Source: Myxococcota bacterium (lineage in GTDB: Bacteria; Myxococcota_A; UBA796; CAJQPC01). From it: a stretch of DNA of 53,205 nt. Below are positions 1 to 53,205 of this stretch, in pieces (within the stretch, counting starts at the first letter, position 1; the number at the start of each line of letters is the position of its first letter). The stretch spans positions 1 to 53,205 of the forward strand of contig JAYZDK010000098.1 of assembly GCA_036337845.1 (NCBI GenBank), given 5' to 3'. Position numbers and translations under genes: made by a program. Under the pieces are notes generated by a model. The model worked only from the letters and a program-made list of their open reading frames with translations, ran no database searches and had not been told where the DNA came from.

Positions 1-595
1 CACTCTCCGGCGCACTTAGATCCGTTGCGGTCAGCATCAGAACCTTTGTCTCTTCCAGCTCCACAGGCGTAATATTGATGGGTGCCATTGTGCCACCGCC
101 TACCGCCTGTAGCGACTCGATCTCTCCCACCGTAGCCGACAGTGCAAACCGCCTCGCCGCATGGGGCAGATGAGCGGGCCCCTCCGGGCGAACACGCACC
201 TCCACCCGCTGGAGCCCACCAATCAGGTCCGGTGGGGTGAGCTCGATCTTCAGGGTTCCACCAGCCACAGGCTGCAAGGGCAGGCTCACCACCTTGTCGA
301 GCTCGATTCCCCCCTTGATACGCACCCTTAGAGACAACGCGCCAGCCGTATCCAGAGGCTCCCCTGAAAGGTCAACAGCCAGGAGCCCAGGCATGGGAAT
401 GGAGTGTCCCACAACGACACCCTCACGTGTCTTGATGCGCACTTTGTCTGTCAGGGCCAGGTTTGGAACCTCCAGATACACCCGGTGTACAGACACCCCA
501 TCCGCGAGAATAGGGCCATCGTGAAGTACATTGAGCTCCCCCGGAAAAGCCACCACCGGCCAAGCAAAAGCTATAAGCAAGAAAAGCCGGCGCAT
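1..595 (-). CDS. Secreted protein of unknown function, partial (C-terminus lies beyond the window start)
   Basis: Absent from the ORF track because no stop lies inside the window. Reading the minus strand from the ATG at 593-595 gives MRRLFLLIAFAWPVVAFPGELNVLHDGPILADG... and stays open for ~198 codons to position 1. AGGAGG lies ~9 nt upstream of the ATG. The N-terminus looks like a signal peptide. No family recognised. Confidence 0.5.
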   Translation of the reverse strand, partial: MRRLFLLIAFAWPVVAFPGELNVLHDGPILADGVSVHRVYLEVPNLALTDKVRIKTREGVVVGHSIPMPGLLAVDLSGEPLDTAGALSLRVRIKGGIELDKVVSLPLQPVAGGTLKIELTPPDLIGGLQRVEVRVRPEGPAHLPHAARRFALSATVGEIESLQAVGGGTMAPINITPVELEETKVLMLTATDLSAPES

Positions 596-642
596 GAAGA
601 GCACCCTCCTAGAGCAAGCAGACTACCGCAGGCGAGAAGGCT

Positions 643-1335
643 TCAGTAGTCTTCGGGAAGATGCTCTTCGATATCGCCTGCTGAGATCGAGTTGCGGTTG
701 GTCCAGAGAACCTCAAGCCCCGGGCCCAGCAATGTCAAATTGGGCAGACCAATACTCCCCCCGCCCATGTAGGGCGCATAGACCGAGAAGCCATCGTCAT
801 CGAGCACCGGGTGCGTGAGACCAAAGGTGTTTGCCCACCCTACACGACTGGCCCCATCAGTCATCAGTGTCATGGGCAGAAAGCCTCGGTCACCGTATTC
901 TTCGTATAGCGCCTGAACCTCAGGTGCTGTGGCCACGCAGCCGCCTCACCACTCCGCCGCTCCTTTTAGCAGCACCACCCGGTTGCAGAAGTCGTGGAGG
1001 TCCACCATTTCTCCATGCTGGTCCTCCAGACTGAAGTTCTCCGAGATGTCGCCTACGGAGTTACCCGTGGACTCCACATCGTCTCGGCAAGCATCAATCG
1101 CCCAGCCCCCCATATAGGGCATGTCGTCTTCATCGGTGGGGTCGGTATTCTGTTCGTATTCCTCTAAATCCGTCCAGCCATCGTCATCCGTATCCGGGTT
1201 GTTCGGGTCTGTGCCAAGTTCTGCTTCCTGAGCCTCGGTGAGCCCGTCGTTGTCGTAGTCTTCCCGCTCGGGAACACTGGGAAGACACCCCACCAGCCCC
1301 ACAAAAATCCATGCGTTCCACCGAATAGGCCACAT
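643..1335 (-). CDS. Lipoprotein with thrombospondin-type-3-like acidic repeats fused to a TlpA/ResA-like thioredoxin-fold domain; predicted selenoprotein (in-frame UGA at 946-948 read as Sec in a W-U-G-G-C motif)
   Basis: Track ORFs 946..1365 and 643..936 are in the same frame. They are separated only by TGA (946-948) followed by GGC GGC TGC. The joined protein reads ...FCNRVVLLKGAAEW-U-GGCVATAPEVQALYEEYGDRGFLPMTLMTD...HPVLDDDG...GLPNLTLLGPGLEVLW, the layout of WCxxC redoxins. The N-terminus has a lipobox-like FVGLVGC after Met at 1335 (AGAGGA upstream) and DxDxDG-type repeats (DNDGLTEAQE, DTDDDGWTDLEEY). The start could alternatively be 1365. Confidence 0.75.
908..928 (-). promoter_or_regulatory. 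Candidate bacterial SECIS hairpin downstream of UGA 946-948
   Basis: The minus-strand RNA AGCACCUG-AGGUU-CAGGCGCU begins 17 nt after the UGA. It forms a CCUG/CAGG stem extended by AGC/GCU across an A/C mismatch. The apical loop AGGUU contains GGU ~26-28 nt from the UGA. The same hairpin is conserved in the paralogue. Confidence 0.5.
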
Positions 1336-1375
1336 CAAACATCCTCTGACTCCAAGACTCATCACCTGCTCCGAA

Positions 1376-2068
1376 TCAGTAGTCGTCTGGAAGGTTCGAC
1401 TCGATATCTCCTGCTGTAATCGAGTTGCGGTTTGTCCAAAGGACCTTCAAACCCGGCGCCATCAATGTGAGGTTCGGCATACCAATGCTCCCCCCGCCCA
1501 TGTAGGGCGCATAGACCGAGAAGCCATTGTCATCGAGCACCGGGTGCGTAAGTCCGTGGGCTCCCGCCCACCCTGCAAGGCTGGCCTCATCGGTCAGCAG
1601 TGTCATGGGCAGAAAGCCTTGGTCGCCGTATTCTTCGTATAGCTCCTGAACCTCAGGTGCCTCAGCTACGCAGCCGCCTCACCACTCCGCCGCTGCAATC
1701 AGCAGCACCACCCGATTGCAGAAGTCGTGGAGGTCCACCATTTCTCCATGCTGGTCCTCCAGACTGAAGTTCTCCGAGATGTCGCCTACAGATTTACCCG
1801 TGGCCTCCACCTCGCAGTCATCGATCTGCCAGCCGCCGGTATAAGGCTTGGAATCCGCATTCAAGGGGTCGGTGTTCTCGTCGTACTCCTCCCCATCCGT
1901 CCAGCCATCATCATCGGAGTCCGGATTTTCGGGGTCCGTGCCGAGTGCCTCTTCCACATCACCCAGCAGCCCGTCTCCATCGAGATCCAACGGCAAGGTC
2001 ACCTCAGCTGCCACACAGCCGAGTCCAGAAGACAGACAAAGAGCGATTGGTAGAAAGAGGGTGCGCAT
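1376..2068 (-). CDS. Paralogous lipoprotein with acidic Ca-binding-type repeats and a TlpA/ResA-like thioredoxin fold; predicted selenoprotein (UGA at 1679-1681 read as Sec, W-U-G-G-C)
   Basis: Track ORFs 1679..2107 and 1376..1606 are in the same frame. The 72 nt between them contain no stop and translate to GGCVAEAPEVQELYEEYGDQGFLP. The joined protein reads ...RVVLLIAAAEW-U-GGCVAEAPEV...MTLLTDEAS...HPVLDDNG...GMPNLTLMAPGLKVLW. Met at 2068 gives MRTLFLPIALCLSSGLGC (lipobox-like). Repeats include DLDGDGLLGDVEE and DSDDDGWTDGEEY. The alternative start is 2107. Confidence 0.75.
1642..1660 (-). promoter_or_regulatory. Candidate bacterial SECIS hairpin downstream of UGA 1679-1681
   Basis: The minus-strand RNA is GCACCUG-AGGUU-CAGGAGC. 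It has the same CCUG/CAGG stem and the same AGGUU loop as the paralogue, at the same distance from the UGA. The outer pairs GC/GC lie across an A/A mismatch. Confidence 0.45.
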
Positions 2069-2150
2069 GAAAATCCCGTCACCCACCTTAGCGCATACCG
2101 AAAGCACCCAAAAGCGGAAGTGAATCCTTGACCAGGGTTAAACAAGCTCT

Positions 2151-2852
2151 ATGGCTCTCCTCTTCTCCCTGATCTGCATCACGTTTGGCTCGGCCGCACA
2201 GGCCCATCCCATCGCTGCAGAAATCACAGCGCACCAGTTGCGCCTCACCCTGGGAAAAACCCACGTCACTGTGGACTACCAGGTCTGGATCCCCAACAGC
2301 CACCTCGTAGAGGAACCTCAAGAGACCAACCCGCTGCAAACCCACCTACAAGAAGCCAAAGATGGACTCTCACTTCTGATCAATGACAACCCCACCGCCC
2401 TGACACTGCTGCCTTTGGAGGGCTCCGGCGTCCAGCCCGGAGGGCATGTCACCGGTTTTCAGGTGGCCTTGCAGGCTGAGTTGCCCTCACAAATGGGGCG
2501 TCAAGAGGTCTTGCTCGTCAACAGCGTGGAGCCCGATGAGCTGGCCAACTACAACACCGAGGTCTTCATACACCCCAGTCTACAAGTCTTGGAGACCTCG
2601 CTCTTGGACCTCGAAGAGGGCGAGTTGACTGCCAACCGCCACGCCCAGTGGCGCATGGATGAAGAAAGTCGAGAGACCCATGTGGTGGTTCGAAAACACC
2701 CGAGAATCCTCCAGTTCACGAGCACCGGAAAGTTCCGGCCTATCCACAAGGCGCTGGGGTTTCCCTGGATGGCGCTCATGGCGCTGGGCATCGGAGGCCT
2801 GGCAATAGCACTGGCTGCAGCTCGGATAATGCAGCACAGGAAGCACCGATGA
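2151..2852 (+). CDS. Hypothetical secreted protein with a C-terminal membrane anchor
   Basis: 233-aa ORF. N-terminal signal-like MALLFSLICITFGSAAQA. C-terminal hydrophobic segment WMALMALGIGGLAIALAAA followed by basic residues. Its stop overlaps the next start by 4 nt (ATGA). No family recognised. Confidence 0.55.
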   Translation: MALLFSLICITFGSAAQAHPIAAEITAHQLRLTLGKTHVTVDYQVWIPNSHLVEEPQETNPLQTHLQEAKDGLSLLINDNPTALTLLPLEGSGVQPGGHVTGFQVALQAELPSQMGRQEVLLVNSVEPDELANYNTEVFIHPSLQVLETSLLDLEEGELTANRHAQWRMDEESRETHVVVRKHPRILQFTSTGKFRPIHKALGFPWMALMALGIGGLAIALAAARIMQHRKHR

Positions 2853-4159
2853 AGCCAGCGCTGTTCATGGTGGCCCTGCTCTGCGCATGCCCCCCGAAGG
2901 CCCCCCCAGGCCAGACGAACGAGACCCACATCCAATTGGCGAGCTTCGACTACGCCTGGCAGCGGGTTCAAGACACCTACCACGACCCCAACATGGAGGG
3001 CCTCAACTGGGAGGCTATCCGCGACGAGCTTCGACCCATCGCGGAGCAAGCTACCGACAACGAGAGCCTGCGGGTTGTCCTCCACGACTTGCTGTCTCGA
3101 CTGGATGCTTCTCATTTTCAGGTAGTCCCGCAGTCTCTCTACGAGGTGAGCCACCACGCACCAGCACTCCCAGAGGGCGCCCCAGCCACTCCGCCTCCTT
3201 CCGGCACGGTGGGACTTGAGTTGCGCTGGGTAGAAGACGGATTGAGAGTCACCCAGGTCGCGGAGAACAGCCCAGCCGCGCTGGCAGGAATCCAGAGGGG
3301 CTACACGGTCCTCGCCATTGATGGGTTCAACCCCCAAGCCATCATCAACAACGCACAAGACCTCCACTCCCTACCCCATCTCCTTGCCCGCGCAGCAAAC
3401 AGCGCACTCACGGGCAACCCGGGGTCGGTAGTCACCCTATCGCTGGAAGACACCGAGGCTGTGAGCCTCACTCGGGTGGAGAGCGCAGGTGATGTAGTGC
3501 AGCTTGGATACCTGCCGCCCATCACCGTGGTCTTCGAGCACGCACTCCTAAACCCCGGCAGCCCATCCCTCATCGGCCTGATTCGGTTCAACGCATTCAT
3601 GCAACCTGCGGGAACTCGCTTCACAGAAGCCATGATCGACCTGATCGACCAGAACATCGACGGACTGGTAATCGACCTCCGCGGAAACCCCGGTGGGGTT
3701 GTGGCGATGACCATGGGGATGGCGGGTCATTTCATACCCGAACCCGGTCTGTCCCTGGGCACCATGACCCAGAGACACATGAAACTGACGCTCAAAGTTA
3801 TTCCTCGAGCACCAGCCCAGCAGTTCGACGGGCCCGTGGCCTTCCTGATCGATGAGCTCTCCGCGAGTACCTCCGAGGTCTTTGCGGCGGGCATGCAGTC
3901 CCTGGGGCGTGCACGAGTGTTTGGCAACACCAGCGCAGGTATGGCGCTGCCATCCATATTCGAAGTGCTTCCCAATGGAGACGGCCTGCAGTTCGCGATT
4001 GGAGACCTTCACGGACCTGACGGACAGCGCCTGGAAGGCATGGGCGTCGTTCCCGACACTCCGATAACGCTCACCACATCCGCACTTTCAGCCGGCACCG
4101 ATCCCATCCAAGACGCAGCCATGGCATGGATACTCGCCGAACAACAGGAACATCAATGA
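2849..4159 (+). CDS. S41-family C-terminal processing (tail-specific) peptidase with a PDZ domain
   Basis: PDZ-like segment GLELRWVEDGLRVTQVAENSPAALAGIQRGYTVLAIDG. S41 hallmark VIDLRGNPGG. Nucleophile region IDELSASTSEVFA. Confidence 0.85.
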   Translation: MKPALFMVALLCACPPKAPPGQTNETHIQLASFDYAWQRVQDTYHDPNMEGLNWEAIRDELRPIAEQATDNESLRVVLHDLLSRLDASHFQVVPQSLYEVSHHAPALPEGAPATPPPSGTVGLELRWVEDGLRVTQVAENSPAALAGIQRGYTVLAIDGFNPQAIINNAQDLHSLPHLLARAANSALTGNPGSVVTLSLEDTEAVSLTRVESAGDVVQLGYLPPITVVFEHALLNPGSPSLIGLIRFNAFMQPAGTRFTEAMIDLIDQNIDGLVIDLRGNPGGVVAMTMGMAGHFIPEPGLSLGTMTQRHMKLTLKVIPRAPAQQFDGPVAFLIDELSASTSEVFAAGMQSLGRARVFGNTSAGMALPSIFEVLPNGDGLQFAIGDLHGPDGQRLEGMGVVPDTPITLTTSALSAGTDPIQDAAMAWILAEQQEHQ

Positions 4160-4923
4160 CTCGACTAATCGCGGTTCTCATGGGTATGACAGCCACCGGC
4201 TGCGCAGCCAAAACCCCACCCAACACCACCGAGCCCACAGAAGCACCCACAGTAGCCGCCATTGTGGAACACGCCATTGAAGCCACAGGAGGCCGAGCCA
4301 GGCTGGAGGCCATTGAAAACGCCAGAATCTCTTATTCAGTGTCCATCCCCCAGCAGGGAATCGAGGGCACTCTGTTGGTGCACCACAGCGCTCCAAATCA
4401 GATGATGGCTCAGCAGGAATTTCCCGGACTGGCTGTCGTAAACCAGGGCTACGACGGCACCCACGGATGGGCCACTGACAACTTGATGGGCCCCCGTCTG
4501 TTGGGGGGGGTCGAGCTGGAGACGACCCGACGAGACGCTCACCTCTATTGGCTCATGGATTTCGACACGTACTACCCGGAAGCCACAGTGGCCGAGAGAA
4601 CCGACTTCGCTGGTGAGCCCGCCTGGAAGGTTCAGGCCCAGTCGGCCTGGGATCGAGAAGACGAGTTCTTCTTCCATACGAAAACAGGACTGCAGCTCGG
4701 CGCAATCACCCTGACAGAAACCCCCATGGGCTCCATGCCCATGGAGATTCGTTTCGAAAACTACGAAGATCGCGACGGACTGGTGCTGGCCACTCGACAG
4801 GTCGTCGTTACCGGGCCGGTCGAGATGATCACCGAGCTCGTGGAGTTTGAAATCAACGCCGAGAGCTTTCCCACCATTGAGGTTCCAGAAGACGTGCAGG
4901 CCCTCCTGGAGGCCTCGCCTTAG
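4156..4923 (+). CDS. Hypothetical lipoprotein (possibly a LolA-like fold)
   Basis: The ATG at 4156 overlaps the S41 stop (ATGA) and gives MTRLIAVLMGMTATGC (lipobox). The rest of the 265-aa track ORF is retained. The fold assignment is only an impression. Confidence 0.6.
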   Translation: MTRLIAVLMGMTATGCAAKTPPNTTEPTEAPTVAAIVEHAIEATGGRARLEAIENARISYSVSIPQQGIEGTLLVHHSAPNQMMAQQEFPGLAVVNQGYDGTHGWATDNLMGPRLLGGVELETTRRDAHLYWLMDFDTYYPEATVAERTDFAGEPAWKVQAQSAWDREDEFFFHTKTGLQLGAITLTETPMGSMPMEIRFENYEDRDGLVLATRQVVVTGPVEMITELVEFEINAESFPTIEVPEDVQALLEASP

Positions 4924-5759
4924 TTGGGTACAAGCTTCCCCTTGCCGTGAATATAGGCCCCCACGGCACGAGCATGGGCCAACTCCTCCTCGCTCAGAGG
5001 TCCGGCTGTCAGAGCGCTAAGTGCGTGTTCCATCTGCCAATCACTGGCCGGGCCCGTAATGCAGAGGTCCACGTTTGGGTTCATCAACGCAAACCGATAG
5101 CACTGTGCCGCCGTCATCGGCTCGGTGCCTGGCGGCATGTTCTTGGCATCGAGTAGCTTCCCCCAGCAGGTAGAGGTGTACGTGGTCATCCCCGGCCTGT
5201 TCTCTTTGGGAAGATGGGGAAACACATCCTCTTCCGCGCCCGCATGGGCCGAGTTGTAACGGACCATGAAAATATCGAACGGGTTGTCGGGACGCTGACC
5301 AATCTCGGCAAACAACGGCCGATGATGCCCAGACATGGCCAGGTGCCGCACCCGCCCGGCCGCAACCAACTCCTGAGCCGCATCGATGACCCGTGGAGAG
5401 GGGTAGGAGTCCCGCCACCCCAGGATGAGAACATCTGCATAGTCCAGCTTCAGCGACTTGAGGCCCCGCTCGCAGAAGGGGCGCATCAAGGTACCGGTGT
5501 GGTCATAGGTCTGGAGCGCTACCACCAGGTCTTCGCGATGTGCGCTCAGGTTTCGCACCGCCTGCTTCATGCCACCACGCCGGATGCTGCCCCAATACAG
5601 GTAGTTCACACCGTGCTCGTGAAAGGCTCGCTCAATCGCAGCGGCACCCACACCAAAACTGGCGCCAATGCCAAGCCTTCCAACTCGCAGCCCCGATCGG
5701 CCGAGGGTCACCGGGTCGTTCCAGTCCATGGACATACACTCACACGGATCGGACGTCAC
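4920..5759 (-). CDS. Aldo/keto reductase family oxidoreductase
   Basis: N-terminal LGRSGLRVGRLGIGASFG... and overall (alpha/beta)8 AKR-like motifs (HLAMSGHH, ITGPAS). The start may be an internal Met (5735 or 5729). Confidence 0.75.
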   Translation of the reverse strand: MTSDPCECMSMDWNDPVTLGRSGLRVGRLGIGASFGVGAAAIERAFHEHGVNYLYWGSIRRGGMKQAVRNLSAHREDLVVALQTYDHTGTLMRPFCERGLKSLKLDYADVLILGWRDSYPSPRVIDAAQELVAAGRVRHLAMSGHHRPLFAEIGQRPDNPFDIFMVRYNSAHAGAEEDVFPHLPKENRPGMTTYTSTCWGKLLDAKNMPPGTEPMTAAQCYRFALMNPNVDLCITGPASDWQMEHALSALTAGPLSEEELAHARAVGAYIHGKGKLVPN

Positions 5760-5795
5760 GGGAATCGCCGGTTAGCATATTTCCAGGAGGTGACT

Positions 5796-6497
5796 GTGAT
5801 CTTCCGCCAGTTGTTCGACCGGGAAACGTGTACCTACACCTACCTTCTGGCAGATGCCGAGTCTCGAGATGCCCTCTTGATCGACCCTGTCAAAGAACTG
5901 GTGGACCGAGACCTGCAGCTCCTCACCGAGTTGGGCTTGAAGCTTACGTGGTGCGCGGAAACCCACGTGCATGCCGATCACGTCACGGGCGCGGGGCTAC
6001 TCCGAGAGCGCACGGGCTGTACCACCGCCATGTCCAGACACGCAGGCGCCGAGTGTGCCGATCGCCTTCTCGATGATGGAGACATCCTCCGCGTGGGCTC
6101 GATAGCACTGGAGGTCCGCGAAACCCCCGGACACACCAACACCTGCGTGACCTATGTGCTGAGCGACAAATCCATGGCCTTTACCGGAGACACCATCTTC
6201 ATCCGAGGCTGCGGCCGTACCGACTTTCAGAAGGGCAATGCAGCCACGCTCTACCAATCCGTGCACAATCGCATCTTCACCTTGCCCGAGCATTGCCGGC
6301 TCTACCCCGGCCACGACTACAAAGGCCGCGGAGTGACAACCGTGGGCGAAGAAATCGCACACAATCCACGACTTGGGGGCGGCAAAACACTGGCCGATTT
6401 CGAGAACATCATGGCCTCGCTGAACCTCTCCCTGCCCCAGCGAATCGAGGAGGCCGTGCCCGCAAATCTCAGCTGTGGGCGCTCACCTTCTCCTTGA
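5796..6497 (+). CDS. MBL-fold persulfide dioxygenase (ETHE1-like)
   Basis: GTG at 5796, in frame with track ORF 5214..6497 and preceded by AGGAGG at 5785-5790. Protein reads VIFRQLFDRETCTYTYLLAD...THVHADHVTG...GDTIFIRGCGRTDFQKGNA...LYPGHDYKG, characteristic of ETHE1-type sulfur dioxygenases. The upstream part of the track ORF is antisense to the AKR gene and was discarded. Confidence 0.8.
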   Translation: MIFRQLFDRETCTYTYLLADAESRDALLIDPVKELVDRDLQLLTELGLKLTWCAETHVHADHVTGAGLLRERTGCTTAMSRHAGAECADRLLDDGDILRVGSIALEVRETPGHTNTCVTYVLSDKSMAFTGDTIFIRGCGRTDFQKGNAATLYQSVHNRIFTLPEHCRLYPGHDYKGRGVTTVGEEIAHNPRLGGGKTLADFENIMASLNLSLPQRIEEAVPANLSCGRSPSP

Positions 6498-8853
6498 ATG
6501 CTGTGGGGCGATGAAACAACAGAATCATCGGGGGCAGCACAAATAGATCACAGAGAAGCGCCACCAGGATTACCACCCCACCCACACCTCCAAAATTGAA
6601 ATTCGTGGGAAATGTGCTCAGCAGGTTCACAAAGAACCCGGTCACCAACACAATGGTCGTCACCAATACCGCCCGGCCACTGTTCACGATGGCCTCCGTC
6701 AAAGCGGCTCGTTGATCGAGGCCTCGTTCCAACTCCTCGAGGTATCGAGCCAGCAGGTGGATGGTGTCATCCACCGCAATACCCAGCGCCACGGTAAACA
6801 CCACACCAGTGGCCGGCTCAAGCTCCCAACCCAAAAGCCCCAGCATGCCGTAGCCCACCACCAGAGGCAGTGCGTTGGGCACCACACACAGCAATCCCAA
6901 CCGAAGATTCCGAACCAGGAGCATCAACAGCACCGTCACCACAAAGAACGCCAGGCTCAGACTGTCTCGGAGATCAAAGACAATCCGATTGATTCCGGCG
7001 TAGGCCACCACCGGAGTGCCCGAGGCAAAGGTTGTGATTCCGTGTCGGCCGAGCGCCTCGGACACATTCGCGTCCATCGCTTGACGCAGCCCTCCAAACC
7101 TCAGCGCCCCCACATCCTCACAATAGATGGCCAACTGTGCCCGGTCTTTGTTTTCGGAGACCGCCTGATGACCAATCGTTGAGCTCTCCAGGCGCTGATA
7201 GATATGCTCGGCTACCGAACGGGACCGAGGCACCTCAAGCGGCCCACCCAAGGCCCGACTTCCCAAGGCGAGAACAGAAGCCGGACTGCTCGTCCAGCGA
7301 ACCCCCTCCAACCGTCGGGCTTCCTCTTCCAGCCCGTCTATAGCCTCCAGAACCTCCGGGTTCGCAAAGGCTCCGGGAGAAGCCTGGAGGTCATAACGAA
7401 GGGCAATGATTCCCCCCAACTCCTCGTCCACCAGCCGGTTGGCCTCGCTTGCTGGGAGGTCTACCGGCAAGGTGCGTGTCAGCCAATTGTTGACCACCAC
7501 ACGACTCCCAAACCCCATCGACACCAGGCACACCACAAGTGCTACCAGCAAGCAGAGTTTGGGCTGCTCAACGCTCACGTCCGCGCAGCGCCTGAGCCAG
7601 CGGCTCATGGTTCCTGTTCTGGAGCCTCCGCCTGTGGCTTTGGGTCGCACCACTGAAAGCAACAGCGGTATCAAGATGAGAACCCCAGCGTAAGACAACG
7701 CGATTCCAGCCGCCGCGTACAGCCCAAAGCTCCTGAGCACCGGCATCTGAGCCATCTCCAAGGACAAAAAGCCAACCACCGTGGTCAACGTGGTCATCAA
7801 GCAGGCCGCTCCCACATGCTGCATAGCGCTTGTCACAGCAGCATTCCGAACCGCCAGGCTCGGCACCTGGCCCTCCGGTGTGTTCTTGCGAATCTCCTCT
7901 CGAAACCGACTGACCATGTGAATCGCATCGGCCACAGCAATCACGGGGATCAACGTGAAATAGGCCTGGTTCAAGAGCGAAATGGGCTCCCCCACCCAGC
8001 CCATCAACCCGAACAACATGAGCGTAGGCAACAGCGCCGCGAGCATGGGCACGAACACCCCATAGGCACTTCGAAACAATAGAGAGAGCAGGATCAGCAC
8101 CAGCACGAACGCAATGGGAACCAAGCGCTGCTGCTCGTCGAGAATCATTCTCGATACCAGGCCCCGAACCATCGGCACCCCCCCGACAAGCAGCCTCAGC
8201 TCCCTATCAGCACCAAACTCTTCGGCGACGGTCTGCAATCGTTCCACCACTGGGCGAACCAAGGCGATGTCATCCACATCGATGCCCAGCTCCACAATCA
8301 ACGCTGCATACTGCCCATCTTCCGAAAGCAGTGCTGGAACAAGAAGCGGGTCGGCAAGAAGCTCCTGCTCCCAAGCTCTCCAGGCCTCCTGACCCAAATC
8401 CTCCGCTGGTACGGTTGCCAATAGAGGCACCGGCAGCGTCGCCCCCAAGAAGTCCCGCTTGAACCGAGGCACTTCCACTGCGCTGAGCACTTGGGCCACC
8501 GCCGGGTCTTCTCCGAGTAGCTCCCCAAGCTCCTGGAGTTGTTCCAAGCGGTCACGGGCCAGAAGGGTCTCCCCACCACCATCGACAACCACAATCAAGC
8601 CATCATCGTCCTCCCCCCAATAGGACTTGAACTCCTCCAACTGAGTCGCAGCCTGTCCCTCACCCGCAAAGAATGCTCGCGCACTGAAATCCACCTGAAG
8701 CCCCGTGACACCAGCCACAAGCACCCCGAAGCAAAACAAGACCCCCACCCCGAAGAGCAGGCGCCTGGCGAGCACGATTCTTGCGAGCGCGAGGAACATC
8801 TCGAGCCGAGATACTACCGCCATTCCATGAATGCCTGGCCGGTCTCGGTACAC
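6469..8853 (-). CDS. RND-superfamily exporter of the MMPL/HpnN-like type
   Basis: 794-aa ORF with two blocks of ~6 hydrophobic helices, each preceded by a large soluble loop. Duplicated motifs IPVIAVADAIHMVSRF and ALGIAVDDTIHLLARY are typical of MMPL/SSD exporters. The start is uncertain (8853, 8823 or 8799). Confidence 0.8.
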   Translation of the reverse strand: MYRDRPGIHGMAVVSRLEMFLALARIVLARRLLFGVGVLFCFGVLVAGVTGLQVDFSARAFFAGEGQAATQLEEFKSYWGEDDDGLIVVVDGGGETLLARDRLEQLQELGELLGEDPAVAQVLSAVEVPRFKRDFLGATLPVPLLATVPAEDLGQEAWRAWEQELLADPLLVPALLSEDGQYAALIVELGIDVDDIALVRPVVERLQTVAEEFGADRELRLLVGGVPMVRGLVSRMILDEQQRLVPIAFVLVLILLSLLFRSAYGVFVPMLAALLPTLMLFGLMGWVGEPISLLNQAYFTLIPVIAVADAIHMVSRFREEIRKNTPEGQVPSLAVRNAAVTSAMQHVGAACLMTTLTTVVGFLSLEMAQMPVLRSFGLYAAAGIALSYAGVLILIPLLLSVVRPKATGGGSRTGTMSRWLRRCADVSVEQPKLCLLVALVVCLVSMGFGSRVVVNNWLTRTLPVDLPASEANRLVDEELGGIIALRYDLQASPGAFANPEVLEAIDGLEEEARRLEGVRWTSSPASVLALGSRALGGPLEVPRSRSVAEHIYQRLESSTIGHQAVSENKDRAQLAIYCEDVGALRFGGLRQAMDANVSEALGRHGITTFASGTPVVAYAGINRIVFDLRDSLSLAFFVVTVLLMLLVRNLRLGLLCVVPNALPLVVGYGMLGLLGWELEPATGVVFTVALGIAVDDTIHLLARYLEELERGLDQRAALTEAIVNSGRAVLVTTIVLVTGFFVNLLSTFPTNFNFGGVGGVVILVALLCDLFVLPPMILLFHRPTAFKEKVSAHS

Positions 8854-8861
8854 TTCCTGTT

Positions 8862-10226
8862 GTGATCTATTTGATTTCCCTCATTGCAACGGCTCTCTTG
8901 TCCAATCAGGCCTGGGCCACAGAAGTCACGTTGGCTGTTCATGATGCGCCAGGGCCTCCCAGCGAAACCTGTGACCAGGCCCTCTCCAGAAAACCACGGC
9001 CGACCCGAACTACCAGCGGCAACAAACCGCCACCCCCACCGAACATGGACGGCTGGACCCTCCGGAAACTCGTCGATTTGTCTCCCACCGGCCAAGCCCC
9101 TCCCGTGCCAATTGAAGGGGATGAGTCTGTCCTCACTGCCATTGCTTCTATGTTCTCTCGGGCCGATTCCGGAGAAACCATAAGAATCAGCGTGCTCGGA
9201 GCATCCCACACCGAGGCGGACTTCTTCACTGGAGAAATCAGGCGCCAGCTTCAAGACCGGTATGGAGATGCAGGGCACGGGTTTGTGATGCCCGCCGTGC
9301 CCTGGAAAAGCTATCGCGCCCAGGACACAAACCTCTGCTACACGCCACACTGGACAGGGGCCTGGGCGGGAAAAAACGCCAAGACTCCGTTCATGGGGGT
9401 CGGTGGGGTCACAGCCAGCGCCTCAGACCCCAATGCATTCGGATGGGTGGAAACCACGAAGAACAACCCCATGGGACGTACGGTCTCGTCCTGGACCCTC
9501 TTCCTGGAAGGTCGTACCGATGGCGGAGTCTTGCTCGCCGAAATCGACGGAACGTCGCACATACGCCAGTCCACACAGCGGGCCACGCAGGAGCTCATCA
9601 CCCTGCGAATCAATGTGCCGAAAGGCCCCCACCGGATCACACTTCGGCCCGGAGGCGATGGCCCCACAACCCTCCTGGGACTCTCGGCCGAGTCCGGACT
9701 GCCCGGTGTCATCGTAGATTCCATGGGCGTTCGCGGCAGTAGTATTCGCACCTGGAAAAACATGGCAGAAGCCACTTTTGCGCAAGGGTTGAAAACGCTG
9801 GGTCCCGACCTCGTCATTCTTGCTTACGGCACCAACGAGGTTCGTGATCCCCACTACAGCACAGCCGCCTACAGATCCGACTTGGACCACGCCCTTGGTC
9901 TTCTAAAAGACACCCTTCCCGGTGCTGCCTGTCTATTGATAGGCCCCTCCGATCGTTCTCTTCCGGTCACACCGGATACGGTGGCTACCTTTGATCGCAC
10001 CGCCGTATTTGCGGCAGCCCAAAAAGCGGCCGCCAAGCGACACGGCTGTGCCAGCTGGGACTGGCAAAAAGCCACTGGAGGGCCTGGAGCTCAAGCCACC
10101 TGGAACACCCATGAGCCTTCTTGGGTGGCACCCGATTGGGTTCATTTCACACCCGAGGGCTACCGGGAAGTTGCAGGCCTGTTTCTCAGCGCTCTGGAAG
10201 AGGTCGCCCCCTCTATCGGGCAGTAA
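8862..10226 (+). CDS. Secreted SGNH/GDSL-like hydrolase or acyltransferase with a central beta-rich insert (variant block I, GASH)
   Basis: Paralogue of 10213..11682. Block I ISVLGASHTE, block III ILAYGTNE, block V PDWVHFT (DxxH). The in-frame GTG at 8862 gives a signal-like VIYLISLIATALLSNQAWA and avoids a 70-nt overlap with the divergent MMPL gene. The track start is 8781. Confidence 0.6.
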   Translation: MIYLISLIATALLSNQAWATEVTLAVHDAPGPPSETCDQALSRKPRPTRTTSGNKPPPPPNMDGWTLRKLVDLSPTGQAPPVPIEGDESVLTAIASMFSRADSGETIRISVLGASHTEADFFTGEIRRQLQDRYGDAGHGFVMPAVPWKSYRAQDTNLCYTPHWTGAWAGKNAKTPFMGVGGVTASASDPNAFGWVETTKNNPMGRTVSSWTLFLEGRTDGGVLLAEIDGTSHIRQSTQRATQELITLRINVPKGPHRITLRPGGDGPTTLLGLSAESGLPGVIVDSMGVRGSSIRTWKNMAEATFAQGLKTLGPDLVILAYGTNEVRDPHYSTAAYRSDLDHALGLLKDTLPGAACLLIGPSDRSLPVTPDTVATFDRTAVFAAAQKAAAKRHGCASWDWQKATGGPGAQATWNTHEPSWVAPDWVHFTPEGYREVAGLFLSALEEVAPSIGQ

Positions 10227-11682
10227 ATCCCGGCGGCGCTGTATCCAGGGCCACCTGCACGCTCTTCCACTGGTCATACGCATCGAGAATGGCATCCGCC
10301 AGCGACTCTCCAACCAGCGCCCGGCCTTCCTTGGAGAGATGCATCAAGTCCGTCCAGGCCAGCGGGGGGTCCATGTTCAGCCACCGCGCATAGCTACCGT
10401 CTCCTCCCATGACACTCCAGGGGTCCCAGAACGCACAGCCAGCCTGTTGAGCCGCCTTTCTCTGAAGCTCCACCATCTTGCTCAACAGCGGTTTGCTGAC
10501 AATCTGACCCCGAACTCGAATGGCCTGATCTATCGGGCCAATCAATAAACAAGACGCCTCCGGCGCACCCGCCCGAATGCGGTCCAAGACCTCGAGATAC
10601 TCCCACATAAAAGCCTCGCCGTCGGCTTCCACAAAGGAATCGTACTCCATTTCGTTTCCGCCGGTCTGGTAGACCAACAGGTCGGGAACCCGACGCTCTA
10701 CCTGACCCACAAGGTGCGTCAGATTCTGACGCCGCATCGAGGCCACAGACGAGCCCGCAACAGCCAGAGTCTCCCAAGTAAGCCCCGGCCCCTGGGTTTC
10801 GATGCTGACCCCATACACTGTGACCGGCCCATCAGAACCTGTATACAGCCGCAGATAGGCCGCGCCCTCGGCGGGCTCGATCGTGACAAACGCATCGCCC
10901 ACTTCAGAACTGGACGTGGAGAACCGCAACGGCTCTGCCCGATCCGCGGACAAACTGAGCGTACCTCCACGAGGTTGACGCTGGTAGTGAACGTCAAAAC
11001 GATGCGTCAGTTGCCGCTGCCCCTCGACCTTCATCCCTCCGAGGGTCGCCTTCGCTCGCCCATCCACTTTGGCTACGATGCCAGAGAGGCCATACCGCCT
11101 GAAACTTGCACCACCTTGAGTGATGTTCTTCGAGCCCCAATCCCCCTTCGGCCACCTGGCAATCCCCGGACGCACCACCCATCTCGGGTCAACTTTGATC
11201 GGTAAAAACCCAGGTCCCCCATCTCCAAAAACGTCCTGTAAACGACTCCGAACCGTACCCGTGACGCCATCGGCTGCAATGGTCGAATCCCCCCAGTGGA
11301 GCACCCGCACAATGCGATTGGGCTGGCCGACCTCCGCCTCCAGCAAGCCCTGAAAGAACCCATCCATGAGGCCCTCTTCAAACTCCAGAGACGTGGGGTG
11401 CGCAGGCGGGCGATGCGGGAGACGCTCCCAGGAGTCGGCCGCCAACCCGGTGTCTTCTTGGTCCCAACCCGGCGGTGACGCCTCGGAGTTGATGTCTGCG
11501 ACAGATGGGCCCGGAGCTTCCTCAACAAAGTGAAGCAATGGAACGGGCTCTCCATCGACCCAGGGCTTGTAGGCATTCAAGTCTGGAACCACCAGCGCCT
11601 CCAGAAGAAACGCAGCCACAAACAACAAGAAGACCCCCAGGTCCTGCAATTCACGGCGATGGCTCATGGGAGGCGTCGACAT
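10213..11682 (-). CDS. Secreted SGNH/GDSL-like hydrolase or acyltransferase with a central beta-rich insert (AlgX/AlgJ-like role inferred from context)
   Basis: N-terminal TM/signal LGVFLLFVAAFLLEALVV. Block I RVLHWGDSTIA, block III LVYQTGGNE, block V WTDLMHLS (DxxH). A ~150-aa insert lies between blocks I and III. Sits immediately downstream of the MBOAT gene. Confidence 0.7.
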   Translation of the reverse strand: MSTPPMSHRRELQDLGVFLLFVAAFLLEALVVPDLNAYKPWVDGEPVPLLHFVEEAPGPSVADINSEASPPGWDQEDTGLAADSWERLPHRPPAHPTSLEFEEGLMDGFFQGLLEAEVGQPNRIVRVLHWGDSTIAADGVTGTVRSRLQDVFGDGGPGFLPIKVDPRWVVRPGIARWPKGDWGSKNITQGGASFRRYGLSGIVAKVDGRAKATLGGMKVEGQRQLTHRFDVHYQRQPRGGTLSLSADRAEPLRFSTSSSEVGDAFVTIEPAEGAAYLRLYTGSDGPVTVYGVSIETQGPGLTWETLAVAGSSVASMRRQNLTHLVGQVERRVPDLLVYQTGGNEMEYDSFVEADGEAFMWEYLEVLDRIRAGAPEASCLLIGPIDQAIRVRGQIVSKPLLSKMVELQRKAAQQAGCAFWDPWSVMGGDGSYARWLNMDPPLAWTDLMHLSKEGRALVGESLADAILDAYDQWKSVQVALDTAPPGFTAR

Positions 11683-11728
11683 CCCTTGGATTCCCGGGAA
11701 ACAGGCTGTTGACGTGAAAACCTATCTC

Positions 11729-13141
11729 CTAGAATCGATAGTAGACGAATGCAACCGATTCGCCAGCACCAATTTTCATACACAAGGCTGCCAACAGGCC
11801 CAGCCCTAGAGCCCAAAAAGCAGGGCCACCACGAACAAATGCGGAGCGAACCTTACGCTCGACCGAATCTCCCACCCCGTGCAAGGCATAGCCTAAGAAC
11901 AACAAACCCCAGCAGACCAAGGAAAAACGCGGCCAGGCCCACTCGGCGCGCAGCAGCGATTCCACCACCTCGAGCGCCATCCCAAAATCGGGAGCCCGAA
12001 AGAGGATTCGCGCAAACACCACAAAGTGAAAAGTCAGCGCAAAGCGCCAGAACCACGCCCATACGCCTGGGGGCTGTTTACCTGTGGGGCGGCCGTGCTT
12101 TTTTCGAAGCCAGCGGTTCAAGCAAACCGCAACCCCGTGAAGAAGGCCATACACAACAAAGTTCCAAGAAGCCCCATGCCAGACGCCTATCACCAGCAAC
12201 GTCAGCATCAGGTTTCGATACACCTTCCATTCGGAAGAAACCCTCGCCCCTCCCAAACCAAAGTAGACGTAGTCCCGAACCCAGTTGCTCAGAGTGATGT
12301 GCCAGCGTCTCCAAAAATCACTCACAGAAGTAGCCGCATACGGCCGTCGGAAATTCTCCGGCAAGTGAATTCCAAACAGCCGGGCCGAACCAATGGCGAT
12401 GTCCGTGTACCCGGAGAAATCACAGTAGACCTGCAAGGTATAGGCATACAGGGCAACCAGAACCTCAGGCGAAGTAAATGCAGAAGGTTCCTGGAATACC
12501 GGGCCCACCACGCCAAGCCGCAGGGTGTCGGCAATAACCACCTTCTTGAACATCCCGGTTCCGATCCGGTACAGCCCTTCCCCCACATCTCCCCTGGCCA
12601 AGAGCTGGGGTTTCGAAAGCTGCGGCAATAGCTGTCCCATTCGGACAATCGGGCCTGCCACAAGCTGTGGGAAAAAGGCAATGAATGTCCCAAACCGCAG
12701 CGGGTTTCGTTCTGCACCGGCCCCCTTCCGAACATCCATCAGGTACGCCGCAGCCTGGAACGTGAAAAACGAAATCCCTACGGGAAGCCCGAGTGAGGAC
12801 CTGGGAATCCAGGAAATCCCCTCCCCAAAACCCATCAAATGCTCGGCGCTATCAGCCACCCAGTTCCAGTACTTGAAGAGCAGAAGCGGAAGAAACAGCA
12901 GCGCCACCACCCAGCCCTGACCGCGGAGCCCTCCACGATTGGCATGCTCAATCCACAACCCTCCCGCCCAGGCGACCAAAACCACTCCCAGGAGCAGCGG
13001 CAGATACCCGATGCTCCACGAGGCATAGAACACCAAGGATCCCAACGCAAGAACGCGCAGCCGCACCCGCTCGGGGACCAGCCAGTAGGCTCCCAAGGTC
13101 AGCGGTAGAAAAACCAGGTAGTCCAGCGAGTGAAACAGCAC
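11729..13141 (-). CDS. MBOAT-family membrane-bound O-acyltransferase (AlgI/DltB/PatA-like)
   Basis: Multi-pass membrane protein with the typical N-terminus (V)LFHSLDYLVFLPLTL and the MBOAT His region VIGVWHGASWNFVVYGLLHG. The GTG at 13141 lies 10 nt after the upstream stop. Alternative starts are 13180 (ATG) or the track start 13321, both of which overlap the upstream gene. Confidence 0.85.
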   Translation of the reverse strand: MLFHSLDYLVFLPLTLGAYWLVPERVRLRVLALGSLVFYASWSIGYLPLLLGVVLVAWAGGLWIEHANRGGLRGQGWVVALLFLPLLLFKYWNWVADSAEHLMGFGEGISWIPRSSLGLPVGISFFTFQAAAYLMDVRKGAGAERNPLRFGTFIAFFPQLVAGPIVRMGQLLPQLSKPQLLARGDVGEGLYRIGTGMFKKVVIADTLRLGVVGPVFQEPSAFTSPEVLVALYAYTLQVYCDFSGYTDIAIGSARLFGIHLPENFRRPYAATSVSDFWRRWHITLSNWVRDYVYFGLGGARVSSEWKVYRNLMLTLLVIGVWHGASWNFVVYGLLHGVAVCLNRWLRKKHGRPTGKQPPGVWAWFWRFALTFHFVVFARILFRAPDFGMALEVVESLLRAEWAWPRFSLVCWGLLFLGYALHGVGDSVERKVRSAFVRGGPAFWALGLGLLAALCMKIGAGESVAFVYYRF

Positions 13142-13151
13142 TGGCGGTGGT

Positions 13152-14306
13152 CTAACCCGAGACTTCGCCTCCGCGAGCATCCCGCTCATCGAGCCACTGG
13201 AGAAATTCCTCGGGATGTCCCTGGAGTACCCCGAGGACCTCTGGAGCGAGTACCCCTGCTCGGAGTTGCACCCTGCGTGCCTCCAGGCCCAACTGACGGC
13301 CCAGCTTCGCAAGAGACTCAAGGCTCAAGCTCTTTTCTCCATTTTCGACTCTGGAGAGCAAAGACCCCGAGACCCCTATGGCCTCGGCGAGCCAGGCCTG
13401 ACTCAGTCCTCTCTGAACCCGCTGAGACCGGAGCCACTCCCCAAAGGAAACCGGCTCCACAGCCACAGCTCGACTCATCGCCATCTGAGGTGGAGTGGCG
13501 TCATTGGGCCAGGTCAGCCGAGCAAATGCATCGTGCTTGTGGATGGCTTCCATGTTCTGGCACTCGACCCGAATCCAGCGCGCCCCTTCAAGGGCCCGTA
13601 GACGCAGCACGGTTTCTCGCACCATGTCTTCTACAAAACGAGGATTTTCATAGGCGCGCTCCGTGACCCATTTCTCGTCTTCACGTTTCAACAGCGCATA
13701 CAGTGGAGAAGACGCACACGCCTCAACCACCTCAACCACGTCCTCAATCCACACCATCTCATCAAAGCGCACCTGCACATCCACCAGGCTCCGCTGATTG
13801 TGAGCACCGTATTCACTGATGGCTTTGGAACAGGGGCACAGTGTCGTGACCGGCACTTCTACACCCAGCACGAAATCGAGCGTATCGCCGCGGCGCTCGG
13901 CTTCGAAACGACACTTGTACTCCATCAATGAACGAGCCCCCGAAACCGGTGCATGACGCTCCAGAAAATAGGGAAACTCCACTCGCACCCAAGCATCATC
14001 ACTTTCCAAGCGCTTCTGCACATGCGCCAGCAGGTCCGGCACCGTTCTCAGGGAAAGCTCTCCCCGAAATTCATTGAGCACCTCGACAAACCGACTCATG
14101 TGAGTGCCTTTGAACTGCTGAGGCAGCCCAACACCCATCTCGATCTGCCCCACCGTGTGCTGCTCCTTCATGGAGCGATCCCAAACCCGAATGGGGTAGG
14201 ACAGCCCTCGAATTCCTACCCGTTCAATAGGAAGGGCTCGCTCATCGGGCTCAGCCGCGTGATCGGGCAACTCCTCTCGGGTGGCGTCTTCAGTTGAGAT
14301 GGACAT
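13152..14306 (-). CDS. folE2: GTP cyclohydrolase IB (FolE2/MptA family) fused to a C-terminal XRE-type helix-turn-helix domain
   Basis: The FolE2 core is recognisable throughout: GIRGLSYPIRV, FKGTHMSRFVEVL, APVSGARSLMEY, VTTLCPCSKAISEYGAHNQRS, LLKREDEKWVTERAYENPRFVEDMVRE. A ~100-aa C-terminal extension contains FGEWLRSQRVQRGLSQAWLAEAIGVSGSLLSRVENGEKSLSLESLAKL (HTH_XRE pattern, approx. 13275-13445). Met at 14306 is preceded by GGGGGAGAG. The track start is 14360. Confidence 0.85.
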   Translation of the reverse strand: MSISTEDATREELPDHAAEPDERALPIERVGIRGLSYPIRVWDRSMKEQHTVGQIEMGVGLPQQFKGTHMSRFVEVLNEFRGELSLRTVPDLLAHVQKRLESDDAWVRVEFPYFLERHAPVSGARSLMEYKCRFEAERRGDTLDFVLGVEVPVTTLCPCSKAISEYGAHNQRSLVDVQVRFDEMVWIEDVVEVVEACASSPLYALLKREDEKWVTERAYENPRFVEDMVRETVLRLRALEGARWIRVECQNMEAIHKHDAFARLTWPNDATPPQMAMSRAVAVEPVSFGEWLRSQRVQRGLSQAWLAEAIGVSGSLLSRVENGEKSLSLESLAKLGRQLGLEARRVQLRAGVLAPEVLGVLQGHPEEFLQWLDERDARGGEVSG

Positions 14307-14349
14307 GGCTCTCTCCCCCTGCTTAAAGTCGGCTTCTATCTTGATTTTC

Positions 14350-14364
14350 TGTTTTGGCAAAACA
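14350..14364. promoter_or_regulatory. Perfect 15-bp palindrome TGTTTTG-G-CAAAACA, candidate operator in the folE2-HTH / GYD divergent region
   Basis: Read directly: TGTTTTG and CAAAACA are exact reverse complements around one central base. Located 44 nt upstream of the proposed folE2-HTH start (14306) and 68 nt upstream of the GYD start (14432), in the most AT-rich stretch of this region. Confidence 0.35.
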
Positions 14365-14431
14365 TATTTGACCGAACAGGCAAGCCGTCCAGTGATATGT
14401 TGCTGACTTCTCAGTAGACAAGGATGGGCTC

Positions 14432-14782
14432 ATGCCGCAGTGGATTCGAATGGCAAAACTGACCGGCGAGGGCATCAAGAAGGTTCGCGGCGGGCAACTC
14501 ACACTCCTTGGAGAGGTTCGACAAGCCATCGAGAAAGAAGGCGGGAAACTGGTAGGCGCCTGGGCGACCGTGGGTCGATACGACATCATCTCGCTGGTAG
14601 AAGCACCCGACGAGCAGACCATGCTCAACATCGACGCCGCCGTAGCCGGAATGCGCATCTACCACTCGGAAACGCTGCCAGCGATCCCCATGGAAGACTT
14701 CATGACTGCCTTTTCCAGCTCCCCAAACCTAGGGCTCTTTCTGGAAAGCTGGCTGCAGGGCCGCGGCAATTCCAGGCGTTAG
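14432..14782 (+). CDS. GYD-domain protein
   Basis: MPQWIRMAKLTGEGIKKV...GAWATVGRYDIISLVEAPDEQTM matches the GYD-family pattern (MP.Y..L.K.T..G ... G.YD....E.PD). Confidence 0.7.
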   Translation: MPQWIRMAKLTGEGIKKVRGGQLTLLGEVRQAIEKEGGKLVGAWATVGRYDIISLVEAPDEQTMLNIDAAVAGMRIYHSETLPAIPMEDFMTAFSSSPNLGLFLESWLQGRGNSRR

Positions 14783-16344
14783 CTGGGCGAAGACAACGCA
14801 GACCCCACGTCCTGCGTAGACCCCGGGACACGGCCCAAGAAGACCACGGCTGCCACCGAGGCCGTGCCTCCTACAATCAGCGTCAGCCACACGGGCACGC
14901 CCAACCCCACCGGTATCGTTCCCGCAACGAGCGAAAGCATTCCGGTCACCACCGCGTAGGGGAGCTGGGTACGAACATGGGGCACCAGCTCACACCCCGA
15001 GCCAATGCTGGAGAGCACAGTGGTATCCGAGATGGGCGAGCAGTGGTCTCCCCAACATGCGCCTGTGAGCACAGAACCCGCTGTGGCCAGGTGAATTGCC
15101 GGGTCTGCTGAGATTGCAAAACCCAGTGGCAACGCCATGGGGATCAGAATCGCCATCGCCGTAAACGAACTGCCCGTTGCAAAAGATGTGAGCGCTGCCA
15201 ACACAAACACCAACGTGGGAAGGGTCCACGCAGGCAGCGTTGAGGCCAACAACGAGGTCACGTACTCCGCGGCTCCCAGCTCGGAAATCGCTCCGCCCAA
15301 TGTCCAAGCACAGAACAAGACCACGAGCGCCAGGCTGAGGTGACGCATGCTTCCTAGTCCAGCCTTCACCGACTCCACGCCACCGAGTCCACCCAACACT
15401 CGAGCCAGCACCACGGAAAGCCCGAGCGAAATGGCAGAAGCCTGAAACATGGCTTTGGCGCTGTCGGCGTTTCCGAGAACCTCAAACAAGGGAGCGTCCG
15501 GCTCCAGCCCCTCACGCCCCGTGTGCCACATCATGAACAAGGCGGTGGCCAAGAGCGTCACAATCGGAAGAATCGCGGCAAGCGCCAGGGCAGGCTGCAC
15601 AGCCTCTGAGGCCTCCTCGGCTTCCTCGACAGGCCTGGCCAACGCCGCTTCTTCTGCCGCAACCATCGGGCCGAAATCCTTGCCGGTCCAAGCAATCGCA
15701 CCCACAAAAACAATCGTGTAGAGGCTGTAGAACCGATAACCCAGCCCCTCCACAAAGAAGATGTAGGCATCCTTCTCGATACCGGCAGCCTCAAGCCCTT
15801 CATTCAATAGAAGGATCTCGTAGCCAATCCACGTCGAAATCAGTGCCAAAGACGCAATCGGAGCGGCTGTACTGTCGATAATGTACGCCAACTTTTCCCG
15901 AGAAATTCTCAGCCGGTCCGCCAAAGGCCGCATGGCGCTGCCCACCACAAGACAGTTCGCGTAGTCATCGAAAAACACGGTCAAACCTGCAAACCAGGTG
16001 GCGAGCATGCCTCCTCGGCGCGTCTTCGCGCGAGTCTCCAAGAGCCCCACCATGGCGCGAGTACCTCCACTCGCAGACATCACTCCCACCATGGCTGCCA
16101 CAAAGAACGTAAACAGCAGGATCTGAAAGTGGAAGCTGTCGGACAACGCCTCCCACATGATCACCGTCACCACGTGGTACGCCCCAGTAAACGGCGCCAA
16201 CCAGAACGGATCTTCAGCCAGAACAACCAGGAACCCCGCCAGCCAGATGGAGCTCACCAATGACAATAGGACCCGGCGCGTCACCAAACAAAGCGCGATA
16301 GCGGCAAAGGCTGGCAACAGAGAAAGCGGGCCCGCCTCAATCAT
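14779..16344 (-). CDS. Na+/H+ antiporter, NhaC family
   Basis: 521-aa polytopic membrane protein with NhaC-like segments (FFDDYANCLVVGSAMRP, GACWGDHCSPISDTTVLSS). Confidence 0.8.
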   Translation of the reverse strand: MIEAGPLSLLPAFAAIALCLVTRRVLLSLVSSIWLAGFLVVLAEDPFWLAPFTGAYHVVTVIMWEALSDSFHFQILLFTFFVAAMVGVMSASGGTRAMVGLLETRAKTRRGGMLATWFAGLTVFFDDYANCLVVGSAMRPLADRLRISREKLAYIIDSTAAPIASLALISTWIGYEILLLNEGLEAAGIEKDAYIFFVEGLGYRFYSLYTIVFVGAIAWTGKDFGPMVAAEEAALARPVEEAEEASEAVQPALALAAILPIVTLLATALFMMWHTGREGLEPDAPLFEVLGNADSAKAMFQASAISLGLSVVLARVLGGLGGVESVKAGLGSMRHLSLALVVLFCAWTLGGAISELGAAEYVTSLLASTLPAWTLPTLVFVLAALTSFATGSSFTAMAILIPMALPLGFAISADPAIHLATAGSVLTGACWGDHCSPISDTTVLSSIGSGCELVPHVRTQLPYAVVTGMLSLVAGTIPVGLGVPVWLTLIVGGTASVAAVVFLGRVPGSTQDVGSALSSPS

Positions 16345-16476
16345 TCAAAGCACTCCTCCATTCCAATTCAAAGTCTGAAGTCTCTGGCCAACCCAGGCAA
16401 CAAGGGACTTTACCTCAGCGGAAGTCTGGTCTACCATCACATCGACGCCGGGGCTGCTTTTGCGCAAGGTGTTGGA

Positions 16477-17055
16477 TTGATTCTATTTGTCTCCGCTGTG
16501 CGAGAGGAGCTGGGCGATCTCCCCGGAGAGGCACTCGGCGTGGGGTATGTCGTGGCGGCTACGCGCATGGCGACTCTGCTCACGGAAACCCGTCCGTCGG
16601 GCGTGGTAATGCTCGGAACGGCGGGGAGCTATCCCAATGGACCAGAGACCGGTTCTGCGGTGGTGGCACGACGCATCGGGCTGTCTCTGGGCGTGGCTGT
16701 GATGGGCCTGGGATATGTGCCCAGACCGCCGGTACCCTACACCTGTGACAGCCGGCTGATGGAGCGACTGGACCTCCCTCAAGTCGATGTCTTGTCCGTT
16801 GGGGCTATCACCACAGACGAAGTGCTCGCTGACCGTCTCTCCGACGGGTGGCAAATCGAACAAATGGAAGCCTACGGAACGGCGCATGCCTGCGCACAAG
16901 CCGGTGTTCCTTTTGTGGGAATCTACGGAATCTCCAATCGAGTAGGGCCCAACGCACACACCGAATGGCTGGCTCACCGAGGAGATGCCCGGGATCGCGT
17001 TCGGGAGGCGGCCGGCCTGTTCTTTGCCCCGCCAAAGCTCAGCCAACAAGGCTAG
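16477..17055 (+). CDS. Nucleoside phosphorylase/nucleosidase-family protein, possibly futalosine hydrolase (MqnB-like)
   Basis: TTG start. ILFVSAVREELGDL...GVGYVVAA...MLGTAGSY...EQMEAYGTAHACAQAGVPFVGIYGISNRVG matches the PNP_UDP_1/MTA-nucleosidase pattern, and the ~190-aa size fits MqnB. A mirror ORF (16483..17064, minus) was rejected. Confidence 0.5.
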   Translation: MILFVSAVREELGDLPGEALGVGYVVAATRMATLLTETRPSGVVMLGTAGSYPNGPETGSAVVARRIGLSLGVAVMGLGYVPRPPVPYTCDSRLMERLDLPQVDVLSVGAITTDEVLADRLSDGWQIEQMEAYGTAHACAQAGVPFVGIYGISNRVGPNAHTEWLAHRGDARDRVREAAGLFFAPPKLSQQG

Positions 17056-17083
17056 GGCCCCCAAGCTGGGTTAGGGACAAGAG

Positions 17084-17971
17084 ATGTCCTGGAAAAAACT
17101 ACCCCTCGTTGCGTTCGATACGGAGACCACAGGTCTTCAGGCTCACAACGGAGACCGGGTGATCGAATTCGCAGCGGTGGAGTTCACTCTGGATGAAACC
17201 GGGCGTATCGAGAACGTGATTCGAAGAGAGAAACTCTTCAATCCAGGCATCCCCATTCCTCGGGAAGTCGTCAAACTCACCGGCATATCCGACGAAGACG
17301 TCGTCGATGCTCCACCGTTCAAAACCCACGCAAAAGAAATCTGGTCTCTCTTGCACGAGCGGATCATCGTGGCCCACAACCTGCCATTCGACCGTGGGTT
17401 CCTCTGCATGGAGTTCCGAAAGCTCGGCCTGGACTGGCCGGCCCCCTTGGCCGAAATCGACACCTACGACCTCTCGGTTCGATTTTTCAAGGAGTCCCGT
17501 GGGCACAAGCTATCCGATGTCTCCAGTCGCCTGGGAGTGACCCTCGAAGGCGCCCACCGCGCATCCAACGATGCCGAAGCCTCCGGCCGGGTCTTCCTGA
17601 AAATCGCGGACCAACTCAACGCTCCCGGCGAGCTTGAGGAGATGCTCGACTGGGCCGACGCCTTGGGCCAGCCTCCCCCCAACTCTGTGATCGCGCTCAA
17701 CGAAAAGTCCATTCCTGTGTTCACAGAGGCGCCGCTTGAAGGCGAGTCCATAGAAGACCACCCCGTGCATCTGCAGTGGATGGAGATCGCCCTCGTCCGA
17801 GCCGAGGGGGCATGGCAACCGCGTTATCCCGCAGCTCTTCGCGCCTGGATATCCCGATTCCTTCGGATTCGAGCCTCGGGCCGGGCCCGGCAAAACCCCA
17901 AGAGCTTCTCACCGGCCGACTGGACTATCGACAGCCTCGCTCTTCCGCCGGAAGAAGCCGGACTGCTGTAG
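17084..17971 (+). CDS. DEDD-family 3'-5' exonuclease (DnaQ/epsilon-like) with a C-terminal extension of unknown function
   Basis: Exo I VAFDTETTGL, Exo II IVAHNLPFDRGFL, Exo III HRASNDAEASG. About 110 aa of unassigned C-terminal sequence follow. Confidence 0.8.
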   Translation: MSWKKLPLVAFDTETTGLQAHNGDRVIEFAAVEFTLDETGRIENVIRREKLFNPGIPIPREVVKLTGISDEDVVDAPPFKTHAKEIWSLLHERIIVAHNLPFDRGFLCMEFRKLGLDWPAPLAEIDTYDLSVRFFKESRGHKLSDVSSRLGVTLEGAHRASNDAEASGRVFLKIADQLNAPGELEEMLDWADALGQPPPNSVIALNEKSIPVFTEAPLEGESIEDHPVHLQWMEIALVRAEGAWQPRYPAALRAWISRFLRIRASGRARQNPKSFSPADWTIDSLALPPEEAGLL

Positions 17972-17982
17972 GCTCCGCACAC

Positions 17983-18591
17983 ATGTTCTCACTCTTGGCG
18001 ATAGGCCTTCAAGGCTGTGTAGCACTCAGTCCTAATGCCGACCTGGTCGCCCAACTCAACCGTGAAATCATCGCGCTGCACAGCCGCACCGAGATGCTTG
18101 AAAAGACAGCTCTCACATGCGACGACCCCGAGGCTCCGCCACCAGCAATCTTCGCGGACCTCAACCAGGTATTCTACGAGGGAGACGTGGAGATCAGCAG
18201 AGACGGTTCCATCGTACTGGTCACCATTCCCGGATCAACCTTGTTTGCCAGTGGCTCAGTCCGGGTGCGCAAGGAAACCGAGATGGTCCTCGACCTCCTG
18301 GCCACAGCCCTCAACGCGCATCCAGACCACAGAGTGCGTGTAGTCGGGCACACCGATGACGCCCCGCTCACCGGCCGGCTGCTGCGGGCCTACCCGTCAA
18401 ACTGGGAGCTGTCTTCCGCACGGGCCGGCTCGGTCATTCGAACGCTCGTAAAAGATTATGGCGTAGCCCCAGAGCGTTTTTCCGCTACCGGCCGCGCCGA
18501 GTTCGACCCTCTCGCAGACAACGCTACTTCTGCAGGGCGAGCTTCCAATCGAAGAGTCACCCTCGAAATCCTACCCACGGAACTTCCATGA
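17983..18591 (+). CDS. OmpA/MotB-family lipoprotein (peptidoglycan-binding C-terminal domain)
   Basis: The in-frame ATG at 17983 gives MFSLLAIGLQGC (lipobox). The C-terminal OmpA-like domain reads FASGSVRVRKET...VRVVGHTDDAPL...SNWELSSARAGSV...NRRVTLEI. Confidence 0.8.
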   Translation: MFSLLAIGLQGCVALSPNADLVAQLNREIIALHSRTEMLEKTALTCDDPEAPPPAIFADLNQVFYEGDVEISRDGSIVLVTIPGSTLFASGSVRVRKETEMVLDLLATALNAHPDHRVRVVGHTDDAPLTGRLLRAYPSNWELSSARAGSVIRTLVKDYGVAPERFSATGRAEFDPLADNATSAGRASNRRVTLEILPTELP

Positions 18592-19103
18592 ACGCTCTAT
18601 GGCTCCTGTTCGCCGCCACGGGTTGTGGCTCCGGCGCAGATGACTCAACCGACACCAGCGCCTGTGGAGATCTCGATGGCCCAGGCAGCGACACTGGAAA
18701 CCTACCTGGCGTGCTGGGTCGATGGACCGTCAGCTTCGGCTCCAACAACTACACCGATGGCTGCGGCGTGGCCGACTTCGACAACACCAGTGAAGACTGG
18801 CTCATCGGCGCTATGGAGGTTCGTGGTCGCGTACCCGACGCACTCTATGCGGTCTTCGACAATGAGGACGAGCGGTTCTATGGACTCCAAGCCAACAACG
18901 GAGGGATTGTCTTTTCAGGCACCCACGAAGACGAGCGACACGGCACCATGTGGGTCAGCATGGGGGGCTTGGTCTATCAGGATGCCTATCGGGACCGAAC
19001 CGTGATTGAAGGCTTTGGCTTCATTGGCCTGGACACCCTTGGAGACGGAGAGATCGACTGCTATGCCCGAGGTGACTTTGAAGCCTTCAAGAGTGGTTTC
19101 TAA
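18588..19103 (+). CDS. Hypothetical lipoprotein
   Basis: MNALWLLFAATGC lipobox. 4-nt ATGA overlap with the upstream gene. No family recognised. Confidence 0.55.
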   Translation: MNALWLLFAATGCGSGADDSTDTSACGDLDGPGSDTGNLPGVLGRWTVSFGSNNYTDGCGVADFDNTSEDWLIGAMEVRGRVPDALYAVFDNEDERFYGLQANNGGIVFSGTHEDERHGTMWVSMGGLVYQDAYRDRTVIEGFGFIGLDTLGDGEIDCYARGDFEAFKSGF

Positions 19104-19106
19104 TCC

Positions 19107-20879
19107 GTGAAGTCTCCTCCAAAAATTCAACACGTCGTTCGGTGCTACAGCCCTGATTTTCGAGAAGGCATGAATGCCAAACTCGAAGAAGTCAGCGACC
19201 CTGAGGCTTGTCTCGAGCGAACCAACAACCTTTCAGAAGAGAGCCGAAACCTACTCGATACCCTCTTGCTGGCCACGGACCCTGGAGACCGTGTCCCGGT
19301 GCGGTTTGGCTCCATCATCGAAGAACACGGCGGACCTCTCTGGCAGGCGGCACTCTTGATCCCCATGGTGACCCCCTCCCCAGGAGTGACCATCGATCCT
19401 CGGCACTATGCCGCGATGTGTCGAACCAATCCACACCTTGAGAATTACCAGTCTTTCTCTGGAGATCGGCCCCGAATCGATCCCGAGTGTGCAGCCAGCC
19501 TTCCACCTTCCGATGCTCGTTTGGATGCAGTCGTGGTAGCCGCTCTTCTGGAGCGCACCCCACGCAAGCTCTCCAAGGACGGCAACCTCCGCTCGGATGT
19601 GGAAACCCGTCTGCTCCAGTCCCTTGGCGAAGACACTCACCGCTGGCAGCTCGCCCTTCAACTCGCCCGATGCGGCGGACTGGTTCGTGGCGTCAACGAG
19701 AAGCTACTGGGCTTTCCAGAATCGCCCCTTCGACGCCTGGCTCACCCCGAGGAACTGCTTCCAGAAGAAGACCGCAGCGCAGCGCTCTTGCTCTTGAGAC
19801 TGGTGGATGATGCTTGGACCGACCTGTCCGCACTGGAAGAGATGTTGTGCAATCGGGCCCGAGAAGTGCTGCATTCTGCTGGAACCGAAGCGCCCGGCCA
19901 CTATGCAGCCCACCCCGCCTGCCCCTTCAACAAAGCGGGCTGGAGTGCCGTGGAAGCTCCTTCACTGCGGCTGGCAGCGGATGTCCTCACCCGAGCGGGT
20001 TTTTTCGAGAGCGTACAAGGCCCCAACGGCCCCACCGCCTTGCGAACTCCAAACGGCGGACTCCCCGCAGCCCCTGGCTTCCTAGTTACGCCCGACCTGG
20101 AAATCATGGTGGCACCCGGAGAGATCCCGCGGAGCGAATACGGTCGGCTGTGCCGAATGGCCCCTTATGTCGATGGAGATCGCGTACACCGCCACCGGTT
20201 GAGCCGAGACGGTGTCGCCGCCGACATCGCCGCAGGTCACAAATCACCCCAGACATTCCTCTCCGAGTACGCTCGCATCCCGTTGCCTCCATCGGTGACC
20301 AGCAGCCTGCAGGAATGGGGGCGATCTGCATCACGAATCACACTGTGGACCAGCGTGGACGTTCTGGAAGAAGATGGCGTGATCCGGTTTGCCGAGGACC
20401 AGGAGTTTGACCGCGCAATCGACTACCACACAGAGACCCCCTCCCAGTTCCACATGGAGGGCGACACGGTGATCATTCCAGCCGGCCAAGACTCGCTGCG
20501 CCTGCGTGGGTCTGTTCTGAGAGTGGGCGCCTATCTCGGCACCGAAGACGGAGAGCACCGATATCGCCTGGCCCCGCGGGAGCTTCCGGATCCTGAAGCC
20601 ACACTACGAGGCCTGGCCAAACACACCTCCGATGGCCTGGTGCCCGGGCAACTGGAAGCCTCCATCTGGGCCGCTAACGGGGAGTCCGCTTTTCGAGCAG
20701 AAGAAGCCCTTGTCGTCCACCTCTCCATCAAGGCCAGCGAGTCTCTACGCCGAGACCCGATTGCGGGCCCGCTACTGCACACCACGATCAACGAGAGCTC
20801 GTCGCTGGTGCAACGCAAAGACCTCCCGGCACTGGAAGAGCGTCTTGAAGCGCTGGGGTTCGGCCACGCAGAAGAGTAG
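19107..20879 (+). CDS. Helicase-associated protein with an XPB/Ssl2 N-terminal-like (p52/Tfb2-like) domain
   Basis: The segment FLVTPDLEIMVAPGEIPRSEYGRLCRMAPYVDGDRVHRHRLSRDGVAADIAAGHKSPQTFLSEYARIPLPPSVTSSLQEWGR follows a pattern I recall for 'helicase-associated' proteins encoded next to bacterial XPB (VQPD..V.VPG ... YR.T..SVRRA.DAG.....L..FL...S..P.PQ.L.YLI.D). The track start is a GTG; the first ATG is at 19170. Convergent with the XPB-Bax1 operon. Confidence 0.55.
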   Translation: MKSPPKIQHVVRCYSPDFREGMNAKLEEVSDPEACLERTNNLSEESRNLLDTLLLATDPGDRVPVRFGSIIEEHGGPLWQAALLIPMVTPSPGVTIDPRHYAAMCRTNPHLENYQSFSGDRPRIDPECAASLPPSDARLDAVVVAALLERTPRKLSKDGNLRSDVETRLLQSLGEDTHRWQLALQLARCGGLVRGVNEKLLGFPESPLRRLAHPEELLPEEDRSAALLLLRLVDDAWTDLSALEEMLCNRAREVLHSAGTEAPGHYAAHPACPFNKAGWSAVEAPSLRLAADVLTRAGFFESVQGPNGPTALRTPNGGLPAAPGFLVTPDLEIMVAPGEIPRSEYGRLCRMAPYVDGDRVHRHRLSRDGVAADIAAGHKSPQTFLSEYARIPLPPSVTSSLQEWGRSASRITLWTSVDVLEEDGVIRFAEDQEFDRAIDYHTETPSQFHMEGDTVIIPAGQDSLRLRGSVLRVGAYLGTEDGEHRYRLAPRELPDPEATLRGLAKHTSDGLVPGQLEASIWAANGESAFRAEEALVVHLSIKASESLRRDPIAGPLLHTTINESSSLVQRKDLPALEERLEALGFGHAEE

Positions 20880-20883
20880 CTCT

Positions 20884-22077
20884 TCAGCAGGCAACACGCT
20901 CCAAACACGCCAAGACATCCTTGGGCGGCACCACCTCCTTGAAATAGACCACCCGGCCCGGGAACTTCGAGAGGGCCTCTTTGGTTCCCGCAAGCTTCGT
21001 GGACACCGCCATCACCAGGTTCTTGGGCCCTCCCTTCTTCAAGAGCTTCATACGGCTCGAAAGCCAAGAGCGGCGCCAGAAGCCCACAATCTCAAGATGA
21101 GCCACCTTCCCATCCCGACTGAAGGTGAAGTCCGGAACCACCACCTGGTTGCCGCCAATGTCCAGAGCCACACCCTCACGGGTCAGGCTCCAGTCTGTCT
21201 CCAAGGCCTCAAAACGCTCCTGAAACCAGGTTTCTGTTTGAGTGATGTAGGCACCAGTGTCCCGGTAGTGCGACACCAGGCCAAGCGTGGAATCCAGCAC
21301 CAGGTGTTTTCGAAGATTGCGCCTCGTCCAATGGACTGTACCCTCCAACTCCCAGGGACACTCCTGTAGAAGAAGCGCTGGAAACCAGTTGGCGAGCGCC
21401 ATGCCGTAGCGAGTGCTCAAGCGCAACAGAGAAGCCGGTCCATCCAAGATTACAGAAATACCGCCTTCGGCCTTCTCCAGCCGATGCATCAACCCGTGAA
21501 ACTTCACAAAGCGAAACAACTGCCTCACCCGCTCGGGAGACGGGTCCGCCAGCCGCACTTCCATCTCCTGACAGCGCAGAAGAAGCGACTGCACCAACGC
21601 CACGTTGTAGCGATTCAGCAGCCAGTCGATGTCCCGCGCACCGAGCTTGAGAATCACCTGCTCCTGCTTGCGGTCCGCATAGAGCAAGCGCTGAACTTCT
21701 TCTGGAGCCAGGCCGATTTCTTCCGCGACCTGCGCGTAGACCTGGCGAGCAAAAGCCCTGGAAGGCGCACTGGAGGCCATCTCGAAGAGCCGCGCTCTCA
21801 GCTCGGGCGCGGGCACCGGAGGCTCGGTGGTGAACTTGGACGCATCCGAGAGCACCTTGGCCAGCCCCCGCACCAGCTTGTGGTCAATGCCATCCCCTAG
21901 AACCTCGTCGATCCCCGCCTTGAGTTCCCCCCGATTGGCTCCTGTTTCAAGTCCGGCCTGGTAGACCGAGAACACCGCTTGTGCGCGCTCGCGCACCTTG
22001 TCGTTCTCCGGGTCCACCAAGGAAGGCCGGAGTTCCTTTTTCTGCACCCGCGCACGCACGAGATCACCGGTAAGCAT
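20884..22077 (-). CDS. DUF790-family nuclease (Bax1-like partner of XPB)
   Basis: The N-terminus MLTGDLVRARVQKKELRPSLVDP is typical of DUF790/Bax1 proteins. The size (397 aa) and position immediately downstream of XPB, overlapping it by 14 nt, also fit. Confidence 0.7.
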   Translation of the reverse strand: MLTGDLVRARVQKKELRPSLVDPENDKVRERAQAVFSVYQAGLETGANRGELKAGIDEVLGDGIDHKLVRGLAKVLSDASKFTTEPPVPAPELRARLFEMASSAPSRAFARQVYAQVAEEIGLAPEEVQRLLYADRKQEQVILKLGARDIDWLLNRYNVALVQSLLLRCQEMEVRLADPSPERVRQLFRFVKFHGLMHRLEKAEGGISVILDGPASLLRLSTRYGMALANWFPALLLQECPWELEGTVHWTRRNLRKHLVLDSTLGLVSHYRDTGAYITQTETWFQERFEALETDWSLTREGVALDIGGNQVVVPDFTFSRDGKVAHLEIVGFWRRSWLSSRMKLLKKGGPKNLVMAVSTKLAGTKEALSKFPGRVVYFKEVVPPKDVLACLERVAC

Positions 22078-23425
22078 CGTGGTCCCGCCGTCGCTCAGAG
22101 GTCTTTTCTTCCACCGTATCCATGGTCACCAGCTCATAGAGCAGGGCCCGCTTGTCCTGGCCAGGCCTCAGAATCCGACCCAGCCTTTGAACGTGCTCTC
22201 GCACGGTCCCGCTGCCGGAGAGCACCACACCCACCTCGGCCTCGGGCATGTCCACGCCCTCGTTGAGTACCTTGGAGGTCACCACCACCTTCCAGCGCCC
22301 TTCGGAGAAACCCGCGAGCACCTCGCGACGCTCGGCGGCCGGAGTCTCGTGGGTGATGCAAGGCACCAGAAACTCCCTGGAAATCCGGTACACCGTGCGG
22401 TTGTCATTGGTGAACAAGAGCACACGGTTGTCCCGATGCCTGGCGAGAATGTCCTCCACCGCCTCGAGCTTGCCTCGCGCTTCGTGAATCACACGCCGGC
22501 TCTCCCGATGGGCCCGCAACGCAGCCCTGCCATCCTTGCTCCGGGCCGCCGTCCGCAGAAAACGCTGCCACCCCCCTGGCCCACCAATACGAATCCGCTT
22601 GGCTCCCAGAAAAGACAAATAGGTCTTACGGGCCGTCTCGTAGGCCACAGCCTCTTCTTCGGTCAGGGAAACCTCCACCCGAATGGTGTCGTAGTCGGCC
22701 AACACCTCGCCTGCGAACTCCCGGATTCCTCTCCGATACACCACCGGGCCCACCAGCCACTCCAGGGCCAGGTGCGCGTCATCCGGGCGCTCCGGGGTCG
22801 CGCTCAACCCCAATCGGAACGGTGCCACACACATCTCCGCAATCTGTGACCAGGCACCCGAGGGCAGATGGTGCACCTCGTCAAAGACCACCAACCCAAA
22901 CCGGTTTCCGTAGCGCTCCATGTGGATGTATGCGGAGTCGTAGGTGGAAACCGTGATCGGTCGCAACTCGTGCTGACCACCGCCCAGCATGCCAATCTCA
23001 CACTTGAAGGCCTTTTCCAGCACGCCCTGCCACTGGTTCACCAGGTCAATGGTGGGTGCCACCACCAGGGTGGCTCGGCGTGTATCCGCAATACACAACT
23101 CCGCGACATAGGTCTTTCCCGAGCCCGTCGGCAGAATCACCTGTCCTCGGCGGTTCGCACGTGTCCAGTGCTCAAGCGCTGCGAGTTGGTAGTCCCGAGG
23201 CTCGCGGTCGGTGTGATGCTCCAACACGTCAAAGCGCGGATAGTCCTGGACGTCGTCCTGGTAGGGCGTAGCAGTGTCATGGAGATTCTGGACAAAATCC
23301 CGATACTCAATCGCCATGGCACGAGCTGCACCCACCCGCTCATCCCATCGAAAATCCGGAGGAAGTTCTGCGGCGTCGAGGCCTTCGACCAAGAGCGTGC
23401 CTTTGTCGAAACGGACCGAAATCAT
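22064..23425 (-). CDS. xpb: XPB/ERCC3/Rad25-type SF2 DNA helicase
   Basis: N-terminal damage-recognition-like ISVRFDKGTLLVEGL. RDYQLAALEHW. Walker A ILPTGSGKT. DEVH box VVFDEVHHL. Motif VI HVQRLGRILR. Confidence 0.85.
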   Translation of the reverse strand: MISVRFDKGTLLVEGLDAAELPPDFRWDERVGAARAMAIEYRDFVQNLHDTATPYQDDVQDYPRFDVLEHHTDREPRDYQLAALEHWTRANRRGQVILPTGSGKTYVAELCIADTRRATLVVAPTIDLVNQWQGVLEKAFKCEIGMLGGGQHELRPITVSTYDSAYIHMERYGNRFGLVVFDEVHHLPSGAWSQIAEMCVAPFRLGLSATPERPDDAHLALEWLVGPVVYRRGIREFAGEVLADYDTIRVEVSLTEEEAVAYETARKTYLSFLGAKRIRIGGPGGWQRFLRTAARSKDGRAALRAHRESRRVIHEARGKLEAVEDILARHRDNRVLLFTNDNRTVYRISREFLVPCITHETPAAERREVLAGFSEGRWKVVVTSKVLNEGVDMPEAEVGVVLSGSGTVREHVQRLGRILRPGQDKRALLYELVTMDTVEEKTSERRRDHDAYR

Positions 23426-24015
23426 GAACGGGCGCTAGCGTCCTGGGAGAGATGATGCCGGAGCTTGGCTTGGAGATAGAGCGCATCGGCCGCATGAACC
23501 AAGAAGGCCGGAAGGGCCACAAACCTCAGCAGCGACTCATCCCGGTAGACAAAATAGAGCAGCAAGGGAAACGCCCCCGCAAAGCCGCCACGGAGCCCGA
23601 GGATCATCCCCACAATCACCAGTACAACCGGCCCGATTCCAGCGAGAGCATGGAGCCACTCCACCCCAATGTAGAACCAGGTACCCGGAAAGGTACGAGA
23701 CAACACAACCTGGCAGGCAAAGGAAACAATCAACATGCCCATCCATCGCGCCGGGGTCATCATCGGGGCGCGAACCGCGATGGACATGCGCAACAAGAAG
23801 GCCAGCGCTCCCACAGCAACAACCTGCCAGAACAAGCCTGACGCCAGTGTTTCCACGGGGATTTCCATGACCCGAGACACATCGGGCTCCCACAAGGGAA
23901 CACAGCCGGCCATGAGGCCAAGCCCGGCGGGCAACATCACCTGAAACCAACGCATGCTGGACACTCGCCTCTCCCTCTCCAGCGTATCACTGTGAGCACG
24001 AGTCGCCGATTGCAT
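23422..24015 (-). CDS. Hypothetical polytopic membrane protein, translationally coupled to xpb
   Basis: 197-aa ORF with ~5 hydrophobic segments. Its stop overlaps the xpb start by 4 nt (ATGA). The alternative start Met21 gives MRWFQVMLPAGLGLMAGC. No family recognised. Confidence 0.5.
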   Translation of the reverse strand: MQSATRAHSDTLERERRVSSMRWFQVMLPAGLGLMAGCVPLWEPDVSRVMEIPVETLASGLFWQVVAVGALAFLLRMSIAVRAPMMTPARWMGMLIVSFACQVVLSRTFPGTWFYIGVEWLHALAGIGPVVLVIVGMILGLRGGFAGAFPLLLYFVYRDESLLRFVALPAFLVHAADALYLQAKLRHHLSQDASARS

Positions 24016-24059
24016 CCGCCGAATCGAACCGTTAGCGTTTGTTCTAAGGAGCTTTTCGC

Positions 24060-24809
24060 ATGCGCTGGTCTCTCGTCACATTCCTGCCCTTTTGTTTGCT
24101 CGGTTGCCCGGTAGAAACCCCAACGGACATCACAAGCCGAGCCCCTTCCTTAGAAGGTGAAGAACCCGGGCCAGGCGATATGCCGCCTCCCAATGGAGCC
24201 GGCCCCCAAGAAGTCAACGCCGCCAAGTTCGTTCTGGACCCAGAAAACAGCATCGATATTTCAGGCATTCTGGACTATCCGGGGCAGAAAGAAGGCAAAC
24301 TGCTCGTCGAAGTACTCACCGTCACCGACGGCACCCCAGAGCTCAAGCACTCTGAGGTTTTTGAAAAGGCTGGAGACTTCACCATCGGTATGCCGAAAGC
24401 ACTCGGGAGCGTGCAACTCGTCGCGTTTGTGGACGTCGACGGGGACGGCCCCTCAGAACATGACCCTGCCGGAATGCTCCCGATTGAGGTCCAAGACGCC
24501 CCCGTGTCAGGACTTGTGCTGACCTTGAGCGACAACGCTGACCTCGGAAACCTCACCCCCGGAAAGGGCGCAGAGCAACCCCCGCCGGCAACCGACCAGG
24601 AGATCGCGCGCGACCGTGCATTCCTGGAGCATCGCGACGCGGACAAAGTCCCCAAAGGCCCAGAGAACCCCACAGCACCGGAAGGCGGTGATGCGGAAAA
24701 CGCACCTGAGAACGCGCCTCAAGGCCCCGCGCCAGACGGCACCATGCCCGAGGGCTCAGTGCCTGTACCGCCTCCGGCCGAGGGTGCCCCTCCCGAACAA
24801 GGAGACTAA
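24060..24809 (+). CDS. Hypothetical lipoprotein with a proline-rich C-terminus
   Basis: AAGGAG lies 9 nt upstream. MRWSLVTFLPFCLLGC lipobox. The C-terminal third is rich in P/E/G/A (PEGGDAENAPENAPQGPAPDG...). Confidence 0.55.
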   Translation: MRWSLVTFLPFCLLGCPVETPTDITSRAPSLEGEEPGPGDMPPPNGAGPQEVNAAKFVLDPENSIDISGILDYPGQKEGKLLVEVLTVTDGTPELKHSEVFEKAGDFTIGMPKALGSVQLVAFVDVDGDGPSEHDPAGMLPIEVQDAPVSGLVLTLSDNADLGNLTPGKGAEQPPPATDQEIARDRAFLEHRDADKVPKGPENPTAPEGGDAENAPENAPQGPAPDGTMPEGSVPVPPPAEGAPPEQGD

Positions 24810-25942
24810 CGAATCTTAAGGGTGGAAAGCGCAAGCGCGGCAAACAGGACGCTCACAATCCACATTCGAACCACAATCTTGCTTTCGGCGATACCCCGAT
24901 GCTGAAAGAGATGGTGAAGCGGCGCTGCGGCAAAGATACGCCGACCGGTTTTCAGCCCCACCTGTTCCTGTAGAGCCGAGCTTCCCAGTTCAATCAGAAA
25001 CACACCTCCGACGATGAACATCAAGGCTTCCTGCTTCAACAAGATAGCCACCGTCCCAAGCGCTCCTCCAAGCATCAGGGAGCCCATGTCTCCCATGAAC
25101 ACATCCGCTGGGTAGACGTTGAACCACAAAAACGCCAGACAAGCGCCCATCATCGCCGCACAGAACACCCCAATCTCACCGGAGCCCTGAAGGTAGGGGT
25201 ACAGGAGATATTCCGACCACTGAATGTTCCCGAGCATGTAGGCGAACACGCCCAGCACGGCGAAGGACAAGAGGCAAGGCACGGTCGTGAGACCGTCGAG
25301 TCCGTCGGTGAAGTTCACCGCGTTGGTACAGAACCCCAGAAAAAAAGCTGCCAGCCCCGCATAGAGAAAGGACAGGTTCCAGTAGGCATGGGGAAGAAAC
25401 GGCAGATACACCAGGTCCAGGCTCACCAGAGGAGCCTGTCGGAACGGAACGAAAACATCGCTGGCAAGGTCCAGGGGAAAGGGCGTCCACTCCGGATTCA
25501 CCACAATCATGCCCAATCCAGCCCCAAAACCAAGCTGAGCAATCAGCTTCAGGGGACGGGACATTCCTTTTTCCGCTCCGCCGCGCACCTTCATGACGTC
25601 ATCAATCGCACCCACCAGCCCAAACCAGGCCGATGCTGCAATACAAAGCCATACCGAAATCGAACTGAGGTCACACCAAAGCAGCGCACTGCCAATTCCA
25701 GCAATGAAGAGAATCAGGCCTCCCATCACCGGCGTTCCCACCTTGGAGCCGGTATCCATGGCCTGGTACTTGCGCTCCTTGGAGCGCATTCCCTTTCGAT
25801 AGAGCAGGTGAATCACCGGCCGCCCTACCAGGAGCCCTACGGCCATCGCCGTAATGAAGGCAAACAGCGCCCGGGAGGTCAGAAACCGAAGGATGGCCGG
25901 CCCACCGAGAGTCTCCACCACACCAGAAAACCAATAAATCAC
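24806..25942 (-). CDS. mraY: Phospho-N-acetylmuramoyl-pentapeptide transferase
   Basis: 378-aa 10-TM protein with MraY signatures: KxGTPVMGG (SKVGTPVMGGLI), NAVNFTDGLDGL, DVFMGDMGSLMLGGALG, APLHHLFQ. Confidence 0.9.
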   Translation of the reverse strand: MIYWFSGVVETLGGPAILRFLTSRALFAFITAMAVGLLVGRPVIHLLYRKGMRSKERKYQAMDTGSKVGTPVMGGLILFIAGIGSALLWCDLSSISVWLCIAASAWFGLVGAIDDVMKVRGGAEKGMSRPLKLIAQLGFGAGLGMIVVNPEWTPFPLDLASDVFVPFRQAPLVSLDLVYLPFLPHAYWNLSFLYAGLAAFFLGFCTNAVNFTDGLDGLTTVPCLLSFAVLGVFAYMLGNIQWSEYLLYPYLQGSGEIGVFCAAMMGACLAFLWFNVYPADVFMGDMGSLMLGGALGTVAILLKQEALMFIVGGVFLIELGSSALQEQVGLKTGRRIFAAAPLHHLFQHRGIAESKIVVRMWIVSVLFAALALSTLKIR

Positions 25943-28938
25943 CCTGCCTCCTCCCCGCGCAGTGCCAAGAGGTCGTTGTAGGCCTCCTTGAAGGAGTACC
26001 GGGTCTCAAAGCCATCACTGGTGCGCAACACCTTGCTCGCCTCATCCGCGGCTGTATCCGCATCGATCACACCGCGCTTGACGAGAAGCCCCAACGACTC
26101 AATCAACGCCACACGCACCTTCCAGCGAGCATCAAAGGACAGCTGCTCGGTGACAGAAGAAATGGTCTCCAAATCAGTCGCCACCCATCCAATCGCTCGC
26201 ACAGCCCGAGCCCGAGCCTCAAAGAAATCATCTTGGGTCATTTGGACGAGCACCGGAAGCAACTTCTTGAACTGTGCGGCATCGGCCTGGGCCTGGGCAA
26301 GGCCAGCAGAAGGATCGATGGCCATGGCCTGGTCGATTCCCCCAGCACCACCGATTGCCTGCGCGGCCTTGGCGCGAGCCTCGAAATAGGGGTCTGTAAG
26401 TCCGGCCTCAATGGCTTCTACCACTTCCGGCGTCACCACCCACAGGGATTGGAGACCGCGAAAGGCGTCCCTACGAACAATGGGTGGCTGATTCCATGCG
26501 CCCTCTGAGTTCCGGCCTGTCGCAAAAGAAAGCAACACATCCAAGCGCTCACGAAAGCCACCGTTACCCACCATTCGGCATCCACGAGCCCGAGACACGT
26601 AGTTCGATGCAGCCAGGTAGCCATCGATCTTGTAGAGAACCCGCGCATGCTCTTCGGGCTGCACCTGCTCTTCTCCCACTCGAACCGATCGAAGAAAGCG
26701 ATCGAGCTGATTCGAACTCAAACCCAGAATCCGCTCATCCTCTACACCGGTCGGCTCCGGAATCTGAGCCGAGGGTGCGCCGAGACAGAGGTGTTCGAGG
26801 ACATCCCCAATCCAAGGAAGCGTCCTGGGCTCAAATAAACCCAGCGCAGCAGCAGCCATGCTCTCATTGCGCTCCCGGTCGGAGAGCAGATCTCGGAGTG
26901 CTTGGGCAAGACACGCGGGATCTACCTGCTCTTGAACAATCCCCTCCCGCAAGCCAATGCTTTCGTAGACCACAATCACCGCACCTCGACGCTCCATGGA
27001 TCGAGCATTCGCTGCCTGGTGATCGCCGGGTAGGTTCGCCTTGGGAATAACAACGGCCGCCAGGCCATTGGCACAGACCTCGCTCAAGCTACCCGCCCCC
27101 CCCCGACAAACCACGACATCGGACGCCGCGTAGTGGGTGCCCATGTCATGAATAAACTCCGAGCGGCGATAGCGTGTGTGCACATCTGCAGGAAGCCCTT
27201 GAAGGTCTCGCAGCCTCCCCTCCACATCCTCCGCACCATCGTAGGTCCCACCCGCTAGGCGGCGACCCGTCCCATGCAGCACAAAGACATTGGGATCCCG
27301 CAAGAGCTCGGGCAGGATGTCGACCATCGCTCGATTCAGCGTCCTGGCCCCTTGGCTTCCTCCAAAAGCCAGAATCACGCGAGCATCCAGGGGAATCTCC
27401 AAGCGTTTCCGGGCTTCTGCCTGGCTGGTCGCCTCGGAACGAGACTCCACAACGCTTGGCCGAACCGGGTAGCCCACCCAGACCTTCTTCTCCGGCGGCA
27501 CACGCGTCTCCGGAAAAGCCACCCCCACCGAATCCGCAAACCGAGCCGCAAGCTGGTTGAGCCGTCCCGGCACCGCATTCTGCTCATGAATGAAGATACG
27601 CCCTCGAAACAACCCCATTGAACGCAACACATAGGCCGCAATCAGAATTGGAGCGGCACCGTAGCCCCCGGTGCCCACAATGACCTCGGGCCGAAACCGG
27701 AGCACCACAAAGAACGACACCACCACGCCCAATGAAAGCTCGTAGGCAAACCGAATCAAGCCCAGTGGAGACCCGGTTCCCGGATACCCCATGGATCGCA
27801 CAAAGGACAGCTGCCGGGACACCGGTGAAACCAGGTCTGCAGCCACCGGAATCCCAAGCCATGGCCAATCCGATAGCCAATGCCTTGCTTTGAGCACCTG
27901 CTCGACCCCTCGAATCACAAGGCGCACCACCATTCGGCCCAGCTGCCCCGGCGAAAGGTTGCGCAAGGAGACACTGCCCACCCGAGCTCCGCGCTTTCTG
28001 AGCTCTTCGAGTTCGGAGCCGGTGAGCCCCAAAGCACCATCGAACACCGTGCCACTGACCCACGCAGTCGAAAGATCAGCTCCCTTCATGCGAGCGTGTT
28101 CCAAGAGCGCCCCGGAAAGGTCTGAATCTCCGACTGAGGTTTCTCGGAGGTCCGACCCCGAGAGGTCTGCCAGTCCCATCACAGTCCCACCAAAGCTCGC
28201 ACCCCGAAGGTCCGCGCCCACCAAATGGGCCTGAGTGGCTCTAAGCTCACGCAAGTTTGCACCACAGAGAATCGCATCATCGAACCAGGCTCTCTCCGCA
28301 AAAGCCCCTCGAAGATCAGCGTCTCTCAGACGAGCGCCTTCCAACCGCGCCCCATCCAGCTTTGCACCCGCCAGACACGCCCCCGTCAGGTCCGAACGTT
28401 CCAGGTGTGCTCCTGTGAGGTCGCACCCCGACAAGTCCAAACCACTGAGGTCCACGCGATCGAGCTGTGCTCCAGCCAGGTCCATTCCAGGCCCCAACTC
28501 CCCCAAACCGAGTTCACCAACCGAGCGGATACCATCGAGAAACCCCTTGTCCTCCCCCGCTCCACGCAGAAACTCTCTGCGGCGGCGAAAAGGCCCCAAC
28601 ACGCGGGTGCTTATCCGTTCAACCCACTCCAGGAGTAACTGGACCTCATCCGCAGATCGGTCTCTCCGATGACTCCCATCACGAGCATTGGCCGGCCCCC
28701 AGCGTGAGTCATCCAACTCCCAGGCACGTCGCACCATGGAGTCCTCGGCTTTGCCCCGAATCCCCACATAAAGAAAGGCCGCGTCCGGATGACGACGACG
28801 GACTTCATCCGCAATCGCAAGATTCGGCGAAACATGCCCGCCCGTGCCTCCACCGGTAAACAGGACACGCCTGAGGCCTTCATTCGCTGTTGACACGGCC
28901 TCGTCCCATTCGATCCCGATACTCTCCAGCTTGTTCAA
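25939..28938 (-). CDS. murG: MurG-type GT28 glycosyltransferase with an internal pentapeptide-repeat-containing insertion and a C-terminal HEAT-like repeat extension (999 aa)
   Basis: GT28 motifs: VLFTGGGTGGHVSPNLAIA (aa 25-43), VIVGTGGYGAAP (aa ~419-430), IHEQNAVPG (aa ~450-458), ILAFGGSQGA, and CRGGAGSLSEV...PGDHQAANA. An insert sits between the first and second motif. It contains ~150 aa of A(D/N)LxG-type pentapeptide repeats (DLSGLDLSGCDLTGAHLERSDLTGACLAGAKLDGARLEGARLRDADLRGA..., nt ~28039-28488). Residues ~725-999 carry HEAT/PBS-like repeats (DPYFEARAKAAQAIG, DDFFEARARAVRAIGW, DARWKVRVALIESLG). The stop overlaps the mraY start by 4 nt. Confidence 0.85.
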   Translation of the reverse strand: MNKLESIGIEWDEAVSTANEGLRRVLFTGGGTGGHVSPNLAIADEVRRRHPDAAFLYVGIRGKAEDSMVRRAWELDDSRWGPANARDGSHRRDRSADEVQLLLEWVERISTRVLGPFRRRREFLRGAGEDKGFLDGIRSVGELGLGELGPGMDLAGAQLDRVDLSGLDLSGCDLTGAHLERSDLTGACLAGAKLDGARLEGARLRDADLRGAFAERAWFDDAILCGANLRELRATQAHLVGADLRGASFGGTVMGLADLSGSDLRETSVGDSDLSGALLEHARMKGADLSTAWVSGTVFDGALGLTGSELEELRKRGARVGSVSLRNLSPGQLGRMVVRLVIRGVEQVLKARHWLSDWPWLGIPVAADLVSPVSRQLSFVRSMGYPGTGSPLGLIRFAYELSLGVVVSFFVVLRFRPEVIVGTGGYGAAPILIAAYVLRSMGLFRGRIFIHEQNAVPGRLNQLAARFADSVGVAFPETRVPPEKKVWVGYPVRPSVVESRSEATSQAEARKRLEIPLDARVILAFGGSQGARTLNRAMVDILPELLRDPNVFVLHGTGRRLAGGTYDGAEDVEGRLRDLQGLPADVHTRYRRSEFIHDMGTHYAASDVVVCRGGAGSLSEVCANGLAAVVIPKANLPGDHQAANARSMERRGAVIVVYESIGLREGIVQEQVDPACLAQALRDLLSDRERNESMAAAALGLFEPRTLPWIGDVLEHLCLGAPSAQIPEPTGVEDERILGLSSNQLDRFLRSVRVGEEQVQPEEHARVLYKIDGYLAASNYVSRARGCRMVGNGGFRERLDVLLSFATGRNSEGAWNQPPIVRRDAFRGLQSLWVVTPEVVEAIEAGLTDPYFEARAKAAQAIGGAGGIDQAMAIDPSAGLAQAQADAAQFKKLLPVLVQMTQDDFFEARARAVRAIGWVATDLETISSVTEQLSFDARWKVRVALIESLGLLVKRGVIDADTAADEASKVLRTSDGFETRYSFKEAYNDLLALRGEEAG

Positions 28939-28988
28939 ACGATACCATGCGACCCTACATACGAGCCCCCGACACTGAGACCCCTCTG

Positions 28989-30152
28989 ATGTTCAGAAAC
29001 CTTCCACTAATCGTTCTTCTGTTGTCCGGGGGGGCCCAAGCAGGTGAACGTGCAGGCTTTCCGCATGGAGCCGAGCCGCTCCCGGAGGTCCACGAAGGGC
29101 CACGCCCCGAGGATCGCCCCTGTAATGTCGCATTCTCAGCGTGGGTACGACACCAAGAGCCTCCCGCCGCGCATCCTCCTAAGGCTGAAGGCTGGGGTTT
29201 CAGTGCAACACTGTTTCGAAGAATATTGGCGGTTGAAGAATCGACCCCATCCATGGTCCACACGTGGTGCATCGGTCGATCCGTTCAGGGCCGCCCCATC
29301 TGGGCCACTCGCATCGCACGACCGGACGCGCCGGTTGAGCACCGCATGTTGGTCTTTGCCCAGCTTCACGCACTCGAATGGATTGGCGCAGAGGTCGTCG
29401 TGGCTCTCGCAGAACGCCTAGGCCAACACACGCCAAAGGGAATCGAGATCGTGCTCGTACCTCTGGTGAATCCAGACGGCCGCCACCGGGCAGAGTCCGA
29501 CCTGCTTGAGGAACGCGAGGGTGTCTACAGACGCGCCAACACCAATGGCGTCGACCTCAATCGTGACTTCGCGGTCCACCGGGAATCCGACAATATCTGG
29601 AGCCGCCTTCCCTGGTTCCGACGCTACTACACAGCCAGTCCAGCACCTCTTTCACAACCAGAAACACGCGCACTGGACAAACTGGCCAGCACCGGGTTCG
29701 ACATCAGCGTGTCCCTGCACGCGTTTGGTGGCGTCATCTACTACCCCTGGGCTGGGATCAAAGATCCCATCGAGGATGCGGCGGCCCACCGGGCCATGGC
29801 TCGGATAATGGCCGCCGCGCAGCCTGGCCGGAGCTATCGCACCGTGCAGTTGGGCCGATACTTCAGGTGGTTTCGTGGGCTGGGAATGGAAATCGACCAC
29901 ATGTATGCCGTGCATGGCAGTCAAAGCTTTCTCATCGAATTGACGCGTTCGGGAATCCGGCCTCTGAGACCCAATACCTGGAAGGATTACTTCCGCTGGT
30001 ACAACCCGGTAGACCCCAGCCCCCACGTTGACGACGGCGTGACTGCACTTTGGGCGGCGATCACACACTACGCTTCTCAGGCCAGTTCCCAACAGGGCAC
30101 CGGGACCCACCCAACGATGCCCCAACTGCGACAGGAAATCCCCAGACCCTAG
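28989..30152 (+). CDS. M14-family zinc carboxypeptidase (secreted)
   Basis: The in-frame ATG at 28989 gives the signal peptide MFRNLPLIVLLLSGGAQA. Zinc and catalytic motifs: QLHALEWIG (HxxE), VPLVNPDG, NTNGVDLNRDF, VSLHAFGG. The track ORF starts at 28890 and would overlap murG. Confidence 0.8.
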   Translation: MFRNLPLIVLLLSGGAQAGERAGFPHGAEPLPEVHEGPRPEDRPCNVAFSAWVRHQEPPAAHPPKAEGWGFSATLFRRILAVEESTPSMVHTWCIGRSVQGRPIWATRIARPDAPVEHRMLVFAQLHALEWIGAEVVVALAERLGQHTPKGIEIVLVPLVNPDGRHRAESDLLEEREGVYRRANTNGVDLNRDFAVHRESDNIWSRLPWFRRYYTASPAPLSQPETRALDKLASTGFDISVSLHAFGGVIYYPWAGIKDPIEDAAAHRAMARIMAAAQPGRSYRTVQLGRYFRWFRGLGMEIDHMYAVHGSQSFLIELTRSGIRPLRPNTWKDYFRWYNPVDPSPHVDDGVTALWAAITHYASQASSQQGTGTHPTMPQLRQEIPRP

Positions 30153-30217
30153 CTATTCCGTGAGTAAAACGCTCATTTCCGGACTGGCACGGTACTTGCT
30201 TACGTAACCAGTGGTGA

Positions 30218-30380
30218 CCGCATTCAGGTCCAGGTGCTGGGAAGAGGTTTCCGGCACATTTCGACAAGGCAATCCCGCTTTGTAGACAGCTATCGGTGCC
30301 AGCTGGACCCGGAGACGGGTTCTGGACCTGAATGACGGCATGACCAAAGGCCCCGCCCGCAAGACTTGCGGGTGGGGTTT
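30218..30380 (+). ncRNA. Structured leader / candidate cis-regulatory RNA upstream of the ABC operon (class not identified)
   Basis: The 324-nt intergenic gap is the largest in the window. A perfect 13-bp long-range helix (CAUUCAGGUCCAG 30221-30233 with CUGGACCUGAAUG 30322-30334) is extendable by CCG/CGG. An internal hairpin ACCCG-GAGA-CGGGU lies at 30307-30320, and a GGCAC/GUGCC pairing at 30253-30257 / 30296-30300. A GC-rich stem follows at 30351-30377. That stem contains a G-U pair only on the plus strand, which favours plus-strand transcription. Confidence 0.35.
30351..30380 (+). terminator. Terminator-like or attenuator hairpin (weak U-tract)
   Basis: CCCCGCCCGC-aagacuu-GCGGGUGGGG forms a 10-bp stem including one G-U pair. 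Only UUU follows. Lies ~100 nt upstream of the ABC ATPase start. Confidence 0.3.
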
Positions 30381-30476
30381 CCGTCTTCGGGCTTCCGGTT
30401 TTCGCTGACAACCCCATGGCTTGACGAGGCTGCCTTGCAGGCGATAGGAGTGGCGCCCTCCAAGGAGTGGCTCACT

Positions 30477-31415
30477 ATGATCGAAGTACGTGAACTGACG
30501 CGCTTCTACGGCCCAAACGCAGCCGTAGAGGAAGTGTCTTTCTCGATCGAAAACCGAGAGATCGTGGGGTTTCTAGGCCTCAACGGCGCTGGAAAGACCA
30601 CAACACTCAAGATGCTGGCCGGACTGCTGCTGCCATCCGCCGGCAGTGTGACGATCAACGGTGTAGATGCGATCGAAAACTCAGACGCAATCCGTGCCAA
30701 GATTGGTTTTCTACCCGAAGACCCTCCGTTGTACACAGACATGCGGGTTGGCGACTTTCTGCGCTGGTGTGGCTCGATTCGCGGCGCATCGTCCTCGGAG
30801 GTTGAAGAACGACTTCCTAGTGTACTGACCAAATGCCAGCTCACGGAGGTGGCCGACCGAGTCATCGAGGAGCTCTCCCACGGCTATCGCAAACGAGTCG
30901 GCATCGCCCAGGCAATCCTGCACAAGCCCGACCTGGTCATTCTGGACGAACCCATCTCCGGACTCGACCCCGTTCAGATCGTCGAAATGCGAAAGGTGAT
31001 TCAACACCTCAAACAAGAGTGCACGGTCCTGATCAGCTCTCACATCCTCTCAGAGGTCCACCAGACCTGCGACCGCATCCTCGTGCTCCATGAAGGCCGA
31101 CTGGTTGCGGAAGGAACCGAGCAAGAGCTCTCTCATCGAGCCCACTCGGGCAGCGGAGGGCTGAACCTGGTCGTGCGAGGCAGTGCCTCCGCGCTGGGCG
31201 AGCTGCTGGATGCACAAGCTGGGGTCGCCAGCCACGAGATTGTCGCTGGCCCAGGAGACCTGGTCAATGCCCACGTGACACTCACCGGAGATGACCGCGA
31301 GGCGCTTGTGGCAGCCATCGTGGGGGCCGGTCTGGGAATCCGGCGAGTCTCCGATGCCGAAACCGAACTGGAAAACATCTTTCTCGACATCACCAAGCAA
31401 ACGGAGGCCAAATGA
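30477..31415 (+). CDS. ABC transporter ATP-binding protein (ABC-2/GldA-like)
   Basis: ATG at 30477 with AAGGAG upstream. MIEVRELTRFYG, Walker A GLNGAGKTT, signature LSHGYRKR, Walker B LVILDEP. Confidence 0.9.
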   Translation: MIEVRELTRFYGPNAAVEEVSFSIENREIVGFLGLNGAGKTTTLKMLAGLLLPSAGSVTINGVDAIENSDAIRAKIGFLPEDPPLYTDMRVGDFLRWCGSIRGASSSEVEERLPSVLTKCQLTEVADRVIEELSHGYRKRVGIAQAILHKPDLVILDEPISGLDPVQIVEMRKVIQHLKQECTVLISSHILSEVHQTCDRILVLHEGRLVAEGTEQELSHRAHSGSGGLNLVVRGSASALGELLDAQAGVASHEIVAGPGDLVNAHVTLTGDDREALVAAIVGAGLGIRRVSDAETELENIFLDITKQTEAK

Positions 31416-32137
31416 AACCGATGATGCTTGTCGTTCGACGCGACCTGGCCGCCTACTTCAACTCCCTGTGGGGCTATGTCGTCGTGGCATCGATCCTTGT
31501 GATCGACGGGCTCCTATTCAACGCCTATTCACTAGGCAGCGGAGCCCGGTACAGCACCAAAGTATTGGAGGAGTTCTTCTACTTCTCCTTTGGTACGACC
31601 ATGGTGGCCGCCGTCCTGCTGACCATGCGGCTGATTGCAGAAGAACGGCAGACGGGCACCGCCAGCCTTCTCGACGCATCACCGCTCACCGATTGGCAGA
31701 TCGTAGGTGGCAAATACCTTTCAGCGATGGTGTTTCTAAGCCTGCTGACGCTCTCCACGCTGTACATGCCAGCACTCATATTCGTCAACGGCAAGGTCGC
31801 TATCGGCCAGATCGCGGCCGGGTATGCCGGCCTCCTGCTCGCAGGATCTGCCGCCGTCGCCGTAGGCACATTTGGGTCCTCAGTCGCCCGCAACCAGCTC
31901 TTTGCAGCGGTCGTGTCCAGCTTTCTGGTGGTCTTCTTCTTAGTGACCTGGATGCTCGCTCGTAAGACCGAGGCTCCATTCTCCGAGATCTTTTCCTATA
32001 TGAGCTTGTTCGATAAGCACTTCCAACCCTTCATGCGGGGCCGGGTCAACCTGGACGGGATCGTCTACTACCTGACTGTGACCTACGCTTTCCTGATGCT
32101 TTCGGTGCGGTGGATGTCCACCCGGAGGTGGAGATGA
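31412..32137 (+). CDS. ABC-2-type transporter permease (GldF-like)
   Basis: 241 aa with ~6 TM segments. ATGA overlap with the ATPase gene. N-terminus MKPMMLVVRRDLAAYFNSLWGYVV is typical of ABC-2 permeases. Confidence 0.8.
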   Translation: MKPMMLVVRRDLAAYFNSLWGYVVVASILVIDGLLFNAYSLGSGARYSTKVLEEFFYFSFGTTMVAAVLLTMRLIAEERQTGTASLLDASPLTDWQIVGGKYLSAMVFLSLLTLSTLYMPALIFVNGKVAIGQIAAGYAGLLLAGSAAVAVGTFGSSVARNQLFAAVVSSFLVVFFLVTWMLARKTEAPFSEIFSYMSLFDKHFQPFMRGRVNLDGIVYYLTVTYAFLMLSVRWMSTRRWR

Positions 32138-33996
32138 CCCGCAACACCATCGCATGGCTCTCGGGCATGGCCTTTTTGTTTGCCGGCCAACGACTGTATG
32201 CCGGTCATGACACCCTCAGCAGCGGCCTGTCCTTTGCTGGGCTGGGTATCGTGGTTGCCGCCATCGTATTGCGTGCTCTCGCAACCCGTAGCGAAACAGA
32301 CGAGAACTTGAAATCCGCACACCTCCTAGCATTGCGATTCGCCATTCTAGGGCTCGGCGCCGTGGGTGTTTACGCACTGGGTGCAGACAAGACCACCGAG
32401 TTGTTGGGTCTCAGCGAAGACCTCGCCGGAAAATGGAGTGTAATCGCCAGCGCTCTGTGGCCCATCTTGTGGACCTGCTCCACTCTGGTGCTTGTCGCTA
32501 TCGACCACGCGATTCTTGCCTCACCTCGACTGGTTCCGCCTCGTCGCGTCAAGCAGGCCTCCACCGCCGCACTACTCGTTGGATTGGGATTGGCCCTTGT
32601 CTTTCCGATCAACTTCATCGCTTCTGAGCACAACAAGCGCTGGGACCTCACCTACTTTCGAACCGCGTCGCCCGGAGACGCAACACTATCGCTGGTTGAA
32701 AACCTGAACACGCCTGTGAAGGTCACCATCTTTCAGGAGCCCTCCTCTGAGGTGGCCGAAGAACTGCTGGCCTACTTCACGGTACTCGAGGGTCCGAAAC
32801 TCCAACTCGACGTTCTGGACCAGGCCTCCGACCCCGAGCTCTCCAAAGAACTGAAGATTCGAGACAACGGCTACGTTGCCGTGTCCGGGGCTTCGTTGGT
32901 GGAGGGTGAAGAAGAAAAGACCGTCACCAAATCGTTCAAGGTCGGTACCGATCTCGATGCAGCCAAGCGCAAGCTTCAAACCCTCGATGAAGACTTCCAC
33001 AAGATCCTCATCGAGGTCGCCAAAGGCAATCGAGTGGCCTACCTCACCACAGGACACAACGAGTTCAGCACAAAGGGCGGAGACAACGCCTCGGAGAAGC
33101 TGGCCAACCTCAAGCAACTCTTGAAGGCTGTGGGTTTCAAGGTGAAGGAACTCGGACTCAAGGAAGGCTTGGGAGACGAGGTGCCTGAAGACGCAGACAT
33201 TGTGATGGTCGTGGCCCCTCGCGCTCCGTTCCTTGCCTCGGAAGCCGATACGCTGACGAGATATCTGGACCGGGGAGGAAGCCTGTTTGTCGCATTGGAG
33301 CCCGATTTTGGGAGCTCCGATCTGGTCGAGTTCGATCGCGAAGACCCGTTCGACGATGTGCTGTCCGCACTAGGGGTCAAAGCTGGAGAAGGCGTACTGG
33401 CATCTGAGGCGAGCTTCTACATGGAGTCCCGTCGTCCAAGATTGCAGGACAGGGTGAATATCTTCACCACAAGGTTCTCCTCCCACGCCTCCAACACCAC
33501 GTTGTCCAAGTTTGCACGGCGGGGAGCTCGACTGATTCTTCCCTCGGCCGGCCACATCGAAGAGATCGAAGGCTTTTCCGGGAAGGTCACCATCACAGCC
33601 CGCTCGCTGCCTGACAACTGGGCAGACATCGATGGAAACCTGGAACTCAGCGATGGGGAATCCAAGAAGGTACACCCCGTAGCCGCTGCCAGCACTGGCG
33701 GAGAGGGAGACACGGCCTGGCGGGGTATCGTGATCGCCGACGCCACGAGCCTTTCAGACCAGTGGATTCCAAACCCAGGTAACCAACTCTACGTCTACGA
33801 TGCGGTGAACTGGCTTATCGGTGAAGAGTCCACAAGCGGCACCCTTGAGTCAGAAGAAGACGTGAAGATCCAGCACACCCGAGATGACCAGGTCGCTTGG
33901 TTCTACGGAACGATATTCGGCGTCCCCCTCTTGGTATTTGGAGGTGGAGCTTTGCGCCTCAGAAGACGACGTAACCGCCAAGGAGGTGCCGCGTGA
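32134..33996 (+). CDS. GldG-like auxiliary component of an ABC-type transport system
   Basis: The ATG at 32134 overlaps the upstream stop (ATGA). N-terminal TM helices, a large soluble region and a C-terminal TM (VAWFYGTIFGVPLLVFGGGAL) fit the gene order A-F-G. The family call rests on architecture and context. Confidence 0.7.
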   Translation: MTRNTIAWLSGMAFLFAGQRLYAGHDTLSSGLSFAGLGIVVAAIVLRALATRSETDENLKSAHLLALRFAILGLGAVGVYALGADKTTELLGLSEDLAGKWSVIASALWPILWTCSTLVLVAIDHAILASPRLVPPRRVKQASTAALLVGLGLALVFPINFIASEHNKRWDLTYFRTASPGDATLSLVENLNTPVKVTIFQEPSSEVAEELLAYFTVLEGPKLQLDVLDQASDPELSKELKIRDNGYVAVSGASLVEGEEEKTVTKSFKVGTDLDAAKRKLQTLDEDFHKILIEVAKGNRVAYLTTGHNEFSTKGGDNASEKLANLKQLLKAVGFKVKELGLKEGLGDEVPEDADIVMVVAPRAPFLASEADTLTRYLDRGGSLFVALEPDFGSSDLVEFDREDPFDDVLSALGVKAGEGVLASEASFYMESRRPRLQDRVNIFTTRFSSHASNTTLSKFARRGARLILPSAGHIEEIEGFSGKVTITARSLPDNWADIDGNLELSDGESKKVHPVAAASTGGEGDTAWRGIVIADATSLSDQWIPNPGNQLYVYDAVNWLIGEESTSGTLESEEDVKIQHTRDDQVAWFYGTIFGVPLLVFGGGALRLRRRRNRQGGAA

Positions 33997-35051
33997 ACCG
34001 CTCCACCTGGACACACTTTGTTCTTCTCGGGATCGCACTTGCTGCGGCCTACCAATCCTGGAGTTCAGAAGACACCCTCGTAACAGACGACGGTGTCGTG
34101 ATTGTTTCCACCGAGGCCAGTGAGCTCTCGGTGGTCAAATACGAATCCAGCGACAAGCGTCTGACCATGACCTTCAAGGCCGACTCTCAAGGCTCTTACA
34201 TCTGGGTCGACAGTGTCGAAATGAAGCAATCGACCAAACCCAAGGCCCTCCCAGCGGCAGAGGATTCAGAGGAAAACGCGAGCTCCGAGACTGCTGAGGC
34301 GCCACCTTCTCCTGAACCCGTGGTGACGGAGGAGTTGAAGTCCTTCAAGGCCGGCTCCGCAGGCCAAGGGCTTATCGACAAGCTCGCTCCGTTCACAGCC
34401 AAGCGCGAGCTTGTCGACGTGGGTTCGGAAGGGCTGGCCGCCCTGGGGCTTGTTGAACCCGAGGGCACGCTCACCCTCGAGCGCAACAACAAGGCAGCGG
34501 TTGTCATCGAGGTCGGGGGTGAAGCTTACGGCACCCGAGACCGCTACGTACGTGACAAGACCAATGGAAGAATCTACATCGTCGCAGCCGATGTACTGAG
34601 GCCCATGGAGCACGCCAACACACGGCTCCCCGACCGGGATCTGCTGGCCTCCAAACAGCCAGAACTCGTACATCTCTTGATTGAAACGCAAACCGGTAGT
34701 GCCGAGTTCGAACAACGGAATCGTGACGATAGAAAAGCAGCCTATTGGGCCCGAACCAATGCTGAGGCCGAGGATACGGTAGCCACCGGTTGGCTCGACC
34801 GGTTCTTCCGTCTACGCTCTCGGGGCTATGTCCAGGTAGACGAAACCCCCACCGGTCTTGAGCCTCAGTTCACCGTGAAGACAATTGACGAGAACGGTGA
34901 TGCCTTGGCCTTAGAGATTCTCAGCGGGAATAATGAGAATGGCCAGCCGAGCTTCTACGCAAAATCCGACCACACCCGCGAGTTGGTCAAACTGGACAAG
35001 ACACTGGCCTCAGAAACCACTGAAGACCTCAGCGCAGTCATCACCGAATAG
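33993..35051 (+). CDS. DUF4340-like protein (commonly follows GldG-type genes)
   Basis: The GTG start overlaps the upstream stop (GTGA). Single N-terminal TM (WTHFVLLGIALAAAY). The assignment comes from position and size, not from motifs. Confidence 0.5.
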   Translation: MNRSTWTHFVLLGIALAAAYQSWSSEDTLVTDDGVVIVSTEASELSVVKYESSDKRLTMTFKADSQGSYIWVDSVEMKQSTKPKALPAAEDSEENASSETAEAPPSPEPVVTEELKSFKAGSAGQGLIDKLAPFTAKRELVDVGSEGLAALGLVEPEGTLTLERNNKAAVVIEVGGEAYGTRDRYVRDKTNGRIYIVAADVLRPMEHANTRLPDRDLLASKQPELVHLLIETQTGSAEFEQRNRDDRKAAYWARTNAEAEDTVATGWLDRFFRLRSRGYVQVDETPTGLEPQFTVKTIDENGDALALEILSGNNENGQPSFYAKSDHTRELVKLDKTLASETTEDLSAVITE

Positions 35052-35086
35052 GAACAAGCCCTTTCGATTTGCGGAGTGTCACAGAC

Positions 35087-35848
35087 TCAGTCGTCAAAAG
35101 CGCTGACCACTACCACAGTCACGTTGTCTTCCGTGCCACCCTCCAAAGCGGCATTCACAAGCGCCTGTGCAAGGTCTTCCGGGTGTGCAGTGGCGCAGAT
35201 AGCTTGAATCTCTGTGTCCGTCAGTGGGTCGGTCAGGCCATCTGTACACAGCACAAAGAGATCACCATGCTCAATGCCCCGAGTCGTCGCATCGGGGTCA
35301 ACGGGCCCGTGATAGCCCACGCTCTTGGTCAGAATGTTCTTGTGGGGCACAGTACGCGCCAGCTCGGGCGTCAGGCGCCCCGCATCCACTTCTTGCTGGA
35401 CCACGGTGTGGTCGCGCGTCAGGCGTTGGATTTGACCTTCTCGGTACAGGTAGATTCGCGAGTCTCCAACATGGGCCATATGGGCTTGTCCGGACTCCGC
35501 GAGCAACACCACAACCGTAGTTCCCATCCCCGCATGGGTGGGTTCCTTCTCTACCGCCTGCCGGATACGAACAGACGCCTGGTTCATGGCATAACGAAGC
35601 CGCTCGCGAATTCGGTCCGCAGGATCATCCACAGAGACCAGTAAACGGGTCTCGTCGGGGTCTTCCCCTTCCAACATGATTTCGATGATCGATTCGACGG
35701 CGATGCGAGAAGCGACCTCGCCGGCCGCGTGCCCTCCCATTCCGTCCGCCACAATGAACAATCCCGTATCGAGGTCTACACCCCAGGAATCCTCATTGTG
35801 CTCTCTCACCGGACCCGTGTCCGTGGCCGCATAAGATTCAAGTCGCAT
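35087..35848 (-). CDS. PP2C-family Ser/Thr protein phosphatase
   Basis: TDTGPVREHNEDS, FIVADGMGGHAAGEVAS, GTTVV, VGDSRIYL, LCTDGL and TEDNVTVVVV are the canonical PPM motifs. Confidence 0.9.
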   Translation of the reverse strand: MRLESYAATDTGPVREHNEDSWGVDLDTGLFIVADGMGGHAAGEVASRIAVESIIEIMLEGEDPDETRLLVSVDDPADRIRERLRYAMNQASVRIRQAVEKEPTHAGMGTTVVVLLAESGQAHMAHVGDSRIYLYREGQIQRLTRDHTVVQQEVDAGRLTPELARTVPHKNILTKSVGYHGPVDPDATTRGIEHGDLFVLCTDGLTDPLTDTEIQAICATAHPEDLAQALVNAALEGGTEDNVTVVVVSAFDD

Positions 35849-35970
35849 AGGATTCTACTTACCACGGGTTGCAGCCAGGGCTACGTCCTATATCCTTTGC
35901 TGGCGATGTTTTTCCTGTGCAGTTTGGCTTCCAAGCTGGATTTGTTCAATCCCCATCCCGACATGTTTTT

Positions 35971-38900
35971 ATGAGTAGCGCCAACCGCCTGATCGGTGCC
36001 GAGGTCGGCTCCTATACCGTTGTCGACCGACTCGGTCAGGGGGGAATGGCCACCGTGTTTGAGGTCAAACACAAGGAAACCGGCGCCACGCGAGCCTTGA
36101 AGCTGATTCATCCAGGCGTTCAAGATGAAGAAGCGATGACGCGGTTCAATGCCGAGTTTCAGGTGCTCTCTCAACTCAGCCATCCCAACATCACCCGAGT
36201 GTTGGAAGCCGGGTCCTGGAATGACCAGTCCTACTTCGTCATGGAAAAGCTGCAGGGTCAGGACCTGCGCTCCGAGGTGAAGTCCTGGAAAGACATCCCT
36301 CCGGCCGAGCGCTTTTCGAGGACCGAGAACATTCTGGTTCAACTCGTCGGCGCATTGGCCTACATCCATGACCGGGGCTTGATTCACCGGGACGTGTCCC
36401 CCAGCAACATCATGGTGGCTCCAGATGGCTCCGTAAAGCTCATGGACTTCGGCGTGGTGAAGGCACCTGGCCGAGAGGTCACAGCCGTAGGTGAAATGGT
36501 CGGAACTGTGGCCTACATGGCACCCGAACAGATCTCCGGTGACGAGGTGGACTCCAGAGCCGACCTGTACTCTCTGGGAACCGTTCTCTACTTGATGCTC
36601 ACCGGAAAGCGCCCGTTCAACGCACGCACACTCGCCGGATACCTGGAGAAGCACCTGAACCTCCCCCCCCGTCCACCGCGCGAGGTCGACCCGTTTGTTC
36701 CGGCCCGCCTCGACAACATCTGCTTGCGCCTCCTGGAGAAGTCGCCCAGAGACCGCTTTGGTTCGGCGAACCACCTGCTGGCCATACTGGATCGCCACCT
36801 CGCGGGCTTGGAACACATCGATCTCTCGTGCTGGCCCCCTCGCCTGGTCGGTCGGACCAGTGCGACTGCGCACCTTCTGGAAGGCCTTTCCAACGTCTCA
36901 GCGGGTCGGGGAAGCGCCCTGGTTATCGAAGGGACCGCCGGGTTTGGAAAGTCGCGTTTGCTGGCCGACGTGATGGAGCGCGCAATGGAGAGAAACCTCC
37001 CGGTTTCCTCTCACATCTGCATTCCGGACAAGCGTGAGTACGGAGCATTTCAAGAAATCGTCGAATCCCTGGAGCCTGACCGGTCTCAGCTTCCTCCTGC
37101 GTTGATTACCGCTTTTTTTGACGGCGAAAGCGAAGTGGAACGCTACGCGGTGCACGCCGCTGTCCGGGATTTGTTGCGAGAGAAAGGACCACGAGTCTTG
37201 GTACTCGATGACCTTGATAGCGCAGACCGCGGTAGCCAGGAGCTTTTGGTATTTCTCCTCCGCAATCATCTTGAACTCGCCAACGATCCTATTTTGTTCG
37301 TGCTGGCCCGCTGCCCACCCTCCAGCCTCGACATCTTTGCAGACATGCTCTCCGACGAAGACTTCGAATTCGAGCGGGTTCGGCTCCAACATCTGGGCAT
37401 CACCGATGTCGAAGAGCTTCTCGCCCAGTTGATTCCAGCAGACGATAGAGGCAGAAAACTCGCGGAACGGCTGCAGAGAGAGGGAGAAGGCAACCCCACA
37501 TTCATCGCCGAGATGATTCGCGGACTGGTCGAAGAAGGCATCATCCAGATCACGGAGGAGGATGTCTATGAGCTGACCATTCCCATGGAGGAGCTGACGC
37601 GGATTCAACTGCCTCTGCCCACCAACATTCGGGAAGCACTTCGAGAGAGACTGCTGCCTCTATCCAAGAAGGCGCGAGCCTTTGCCTGTATGCTCGCAAT
37701 CTGCAGACAAGAAGTCACGCTGGAGTTGATGATCGAGACCCTTGGGGAAACCGAGGATGACGCACTCGATCGTGTCGAGGAGCTTCTCAATGCAGGCGTC
37801 GCACGGCAACGAACTGCGGGTACCGATGAACTATTCGTGCTCTCTCGACCCCGACTCCGAGACCTGCTCCTCGAAGAAATGGGACCGGAGAACCGCGCCA
37901 TCCTTCACCGGCGAGCCGGTAGCGCGATGGAGCGGATCTTCAGACATCGAGTGGCCATGGTCGTAGACGAGTTGGCCTGGCATTTCGAACAAGGACAAAT
38001 CCCCGCAAAGGCCTACCCCTACCTCATTCGAGCCGGCGAGCGATTGCAGGCGCGTTCTTTCGTCCCGGAAGCCCTGGAGTGCTACGAACGAGCCCTCTCC
38101 ATCGAAGCGGAAGCCCGTGAATTCCTAGTCTTGGATGACGCCGACCGAAGACTCGCCGATCTTCGACTTAAACGCGGGCTGGCCCTCTACCACATGGGGG
38201 CTTGGACCCAAGCCTGTGAAGAACTGGAGCGCTCAGACAGCCTGGCCAGGACCCTCGAAGATGCGAGGCTCCAATGTCGAACGGCCTGTGAGTTGGGCAA
38301 CTTCTTCCGCAGACAGCACCGCCTGGACGAGGCCTCCACCAATCTATCCGAAGCCTTGCTTCTCGCGGATCGTGTCGGTGATCCCAAGCTTCGGGTGGGT
38401 CCCCTGCACGGACTGGCGAGCCTGCACTGGTCCCGGGGAGACCTCGACGCCTCTCGACGGTACTCCCTGGATTGCCTGACGGTGGCCGGAAACATCGGTG
38501 ATGACCGTGCTCTAGGAGACGGCTACAACGGGCTGGGGCTTGTGGCTATCTGCCGTGGCCAGTCCGCGGAAGCTCGCAAATACCTCGATCAGGCAATTCA
38601 GATTTTCGAACGCCTCGGGGTAATCAGTGCCCTGGCTGTGACGCGAATCAACCTGGCCGAGCTTTCTCAATGTACCGGGAATCTACGCAAAGCAATGCAG
38701 CTTGCGGACAAGACCATTGCGCAAGCCCGAGAAGTGCAACACCTGATGGGAATCGCCTTGGGGCTGCGCTACCGATCCATGGTTCTTGTAGACCTGGGCC
38801 GCCTCCCTGATGCCGAAGACAATGCCCGAGAAGCACTTCGGATCACCCAGGAAATCGGAGATGTGGAAGATGAACTCGGCGCACTGATCAGCCTGGTTCG

Positions 38901-39402
38901 AATCCGCCTGGCCAAGGCGCACTATGGAGAGGCCCAGAACGAGCTTGCACGCGCATTGAGCCTGGCCGAGTCCTGTGACGTGGAAGGCTACATGCCCTTG
39001 TTGTGGTCCTGGCTATCCAGATGTCAGGCCGAGCAGGGCTATCTCACGGAAGCCGTGTCCTCACTGGAGCGCGCGAACAACGTTGTCGGTCGAGCCTGGC
39101 CTCACCAACTCTGCCGACTGCACATCACCTCCGCCAGAGCCTTGGCCGCCGCAGGCAAGACCGAGGAAGCCGCAGAACGAGCCGAGCAAGGACTACAACT
39201 CGCAGACGCCTCCGGTTACCGACTCTATGCACTCAAGGCACATACAATCATCGCCGACACAACCAGCAGCCAAGCCAACGAAGCCATGCATCGCCGTGTG
39301 GCTCACGCACTCGCTCGTTCCTTGTCTGCGAACCTGTCACGTGACGATGCCTCCTCCTTCCTCGCCCAATATGGAATCGCCCACCCAGGGGCCTCAGAAT
39401 GA
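35971..39402 (+). CDS. Ser/Thr protein kinase fused to a STAND/AAA_16-type ATPase and TPR repeats (paralogue 1)
   Basis: The ATG at 35971 gives MSSANRLIGAEVGSYTVVDRLGQGGMATVF. VAIK-like RALKL, catalytic loop HRDVSPSN, DFG (LMDFG), APE (YMAPE). Intact Walker A GTAGFGKS at 36931-36954. The C-terminal ~500 aa are TPR-like. Confidence 0.9.
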   Translation: MSSANRLIGAEVGSYTVVDRLGQGGMATVFEVKHKETGATRALKLIHPGVQDEEAMTRFNAEFQVLSQLSHPNITRVLEAGSWNDQSYFVMEKLQGQDLRSEVKSWKDIPPAERFSRTENILVQLVGALAYIHDRGLIHRDVSPSNIMVAPDGSVKLMDFGVVKAPGREVTAVGEMVGTVAYMAPEQISGDEVDSRADLYSLGTVLYLMLTGKRPFNARTLAGYLEKHLNLPPRPPREVDPFVPARLDNICLRLLEKSPRDRFGSANHLLAILDRHLAGLEHIDLSCWPPRLVGRTSATAHLLEGLSNVSAGRGSALVIEGTAGFGKSRLLADVMERAMERNLPVSSHICIPDKREYGAFQEIVESLEPDRSQLPPALITAFFDGESEVERYAVHAAVRDLLREKGPRVLVLDDLDSADRGSQELLVFLLRNHLELANDPILFVLARCPPSSLDIFADMLSDEDFEFERVRLQHLGITDVEELLAQLIPADDRGRKLAERLQREGEGNPTFIAEMIRGLVEEGIIQITEEDVYELTIPMEELTRIQLPLPTNIREALRERLLPLSKKARAFACMLAICRQEVTLELMIETLGETEDDALDRVEELLNAGVARQRTAGTDELFVLSRPRLRDLLLEEMGPENRAILHRRAGSAMERIFRHRVAMVVDELAWHFEQGQIPAKAYPYLIRAGERLQARSFVPEALECYERALSIEAEAREFLVLDDADRRLADLRLKRGLALYHMGAWTQACEELERSDSLARTLEDARLQCRTACELGNFFRRQHRLDEASTNLSEALLLADRVGDPKLRVGPLHGLASLHWSRGDLDASRRYSLDCLTVAGNIGDDRALGDGYNGLGLVAICRGQSAEARKYLDQAIQIFERLGVISALAVTRINLAELSQCTGNLRKAMQLADKTIAQAREVQHLMGIALGLRYRSMVLVDLGRLPDAEDNAREALRITQEIGDVEDELGALISLVRIRLAKAHYGEAQNELARALSLAESCDVEGYMPLLWSWLSRCQAEQGYLTEAVSSLERANNVVGRAWPHQLCRLHITSARALAAAGKTEEAAERAEQGLQLADASGYRLYALKAHTIIADTTSSQANEAMHRRVAHALARSLSANLSRDDASSFLAQYGIAHPGASE

Positions 39403-42400
39403 GACCTCCGGTCACCCCTCCCAAAGTCGGCGATACCCTCGGGGAATACACCCTGGAGAGCCGATTGGGAGCAGGCGGGAATGCAACCGTATTCCGCGCC
39501 AAGGACTCCGATGGAAACACCGTAGCCCTCAAAGTGCTCCATCCAGGTCACCTGTCCGATGAAGACCTCGGCCGATTCAAAAGGGAATATGAAGCCCTCC
39601 AGCTCATCGATCATCCTCAGATCGTCCACGTGTATCGAACCGGGGAAATGGACGGGCAGCGCTGGCTGGCCATGGAGTATATCGACGGAGTCGATCTGGG
39701 CACGCTAGCCGAGAGATGGCAAACCAATCCTCCGGAAGACCGCTGGGAACAATCCGAAAAGATCTTTCGCGGCTTATGCCACGCCCTGATCTACCTGCAC
39801 GGAAAAGGCATCGTGCATCGGGACATCAAGCCTTCCAACGTCCTGGTAGACAAAAACGGCGTGCCCAAACTGATGGACTTCGGTGTGGTCAAGGCACCCG
39901 ACGTCTTCAGTACGGCACTGACCGTAGCGGGCAGGCTTGTCGGCACTGTTGCGTTCATGTCGCCCGAGCAGATTACCGGTGAACCAGTAGACAAACGAAC
40001 AGACCTCTACTCCCTCGGAGCTGTCCTCTACGTACTACTGACAGGCAAACGCCCGATCATCGCAGACACCATTGCAGCCTACCTGGCCCGACAACTGTCC
40101 CAGGAACCCAGACGCCCCGCACTCATCGACCCACAGGTGCCAGCCATTCTGGATCGTATCTGTACCCGGCTTCTGAGAAAGGAGTCCTCTCAGCGATTTG
40201 CCTCTGCAGAAGAAGTGCTCTCCGCTCTCGACAGCGGGGAAGCCGACGAACGGCCTCCCCTCTACGGGAGAGACTCCGCTAGCGGAAGAATCCGAGCACT
40301 ACTGGACCTCTTGGAGGATGGCGGATGCCATGTCCTGGGACTCGTGGGCAAGAAGGGAGCCGGACTCTCGGCGATGATTCGAGAGGCTCAAGCTCAAGCT
40401 CAAGAGCAAGGCCGTGCATTCAGCGTTGTCGACCCCCAAAAAGGCTTGGCAGAGGCCGTCTCCAGAAGACCCGAGACAGGTCCCTGGCTCCTGCTTGCTG
40501 ACGGACTGGACCGCATCCCAGAATGGGAGGTGCGCGACCTTTCCACACTATTCGATGCGCCCAAGAACCCGATCGGGCTGATCTTCACCGCCCAAGCTCA
40601 TACGGGCGAAATGGAGTTGACCATACGAAACCTGGGCGTTCGGGAGCTTCTTGCGCTGCCCTTTGCTCGCACAGAGCTCCTGCCTCCCCTGGACCGTGGA
40701 GACATCATCTCTCTCTTGAGAGACCGAGGACTCTCCTCGACCGTCGCAGCCCTGTTGGGAAAGCGTCTGCACGAAGAGTTCGGCGGTTATCCAGCGCTGT
40801 TGGTCGAACAACTCGACGCCCTAGTCAACGAAGGCTGGCTCGAACGAAAGGACTCCGGGGGACTGAAACCCGCACAAAAGCTCGACCGTCTCCGCAAAGA
40901 CCCCCTCCCTCTACCCGAAGCCGTTCGCATCGAGTTGGAACACTCTCTAATGGGCCTGGAGGCCGAGGAGCGCTCGCAACTCATGCTGTTGGCAGTCCTG
41001 GGTGGGGAAGCCTCCACCGACCTTCTGGGACGACTGGCTGGATTGGGTGTCGATCGATTGGGGCGTCTACAAAGAAACGGGCTTGTAGAAGTACAGGAAG
41101 AAGGTCTCCACAAGCTGATGAAGCTCTCCAGTCCAAGACTGAGGCAAGTACTGCTAGAAGACCTCAAGCCCAGCGAACGAGCACGATTGCACCTAGAAGT
41201 AGCCGAAGCCCTGGCCACCACAAACCCGCGACGCCTCGGCCCGCTCGCAGAGGTTGTCGCCGAGCACTTTCTATCCGCAAACTGTCCGGCCCGAGCATGG
41301 CCCTTACTGGTAGAAGCCGCACAGCGGGGAATTCGTAGAAATCACTTCCCCCAAGTACTCAGCCTGACTCGCAGAGCACTCGAGGCCGCGGACTCCATGG
41401 ATACGGCCCCCCTCGATGCCGAGACAACCGCGCTACACCAGAGAACCCTCTCGCTTAGGGGTCGTGCAATGCTGGCCACAGGCCGCTTTCACGAGGCCCG
41501 CAATTGTCTGAAAGAAGCTCTGGAGATCGGCCTTTCCACAGAAGGCCGTGAAGGACGAAACACCCGAGCCGCGCTGGGAGCAGCCCTGGTAGAGACCGCC
41601 GAGAGCGAAGAGGCGGCCATCATCTTGGAACCACTCCTGGAGGAACTCGAGCCCGGAGACCCCGTAAGGTTTCAAACCGTGCGGGCCTTAGGCCATGCCA
41701 TGCGTCTCCAAGGCCGCCTCGAAGAAGCACTACAGGTTTGGGAAAATGGCTGCGAAGCCGCTCGCCAGCAGGGGCTACTGGAACAAGAAGGCCTATGTCT
41801 TCTCGGATTTGGCCAGACCCTCAAGATCGCCGGCCGTCTTCCAGAAGCTCGAAAGTCACTCCAATCCGCCGAAAATCGCCTCCGTGTTCGAGACTCCAGA
41901 GAGTTGGCGAGTTGTCTTGTGGAACTCGGGGATCTGGATCTCCTGGATGGCTCCTATCGACGCGCACTGGCCCGGGCAGAAGACGCCAGCGCCATCGCAC
42001 AACAAATCGATGACCTCGGCCTATCCGCTGACAGTCTGGTTCTCTGTGCTTCCGCATTGGAAGCGGTGGGCATGGAACGTGATGCTCGCCGCCTGTCTGC
42101 AGAGGCCGATGGACTCCGCCGCGCCCAAGAAGCCGAGGGCCCACTACCAACCTCCAGCATCATTCCCGCTCACGACCAAGTTCGCACCGCCATCTCCGAA
42201 GCTCACCAATACATGTCCACGGACAATTCGGAAGCCGCGCAGGAATGCCTGGAAGCCGCCATCCAAAATCTTCCCGAGAGCGGATGCCGGGGATTGGAAC
42301 TTCAAGTCACTGCAAGGCTCGCGAAACTATCGGAAAATCAGGTGTATCGAGAGCGAGCTACTGAACTGGCCCGCGTGATCATGGACACTCTGCCCCCCGA

Positions 42401-42452
42401 GCTCGCTGCAGCATTTGGCGCAAGAGAAGAGCTCGCGGAGTTACTGGGGTAG
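39399..42452 (+). CDS. Ser/Thr protein kinase fused to a STAND-like module (degenerate P-loop) and TPR repeats (paralogue 2)
   Basis: ATGA overlap with paralogue 1. GAGGNATVF, VALKV, HRDIKPSN, LMDFG, FMSPE. The Walker A position reads GKKGAGLS (40347-40370). Confidence 0.9.
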   Translation: MRPPVTPPKVGDTLGEYTLESRLGAGGNATVFRAKDSDGNTVALKVLHPGHLSDEDLGRFKREYEALQLIDHPQIVHVYRTGEMDGQRWLAMEYIDGVDLGTLAERWQTNPPEDRWEQSEKIFRGLCHALIYLHGKGIVHRDIKPSNVLVDKNGVPKLMDFGVVKAPDVFSTALTVAGRLVGTVAFMSPEQITGEPVDKRTDLYSLGAVLYVLLTGKRPIIADTIAAYLARQLSQEPRRPALIDPQVPAILDRICTRLLRKESSQRFASAEEVLSALDSGEADERPPLYGRDSASGRIRALLDLLEDGGCHVLGLVGKKGAGLSAMIREAQAQAQEQGRAFSVVDPQKGLAEAVSRRPETGPWLLLADGLDRIPEWEVRDLSTLFDAPKNPIGLIFTAQAHTGEMELTIRNLGVRELLALPFARTELLPPLDRGDIISLLRDRGLSSTVAALLGKRLHEEFGGYPALLVEQLDALVNEGWLERKDSGGLKPAQKLDRLRKDPLPLPEAVRIELEHSLMGLEAEERSQLMLLAVLGGEASTDLLGRLAGLGVDRLGRLQRNGLVEVQEEGLHKLMKLSSPRLRQVLLEDLKPSERARLHLEVAEALATTNPRRLGPLAEVVAEHFLSANCPARAWPLLVEAAQRGIRRNHFPQVLSLTRRALEAADSMDTAPLDAETTALHQRTLSLRGRAMLATGRFHEARNCLKEALEIGLSTEGREGRNTRAALGAALVETAESEEAAIILEPLLEELEPGDPVRFQTVRALGHAMRLQGRLEEALQVWENGCEAARQQGLLEQEGLCLLGFGQTLKIAGRLPEARKSLQSAENRLRVRDSRELASCLVELGDLDLLDGSYRRALARAEDASAIAQQIDDLGLSADSLVLCASALEAVGMERDARRLSAEADGLRRAQEAEGPLPTSSIIPAHDQVRTAISEAHQYMSTDNSEAAQECLEAAIQNLPESGCRGLELQVTARLAKLSENQVYRERATELARVIMDTLPPELAAAFGAREELAELLG

Positions 42453-42549
42453 TAGTTCACCCCTAGTCTCGGATAGGCTGGGTGCGTTACTCGAGGCACC
42501 TGTGGCCCAACAGGACCCCCCCGGACAAGACGTCACCGCCCACCTTCAA

Positions 42550-45500
42550 ATGGCGGGCATCACCATCCAACCCGGCGACCGGATTGGCTCCTATGTCTAC
42601 GTCCGGCAGATCGGGGAAGGTGGAATGGCCCACGTCATTTTGGCCCGCGACCCAAATGGGCGAGAGATCGCTCTCAAAATCCTGAAAGCCAGCCGCTTCA
42701 AGACGGGCCTGCCGAGATTCCGGCGAGAGTTTCGCGCACTCTCCAGAATCCAACACCCCAATGTGATCCGCGTCGAAGCCTATGGGGACGTCTACAACCA
42801 TCCATTCATCGCAATGGAGTACGTCGATGGGCCAGACCTACATCAGACCATTCGAGGATTCGCCAAGCTGACCTCAATGGAGGAGCGCTGGCGACGCTGT
42901 GAGGACCTCCTTGTCGATCTCTGCCGCGCACTCGCGCACGTTCACCAGCGCGGGTTGGTCCATCGAGACCTCAAACCCTCAAATATTCTGATCAGTCCAG
43001 AAGGCCGGGCCAAACTAACCGACTTCGGGATCGTCAAAGACCTGGACCCCTCTACCGAACAATCAGCCACCACCACCTTGGTGGGAACCTGGGCGTACAC
43101 ATCGCCCGAACAGATCAGTGGTAAACCACTGGACCACCGCTCCGACCTCTACTCCCTCGGGGTCATCCTGTTTGCAATGCTCACAGGAAGGCGACCCTTC
43201 GCCGCCAAAGACATGGCAGGCTACCGAAAGGCCCATCTTGAACAGATTCCGGTAAACCCTCGAGATGTGAACCCCGGAATCCCCGAACATCTCGACGAGA
43301 TCTGCACGCGCCTTTTATCCAAGCAACCTCGCGATCGTTTTCAATCTGCCCGGGAGATCCTCTACCAGCTCGAACAACTCGAAGAAAATGAGACCGTACC
43401 CGATCTGGAGCACTGGGCTCCGCCCCTCGTCGGAAGGGATGAAGAGACCCACGTTCTGGCCGACGCTGTCAACGCACTCACCCGGGCCGAAGGCGGCATG
43501 GTTTGGATTGAGTCCCCCGAGGGCGGGGGGCGCTCACGCATGCTTGAAACCATGGCAGAGAGAGCCCGAATCATCGGTATTCCCTACCACCGAGCGCGTG
43601 CCGAATCGGTGCTCACAGGCCTCGCCGGCATCGTCTCGGTCTCTCGAGAGGTCGCCACCGAACTCGGCGATCGGGCCCCCAAGAAGCTCCTCGAAGCCCT
43701 GGCAGACTGGATGGAGGGTACCAGTTGGGTGGGTGACGCAGCCTGGCGCCTCCTAGATGGCATGGTGGAGGGCATGGCTCGTCTACTCGAGGATGGCCCA
43801 AGGATCATTCTCTATGACGACTTTCATGCCGTCAGCTCCAGAGAAATGGAGCTGTTCGGCCACCTCATCCGAGTGATGGCTGAACGCGAACTCCCTTTTC
43901 TCGTAGCCATCGCCGTCCGTTCAGACACCAAGGTTACCGAGCTGGAACGCACCCTGGGCACCGAGAGGCTGGGGGTCACACCTACCCATGTCTATCTCCC
44001 TCCCCTCAAAGACAGAGCCATTCTGGAGCTGACCCAGAGCCTGCTGGGAACCGGCGAAAAGTCCAAAGTCCTAGCCAAACGCCTGGCCAGCGAGACCGAG
44101 GGCAACCCCCTGTTCATCGCCCAGTTCCTGGCCAACCTGATTCAGCGTGGCGTGTTGGTCCCTCAGATTGGTGGCCGCATGTCCCTGACAGTAGACGCCA
44201 CAGAAATCGCCACTGGACACCTGGAGTTTCCGCCAGGTGTCCGACAACTGCTGCAAAATCGCCTGGACGACCTCAAGCCAGGTTCTATGCGTGTCCTACA
44301 GACCCTGGCTGTCGGTGGCCGAGAAACCCAGCTCGAGCTCACATTGGCTGTATTGGACGAGGATGAGGACGACGTCCTGGACCGGCTCGATATCCTTCTG
44401 GACCGTGGTGTCATTCGGGAGCGTCGGAGCGGCCACCTGATCCACCATGAAATCAGCCACCGGCTTCTTTCCGATCTAGTCTATCGACAGTTGGACCCAG
44501 AACAACGCACCCTCCTACACCGCCGCATGGCCAGAGCCCTGGAGGTACAGTTCTCCTCCAATCCCGCAGCGGCTGAACTCGTAGGCGATCACTACCGGCT
44601 CGCAGGAGAAGCGGGAAGAGCCTATCGACACCTGGTCGCAGCCGCTAGTCGGGCACTGGCACGTTCACTGCCCGCCGAGGCCTGGGAAATCTCCAACCGT
44701 TCGCTTGCAATCGAAGACCTGGCACGAGTCGATCTCGGGCGCGGCGAGCTTGAAGAAAGCCGAGCGCGGCTTCTCCGAATCCGGGCCGATGTTCAATACG
44801 GCCGCGGCCAATGGGAAGAGTGTCGAACCACATTGGAAGCCTTGCTGGGGCTCTGCAAGCTCACAGGCAATGAATGGGCAGGCCTTCGAGCAGAGATAGA
44901 GATGGGACGCGTACTCGATCGACTCAACGACTCAGAAGCTTCGATGGAGTGCTTCAAGAACGCCTTGAAAATGGCCCGAAAGCTCAAAGACCGCGAGGGC
45001 GTCGCAGAGACTCTTGCTGCCCAATCTGCTGGATATTGGGATGCCGGAAACATGGAAAAATGCGAGCAACTGGCCAGTGAAGGGCTGATTCTGGCCGTCG
45101 GAGAGTCCATGAAACGGATTCGAGCCGAGTTGTTGTTGGCCGCGACAGCTGCGCAAGCCTTCCAAGGACAACTCTCGCAAGCAGCAACAGGCATGGCCGA
45201 GGCAGAGCGCATCTTTCGAGAACTCGGACAAAAGCGCACTCGAGTGGTCGCCCTCTGCAACCTCAGTGAGCTTCTCCTGTGGCAAGGAGAGATCGCCGAC
45301 TCAAACCGCCGGGTCTCCACTGCCCACAACGATGCCAAAGAACTGGGATACGCACTGGGCATGGCAAGCTCCCTGAGGCTGCGTGGAGAGCTGGAGTTGG
45401 AAACGGGCCAGGTTGAGCGTGCCGAGAAGACACTTCGAGGAGCTGTCGAGCTGGCCACAAGCCTGAACCTGGTCGCCGACATGATCTCGGGCCGGTTTGC

Positions 45501-45996
45501 TCTCGCCCGGTTGTACGCCGAACGGGAAGACCCCGTAGAAACAGAGGCCCAGGTCTCCGTAGCGAGGGTGCTGGCAAGCAAGAGAGACCCCGAGCAATTT
45601 GCACCCGCACTCGTCGCGCTGCATGGCTGGTCCTGCGCCATGACCGGAGACGCATCCGATGCCCGTCGAATGTTCAGCAACGCCGAACGCTCCGTCACCA
45701 AGGCCCCTCTACCCCGGCGTTGCCAGGTGCTGATTACCTGTGCCCGAGGGTTCCATGTGCTGGGCGTCAGCCGCGAAGCTCAGCGGTTGGCAACCCTCGC
45801 TGCAACCATGGCCTCAACCAACGGCTTCAGACTCCGAAATCTCGAGGCTCGTCATATGCTGTCCACCATCCAGGAAGACCCTGCGGCCGCCCAGGCCTAC
45901 CACTCGGAGTCGCAGGGAATCGCACGAACGTTCATGGAAGAACTGGAACCCGAGCAGGCTGCAGCCTTCAGAAAGAAATACGCCGACCTGCTCTAG
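42550..45996 (+). CDS. Ser/Thr protein kinase fused to a STAND-like module (degenerate P-loop) and TPR repeats (paralogue 3)
   Basis: The in-frame ATG at 42550 gives MAGITIQPGDRIGSYVYVRQIGEGGMAHV. IALKI, HRDLKPSN, LTDFG, YTSPE. The Walker A position reads SPEGGGRS (43513-43536). The track start is 42415. Confidence 0.9.
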   Translation: MAGITIQPGDRIGSYVYVRQIGEGGMAHVILARDPNGREIALKILKASRFKTGLPRFRREFRALSRIQHPNVIRVEAYGDVYNHPFIAMEYVDGPDLHQTIRGFAKLTSMEERWRRCEDLLVDLCRALAHVHQRGLVHRDLKPSNILISPEGRAKLTDFGIVKDLDPSTEQSATTTLVGTWAYTSPEQISGKPLDHRSDLYSLGVILFAMLTGRRPFAAKDMAGYRKAHLEQIPVNPRDVNPGIPEHLDEICTRLLSKQPRDRFQSAREILYQLEQLEENETVPDLEHWAPPLVGRDEETHVLADAVNALTRAEGGMVWIESPEGGGRSRMLETMAERARIIGIPYHRARAESVLTGLAGIVSVSREVATELGDRAPKKLLEALADWMEGTSWVGDAAWRLLDGMVEGMARLLEDGPRIILYDDFHAVSSREMELFGHLIRVMAERELPFLVAIAVRSDTKVTELERTLGTERLGVTPTHVYLPPLKDRAILELTQSLLGTGEKSKVLAKRLASETEGNPLFIAQFLANLIQRGVLVPQIGGRMSLTVDATEIATGHLEFPPGVRQLLQNRLDDLKPGSMRVLQTLAVGGRETQLELTLAVLDEDEDDVLDRLDILLDRGVIRERRSGHLIHHEISHRLLSDLVYRQLDPEQRTLLHRRMARALEVQFSSNPAAAELVGDHYRLAGEAGRAYRHLVAAASRALARSLPAEAWEISNRSLAIEDLARVDLGRGELEESRARLLRIRADVQYGRGQWEECRTTLEALLGLCKLTGNEWAGLRAEIEMGRVLDRLNDSEASMECFKNALKMARKLKDREGVAETLAAQSAGYWDAGNMEKCEQLASEGLILAVGESMKRIRAELLLAATAAQAFQGQLSQAATGMAEAERIFRELGQKRTRVVALCNLSELLLWQGEIADSNRRVSTAHNDAKELGYALGMASSLRLRGELELETGQVERAEKTLRGAVELATSLNLVADMISGRFALARLYAEREDPVETEAQVSVARVLASKRDPEQFAPALVALHGWSCAMTGDASDARRMFSNAERSVTKAPLPRRCQVLITCARGFHVLGVSREAQRLATLAATMASTNGFRLRNLEARHMLSTIQEDPAAAQAYHSESQGIARTFMEELEPEQAAAFRKKYADLL

Positions 45997-46927
45997 CCCA
46001 GGCCACCCCCAAGGCTCCAATCCACCAGAAGAATTGTCTCCGGTGTGGAGCCCCAGATACCGAGCAGCCACACCCCACAGCGCTCAGATCTTCCGTGGGA
46101 ACCGGCACTCCCTCTTTCGCACCAAAACCCGAGTCTTCGATCTCAAAGGAACTGGTGTCCTCAAGCTCTTCTTCTGGCTCCTCAAGAGACTCGAAATCCA
46201 CGTACTCCCAAATCCACTCCAGGTGAGTGTCCACCCGTGTGGCACCAGCACCCCCTCCGACACAAGCGGTTTCACTTTGCTGCTGTGCATAAACAAAGCT
46301 GCTGACTCCCGCCAAATAGTACTGGCCGTCTACCTCACGCAGTCCCGAGCCACCTGAATCACCCTGGCAAAGATTTCCGCCTTCCGGAGCGTAGGTGTAG
46401 ATGAACTGGTCATCGAATTCATAAAACGGAAGGTTGACCGTTCTCTTGATTCCCGAGTCCTCGGCACTGTCGCTCGTGACGCCAAACCCCACATAGGTCA
46501 AATCCGTACCCAGCCACCGATTGCCCACCCTATCCTCATTCAATGGCATCCACGCGACCTCTTCAATCGGCTCGGACAGATGCATCAGGCCGATATCGTG
46601 TCGCAAGGCCTGGGGGCTGTAGTCGGGATGGACAATCGCGTCGTCTACCTCCGCAATGAAGTCCACACCACTCTCCCGATAGATGTCATGACCCACGAGA
46701 AATAAGACACTGGCATTGGGCCCCCCTCGTGACCCCTCAATGCAGTGAGCCGCCGTAAGCACCCATTCCGGGTGAATCAACGTAGCCGAGCAGAAAAACG
46801 AGGCGCGGTGGCCATTGGTTCGAACCAGCGCCCCGGAAGCCGCAAAGTCGGCCGTGAGCTCCCCTCCTACGATAGGTGGCGCCACTTGCGCCATGCTCAG
46901 AGAAACAAACCAGGTAAGACTCAACAT
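45968..46927 (-). CDS. Secreted trypsin-like (S1) serine protease with a Cys-containing C-terminal sorting tail (MYXO-CTERM-like)
   Basis: The signal peptide is followed directly by IVGG. Catalytic triad contexts are LTAAHC, HDIGLM and CQGDSGGS. The tail reads GCGCSVSG...FFWWIGALGVAWARAGRR (Cys motif, hydrophobic helix, Arg cluster). Confidence 0.85.
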   Translation of the reverse strand: MLSLTWFVSLSMAQVAPPIVGGELTADFAASGALVRTNGHRASFFCSATLIHPEWVLTAAHCIEGSRGGPNASVLFLVGHDIYRESGVDFIAEVDDAIVHPDYSPQALRHDIGLMHLSEPIEEVAWMPLNEDRVGNRWLGTDLTYVGFGVTSDSAEDSGIKRTVNLPFYEFDDQFIYTYAPEGGNLCQGDSGGSGLREVDGQYYLAGVSSFVYAQQQSETACVGGGAGATRVDTHLEWIWEYVDFESLEEPEEELEDTSSFEIEDSGFGAKEGVPVPTEDLSAVGCGCSVSGAPHRRQFFWWIGALGVAWARAGRRISF

Positions 46928-46970
46928 ACAGGCCGCCTATCCGCGGTCTTGAGCCTCACCAACACCGGGC

Positions 46971-47984
46971 TCAGTTCCGTCGACGACGAAACAGGGCCAC
47001 AAGGCCTATCAGCCAGCCCCCCGTCCAACTAGCGCCTGCGGTTGTCGCACACATGCCGCGGTAGTCCCCGCTAGGCCGCGCCGGTAGATCACCGGTGTCG
47101 AAGAACGGCCCATCATCATCGCTATCATCGGTATCGGCATCGCTGTCCGAGTCGGCATCACTATCGGAGTCGGAGTCGCTATCCGAGTCACTGTCGGAAT
47201 CTGCGTCCACATCCGCATCTCCATCCGATTCGTTCAACGGCACATACTGCTCAAGCCAAGAGTAGTAGGAGTCCACCCGAACCGCTCCGCCAGCAGCACC
47301 TGGGGCATCGCATTGAGGCTGCCCGCCATTGATGTTGTAGGTAAAGGAGTTCACCCCCACCAACTCCATCTCACCATTGGAACGGGGCATCAAGGCCGCT
47401 CCACCCGAATCACCACTACAGACGTTCTTCCCACTCGAAGAGTAGGTGTAGATGATGTACTGATCGTGGGTATAGACCGGCACATCTACGGTGCGCTTGG
47501 TACCGGAATCATCGCGATTGTCGCTGGTAATGCCCCACCCCACATAAGTGACATCATCGCCGTGCCAACTGTCTCGGACCCGGTCTGTATTCAGCGGCAT
47601 CGTATCAAACGAAGACAGGCTGTGAAGTAGCTCCACCAGCCCGATGTCCGCCCAACTGTTTCCCTGCGAGCCGTAGTTGGGATGGGAGAACATATCTGTG
47701 GCAGTCGCGTAGGCGTCCACACCATTGTTGGATTCGAGATCGTTCCCAATCACGAAACAAACGTCCCCGCCATAGTCCAGGAACGACTCCACACAATGCG
47801 CTGCCGTCACCACCCACTTCTTGTGGATCAAGGTTCCCGAACAAATAGAGGACCACCCAGACCCACCGCCACAACCAAACAGCACCCCCACAGACTCATA
47901 CGCAGAGGTGGTTGTACCCCCCACGATCGGCGGTGCTTCCTGCGCGAACCCCAGCGAAACAAGAAGAGGAAGAGAAATCAGCAT
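46971..47984 (-). CDS. Secreted trypsin-like (S1) serine protease with an Asp/Ser-rich linker and a Cys-containing C-terminal sorting tail
   Basis: The in-frame ATG at 47984 gives MLISLPLLVSLGFAQEAPPIVGG. VTAAHC, ADIGLV, CSGDSGGA. The tail reads GMCATTAGASWTGGWLIGLVALFRRRRN. The track ORF extends to a TTG at 48404, but that extension has no protein-like features. Confidence 0.85.
   Translation of the reverse strand: MLISLPLLVSLGFAQEAPPIVGGTTTSAYESVGVLFGCGGGSGWSSICSGTLIHKKWVVTAAHCVESFLDYGGDVCFVIGNDLESNNGVDAYATATDMFSHPNYGSQGNSWADIGLVELLHSLSSFDTMPLNTDRVRDSWHGDDVTYVGWGITSDNRDDSGTKRTVDVPVYTHDQYIIYTYSSSGKNVCSGDSGGAALMPRSNGEMELVGVNSFTYNINGGQPQCDAPGAAGGAVRVDSYYSWLEQYVPLNESDGDADVDADSDSDSDSDSDSDSDADSDSDADTDDSDDDGPFFDTGDLPARPSGDYRGMCATTAGASWTGGWLIGLVALFRRRRN
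47112..47228 (-). repeat. Low-complexity coding repeat, (GAY-WSN)n, encoding an Asp/Ser-rich linker
   Basis: Encodes SDGDADVDADSDSDSDSDSDSDSDADSDSDADTDDSDDD. Visible on the plus strand as iterated gtc/atc-gga/gct units. Confidence 0.8.
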
Positions 47985-48183
47985 CTGTAAAGAAGTCCTT
48001 GTGACAGCCAAATGTAGAGTCGGTTCAGCACAACCACAACCCCATCCATGACAAGTAAATGTCTGTCCCCATCTATCATCCACACCCGAACCGACCTCGC
48101 AGACAAGTCGAACCCGTGCAAAGTATGCGAGAATCCCAGCGTTCCAATAGGAACATGTCTCGAACGCACACAGGAGCACTACA

Positions 48184-48957
48184 ATGTTCTTGCTAGAAGC
48201 CGCTCTTCTGTTGACCGCTTGCAGCGACAACCCCGAAATCAAACTCAAAGTCGTCGATGTGTGGGGCAAACCCGTGGCTTCGGCCAGCGTAATCCAGGAA
48301 GGGGTGTCGGGTATGCAGAAGACCGATAGCGGCGGTCTACTGGATCTACAGGTCACATCATCGGGACCCGTACGACTACAAGCGGGAACCGAGGGATACA
48401 TCAAGGACTACATCACCGTGGAGGTACCCGAACAAGATGAGGGCACCCAGCCGGCCACAATCGAATTGTATCCAAGCCCCAGCGAGCCAGGGTTCTATGC
48501 CGTAGGCGATGCGGGCTACATGCCAGTCAAGCCCATTCCCCTGAAGACCGTCTCCACCGAACTGTCTCGCTATCACGGCGTTCAGGAAGTCCCCCGAGAG
48601 AGTCTCCATCGCCGTGGGTCTGCCCACCGGTTTGTCTACTACGCACCGCTTCGCGACTGGGAAATCCGACAGTTGGGCCTGGAGCTCGCACAGTTGAAGT
48701 TTCAGGAATCAGCCGAAGTCACCAGCGTGCTAGGCCCAACGGAAATCGACCTGAACATGTGGATCTCCGACAAAGACGTCAAGATGGAACTCAGCGGACT
48801 CTGGGCCATGGATCACTACTTGATCACCACTGAAGCCGAACTCGAAGAAGGGGTCTACGCATTTCACGCTCAATCGATTCTCAATACCCGAGAAGCCGAA
48901 GCACTGGAAAAACTCCCCAAAGAGCTTCAGGTGGTCTACCCGTTCGAGGTCAAGTAG
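48184..48957 (+). CDS. Hypothetical lipoprotein
   Basis: CAGGAG upstream. MFLLEAALLLTAC lipobox. No family recognised. Confidence 0.6.
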   Translation: MFLLEAALLLTACSDNPEIKLKVVDVWGKPVASASVIQEGVSGMQKTDSGGLLDLQVTSSGPVRLQAGTEGYIKDYITVEVPEQDEGTQPATIELYPSPSEPGFYAVGDAGYMPVKPIPLKTVSTELSRYHGVQEVPRESLHRRGSAHRFVYYAPLRDWEIRQLGLELAQLKFQESAEVTSVLGPTEIDLNMWISDKDVKMELSGLWAMDHYLITTEAELEEGVYAFHAQSILNTREAEALEKLPKELQVVYPFEVK

Positions 48958-48969
48958 TACCCGCCTCAG

Positions 48970-49539
48970 CTACAAGCCCCGTGATCTCTGGAGTAATCCA
49001 ATCAAGATCTCTGCTTGATAAGCGGCGTCGTAGTCGGCTCGATGTTTGAGCGTCAGATCTTCATCCGGCAGCCCAAGCGCCTCGGAGATCACCTCTTTGC
49101 TGCTGTCGAACCAGTGCACCCCCAACACTCCCGTGGCCAAGGCCTTGGTATCCAGAGCTTTGTAGCCAAAGGGGTTTTCCATATCCTCGGCAGCAAAACA
49201 CCAGGCCACAAACGACCAATCAAACGGGGCATTGTGGCCCACAAAAACAGGCTTCGTGCCATCCACTGTCTTTTCCTGAACCCAGTCTCGCAACGCTTCG
49301 AGCGCTGCTCTCCTATCCAAGCCCTCCACACGGAGTTTCTCCAGATCCAGCCCGTTGACGGCCATGGCTCCGGGGTCCACACGTGGCGCCTGTGGAACAA
49401 TCTCAAGGTAGAGCGAGTCTCCTATTTCCAGTTCTTCCCGGTCATAGACCACAACCGCGCCCAACGAGATCATGTCGTAGAGCGCGGGCACCGGGCCCGA
49501 GCACTCGATATCGATACAGAACCAAGTAGCCCTCTGCAT
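48970..49539 (-). CDS. DEDD-family 3'-5' exonuclease (small, DnaQ-like)
   Basis: The in-frame ATG at 49539 gives MQRATWFCIDIECSGP (Exo I DIE). FVGHNAPFDWSFV (Exo II). HRADYDAAYQA (Exo III). The 163-codon upstream part of the track ORF is low-complexity and antisense to the next gene, so it was discarded. Confidence 0.75.
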   Translation of the reverse strand: MQRATWFCIDIECSGPVPALYDMISLGAVVVYDREELEIGDSLYLEIVPQAPRVDPGAMAVNGLDLEKLRVEGLDRRAALEALRDWVQEKTVDGTKPVFVGHNAPFDWSFVAWCFAAEDMENPFGYKALDTKALATGVLGVHWFDSSKEVISEALGLPDEDLTLKHRADYDAAYQAEILIGLLQRSRGL

Positions 49540-50707
49540 GTCACCTCCCTCCGAGCCCACTAACCCCTCCTGGTTCAGAACCGTCCTCAGCGGGTCAGTT
49601 CTGATCACCGGGCTCGTGCCTGTCGCCATCGCCATGGCCACAATCATCGGGCTCGGGGTCGTGCGTCTTCTTCCCCCATGGCTGCTTTCCATCACCACAC
49701 TCACGCTGGTGATTCTTCCCTGGCTGGGCATCGCCAGTCTGTTTCGTCGCAGACTCAACGGATTGGCTGCAGGGGCCTGGGTCTGGCCTGTCCTGCTGTT
49801 AGCCGGTATTCCCCTATACCTTCCACAGGAGCGAGCAGATGCGCTCGTGACCGGCATGGCCCACCTCGTGAGCCCCCTTCCGGAAGAACACAACGCCTGG
49901 ATCATCGAGAAATCGCGCATTCTCGCCGCCTTACTCCGAGTTGAGTCGATCGCTGGTGAGATTCCCCCACCTGAAGCGGAACTTGAGTCCCCACCACCGG
50001 AACCGAAAACAGCAAAGACGCTCCCCACAACCGGAGTGGCCTTGCCCTACGAAGGCACAGAGAATCAACGACGCGTTTCTGTCGTGATCGAAGACATTGA
50101 CGGCGAAACCCGAGAAGTGTGGATGATCTTCGATACGGGTGCTTCCCTCACGACAGTCGACAACAAGACCTTGAGATCACTCGGCGTCGAAATCCCAGCA
50201 AACGGTCCCCAGCTCGACCTGAAGACCGCCAACGGCATCCGCAGAGATCGGGTCGCGCTCTTGGAGCGTGTCTGGGTCGGAGGCATGCCCGTTGAAGGAG
50301 TCACTGTGGCCGCCTGCGATCCCTGCGCTCCCGACGATGGCGTGGGGTTGCTCGGACTGAACGTGACTGGCATGTTTCACGTCACCTTAGACCCCGAACG
50401 CCAGGAAATCGTTCTTCAGCCCCGCAATGACATTCCAGACCGACTGGGTGACATCTCTCCCTGGGTCGAACTCAGCGGCACCTTCCATACCTGGTCCGAT
50501 GGTCGGGTTGAAATGGAAGTGGGAGCCCTGAACCAGTCCAGGCGACCGATCTCCCGAGTGTCTGTAGCCATCGATTGCGGAGAACAGCGCTTTCGCACAG
50601 ATATACGAAACATAGAACCCGGTGCTACCGAGAGCCAACGTGTGTCATTGCCACGCTGGACGACCTGCACACCCGGCGTGTTCTCTTTGAGAGGAGCCCA
50701 CTGGTAA
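49538..50707 (+). CDS. Membrane-anchored retropepsin-like (clan AA) aspartic protease
   Basis: Three N-terminal hydrophobic helices, then WMIFDTGASLTTV (DTGA active site) and GVGLLGLNV. The architecture resembles the bacterial TM-anchored retropepsin-like family. The start is uncertain because it shares a CATG with the divergent exonuclease start. Confidence 0.65.
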   Translation: MSPPSEPTNPSWFRTVLSGSVLITGLVPVAIAMATIIGLGVVRLLPPWLLSITTLTLVILPWLGIASLFRRRLNGLAAGAWVWPVLLLAGIPLYLPQERADALVTGMAHLVSPLPEEHNAWIIEKSRILAALLRVESIAGEIPPPEAELESPPPEPKTAKTLPTTGVALPYEGTENQRRVSVVIEDIDGETREVWMIFDTGASLTTVDNKTLRSLGVEIPANGPQLDLKTANGIRRDRVALLERVWVGGMPVEGVTVAACDPCAPDDGVGLLGLNVTGMFHVTLDPERQEIVLQPRNDIPDRLGDISPWVELSGTFHTWSDGRVEMEVGALNQSRRPISRVSVAIDCGEQRFRTDIRNIEPGATESQRVSLPRWTTCTPGVFSLRGAHW

Positions 50708-50780
50708 CGCCGAACACCGCCCAGCAACCGGGAGCGTTAGAGGGTATGTTCCTAATTCAGCGGCACCGCGAGTTCCCCCT

Positions 50781-51860
50781 ATGAGACGACCCTGCAATGT
50801 GCTGACTGTGTTCGCAGTTTCACTGTTTGTGGCGTGTGGGTCCACTCCCAAGAACCCCTCCGGTGACAGCGCCAACGGACCAGAAGACACAGCGGACTCT
50901 CTCTCGCCCGATGACACCGGTGAGCAATCCCCTCCCACAGAAACCGTCCAGCTTGAGTTCAATGTCAATCCAGCTTCAGACTGGAGACTCGGTGCATTTG
51001 TCGCCCACGTAGACGAGGAGGAGGTCCAACACACCTCCCACGAGATCTCCTACGCCATCCATGGCCAACAGATGGAAATCGGACTCTGGCCACCGAGCAC
51101 CGAACTCCTGGGGAACACCTGGTGGTCGGACCAGGGCGTGATCTTCTTTCTCGCGGCCTACCCCGACAGAAATGGGAACGAACAAAAAGATCCCGATGAA
51201 TCGATTCTCTCTCTCTCCACAAGAATGCTCTTGTTTGAAATCAACGAGGAGAACCCTAAAGGAGAGTGGCTCCTCGCCGAAACAGACAGCTCTACCCGCA
51301 GTAACGAACCCACTCGGCTTCCTCTCTCTGAGGGGATCTCCATGGTTTCTCTGAAGCCACGCACCCCCGTTACCATTTCAGGAACTGTGGACCTCTCCAA
51401 TACTGGAGGCGCCAGCGTTCGTGTCGGAGCCATCAGCTACTACGAATGGCTCACGGAAATCCCCCTCCCAGGACGGCCACTGGATGAGCCTGTGACCGAC
51501 ACGTTTTCGTTCACGCTCGCCCAGGACCTCGACGCGGCTCGACTCGGGGAGTACCCGGCCTGGACATCGCTTCGTATTGGCGTCGAAGTCCCCATGCCCT
51601 ACCAGGATGCGGACGGCACAAACGACTTCTCCGCCGGCGATGTACAGCTTGGGTGGACCTGCATCGGCAACCTGCACACGGCTCTAATCTACGTACCCGC
51701 ACTCACAGATGTAGCCTCCGCCGTAGAAGCGAACTCCCTAAATCTCGCACCCGGCTGGAATGGAATCGAAGTCGACTCGACCGCATTGACCTGGCGCCTT
51801 CTCACAGCGGCCGAGACAACCAATCTCGTGATGTCAGACACGCTCTGTGGCACCCCCTGA
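50781..51860 (+). CDS. Hypothetical lipoprotein
   Basis: MRRPCNVLTVFAVSLFVAC lipobox. No family recognised. Confidence 0.55.
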   Translation: MRRPCNVLTVFAVSLFVACGSTPKNPSGDSANGPEDTADSLSPDDTGEQSPPTETVQLEFNVNPASDWRLGAFVAHVDEEEVQHTSHEISYAIHGQQMEIGLWPPSTELLGNTWWSDQGVIFFLAAYPDRNGNEQKDPDESILSLSTRMLLFEINEENPKGEWLLAETDSSTRSNEPTRLPLSEGISMVSLKPRTPVTISGTVDLSNTGGASVRVGAISYYEWLTEIPLPGRPLDEPVTDTFSFTLAQDLDAARLGEYPAWTSLRIGVEVPMPYQDADGTNDFSAGDVQLGWTCIGNLHTALIYVPALTDVASAVEANSLNLAPGWNGIEVDSTALTWRLLTAAETTNLVMSDTLCGTP

Positions 51861-51880
51861 GCACAGACCGAACAGCGATT

Positions 51881-53205
51881 CTAAGGGTGCATCCCAAGCT
51901 TTTCTTCAAGAGAGCGTATCGAGCGCCCCAAAGGAGAATCCGGGCGTGCGCCCAGTTCCTCCAAGTCGGCCCGAACCCGCTTCAGCAGTAGGCGCGCGTC
52001 CTCGACACGGCCCGCTCCGAGCCAAACTCTTGCCCTTCGACACACCAGCTTGGAGAGCTCGACCCGATGGCCCACAGACTCCAGCATCGCCTCTCCTCGA
52101 TTGAGCAGAGACTCTGCTTCTGAAAGCTCTCCATCCAAGGCCACCAGCTCCCCCATGGCTCCGAGAAAAGCCCCCTCAACCGCCTTCCACCCCACTTCTT
52201 GTGCGATCTGAAGGCAATTCTCCAGGTGATGTCTCGCCGGCCCTTTCAGGCCATCTCGCAAATAGGAGTCTCCTAGGTTTCCATGTGTGACAGCCTCGAA
52301 CCGACGGTTGTTCAGCTTCTCGTGAATCGCCAAAGCATCGCGCAGTACCTCGCGAGCTTGAACAGGAGCGCCATGCTCCTGGTAGAGCACCCCGAGATTG
52401 CCAAGCACAATCCCCTCGGAGCGAACATCCCCTACCTCACGATGGATATGAAGCGCTTTGTTGTACAAGTCCAACGCCTGGTTCGGATCGCCATGCTCAA
52501 TCTCGAGTATGGCCATGTTCCCCAGAAGGCTGCCTTCGGAACGCACCTCGCCCACCGCTCGAGCCAACTCATAGGCCTGTTTCATGGTCTCGCGGGCTTC
52601 AGGTACCTCACCCAACTCAGACAGGATCAGCCCCAGACTAGCCAGCTCTCGACCTTCCATTCTCCGATCTTGCAGCTGCCGGTATCGCTCCAGTGCATCC
52701 CGAACAAACCGGGCTGCACTCTTCATCTCTCCCTGCTCTCGCCTGAGCTTTCCAAGGTCCGAAAGCACAAGACATTCAATCTCCTGTGCACCATGCTCTC
52801 TGGCCTGACGCAGCGCTTCCCCCAAAAGCCGATCGGCTTCAACTGCCTCTCCACGCCTGAGACACCAGGCGCCTTTGCTTTCCAGAAGGCCTGCTCTGAG
52901 TGCCCCGCCGTCCTCCATCAAGGCCAACCCCGCTTCAAGCTCCAGCCCTGCTGATTTGAGCTTGCCAAGCTGCAGTAGCTGCCGACTCAGCCCATCTCGA
53001 CACCTGGCCTCGAGTCGAGGTTCCGCCAAGCCCGAGGCCAGTTCCAATGCTTCTCGAACCTTGGACAAGCCTTCATCGCCATGGCCAGCCAGGTGAAGAC
53101 ACCACCCCCACTCCACCCCCAACAAAATGCGATCTCGGGTTGAGACCCCTGGTACCTCGCCAACCTCACCCGCCAAAGAAACTGCTTTTTCCACAGGCCC
53201 AATCG
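51881..53205 (-). CDS. TPR-repeat protein, partial (N-terminus beyond the window end); possibly the C-terminal part of another STAND/TPR signalling protein
   Basis: Iterated ~40-aa TPR-like units (..A...L..AL.I..E.GD...EG..LGNLG..Y...G....A...). The track start at 53194 is a GTG, and the frame remains open to the window edge. Confidence 0.7.
   Translation of the reverse strand, partial: IGPVEKAVSLAGEVGEVPGVSTRDRILLGVEWGWCLHLAGHGDEGLSKVREALELASGLAEPRLEARCRDGLSRQLLQLGKLKSAGLELEAGLALMEDGGALRAGLLESKGAWCLRRGEAVEADRLLGEALRQAREHGAQEIECLVLSDLGKLRREQGEMKSAARFVRDALERYRQLQDRRMEGRELASLGLILSELGEVPEARETMKQAYELARAVGEVRSEGSLLGNMAILEIEHGDPNQALDLYNKALHIHREVGDVRSEGIVLGNLGVLYQEHGAPVQAREVLRDALAIHEKLNNRRFEAVTHGNLGDSYLRDGLKGPARHHLENCLQIAQEVGWKAVEGAFLGAMGELVALDGELSEAESLLNRGEAMLESVGHRVELSKLVCRRARVWLGAGRVEDARLLLKRVRADLEELGARPDSPLGRSIRSLEEKLGMHP

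Follow-up and report, generated by a model that had tools for sequence, protein, structure and literature searches.

Two tandem genes on the minus strand of the window, the whole 53,205-nucleotide stretch of DNA analyzed here, which comes from an uncultured marine member of the Myxococcota, almost certainly encode exported redox enzymes resembling ResA and TlpA, in which selenocysteine (Sec) is predicted to replace the catalytic cysteine. There is very little doubt that they form a real selenoprotein pair of a known family and that they are mis-annotated in GenBank. The whole explanation, taken jointly as a lipoprotein architecture, Sec decoding at codon 130 and a redox role in the cell envelope, is given a probability of about 0.88. 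The core claim of a preliminary description made from the sequence, that the two genes are unannotated selenoproteins with Sec in the place of Cys, is borne out by the agreement of the Pfam match span, the Sec/Cys column of homologues, the selection on the reading frame and the use of TGA as an ordinary stop.

Two split genes and the predicted architecture of their products

Gene A (643–1335, ATG at 1335–1333, terminal stop TGA at 645–643) and gene B (1376–2068, ATG at 2068–2066, terminal stop TGA at 1378–1376) both lie on the minus strand and have 230 codons each. One in-frame stop occurs in each gene, a TGA at codon 130 of the 230 (946–948 in gene A and 1679–1681 in gene B), and the open reading frame (ORF) listing, as had been described, splits both genes at this codon into two ORFs of the same frame. 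The active-site context in both is AAEW-TGA-GGC-GGC-TGC, read as W-U-G-G-C with residues U130 and C133, and 100 open codons follow, in which the thioredoxin-fold motifs quoted earlier are present in both genes. Only the 129-residue N-terminal halves are found in GenBank, as the hypothetical proteins VX519_05305 (gene A) and VX519_05315 (gene B). Homologues elsewhere are annotated in the same manner, many metagenomic copies being "hypothetical" fragments of 129–136 residues.

The N-terminus of each product is predicted to be a lipoprotein signal peptide, with the lipobox MRTLFLPIALCLSSGLG-C18 in gene B (2015–2068, minus strand) and MWPIRWNAWIFVGLVG-C17 in gene A (1285–1335, minus strand). The pattern [LIVMFYSTAGCQ]-[AGS]-C at the end of the signal peptide, of the PROSITE PS51257 type, matches at both cysteines and in 26 of the 30 sequences checked, which upholds the lipoprotein signal proposed beforehand. 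The signal peptide is followed by candidate Asp-rich repeats of the thrombospondin type 3 (TSP3), at 1844–1993 in gene B (DLDGDGLL..., DSDDDGWTDGEE...) and at 1120–1260 in gene A, both on the minus strand. These repeats had also been pointed out before; the Asp-rich DxDxDG motifs are visible in both sequences, yet the PF18884 scores of 24.3 bits (gene A) and 22.6 bits (gene B) fall just under the gathering threshold of 25. Precomputed PF18884 matches exist for nearly all homologues.

Residues 94–230 constitute the thioredoxin-fold, ResA/TlpA-like domain, encoded on the minus strand at 646–1056 in gene A and at 1379–1789 in gene B. Alignment of the joined translations to redoxin-type profiles had been suggested as a check, and the TGA indeed falls within the match span: Pfam AhpC-TSA (PF00578, cut-off 26) scores 37.2 bits for gene A (E=3e-9) and 48.5 bits for gene B (E=1e-12), and Redoxin (PF08534, cut-off 26.6) scores 33.8 bits (E=4e-8) and 42.1 bits (E=1e-10), respectively, all above threshold and spanning the TGA. 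A family profile searched against the PDB matches ResA (1st9, E=1.6e-15), and the alignment places W[U/C]xxC over WCEPC. The TGA thus coincides, as was proposed, with the first Cys of WCxxC, both in the Cys-containing homologues and in ResA. The fold was modeled with AlphaFold2 on one such homologue, P0007, which is 42% identical to gene B (pLDDT 90.4). In this model Cys137 lies between strand 127–133 and helix 138–157, which puts CxxC at the N-terminal end of the first long helix, and Foldseek returns ResA structures as the best matches, with TM scores of 0.80–0.84 (normalized to target).

Judged by sequence, genes A and B are placed within the TlpA/ResA-like superfamily (cd02966), and not as orthologues of ResA or TlpA; the NCBIfam orthology cut-offs are not reached (47.4 bits against 170 for ResA and 26.4 bits against 230 for TlpA). 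Other assignments were tried and rejected. A peroxiredoxin proper is disfavored by the absence of the PxxxTxxC/U motif, the site AAEW-U-GG-C being a thioredoxin-type UxxC, and with the thiol peroxidase model only 20.7 of the required 140 bits are reached.

The TGA codon in homologues and its decoding

The retention of TGA in both paralogues had been put forward as an argument for Sec. The codon is present in both; the argument, however, is weak because the two copies are nearly identical there. DNA identity between them is 90–100% around the TGA and 62–77% in the N-terminal part, a pattern suggestive of gene conversion or of recent duplication, and genes A and B are therefore not independent evidence. 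The other contigs supply 18 further homologues, 35–65% identical to the window proteins, that carry TGA at the catalytic column, making 20 gene copies with the window pair. The codon is never TAA or TAG. Homologues with Cys at this position, the search for which had been suggested, are found as 7 genes with TGC or TGT when read as DNA, and WCxxC is also present in further full-length database homologues. Because TGA recurs in the 18 homologues and is replaced by TGC/TGT in the 7 others, the Sec reading reflects more than chance. In the scans of genomes and metagenomes, which were keyed on the TSP3 repeat, family members among 160 loci are confined to L003–L012 and L083–L088.

In 17 of the 18 homologues (19 of 20 with the window copies) no further stop interrupts the frame for about 100 codons after the TGA, and the terminal stops of the 20 copies are a mix of TGA and TAG. 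Scattered stops had been named as a sign of pseudogenization; the 20 copies instead have one such stop each, always TGA, in the same column. The dN/dS values of the downstream frame, 0.12/0.47 between genes A and B and 0.16/0.72 between L001 and L002b, indicate that purifying selection acts on it (dN/dS about 0.26), and with a strength equal to that on the upstream frame. Among family members, U and C are separated by different residue pairs, which include GG, GS, GT, GA, PG, PS, PP, PV, ST, AG and RG. Active sites of both the W-U and the T-U kind occur in the family, and one locus, L164, harbors a natural tandem pair of a Sec form and a Cys form.

A candidate bacterial SECIS hairpin follows the TGA in each window gene. 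In gene B it has the sequence GCACCUGA-GGU-UCAGGAGC (1642–1660, minus strand), with 7 base pairs on the two sides of a 1×1 mismatch; its apical loop, GGU, begins 26 nt past the UGA, and the hairpin lies within the minimum-energy fold. Similarly, folding and a criteria-based test yield GCACCUGA-GGU-UCAGGCGC in gene A (909–927, minus strand). The position and the G-containing loop agree with the published description of bacterial SECIS elements. The test called for a stem of at least 4 bp, a loop of 3–7 nt, G in the first two loop bases and a loop located 16–37 nt after the UGA; the numerical limits (16–37 nt, early-loop G) are what we take to be the bSECISearch criteria. Of the 19 Sec forms tested, 18 have a fitting hairpin after the TGA. 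Against synonymous-codon shuffles the Fisher combined p is 3e-4 for the Sec forms and 0.68 for the Cys forms, and the Sec forms have the lower hairpin energies of the two groups (Mann-Whitney p=0.008). An unbiased test of minimum free energy yields a modest p=0.012 for the Sec forms and no significant difference from the Cys forms, and a simple best-hairpin comparison does not separate Sec from Cys forms. Taken singly, the window hairpins are short and not significant against synonymous shuffles (p about 0.3–0.4). Rfam searches, of the whole window at the gathering threshold and of 600–2150 at E<=10, returned no SECIS family, all hits being attributable to chance. The support from a SECIS-type hairpin, as judged by these folding tests, is moderate when the Sec forms are taken together and weak when the two window copies are considered by themselves.

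Alternatively, the UGA could be read through as Trp, Cys or Gly, either by a suppressor or near-cognate tRNA or through a lineage-specific change of the code. The search for Sec machinery, which came up empty on the contig and in the fetched loci, would fit this reading: ARAGORN detects no tRNA-Sec, either across the 53 kb of the window or in the fetched loci; among about 40 ORFs of the window annotated with Pfam there is no selA, selB or selD; and tblastn of the fetched loci with E. coli SelD as the query gives no match. The database entry P0010 also shows Trp at the Sec column. This Trp, however, is an artefact: the codon in the DNA is TGA, and the gene was called under a code that translates TGA as Trp. 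A changed code is contradicted by the window itself, since TGA terminates half of its supported ORFs (17 of the 34 with Pfam support), genes A and B included. Among the ordinary stops of the window TGA is the most frequent, and the recoding is therefore local; the earlier statement that TGA is a normal stop here, which cited the S41 peptidase gene (TGA at 4157–4159), extends to genes A and B themselves. When the window was scanned by script for further ORFs split by a TGA, all hits were noise that overlapped longer ORFs in other frames, and there is no second selenoprotein candidate within the window. Moreover, the column is Cys in the homologues, at the position of the catalytic nucleophile, and alternation of Sec and Cys at such a position is the classic selenoprotein pattern. 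The group test, in which the SECIS-type hairpin goes with the TGA forms and not with the Cys forms, and the cataloguing of the family among marine selenoproteins also speak against a different amino acid, which we regard as very unlikely.

A further alternative is that translation mainly terminates at the UGA and that the 129-residue TSP3 lipoprotein is itself functional, the C-terminal half being absent or separately started. Decoding of UGA as Sec usually has a low efficiency, which makes some truncated product likely, and gene A has a GTG four codons past the TGA. Nevertheless, a stop at this point would separate strand beta-1 of the thioredoxin fold from its active-site helix. In gene B the first possible start comes only 24 codons past the TGA, and internal starts are therefore not conserved between the two genes. 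The Cys-form homologues are single polypeptides of the same architecture, and selection on the downstream frame is no weaker than upstream, so that predominant termination has only a slight chance of being correct. Finally, pseudogenes or sequencing and assembly errors, which would mean a premature stop followed by a decaying remnant, are in keeping with the truncated products called in GenBank and by other gene callers and with a contig on which no Sec machinery is seen, but a single TGA at the same column of 20 copies, 18 of them from other contigs, and an open and constrained frame beyond it make this explanation extremely improbable and, on conservation of the column and selection, effectively refuted.

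Relation to known families and proposed mechanism

The closest counterparts of the proposed Sec lipoproteins were found in the marine metagenomic catalogue of Zhang and Gladyshev (2008, PLoS Genet, PMC2398784), in which Prx-like 3 is a marine-enriched group of pfam08534-like UxxC selenoproteins represented by 68 Sec reads. The Global Ocean Sampling (GOS) read JCVI_READ_1091139219293 (...SAADWUGACHGEAP...), listed under Prx-like 3, shares 43% identity with gene B across 122 residues (E=4e-35), with the common site W-U-G-x-C-x-x-E-A-P, and a read that represents the main group shows 27% identity (E=1e-12), with W-U-G-G-C-x-A-E-A-P in common. By this similarity and the same UxxC site, genes A and B are assigned to Prx-like 3. 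The catalogue also reports a fusion of Prx-like 3 to a domain named "Unknown_3", which we read as TSP3-like Asp-rich DxDxDG repeats. The repeats are C-terminal and Cys-bearing in that fusion, whereas they are N-terminal and Cys-free in genes A and B. Because the catalogue is based on single reads only, it describes no full-length architecture, and no lipoprotein signal, N-terminal repeats, tandem, taxonomy or neighborhood is described in it either. The novelty suggested in the preliminary description is accordingly overstated: the selenoprotein family and its fusion to repeats were already in the 2008 GOS catalogue, while the tandem arrangement and the lipoprotein signal are absent there.

Other selenoproteins with a related fold differ in motif. 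The ResA-like selenoprotein model NF041054 of NCBIfam also describes a TlpA/ResA-like fold with Sec, but its motif is W-A-x-x-U-G-C as opposed to W-U-x-x-C, and genes A and B (W-U-G-G-C) are not members because they score 24.6 bits against a cut-off of 300. Among the UxxC thioredoxin-fold selenoproteins of the Sargasso Sea (PMC1088965), the Prx-like (RGxW-U-P-x-C) and the Thiol-disulfide isomerase-like (DW-U-T-W-C) families were considered as identities and rejected; they have other motifs, and HDFC and GTDP, motifs of the present family, are absent from the sequence supplement of that work. The family has no NCBIfam model, and the mis-annotation will recur for this reason; the present alignment, with its Sec column, could help to build one. 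In addition, a full-length architecture of lipobox, TSP3 repeats and ResA-like UxxC domain is now given for a family known from single GOS reads, and the family is assigned to Myxococcota-type MAGs, some of which are labeled otherwise in their records. Existing knowledge of Sec biology is left unchanged by genes A and B.

The best sequence and structure matches are ResA of Bacillus subtilis and TlpA of Bradyrhizobium, TlpA-like (cd02966) extracytoplasmic thiol-disulfide reductases. Both carry WCxxC at the same position and are membrane-tethered and extracytoplasmic, as is predicted for genes A and B. The differences are Sec in place of the N-terminal Cys, and a tether formed by a lipid anchor and TSP3 repeats in place of a transmembrane helix. 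By Pfam annotation of the window ORFs, no cytochrome c maturation or Sco/Cox genes lie near genes A and B. Etrx1 and Etrx2 of Streptococcus pneumoniae (2yp6, 4hqz, 4hqs) are likewise surface lipoproteins with a TlpA-like domain and rank among the top PDB matches, at E about 2e-14 and, for the P0007 model, at Foldseek TM scores of 0.75–0.81 (normalized to target); unlike genes A and B, they use Cys, lack TSP3 repeats and occur in a Gram-positive host. The partner of Etrx1 and Etrx2 is a methionine sulfoxide reductase, and no gene for such an enzyme was seen in the window.

According to the mechanism we propose, each gene would yield a 230-residue lipoprotein in three parts, a lipobox signal peptide, 2–3 Asp-rich TSP3-type calcium-binding repeats and a W-U-G-G-C ResA/TlpA-like domain, which would be exported and then lipid-anchored in the cell envelope. 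The UGA at codon 130 would be decoded as Sec by a SelB-dependent mechanism, probably assisted by the small hairpin about 20 nt downstream. Sec130 would serve as the attacking nucleophile and Cys133 as the resolving residue, the pair cycling between selenolate/thiol and selenenylsulfide. The enzyme would reduce or isomerize disulfides, or act on oxidized cysteines, in envelope proteins, and would presumably be recharged by a CcdA/DsbD-type membrane electron donor.

The gene downstream

The next gene (2–595, minus strand) is represented by its N-terminal 198 residues up to the contig end and is a homologue of an Ig-like protein of about 830 residues. The fragment shares 49% identity with the L001 protein, and the homologue carries Ig-like (Big_1/Invasin_D3) repeats. 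In L001, L002 and L164 an Ig-like gene immediately follows the selenoprotein gene on its downstream side; the family gains a conserved neighbor gene. Two Ig-like genes come after the selenoprotein gene in L163, where the match reported is to the second of them, and this L163 homologue is the only one that matches an outer-membrane beta-barrel. The Ig-like protein, possibly located in the outer membrane, is a candidate substrate of the selenoenzyme. That the calcium-binding, Sec-containing ResA-like lipoprotein and the downstream Big_1/invasin-type protein constitute a dedicated redox module in the envelope of marine Myxococcota is a tentative and rather doubtful extension. Such a module would mean that an extracytoplasmic selenoenzyme serves a surface adhesin-like protein, and it would be, to our knowledge, the first tractable bacterial UxxC selenoprotein acting outside the cytoplasm; the Sec/Cys pair of L164 and the W-U and T-U variants would then permit comparison.

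The TGA codon and the active-site cysteine

Genes A and B lie in tandem on the minus strand, and each comprises 230 codons. Gene B runs from an ATG at 2068–2066 to a TGA stop at 1378–1376, and gene A from an ATG at 1335–1333 to a TGA stop at 645–643. The sole in-frame stop of each is a TGA at codon 130 (1679–1681 in gene B, 946–948 in gene A), which occurs in the context ...AAEW-TGA-GGC-GGC-TGC and is followed by 100 open codons. The ORF list splits each gene into two same-frame pieces. In GenBank, where the source MAG is labelled "Myxococcota bacterium" and the window is a complete contig of 53,205 bp, the N-terminal 129 residues alone are annotated, as hypothetical proteins VX519_05315 (gene B) and VX519_05305 (gene A). 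The preliminary description of a TGA-split gene pair is thus accurate in coordinates, motif and open frame; the strand alone was unnamed.

When Cys is substituted for stop codon 130, both Pfam AhpC-TSA (E=3e-9 for gene A, 1e-12 for gene B) and Redoxin (4e-8 and 1e-10) match above the gathering threshold, and the matches cross codon 130. The best solved structure for the family profile is Bacillus subtilis ResA (E=1.6e-15), and in the profile alignment the family W-[U/C]-x-x-C falls on W-C-E-P-C of ResA. A structure was modelled for a Cys homologue, P0007 (42% identity to gene B), rather than for the window proteins. The model (pLDDT 90.4) places the first Cys between strand 127–133 and helix 138–157, and its top Foldseek matches are ResA structures (TM 0.80–0.84, target-normalised), followed by TlpA-like proteins, DsbE/DsbF and the pneumococcal lipoproteins Etrx1/2. 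The Pfam span, the ResA alignment and the P0007 model therefore place the TGA precisely where a ResA/TlpA-type CxxC site has its nucleophilic Cys, the first-Cys position of WCxxC to which it had been assigned from sequence.

TGA is also the commonest ordinary stop in the window: of 34 Pfam-supported ORFs it terminates 17, among them genes A and B and, as had been pointed out, the S41 peptidase gene. The recoding is therefore local, with the genetic code unchanged.

Homologues, selection and the downstream hairpin

The relatives recovered from 5.8 billion proteins fall into two classes: full-length homologues of ~230–280 aa with WCxxC, and many proteins of ~130 aa whose sequence stops exactly at ...W (or at ...T or ...S). 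The DNA of 18 further genes of the latter form was read from metagenome contigs and GTDB genomes. The protein "end" is TGA in 18/18 and TAA or TAG in none, and x-x-Cys comes next. In 17 of the 18 the frame then stays open for about 100 more codons, which encode a recognisable thioredoxin fold; the exception is L011, whose frame breaks 25 codons after the TGA. Since the two residues that separate U from C differ among them, the TGA-form genes represent independent lineages and not copies. Homologues with Cys at this codon, a check proposed earlier, do exist: TGC or TGT occupies the TGA column in 7 genes for which DNA was read. Purifying selection acts on the post-TGA frame, as shown by dN/dS values of 0.12/0.47 for gene A versus gene B and 0.16/0.72 for L001 versus L002b.

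Both paralogues keep the TGA and their N-termini have diverged, as the preliminary description stated, yet the two codons are not independent. Identity between A and B is mosaic: 90–95% near the TGA and hairpin and 62–77% in the N-terminal part, with an 89-nt tract (968–1056 in A, 1701–1789 in B) that contains 1 mismatch, outside which the genes are otherwise 62–85% identical. This pattern suggests gene conversion or a recent, perhaps partial, duplication, and the two TGAs are therefore counted as one observation.

Candidate SECIS hairpins, GCACCUGA-GGU-UCAGG(C/A)GC, lie on the minus strand at 909–927 (gene A) and 1642–1660 (gene B). In both genes the minimum-energy structure includes the hairpin, whose stem begins 21 nt downstream of the U of UGA and whose GGU loop is 26 nt downstream of UGA. 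The published bacterial SECIS model calls for a stem of 4 bp or more and a loop of 3–7 nt, with G in its first two bases, located 16–37 nt after UGA. Such a hairpin is present in 18/19 Sec forms versus 4/7 Cys forms. Against 1000 synonymous-codon shuffles per gene, the Fisher combined p is 3e-4 for Sec and 0.68 for Cys forms, and hairpin energy is lower in the Sec forms (Mann-Whitney p=0.008). An unbiased free-energy test of nt 13–51 gives a combined p of 0.012 (0.004 non-redundant) for Sec and 0.33 for Cys forms; absolute energies do not differ significantly between the two. The window hairpins alone are not significant (p about 0.3–0.4), and Rfam holds no model matching the hairpin. Taken together, the data are compatible with a SECIS element downstream of UGA and support it moderately, short of proof.

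The TGA/Cys column, the ResA-type site, selection and local recoding strongly support the selenoprotein interpretation, and we put the probability that genes A and B encode selenoproteins, with UGA read as Sec, at roughly 88%.

Several relatives depart from the common form. T-U-x-x-C replaces W-U-x-x-C in four (L002 10001–10705, L005, L006 and L163 7791–8513), which read ET-U-PPC, FT-U-STC or FT-U-RGC. In L164, a Sec form (FW-U-GTC, 1320–2021) is followed in tandem by a Cys form (IW-C-PSC, 2111–2812), a natural Sec/Cys paralogue pair within one genome. The apparent active-site Trp of P0010 ("WWGSC") is rejected, as the DNA reads W-TGA-GSC; the JGI call (L167 115–864) evidently translated TGA as Trp, masking the Sec codon. 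In full-length P0008, P0018 and P0013, one or both of the redox residues have been lost (WHGPS, WASTA, WCLPQ), and these proteins may be catalytically inactive paralogues. MAGs with clear family members (L003, L011, L012) are labelled "uncultured Rickettsiales" or "Klebsiella pneumoniae", probably taxonomic mislabels of Myxococcota-like bins.

Architecture, proposed activity and known families

The signal peptide ends at a lipobox Cys (C17 in gene A, C18 in gene B), and 26 of the 30 sequences examined carry a PROSITE-type lipobox pattern. Asp-rich DxDxDG repeats follow, scoring 24.3 (gene A) and 22.6 bits (gene B) against Pfam TSP3_bac (threshold 25); the repeat region is confidently modelled in P0007. 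C85 and C117 (gene B numbering) are nearly invariant in the family and may form a structural disulfide.

The best-supported reading is a predicted exported, lipid-anchored thiol-disulfide oxidoreductase. Sec130 would attack disulfides or oxidised cysteines of a presumed substrate, and Cys133 would resolve the intermediate via a selenenylsulfide. The analogy with ResA, TlpA and Etrx suggests a role as reductase, with a CcdA/DsbD-type membrane protein recharging it; the electron direction and donor are likewise presumed.

UxxC thioredoxin-fold selenoproteins from marine metagenomes have been described since 2005 (PMC1088965), and a 2026 review tabulates them (PMC13188914). Genes A and B belong neither to the "Prx-like" nor to the "Thiol-disulfide isomerase-like" family of the Sargasso Sea. 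The GOS study (PMC2398784), however, lists under "#Prx-like 3" the read JCVI_READ_1091139219293 (DFELQDQDGNMVRLYDFCAQAILLVSAADWUGACHGEAP...), which shares 43% identity with gene B (E=4e-35), and a representative main-group read has W-U-G-G-C-x-A-E-A-P in common with the window genes. The domain fused to some members of that family, Unknown_3, appears to consist of TSP3-like DxDxDGxxDxxDNC repeats; this is our own reading of the alignment and is absent from PMC2398784. The claim of novelty fails, since the family and its link to Asp-rich calcium-binding repeats were already catalogued. The NCBIfam ResA-like WAxxUGC selenoprotein is distinct (24.6 bits for the window genes versus a cut-off of 300), and no NCBIfam model captures the gene A/B family. 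The new findings are modest. They comprise the full-length architecture of a lipoprotein whose repeats are N-terminal, tandem pairs of both Sec/Sec and Sec/Cys type, active sites of the T-U-x-x-C variant, placement of the family in Myxococcota-type genomes, an Ig-like gene conserved downstream and a recurrent mis-annotation that is now documented.

Gene neighbourhood

Gene order is common to the window, L001 and L002. Upstream of the selenoprotein genes, in opposite orientation, lie a 230-aa membrane protein gene and the S41 peptidase gene. The latter is flanked, syntenically in L001 and L002, by 2151–2852 (+; 233 aa, signal peptide and C-terminal transmembrane segment) and 4126–4923 (+; 265 aa), whose conserved products have no Pfam or NCBIfam match. 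The next same-strand gene after the selenoprotein genes encodes an Ig-like (Big_1/Invasin_D3) protein of ~830 aa, of which the window holds the first 198 aa (2–595, minus). It immediately follows the selenoprotein gene in L001 (9305–11809), L002 (11546–14062) and L164 (2886–4709), even in diverged relatives, and two such genes follow in L163 (8585–13513), whose Ig-like homologue is the only one with an outer-membrane beta-barrel match. The Ig-like protein is a possible functional partner of the selenoprotein; that of L001 has only 3 Cys. The neighbourhood lacks genes for cytochrome c maturation, Sco/Cox and Msr.

The 53-kb window contains no tRNA genes, and Pfam annotation found no selA, selB or selD among the ~40 ORFs covered. 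Its content is typical of Myxococcota, with Ser/Thr kinases with TPR, an MMPL transporter, GDSL lipases, MBOAT and a gliding-type ABC system. Three large genes in a row for Ser/Thr protein kinases (35869–45996, +; 1177, 1017 and 1193 aa) all carry TPR domains, the first and third also AAA ATPase domains; with the PP2C phosphatase gene that precedes them, they are typical of Myxococcota signalling.

Follow-up and report, generated by a model that had tools for sequence, protein, structure and literature searches.

A GT28 glycosyltransferase of the MurG family, whose sequence is interrupted by a pentapeptide-repeat insert and ends in a HEAT tail, is encoded at 25939..28938 on a 53,205-nucleotide stretch of DNA from a Myxococcota bacterium (GCA_036337845.1, JAYZDK010000098.1:1-53205), and this whole stretch is referred to here as the window. 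The insert is likely to be a genuine domain insertion, which has so far been seen in one lineage only. It has been spliced in frame into the alpha2-beta3 loop of the enzyme, where it is probably tolerated and probably binds a partner. MurG is an essential and well-studied antibiotic-target enzyme, and no large domain insertions in its Rossmann N-domain were found in the literature searched. The features of the locus are as follows.

25939..28938, minus strand: whole murG-like open reading frame, 999 aa from a TTG start, single and uninterrupted
28705..28872, minus strand: first part of the GT28 N-domain (aa 23-78), with beta1, the G-loop GGTGGH (aa 30-35), alpha1, beta2 and alpha2
27817..28704, minus strand: insert (aa 79-374; 296 aa, 888 nt), delimited by alignments with relatives
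28486..28704, minus strand: linker 1 (aa 79-151), Arg-rich, pI 10.4
28036..28485, minus strand: pentapeptide-repeat core (aa 152-301), 30 repeats, Pfam PF00805
27817..28035, minus strand: linker 2 (aa 302-374), Arg-rich, pI 11.2
27439..27816, minus strand: remainder of the GT28 N-domain (aa 375 to about 500), with beta3, a hydrophobic alpha3, GTGGY (aa 422-426) and HEQN (aa 451-454)
26845..27378, minus strand: GT28 C-terminal, UDP-GlcNAc-binding domain (aa 521-698), with GGSQGAR and GDHQxxNA motifs, PF04101 (E=4.7e-23) and alignment to 3S2U
25942..26751, minus strand: C-terminal alpha-solenoid (HEAT-repeat) tail (aa about 730-999), PF13646 HEAT_2
24806..25942, minus strand: MraY-type phospho-MurNAc-pentapeptide translocase gene, PF00953, downstream of the murG-like gene

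The initial annotation of this DNA had described one uninterrupted reading frame with MurG-type sequence on both flanks of an insertion, and a single 999-aa frame, homologous on either side, is indeed present. The NCBI start for this frame is the GTG at 28896, which gives a protein of 985 aa (P0001). In the HMM scan that had been proposed as a check, a split Glyco_transf_28, the Pentapeptide family and Glyco_tran_28_C were all matched. PF03033 (Glyco_transf_28) scores 74.2 bits in two stretches on either side of the insert, the second of which covers aa 394-472, PF04101 (Glyco_tran_28_C) scores 82.5 bits, and the insert itself is matched by PF00805 (E=6e-27) and PF13576 (E=4e-13). The motifs GGTGGH and GTGGY are found at exactly the residues where they had been placed, and the GGTGGH, GGY, HEQN, GGSQGAR and DHQxxNA motifs align to Pseudomonas aeruginosa MurG (3S2U). 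In the alignments, the MurG signature motifs are invariant across the subfamily to which the protein belongs, and 78 of the 79 positions that are conserved at >=90% in the relatives are retained, the sole exception being a change from L to V.

The naming of the host as MurG holds at the level of the GT28 MurG family, as both GT28 domains, the signature motifs and the GT-B fold are present. However, the protein belongs to a distinct subfamily of HEAT-tailed MurG proteins, lies outside the dcw cluster and scores 183.3 bits on the MurG equivalog TIGR01133, below the cut-off of 250.25 bits. Insert-free relatives also fall below this cut-off (P0003 with 201.6, P0008 with 186.6 and P0059 with 220.1 bits). 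The family HMM of the HEAT-tailed subfamily gives 723.9 bits, and its columns 5-55 match the first part of the N-domain (aa 23-73) with 81 bits. The features of the subfamily, which are GT28 N and C domains, a HEAT tail of about 300 aa and a MraY-type gene directly downstream, are all found here, and the tail is common to the whole subfamily (P0002-P0120). The nearest relatives are 65-67% identical and have the same domain order, and subfamily relatives are annotated as 'glycosyltransferase' or MurG. The subfamily has also been observed in Eisenbacteria, KSB1 and Fermentibacteria, and its Aminicenantes members include MurG-MurJ-HEAT fusions. A literature search on the HEAT-tailed subfamily and on MurG-HEAT or MurG-MurJ fusions returned nothing specific.

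The gene directly downstream exceeds the TIGR00445 (mraY) cut-off of 192, with a score of 252.7 bits. It begins with a GTG that shares 4 nt with the stop of the murG-like gene, the same overlap is present in the syntenic locus L001, and the murG-like gene is translationally coupled to the mraY-type gene. The adjacency of the two genes is also found in loci L001-L007, and the module of MurG-HEAT with its own MraY is kept in Myxococcota, Latescibacteria and Aminicenantes among the contexts checked. Neighbours in the window include an M14 peptidase, XPB/Bax1 and an ABC transporter, and no other mur or fts genes are present among the scanned ORFs of the window, which places the module outside the dcw cluster. 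On one flank, L001 and L002 share the M14 peptidase, the ABC transporter and DUF4340, and on the opposite flank mraY; XPB and DUF790 are additionally shared by L001, and the neighbour proteins in the syntenic loci are 56-87% identical. Since an own MraY-type gene adjoins and MurJ fusions occur in relatives, the subfamily most likely makes a lipid II-type intermediate by transferring GlcNAc from UDP-GlcNAc to lipid I. The HEAT tail of about 300 aa, the non-dcw context and the overlapping mraY-type gene had been overlooked in the initial annotation.

Alignments with 11 and with 63 relatives place the extra sequence between 'AWELDDS' and 'RQLSFVRS'. An insertion of about 300 aa within the N-terminal Rossmann domain had been proposed, and these alignments together with the split PF03033 match bear this out, with 296 aa in frame. 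The location and size of the insert stand, and its limits shift slightly, from 27814-28725 to 27817-28704. The spacing between GGTGGH and GTGGY, which had been given as about 390 residues against a normal gap of about 90, is 393 residues here versus 91-107 (median 94) in 117 relatives. At the insertion site, the relatives have a loop of 3-15 residues, or 17 aa in P0092 as an insertion-run count, and among the relatives this loop is the only length-variable place in that half of the N-domain.

The insert is neither a widespread nor an annotated feature of the lineage, as it is absent from all 119 of the closest relatives (P0002-P0120) and from the two syntenic orthologous loci L001 and L002, which are 65-66% identical. 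In an exhaustive HMMER search of 1.84 billion representative proteins, P0001 alone matched insert residues 1-296 end to end among the matches listed, and the best stretches of the other listed matches lie within about insert residues 40-266, mostly 70-230. A word-index search with the insert returned generic pentapeptide-repeat proteins only, and P0001 itself was not returned. A protein scan of genome contigs found one orthologue, which is insert-free, and a protein scan of metagenome contigs gave no second sighting of the insert. In addition, an exact junction 27-mer is absent from JGI metagenome contigs, and tblastn of the insert against the window and loci L001-L003 detected no local donor. 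P0001 has no entry in the gene-position index and is a one-member cluster, and its junctions are supported by one MAG assembly only.

The structure of the host fold was predicted with AF2, using separate alignments for the full protein and for the insert. A joint MAFFT alignment, in which MurG relatives and stand-alone pentapeptide-repeat proteins were combined with the full protein, was discarded, because the repeat proteins were placed on MurG parts rather than on the insert. The full-length model has a pTM of 0.74 and block-mean pLDDT values of about 90 or more at aa 21-70 and from about aa 381 onward, except for a low stretch at aa ~861-890, and the insert is of low confidence in this model. 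The first part of the N-domain is predicted at pLDDT 93-97 (E24-28, H33-49, E54-59, H64-73), and the canonical order beta1-alpha1-beta2-alpha2 / beta3-alpha3-beta4 and onward is kept across the insert. The HEAT tail is predicted to be all-helical with pLDDT >90 outside its low stretch. The expectation that the flanks would model as a single GT28 fold thus agrees with the confident GT-B fold in the prediction. The best PDB matches of the model in Foldseek are Escherichia coli and P. aeruginosa MurG (E 2e-13, target-normalised TM 0.69-0.75). These matches span about 355 alignment columns, too short to bridge the 296-aa insert, and therefore confirm the part after the insert. The predicted integration of the N-terminal flank into the GT-B fold follows from AF2 confidence and secondary-structure order only. 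According to the AF2 secondary structure, the insertion site is the alpha2-beta3 surface loop, and Rossmann topology suggests that this loop is at the opposite end of the sheet from the catalytic cleft. The initial annotation had also proposed that the insert would sit on the membrane- or MraY-facing side, which is a hypothesis at this stage.

The core of the insert consists of 30 consecutive pentapeptides in one register (aa 152-301), with a hydrophobic centre residue in 28 of the 30. The count and place of these A(D/N)LxG-type repeats match what had been noted at nt 28039-28488, with the register count giving nt 28036-28485. A right-handed beta-helix had also been predicted, and AF2 and Foldseek agree with this at the level of models. 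When AF2 is supplied with an alignment of pentapeptide-repeat proteins, it folds the insert into a beta-helix with a pLDDT of 93-98 across insert residues ~70-220, and in the core a short strand or bridge recurs at 5-residue intervals. The best Foldseek matches of the core are designed beta-solenoids, HetL, Np275/276 (TM 0.70), Qnr and MfpA, with a probability of 1.00 to the pentapeptide-repeat structures 2J8K, 3DU1, 2XTW and 2BM5. The predicted core has the characteristics of a right-handed quadrilateral beta-helix, of which it would form about 7.5 coils. It is acidic, with a net charge of -10 and a pI of 4.55, and DNA-mimic members among the pentapeptide-repeat proteins also have an acidic surface. 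The insert contains no tandem DNA repeat, which indicates that the pentapeptide repeats are old and diverged.

Both linkers are basic and Arg-rich, as had been observed from the start, with K+R at 14 of 73 residues in linker 1 and 10 of 73 in linker 2. Their net charges of +2 and +4 are complementary to the -10 of the rod. In linker 1, a long amphipathic helix is predicted at aa 94-129 (nt 28552-28659). Linker 2 contains a predicted amphipathic helix at aa 330-355 (nt 27874-27951), followed by the Trp-rich stretch HWLSDWPWLG. Together the linkers hold the highest (in the linker 2 helix) and the fourth-highest hydrophobic-moment windows of the whole protein, and AF2 gives the linker helices a pLDDT of only ~60. 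No homologues of the linkers were found among the matches listed in the exhaustive HMMER search of 1.84 billion proteins.

An insertion that interrupts a conserved domain precisely and in frame could also be the mark of a self-removing element such as an intein or intron, or of a mobile remnant, with an ordinary MurG-like enzyme as the mature protein. The absence of intein and mobile-element hallmarks, already remarked on in the initial annotation, makes this explanation almost inconceivable: Pfam detects no Hint, LAGLIDADG, HNH or transposase domains at E<=0.1, there are no terminal direct or inverted repeats at the insert, and no Rfam family, whether intron or other RNA, occurs in the window. 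The junction residues are also wrong for an intein, as R-W-G stands at the start of the insert and V-S at its end, the next residue being R, with no terminal H-N and no nucleophile after the insert. Another explanation is a chimera, in which an unrelated pentapeptide-repeat gene fragment from another population was joined to the host gene during metagenome assembly or binning. Such a chimera would account for the single assembly and one-member protein cluster, for a junction unseen in the other collections searched and for linkers without homologues. However, it would need two in-frame junctions exactly at the sole length-variable loop of the half-domain, and all 888 nt would have to be free of stops in the host frame, which would also need to be the frame of the repeats. 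The junctions have no repeat in common that could have seeded a mis-join, and the collinearity of the contig with L001 and L002 extends to both flanks. The GC by codon position and codon usage of the insert resemble those of the host gene and the window, as does its tetranucleotide composition (distance at the 64th percentile), and the match in GC3, tetranucleotides and codon preferences extends to the GCC-poor, GGG-rich bias of the host gene. A chimeric origin is therefore very improbable. The fully host-like composition also indicates that the insertion is not very recent.

A duplication of beta2-alpha2 was considered as well, as phmmer alignments with PDB MurGs took in the last part of the insert ('WLGIPVAADLV' versus 'WLGT...DLVPK'), and was rejected on the basis of the family HMM. 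Past the insert, the match of this HMM resumes at column 50, and the overlap between the two matches is just 6 columns, covered by 'MVRRAW' (aa 68-73) and 'LVSPVS' (aa 369-374). No DNA-level repeat is present at the insert junctions, and this double match is treated as chance or a very short junction duplication.

For the genuine in-frame insertion, a mechanism can be proposed in which the insert is tolerated and catalysis would be retained, because the loop is distal to the cleft and is the one length-variable place in its half-domain. The modules would follow in the order of a basic amphipathic helix, the acidic 30-repeat beta-helix, and a second basic amphipathic helix with the Trp-rich stretch. 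The ends of the solenoid would lie ~36 Å apart (7.5 coils at ~4.8 Å), and both ends are probably returned to the insertion point by the two long Arg-rich helices, either folded back against the acidic rod or paired with each other. By analogy with other pentapeptide-repeat domains, the exposed rod may offer a rigid surface for protein binding or act as a spacer. Its role would be non-catalytic, namely to recruit a partner to the place where lipid II is made, or to position it there by steric means.

The insertion could instead be neutral or disabling, in a redundant paralogue whose essential job is done by a canonical dcw MurG; if a canonical MurG is present elsewhere in the genome, the murG-like copy could be dispensable. 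In favour of this, the host subfamily is encoded outside dcw and scores below the equivalog cut-off, the insert is a singleton without conserved relatives, and MurG-like paralogues beside canonical MurG are documented in actinomycetes (PMC8092295). However, the ORF is intact over 999 codons, with 78 of 79 highly conserved positions retained and the start/stop overlap with mraY preserved as in L001. The repeat register is also unbroken in 30 of 30 repeats with hydrophobic centres in 28 of 30, unlike decay, and a neutral or disabling insertion in a redundant paralogue is thus considered unlikely. A further and decidedly speculative possibility, given little weight, is that the HEAT-tailed MurG with its private MraY (and fused MurJ elsewhere) forms an undescribed parallel lipid II-type pathway. 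Here, a helical stalk would carry the acidic, DNA-mimic-like beta-helix, which would act as a docking or regulatory module for a cytoskeletal, divisome or nucleoid-associated partner, or a gate for lipid I. If true, it would be the first pentapeptide-repeat domain controlling a cell-wall precursor enzyme.

The murG-like protein resembles canonical MurG (E. coli 1F0K/1NLM, P. aeruginosa 3S2U) in its two GT28 domains, motifs, GT-B fold and adjacent MraY-type gene. It differs in its identity of only ~28%, its TIGR01133 score, its location outside dcw and its ~300-aa HEAT tail, and in carrying 296 aa where canonical MurG has a few residues in the alpha2-beta3 loop. Unlike the rest of the HEAT-tailed subfamily, it is the only member with the insert among those checked. 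The insert shares A(D/N)LxG-type repeats and a predicted beta-helix with pentapeptide-repeat proteins such as Np275/276 (2J8K), HetL (3DU1), MfpA/Qnr and the beta-helix domain of NleL (3NB2), but is neither stand-alone nor terminal, and its flanking helices are orphans. Its scores are far below all NCBIfam cut-offs for Qnr, MfpA and HetL, with 73.7 versus 260 for HetL and 26.5 versus 240 for Qnr as examples, and it falls outside the Qnr/MfpA topoisomerase-protecting family, with 22-55 bits against NCBIfam cut-offs of 240-500. Identity is <=46% to stand-alone pentapeptide-repeat proteins in the word-index search and at most 49% in the exhaustive HMMER search, where it applies to the matched stretches of giant repeat proteins.

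MglA and other MurG-like paralogues of Streptomyces and Kitasatospora, which are encoded outside dcw, can act as lipid II synthases beside canonical MurG (PMC8092295). The present protein shares with them the GT28 N and C domains and the gene location outside dcw. Compared by description, it comes from another phylum, and no HEAT tail or pentapeptide insert is reported for MglA. Natural Mur chimeras, namely MurG-MurC, MraY-MurG and MurE-MurF (PMC10214165), are a precedent for precursor enzymes that gain domains by gene fusion. These are end-to-end fusions of two pathway enzymes, whereas here a non-enzymatic repeat domain lies inside a Rossmann domain.

The insert is real, but so far it is a one-off, known as a singleton from a single MAG. 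If the protein is active, it would be a natural example of a GT-B fold into which a solenoid repeat domain has been grafted, and the alpha2-beta3 loop would be a permissive site at which MurG-family enzymes could be engineered or tagged. A more useful lead may be the host subfamily, as MurG-HEAT with its own MraY may represent a second route to lipid II-like precursors.

The murG-like host gene (25939-28938, reverse strand) is one unbroken ORF encoding 999 aa from a TTG codon; the NCBI start lies 14 codons downstream and results in a protein of 985 aa (P0001), labelled 'pentapeptide repeat-containing protein [Myxococcota bacterium]'. The motifs GGTGGH (aa 30-35) and GTGGY (aa 422-426) are 393 residues apart in this protein versus 91-107 residues (median 94) in 117 relatives, and Pfam detects pentapeptide repeats between two pieces of the Glyco_transf_28 N-domain. 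Together with the alignments of relatives, these data confirm the pentapeptide-repeat insertion splitting the GT28 N-domain that was described in the initial annotation, and the motif spacing and insert location given there are correct to within a few codons. In an alignment with 11 relatives and in another with 63, the extra sequence is located between '...RRAWELDDS' and 'RQLSFVRS...', and two orthologs read '...RRAWDLE(Q/K)PE-RALSFVRS' at the same point. The insert was therefore delimited to aa 79-374 (nt 27817-28704), where it takes the place of a loop of 3-15 residues in relatives.

Features of the murG-like protein (reverse strand, aa numbering of the 999-aa ORF)
Two pieces around the insert, reverse strand: Glyco_transf_28 N-domain (Pfam)
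aa 24-28, 33-49, 54-59 and 64-73: beta1, alpha1, beta2 and alpha2 (AlphaFold2, before the insert)
aa 68-73, nt 28720-28737, reverse strand: 'MVRRAW', family HMM columns 50-55
aa 79-151, reverse strand: linker 1, Arg-rich, pI 10.4
aa 152-301, reverse strand: repeat core, 30 pentapeptides in one unbroken register, net charge -10, pI 4.55
Between the two Glyco_transf_28 pieces, reverse strand: pentapeptide repeats (Pfam, E=6e-27)
aa 302-374, reverse strand: linker 2, pI 11.2, with the Trp-rich stretch HWLSDWPWLG at its end
aa 369-374, nt 27817-27834, reverse strand: 'LVSPVS', family HMM columns 50-55
aa 375-379, 391-415 and 419-422: beta3, alpha3 and beta4 (AlphaFold2, after the insert)
aa 521-698, reverse strand: Glyco_tran_28_C (Pfam)
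Near the C-terminus, reverse strand: HEAT_2 (Pfam)

A hydrophobic center residue is present in 28 of the 30 pentapeptides of the repeat core. When the insert alone was modeled with AlphaFold2, using stand-alone pentapeptide-repeat proteins as input alignment, the core was predicted as a beta-helix (pLDDT 93-98) and long helices were predicted at aa 94-129 and aa 330-355 (pLDDT ~60). This model matches solved pentapeptide-repeat proteins in Foldseek, and the two helices hold the highest and fourth-highest hydrophobic-moment windows of the 999-aa protein. Inside the pentapeptide region (28034-28422), the DNA is weakly similar to itself when shifted by 240 nt (80 aa, 16 repeats, 4 coils), for example between 28072-28113 and 28312-28353 (76% identical). 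This hints at beta-helix growth through ancient duplication of four coils as a unit, but could instead reflect the shared repeat motif. Columns 50-55 of the family HMM ('ivpkag') are matched twice, by 'MVRRAW' before the insert and by 'LVSPVS' at its very end, and phmmer alignments to PDB MurGs extend back to 'WLGIPVAADLV'. The double match could be a short junction duplication from the insertion event, or chance.

No second instance of the insert was found in very large databases. With the whole protein as query against 5.8 billion protein clusters, P0001 scores 2179 bits and the next match 992 bits, and the Pentapeptide domain is absent from all other 119 listed relatives. The insert is missing from the nearest relatives (P0002-P0004; 65-67% identity, 706-716 aa) and from the orthologous loci L001 (GCA_964610645.1) and L002, both of which have an M14 peptidase, an ABC transporter and DUF4340 upstream and an MraY-type gene downstream; L001 reaches further and also contains the XPB helicase and DUF790/Bax1. 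The survey of relatives proposed in the initial annotation thus rules out a lineage-wide feature, the insert being found, among the relatives listed, in P0001 only. When 1.84 billion representative proteins were searched exhaustively with the insert by HMMER, P0001 was the sole end-to-end match among the matches listed. The other listed matches cover essentially the repeat core alone, and a BLAST comparison with the 120 best stand-alone pentapeptide-repeat proteins gives the same picture, indicating that the linkers are orphan sequence and that the donor gene is not identifiable; none was found within the window. A word-index protein search with the insert missed P0001, in which the insert is present at 100% identity and which exhaustive HMMER recovered, so negatives of word-index searches should be read with caution for repeat-rich queries. 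Among the 63 aligned relatives, other internal insertions of at least 15 aa occur only in P0092 (17 aa, at the same alpha2-beta3 loop) and P0022 (40 aa, following the equivalent of aa 499). From these alignments, the alpha2-beta3 loop looks like a permissive site.

At 78 of 79 alignment columns with a conservation of 90% or more in relatives, the window protein has the conserved residue; the remaining column shows a conservative L to V change. The MurG motifs HEQN, GGSQGAR and DHQxxNA align to 3S2U. Structure prediction, suggested as a check in the initial annotation, gave a full-length AlphaFold2 model (pTM 0.74) with the flanks in canonical secondary-structure order and the insert between alpha2 and beta3. 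The block-mean pLDDT reaches ~90 or higher in aa 21-70 and onward from ~aa 381, except for a low stretch at ~aa 861-890, and the insert itself has low confidence in this model. The best PDB matches in Foldseek are the MurGs of E. coli and P. aeruginosa; these structural alignments span ~355 columns, less than needed to cross the insert, and direct confirmation is thus limited to the post-insert part.

The host gene is distinct from the dcw-cluster murG. Its earlier designation as MurG stands at the level of the GT28 MurG family. The protein scores 183.3 bits against the TIGR01133 murG cut-off of 250.25 bits; insert-free relatives are likewise under this cut-off (201.6, 186.6 and 220.1 bits). 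All relatives, from Myxococcota, Latescibacteria, Eisenbacteria, KSB1, Fermentibacteria and Aminicenantes, have a C-terminal HEAT/alpha-solenoid tail of ~300 aa, and those from Aminicenantes (~1260 aa, e.g., P0059) additionally carry a MurJ flippase domain, located between their GT28 part and this tail as a fusion. Only one other cell-wall-precursor gene, of the MraY type, is present among the window ORFs scanned, directly downstream of the host gene.

Neighboring genes in the window
20884-23425: XPB-type helicase (XPB_DRD, ResIII, Helicase_C) and DUF790/Bax1-like nuclease
23422-24015, reverse strand: hydrophobic ORF of 197 aa, apparently with multiple membrane spans, overlapping the XPB start by 4 nt
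24060-24809, forward strand: ORF of 249 aa with a lipoprotein-like signal (…CLLGC…)
24806-25942: MraY-type gene, overlapping the host gene stop codon by 4 nt, passing the NCBIfam mraY equivalog cut-off (252.7 vs 192 bits)
28890-30152: M14 zinc carboxypeptidase, divergent from the murG-like gene
35869-45996: run of three large Ser/Thr protein kinase genes (1177, 1017 and 1193 aa), with TPR regions in all and AAA_16 in two

The MraY-type gene directly follows the murG-like gene in every context examined (the window and the loci L001, L002, L003, L004/L005, L006 and L007), often with a 4-nt overlap, and no other dcw genes were found near the pair in these contexts. The gene comparisons indicate a two-gene module of a HEAT-tailed MurG-like and an MraY-type protein, conserved across several phyla and located outside dcw in the contexts examined. 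Judging from the adjacent MraY-type gene and the fusion to MurJ, the subfamily would make a lipid II-type product, and the module could either serve as the housekeeping route to lipid II or run parallel to it. MurG-like paralogs outside dcw are known in actinomycetes (PMC8092295). End-to-end Mur chimeras have also been described (PMC10214165). The literature search found nothing on HEAT-tailed MurG, on the HEAT-tailed MurG-like/MraY module with MurJ fusion or, in agreement with the initial annotation, on a pentapeptide-repeat insertion in MurG.

Several other neighbors were also observed. The two small ORFs between mraY and the XPB helicase gene (23422-24805) have no Pfam or NCBIfam matches, and the ~1.4-kb stretch containing them is missing from L001, in which 2 nt separate the mraY stop from the XPB start; by this comparison it is a second lineage-specific gain beside the same operon. 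The helicase and nuclease, both well under the NCBIfam equivalog cut-offs, adjoin the murG-like/mraY pair in L001 too. The M14 carboxypeptidase keeps its position in L001 and L002. Murein tripeptide amidase MpaA is the sole named family that it resembles, and the match is weak (19.8 bits vs the cut-off of 157); a link to cell-wall recycling is conceivable but speculative. Large Ser/Thr kinases with TPR/AAA_16 are typical of Myxococcota, and a counterpart of the first of the three (74% identical) is located at the L001 edge.

An artifact is an unlikely origin of the insert. The sequence is carried by one assembly only, and neither the insert-bearing protein (protein scan) nor a junction 27-mer had a match in JGI metagenome contigs, but an assembly chimera would need both joins in frame and placed exactly in the one length-variable loop of the half-domain, which makes it quite improbable. 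On either side of the host gene, the contig shares its gene order with two related loci. For the three codon positions, GC is 0.72/0.52/0.62 within the insert against 0.69/0.47/0.64 in the gene outside it; the codon preferences of the insert fit the host gene, including its own departures from the window average, and its tetranucleotide distance is at the 64th percentile among equal-sized windows. No tandem DNA repeats were found in the insert, indicating that the pentapeptide repeats are old and diverged.

The lack of intein or mobile-element hallmarks noted earlier holds: Pfam detects no Hint, endonuclease or transposase domains in the protein, the junction residues are unfit for an intein, terminal direct or inverted repeats are absent from the insert and no Rfam families occur anywhere in the window, leaving an intein, intron or mobile element with a negligible probability. 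A redundant paralog carrying a neutral or disabling insertion is an unlikely reading; the intact ORF, the conserved enzyme core, the unbroken repeat register and the kept coupling to mraY speak against decay.

The Rossmann alpha2-beta3 connection is at the sheet end opposite the ligand-binding loops, and in a GT-B enzyme this end points away from the inter-domain cleft. Since the loop would be cleft-distal and is the one varying in length among relatives, the insert is probably tolerated structurally, with catalysis retained. In a beta-solenoid, the chain enters at one end and exits at the other; 7.5 coils of ~4.8 Å would place these ends ~36 Å apart, so that a solenoid located inside a domain requires connections leading back. 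The amphipathic, Arg-rich helices of 36 and 26 residues would be long enough for this return and complementary in charge to the acidic rod, and may run along the rod or pair as a stalk. Pentapeptide-repeat domains generally act as a rigid protein-binding or spacer surface, and by analogy the exposed rod may do the same. Alternatively, the helices and the Trp-rich stretch may be in-plane membrane anchors; the membrane-facing or MraY-facing placement suggested in the initial annotation is possible.

Each part belongs to a known kind, the enzyme to the MurG-family GT-B enzymes and the insert to the pentapeptide-repeat domains; their combination was not found in the literature searched. The insert is a singleton from one MAG, known from sequence and predicted structure, and the conserved MurG-HEAT/MraY(/MurJ) module may be a more productive lead than the insert.
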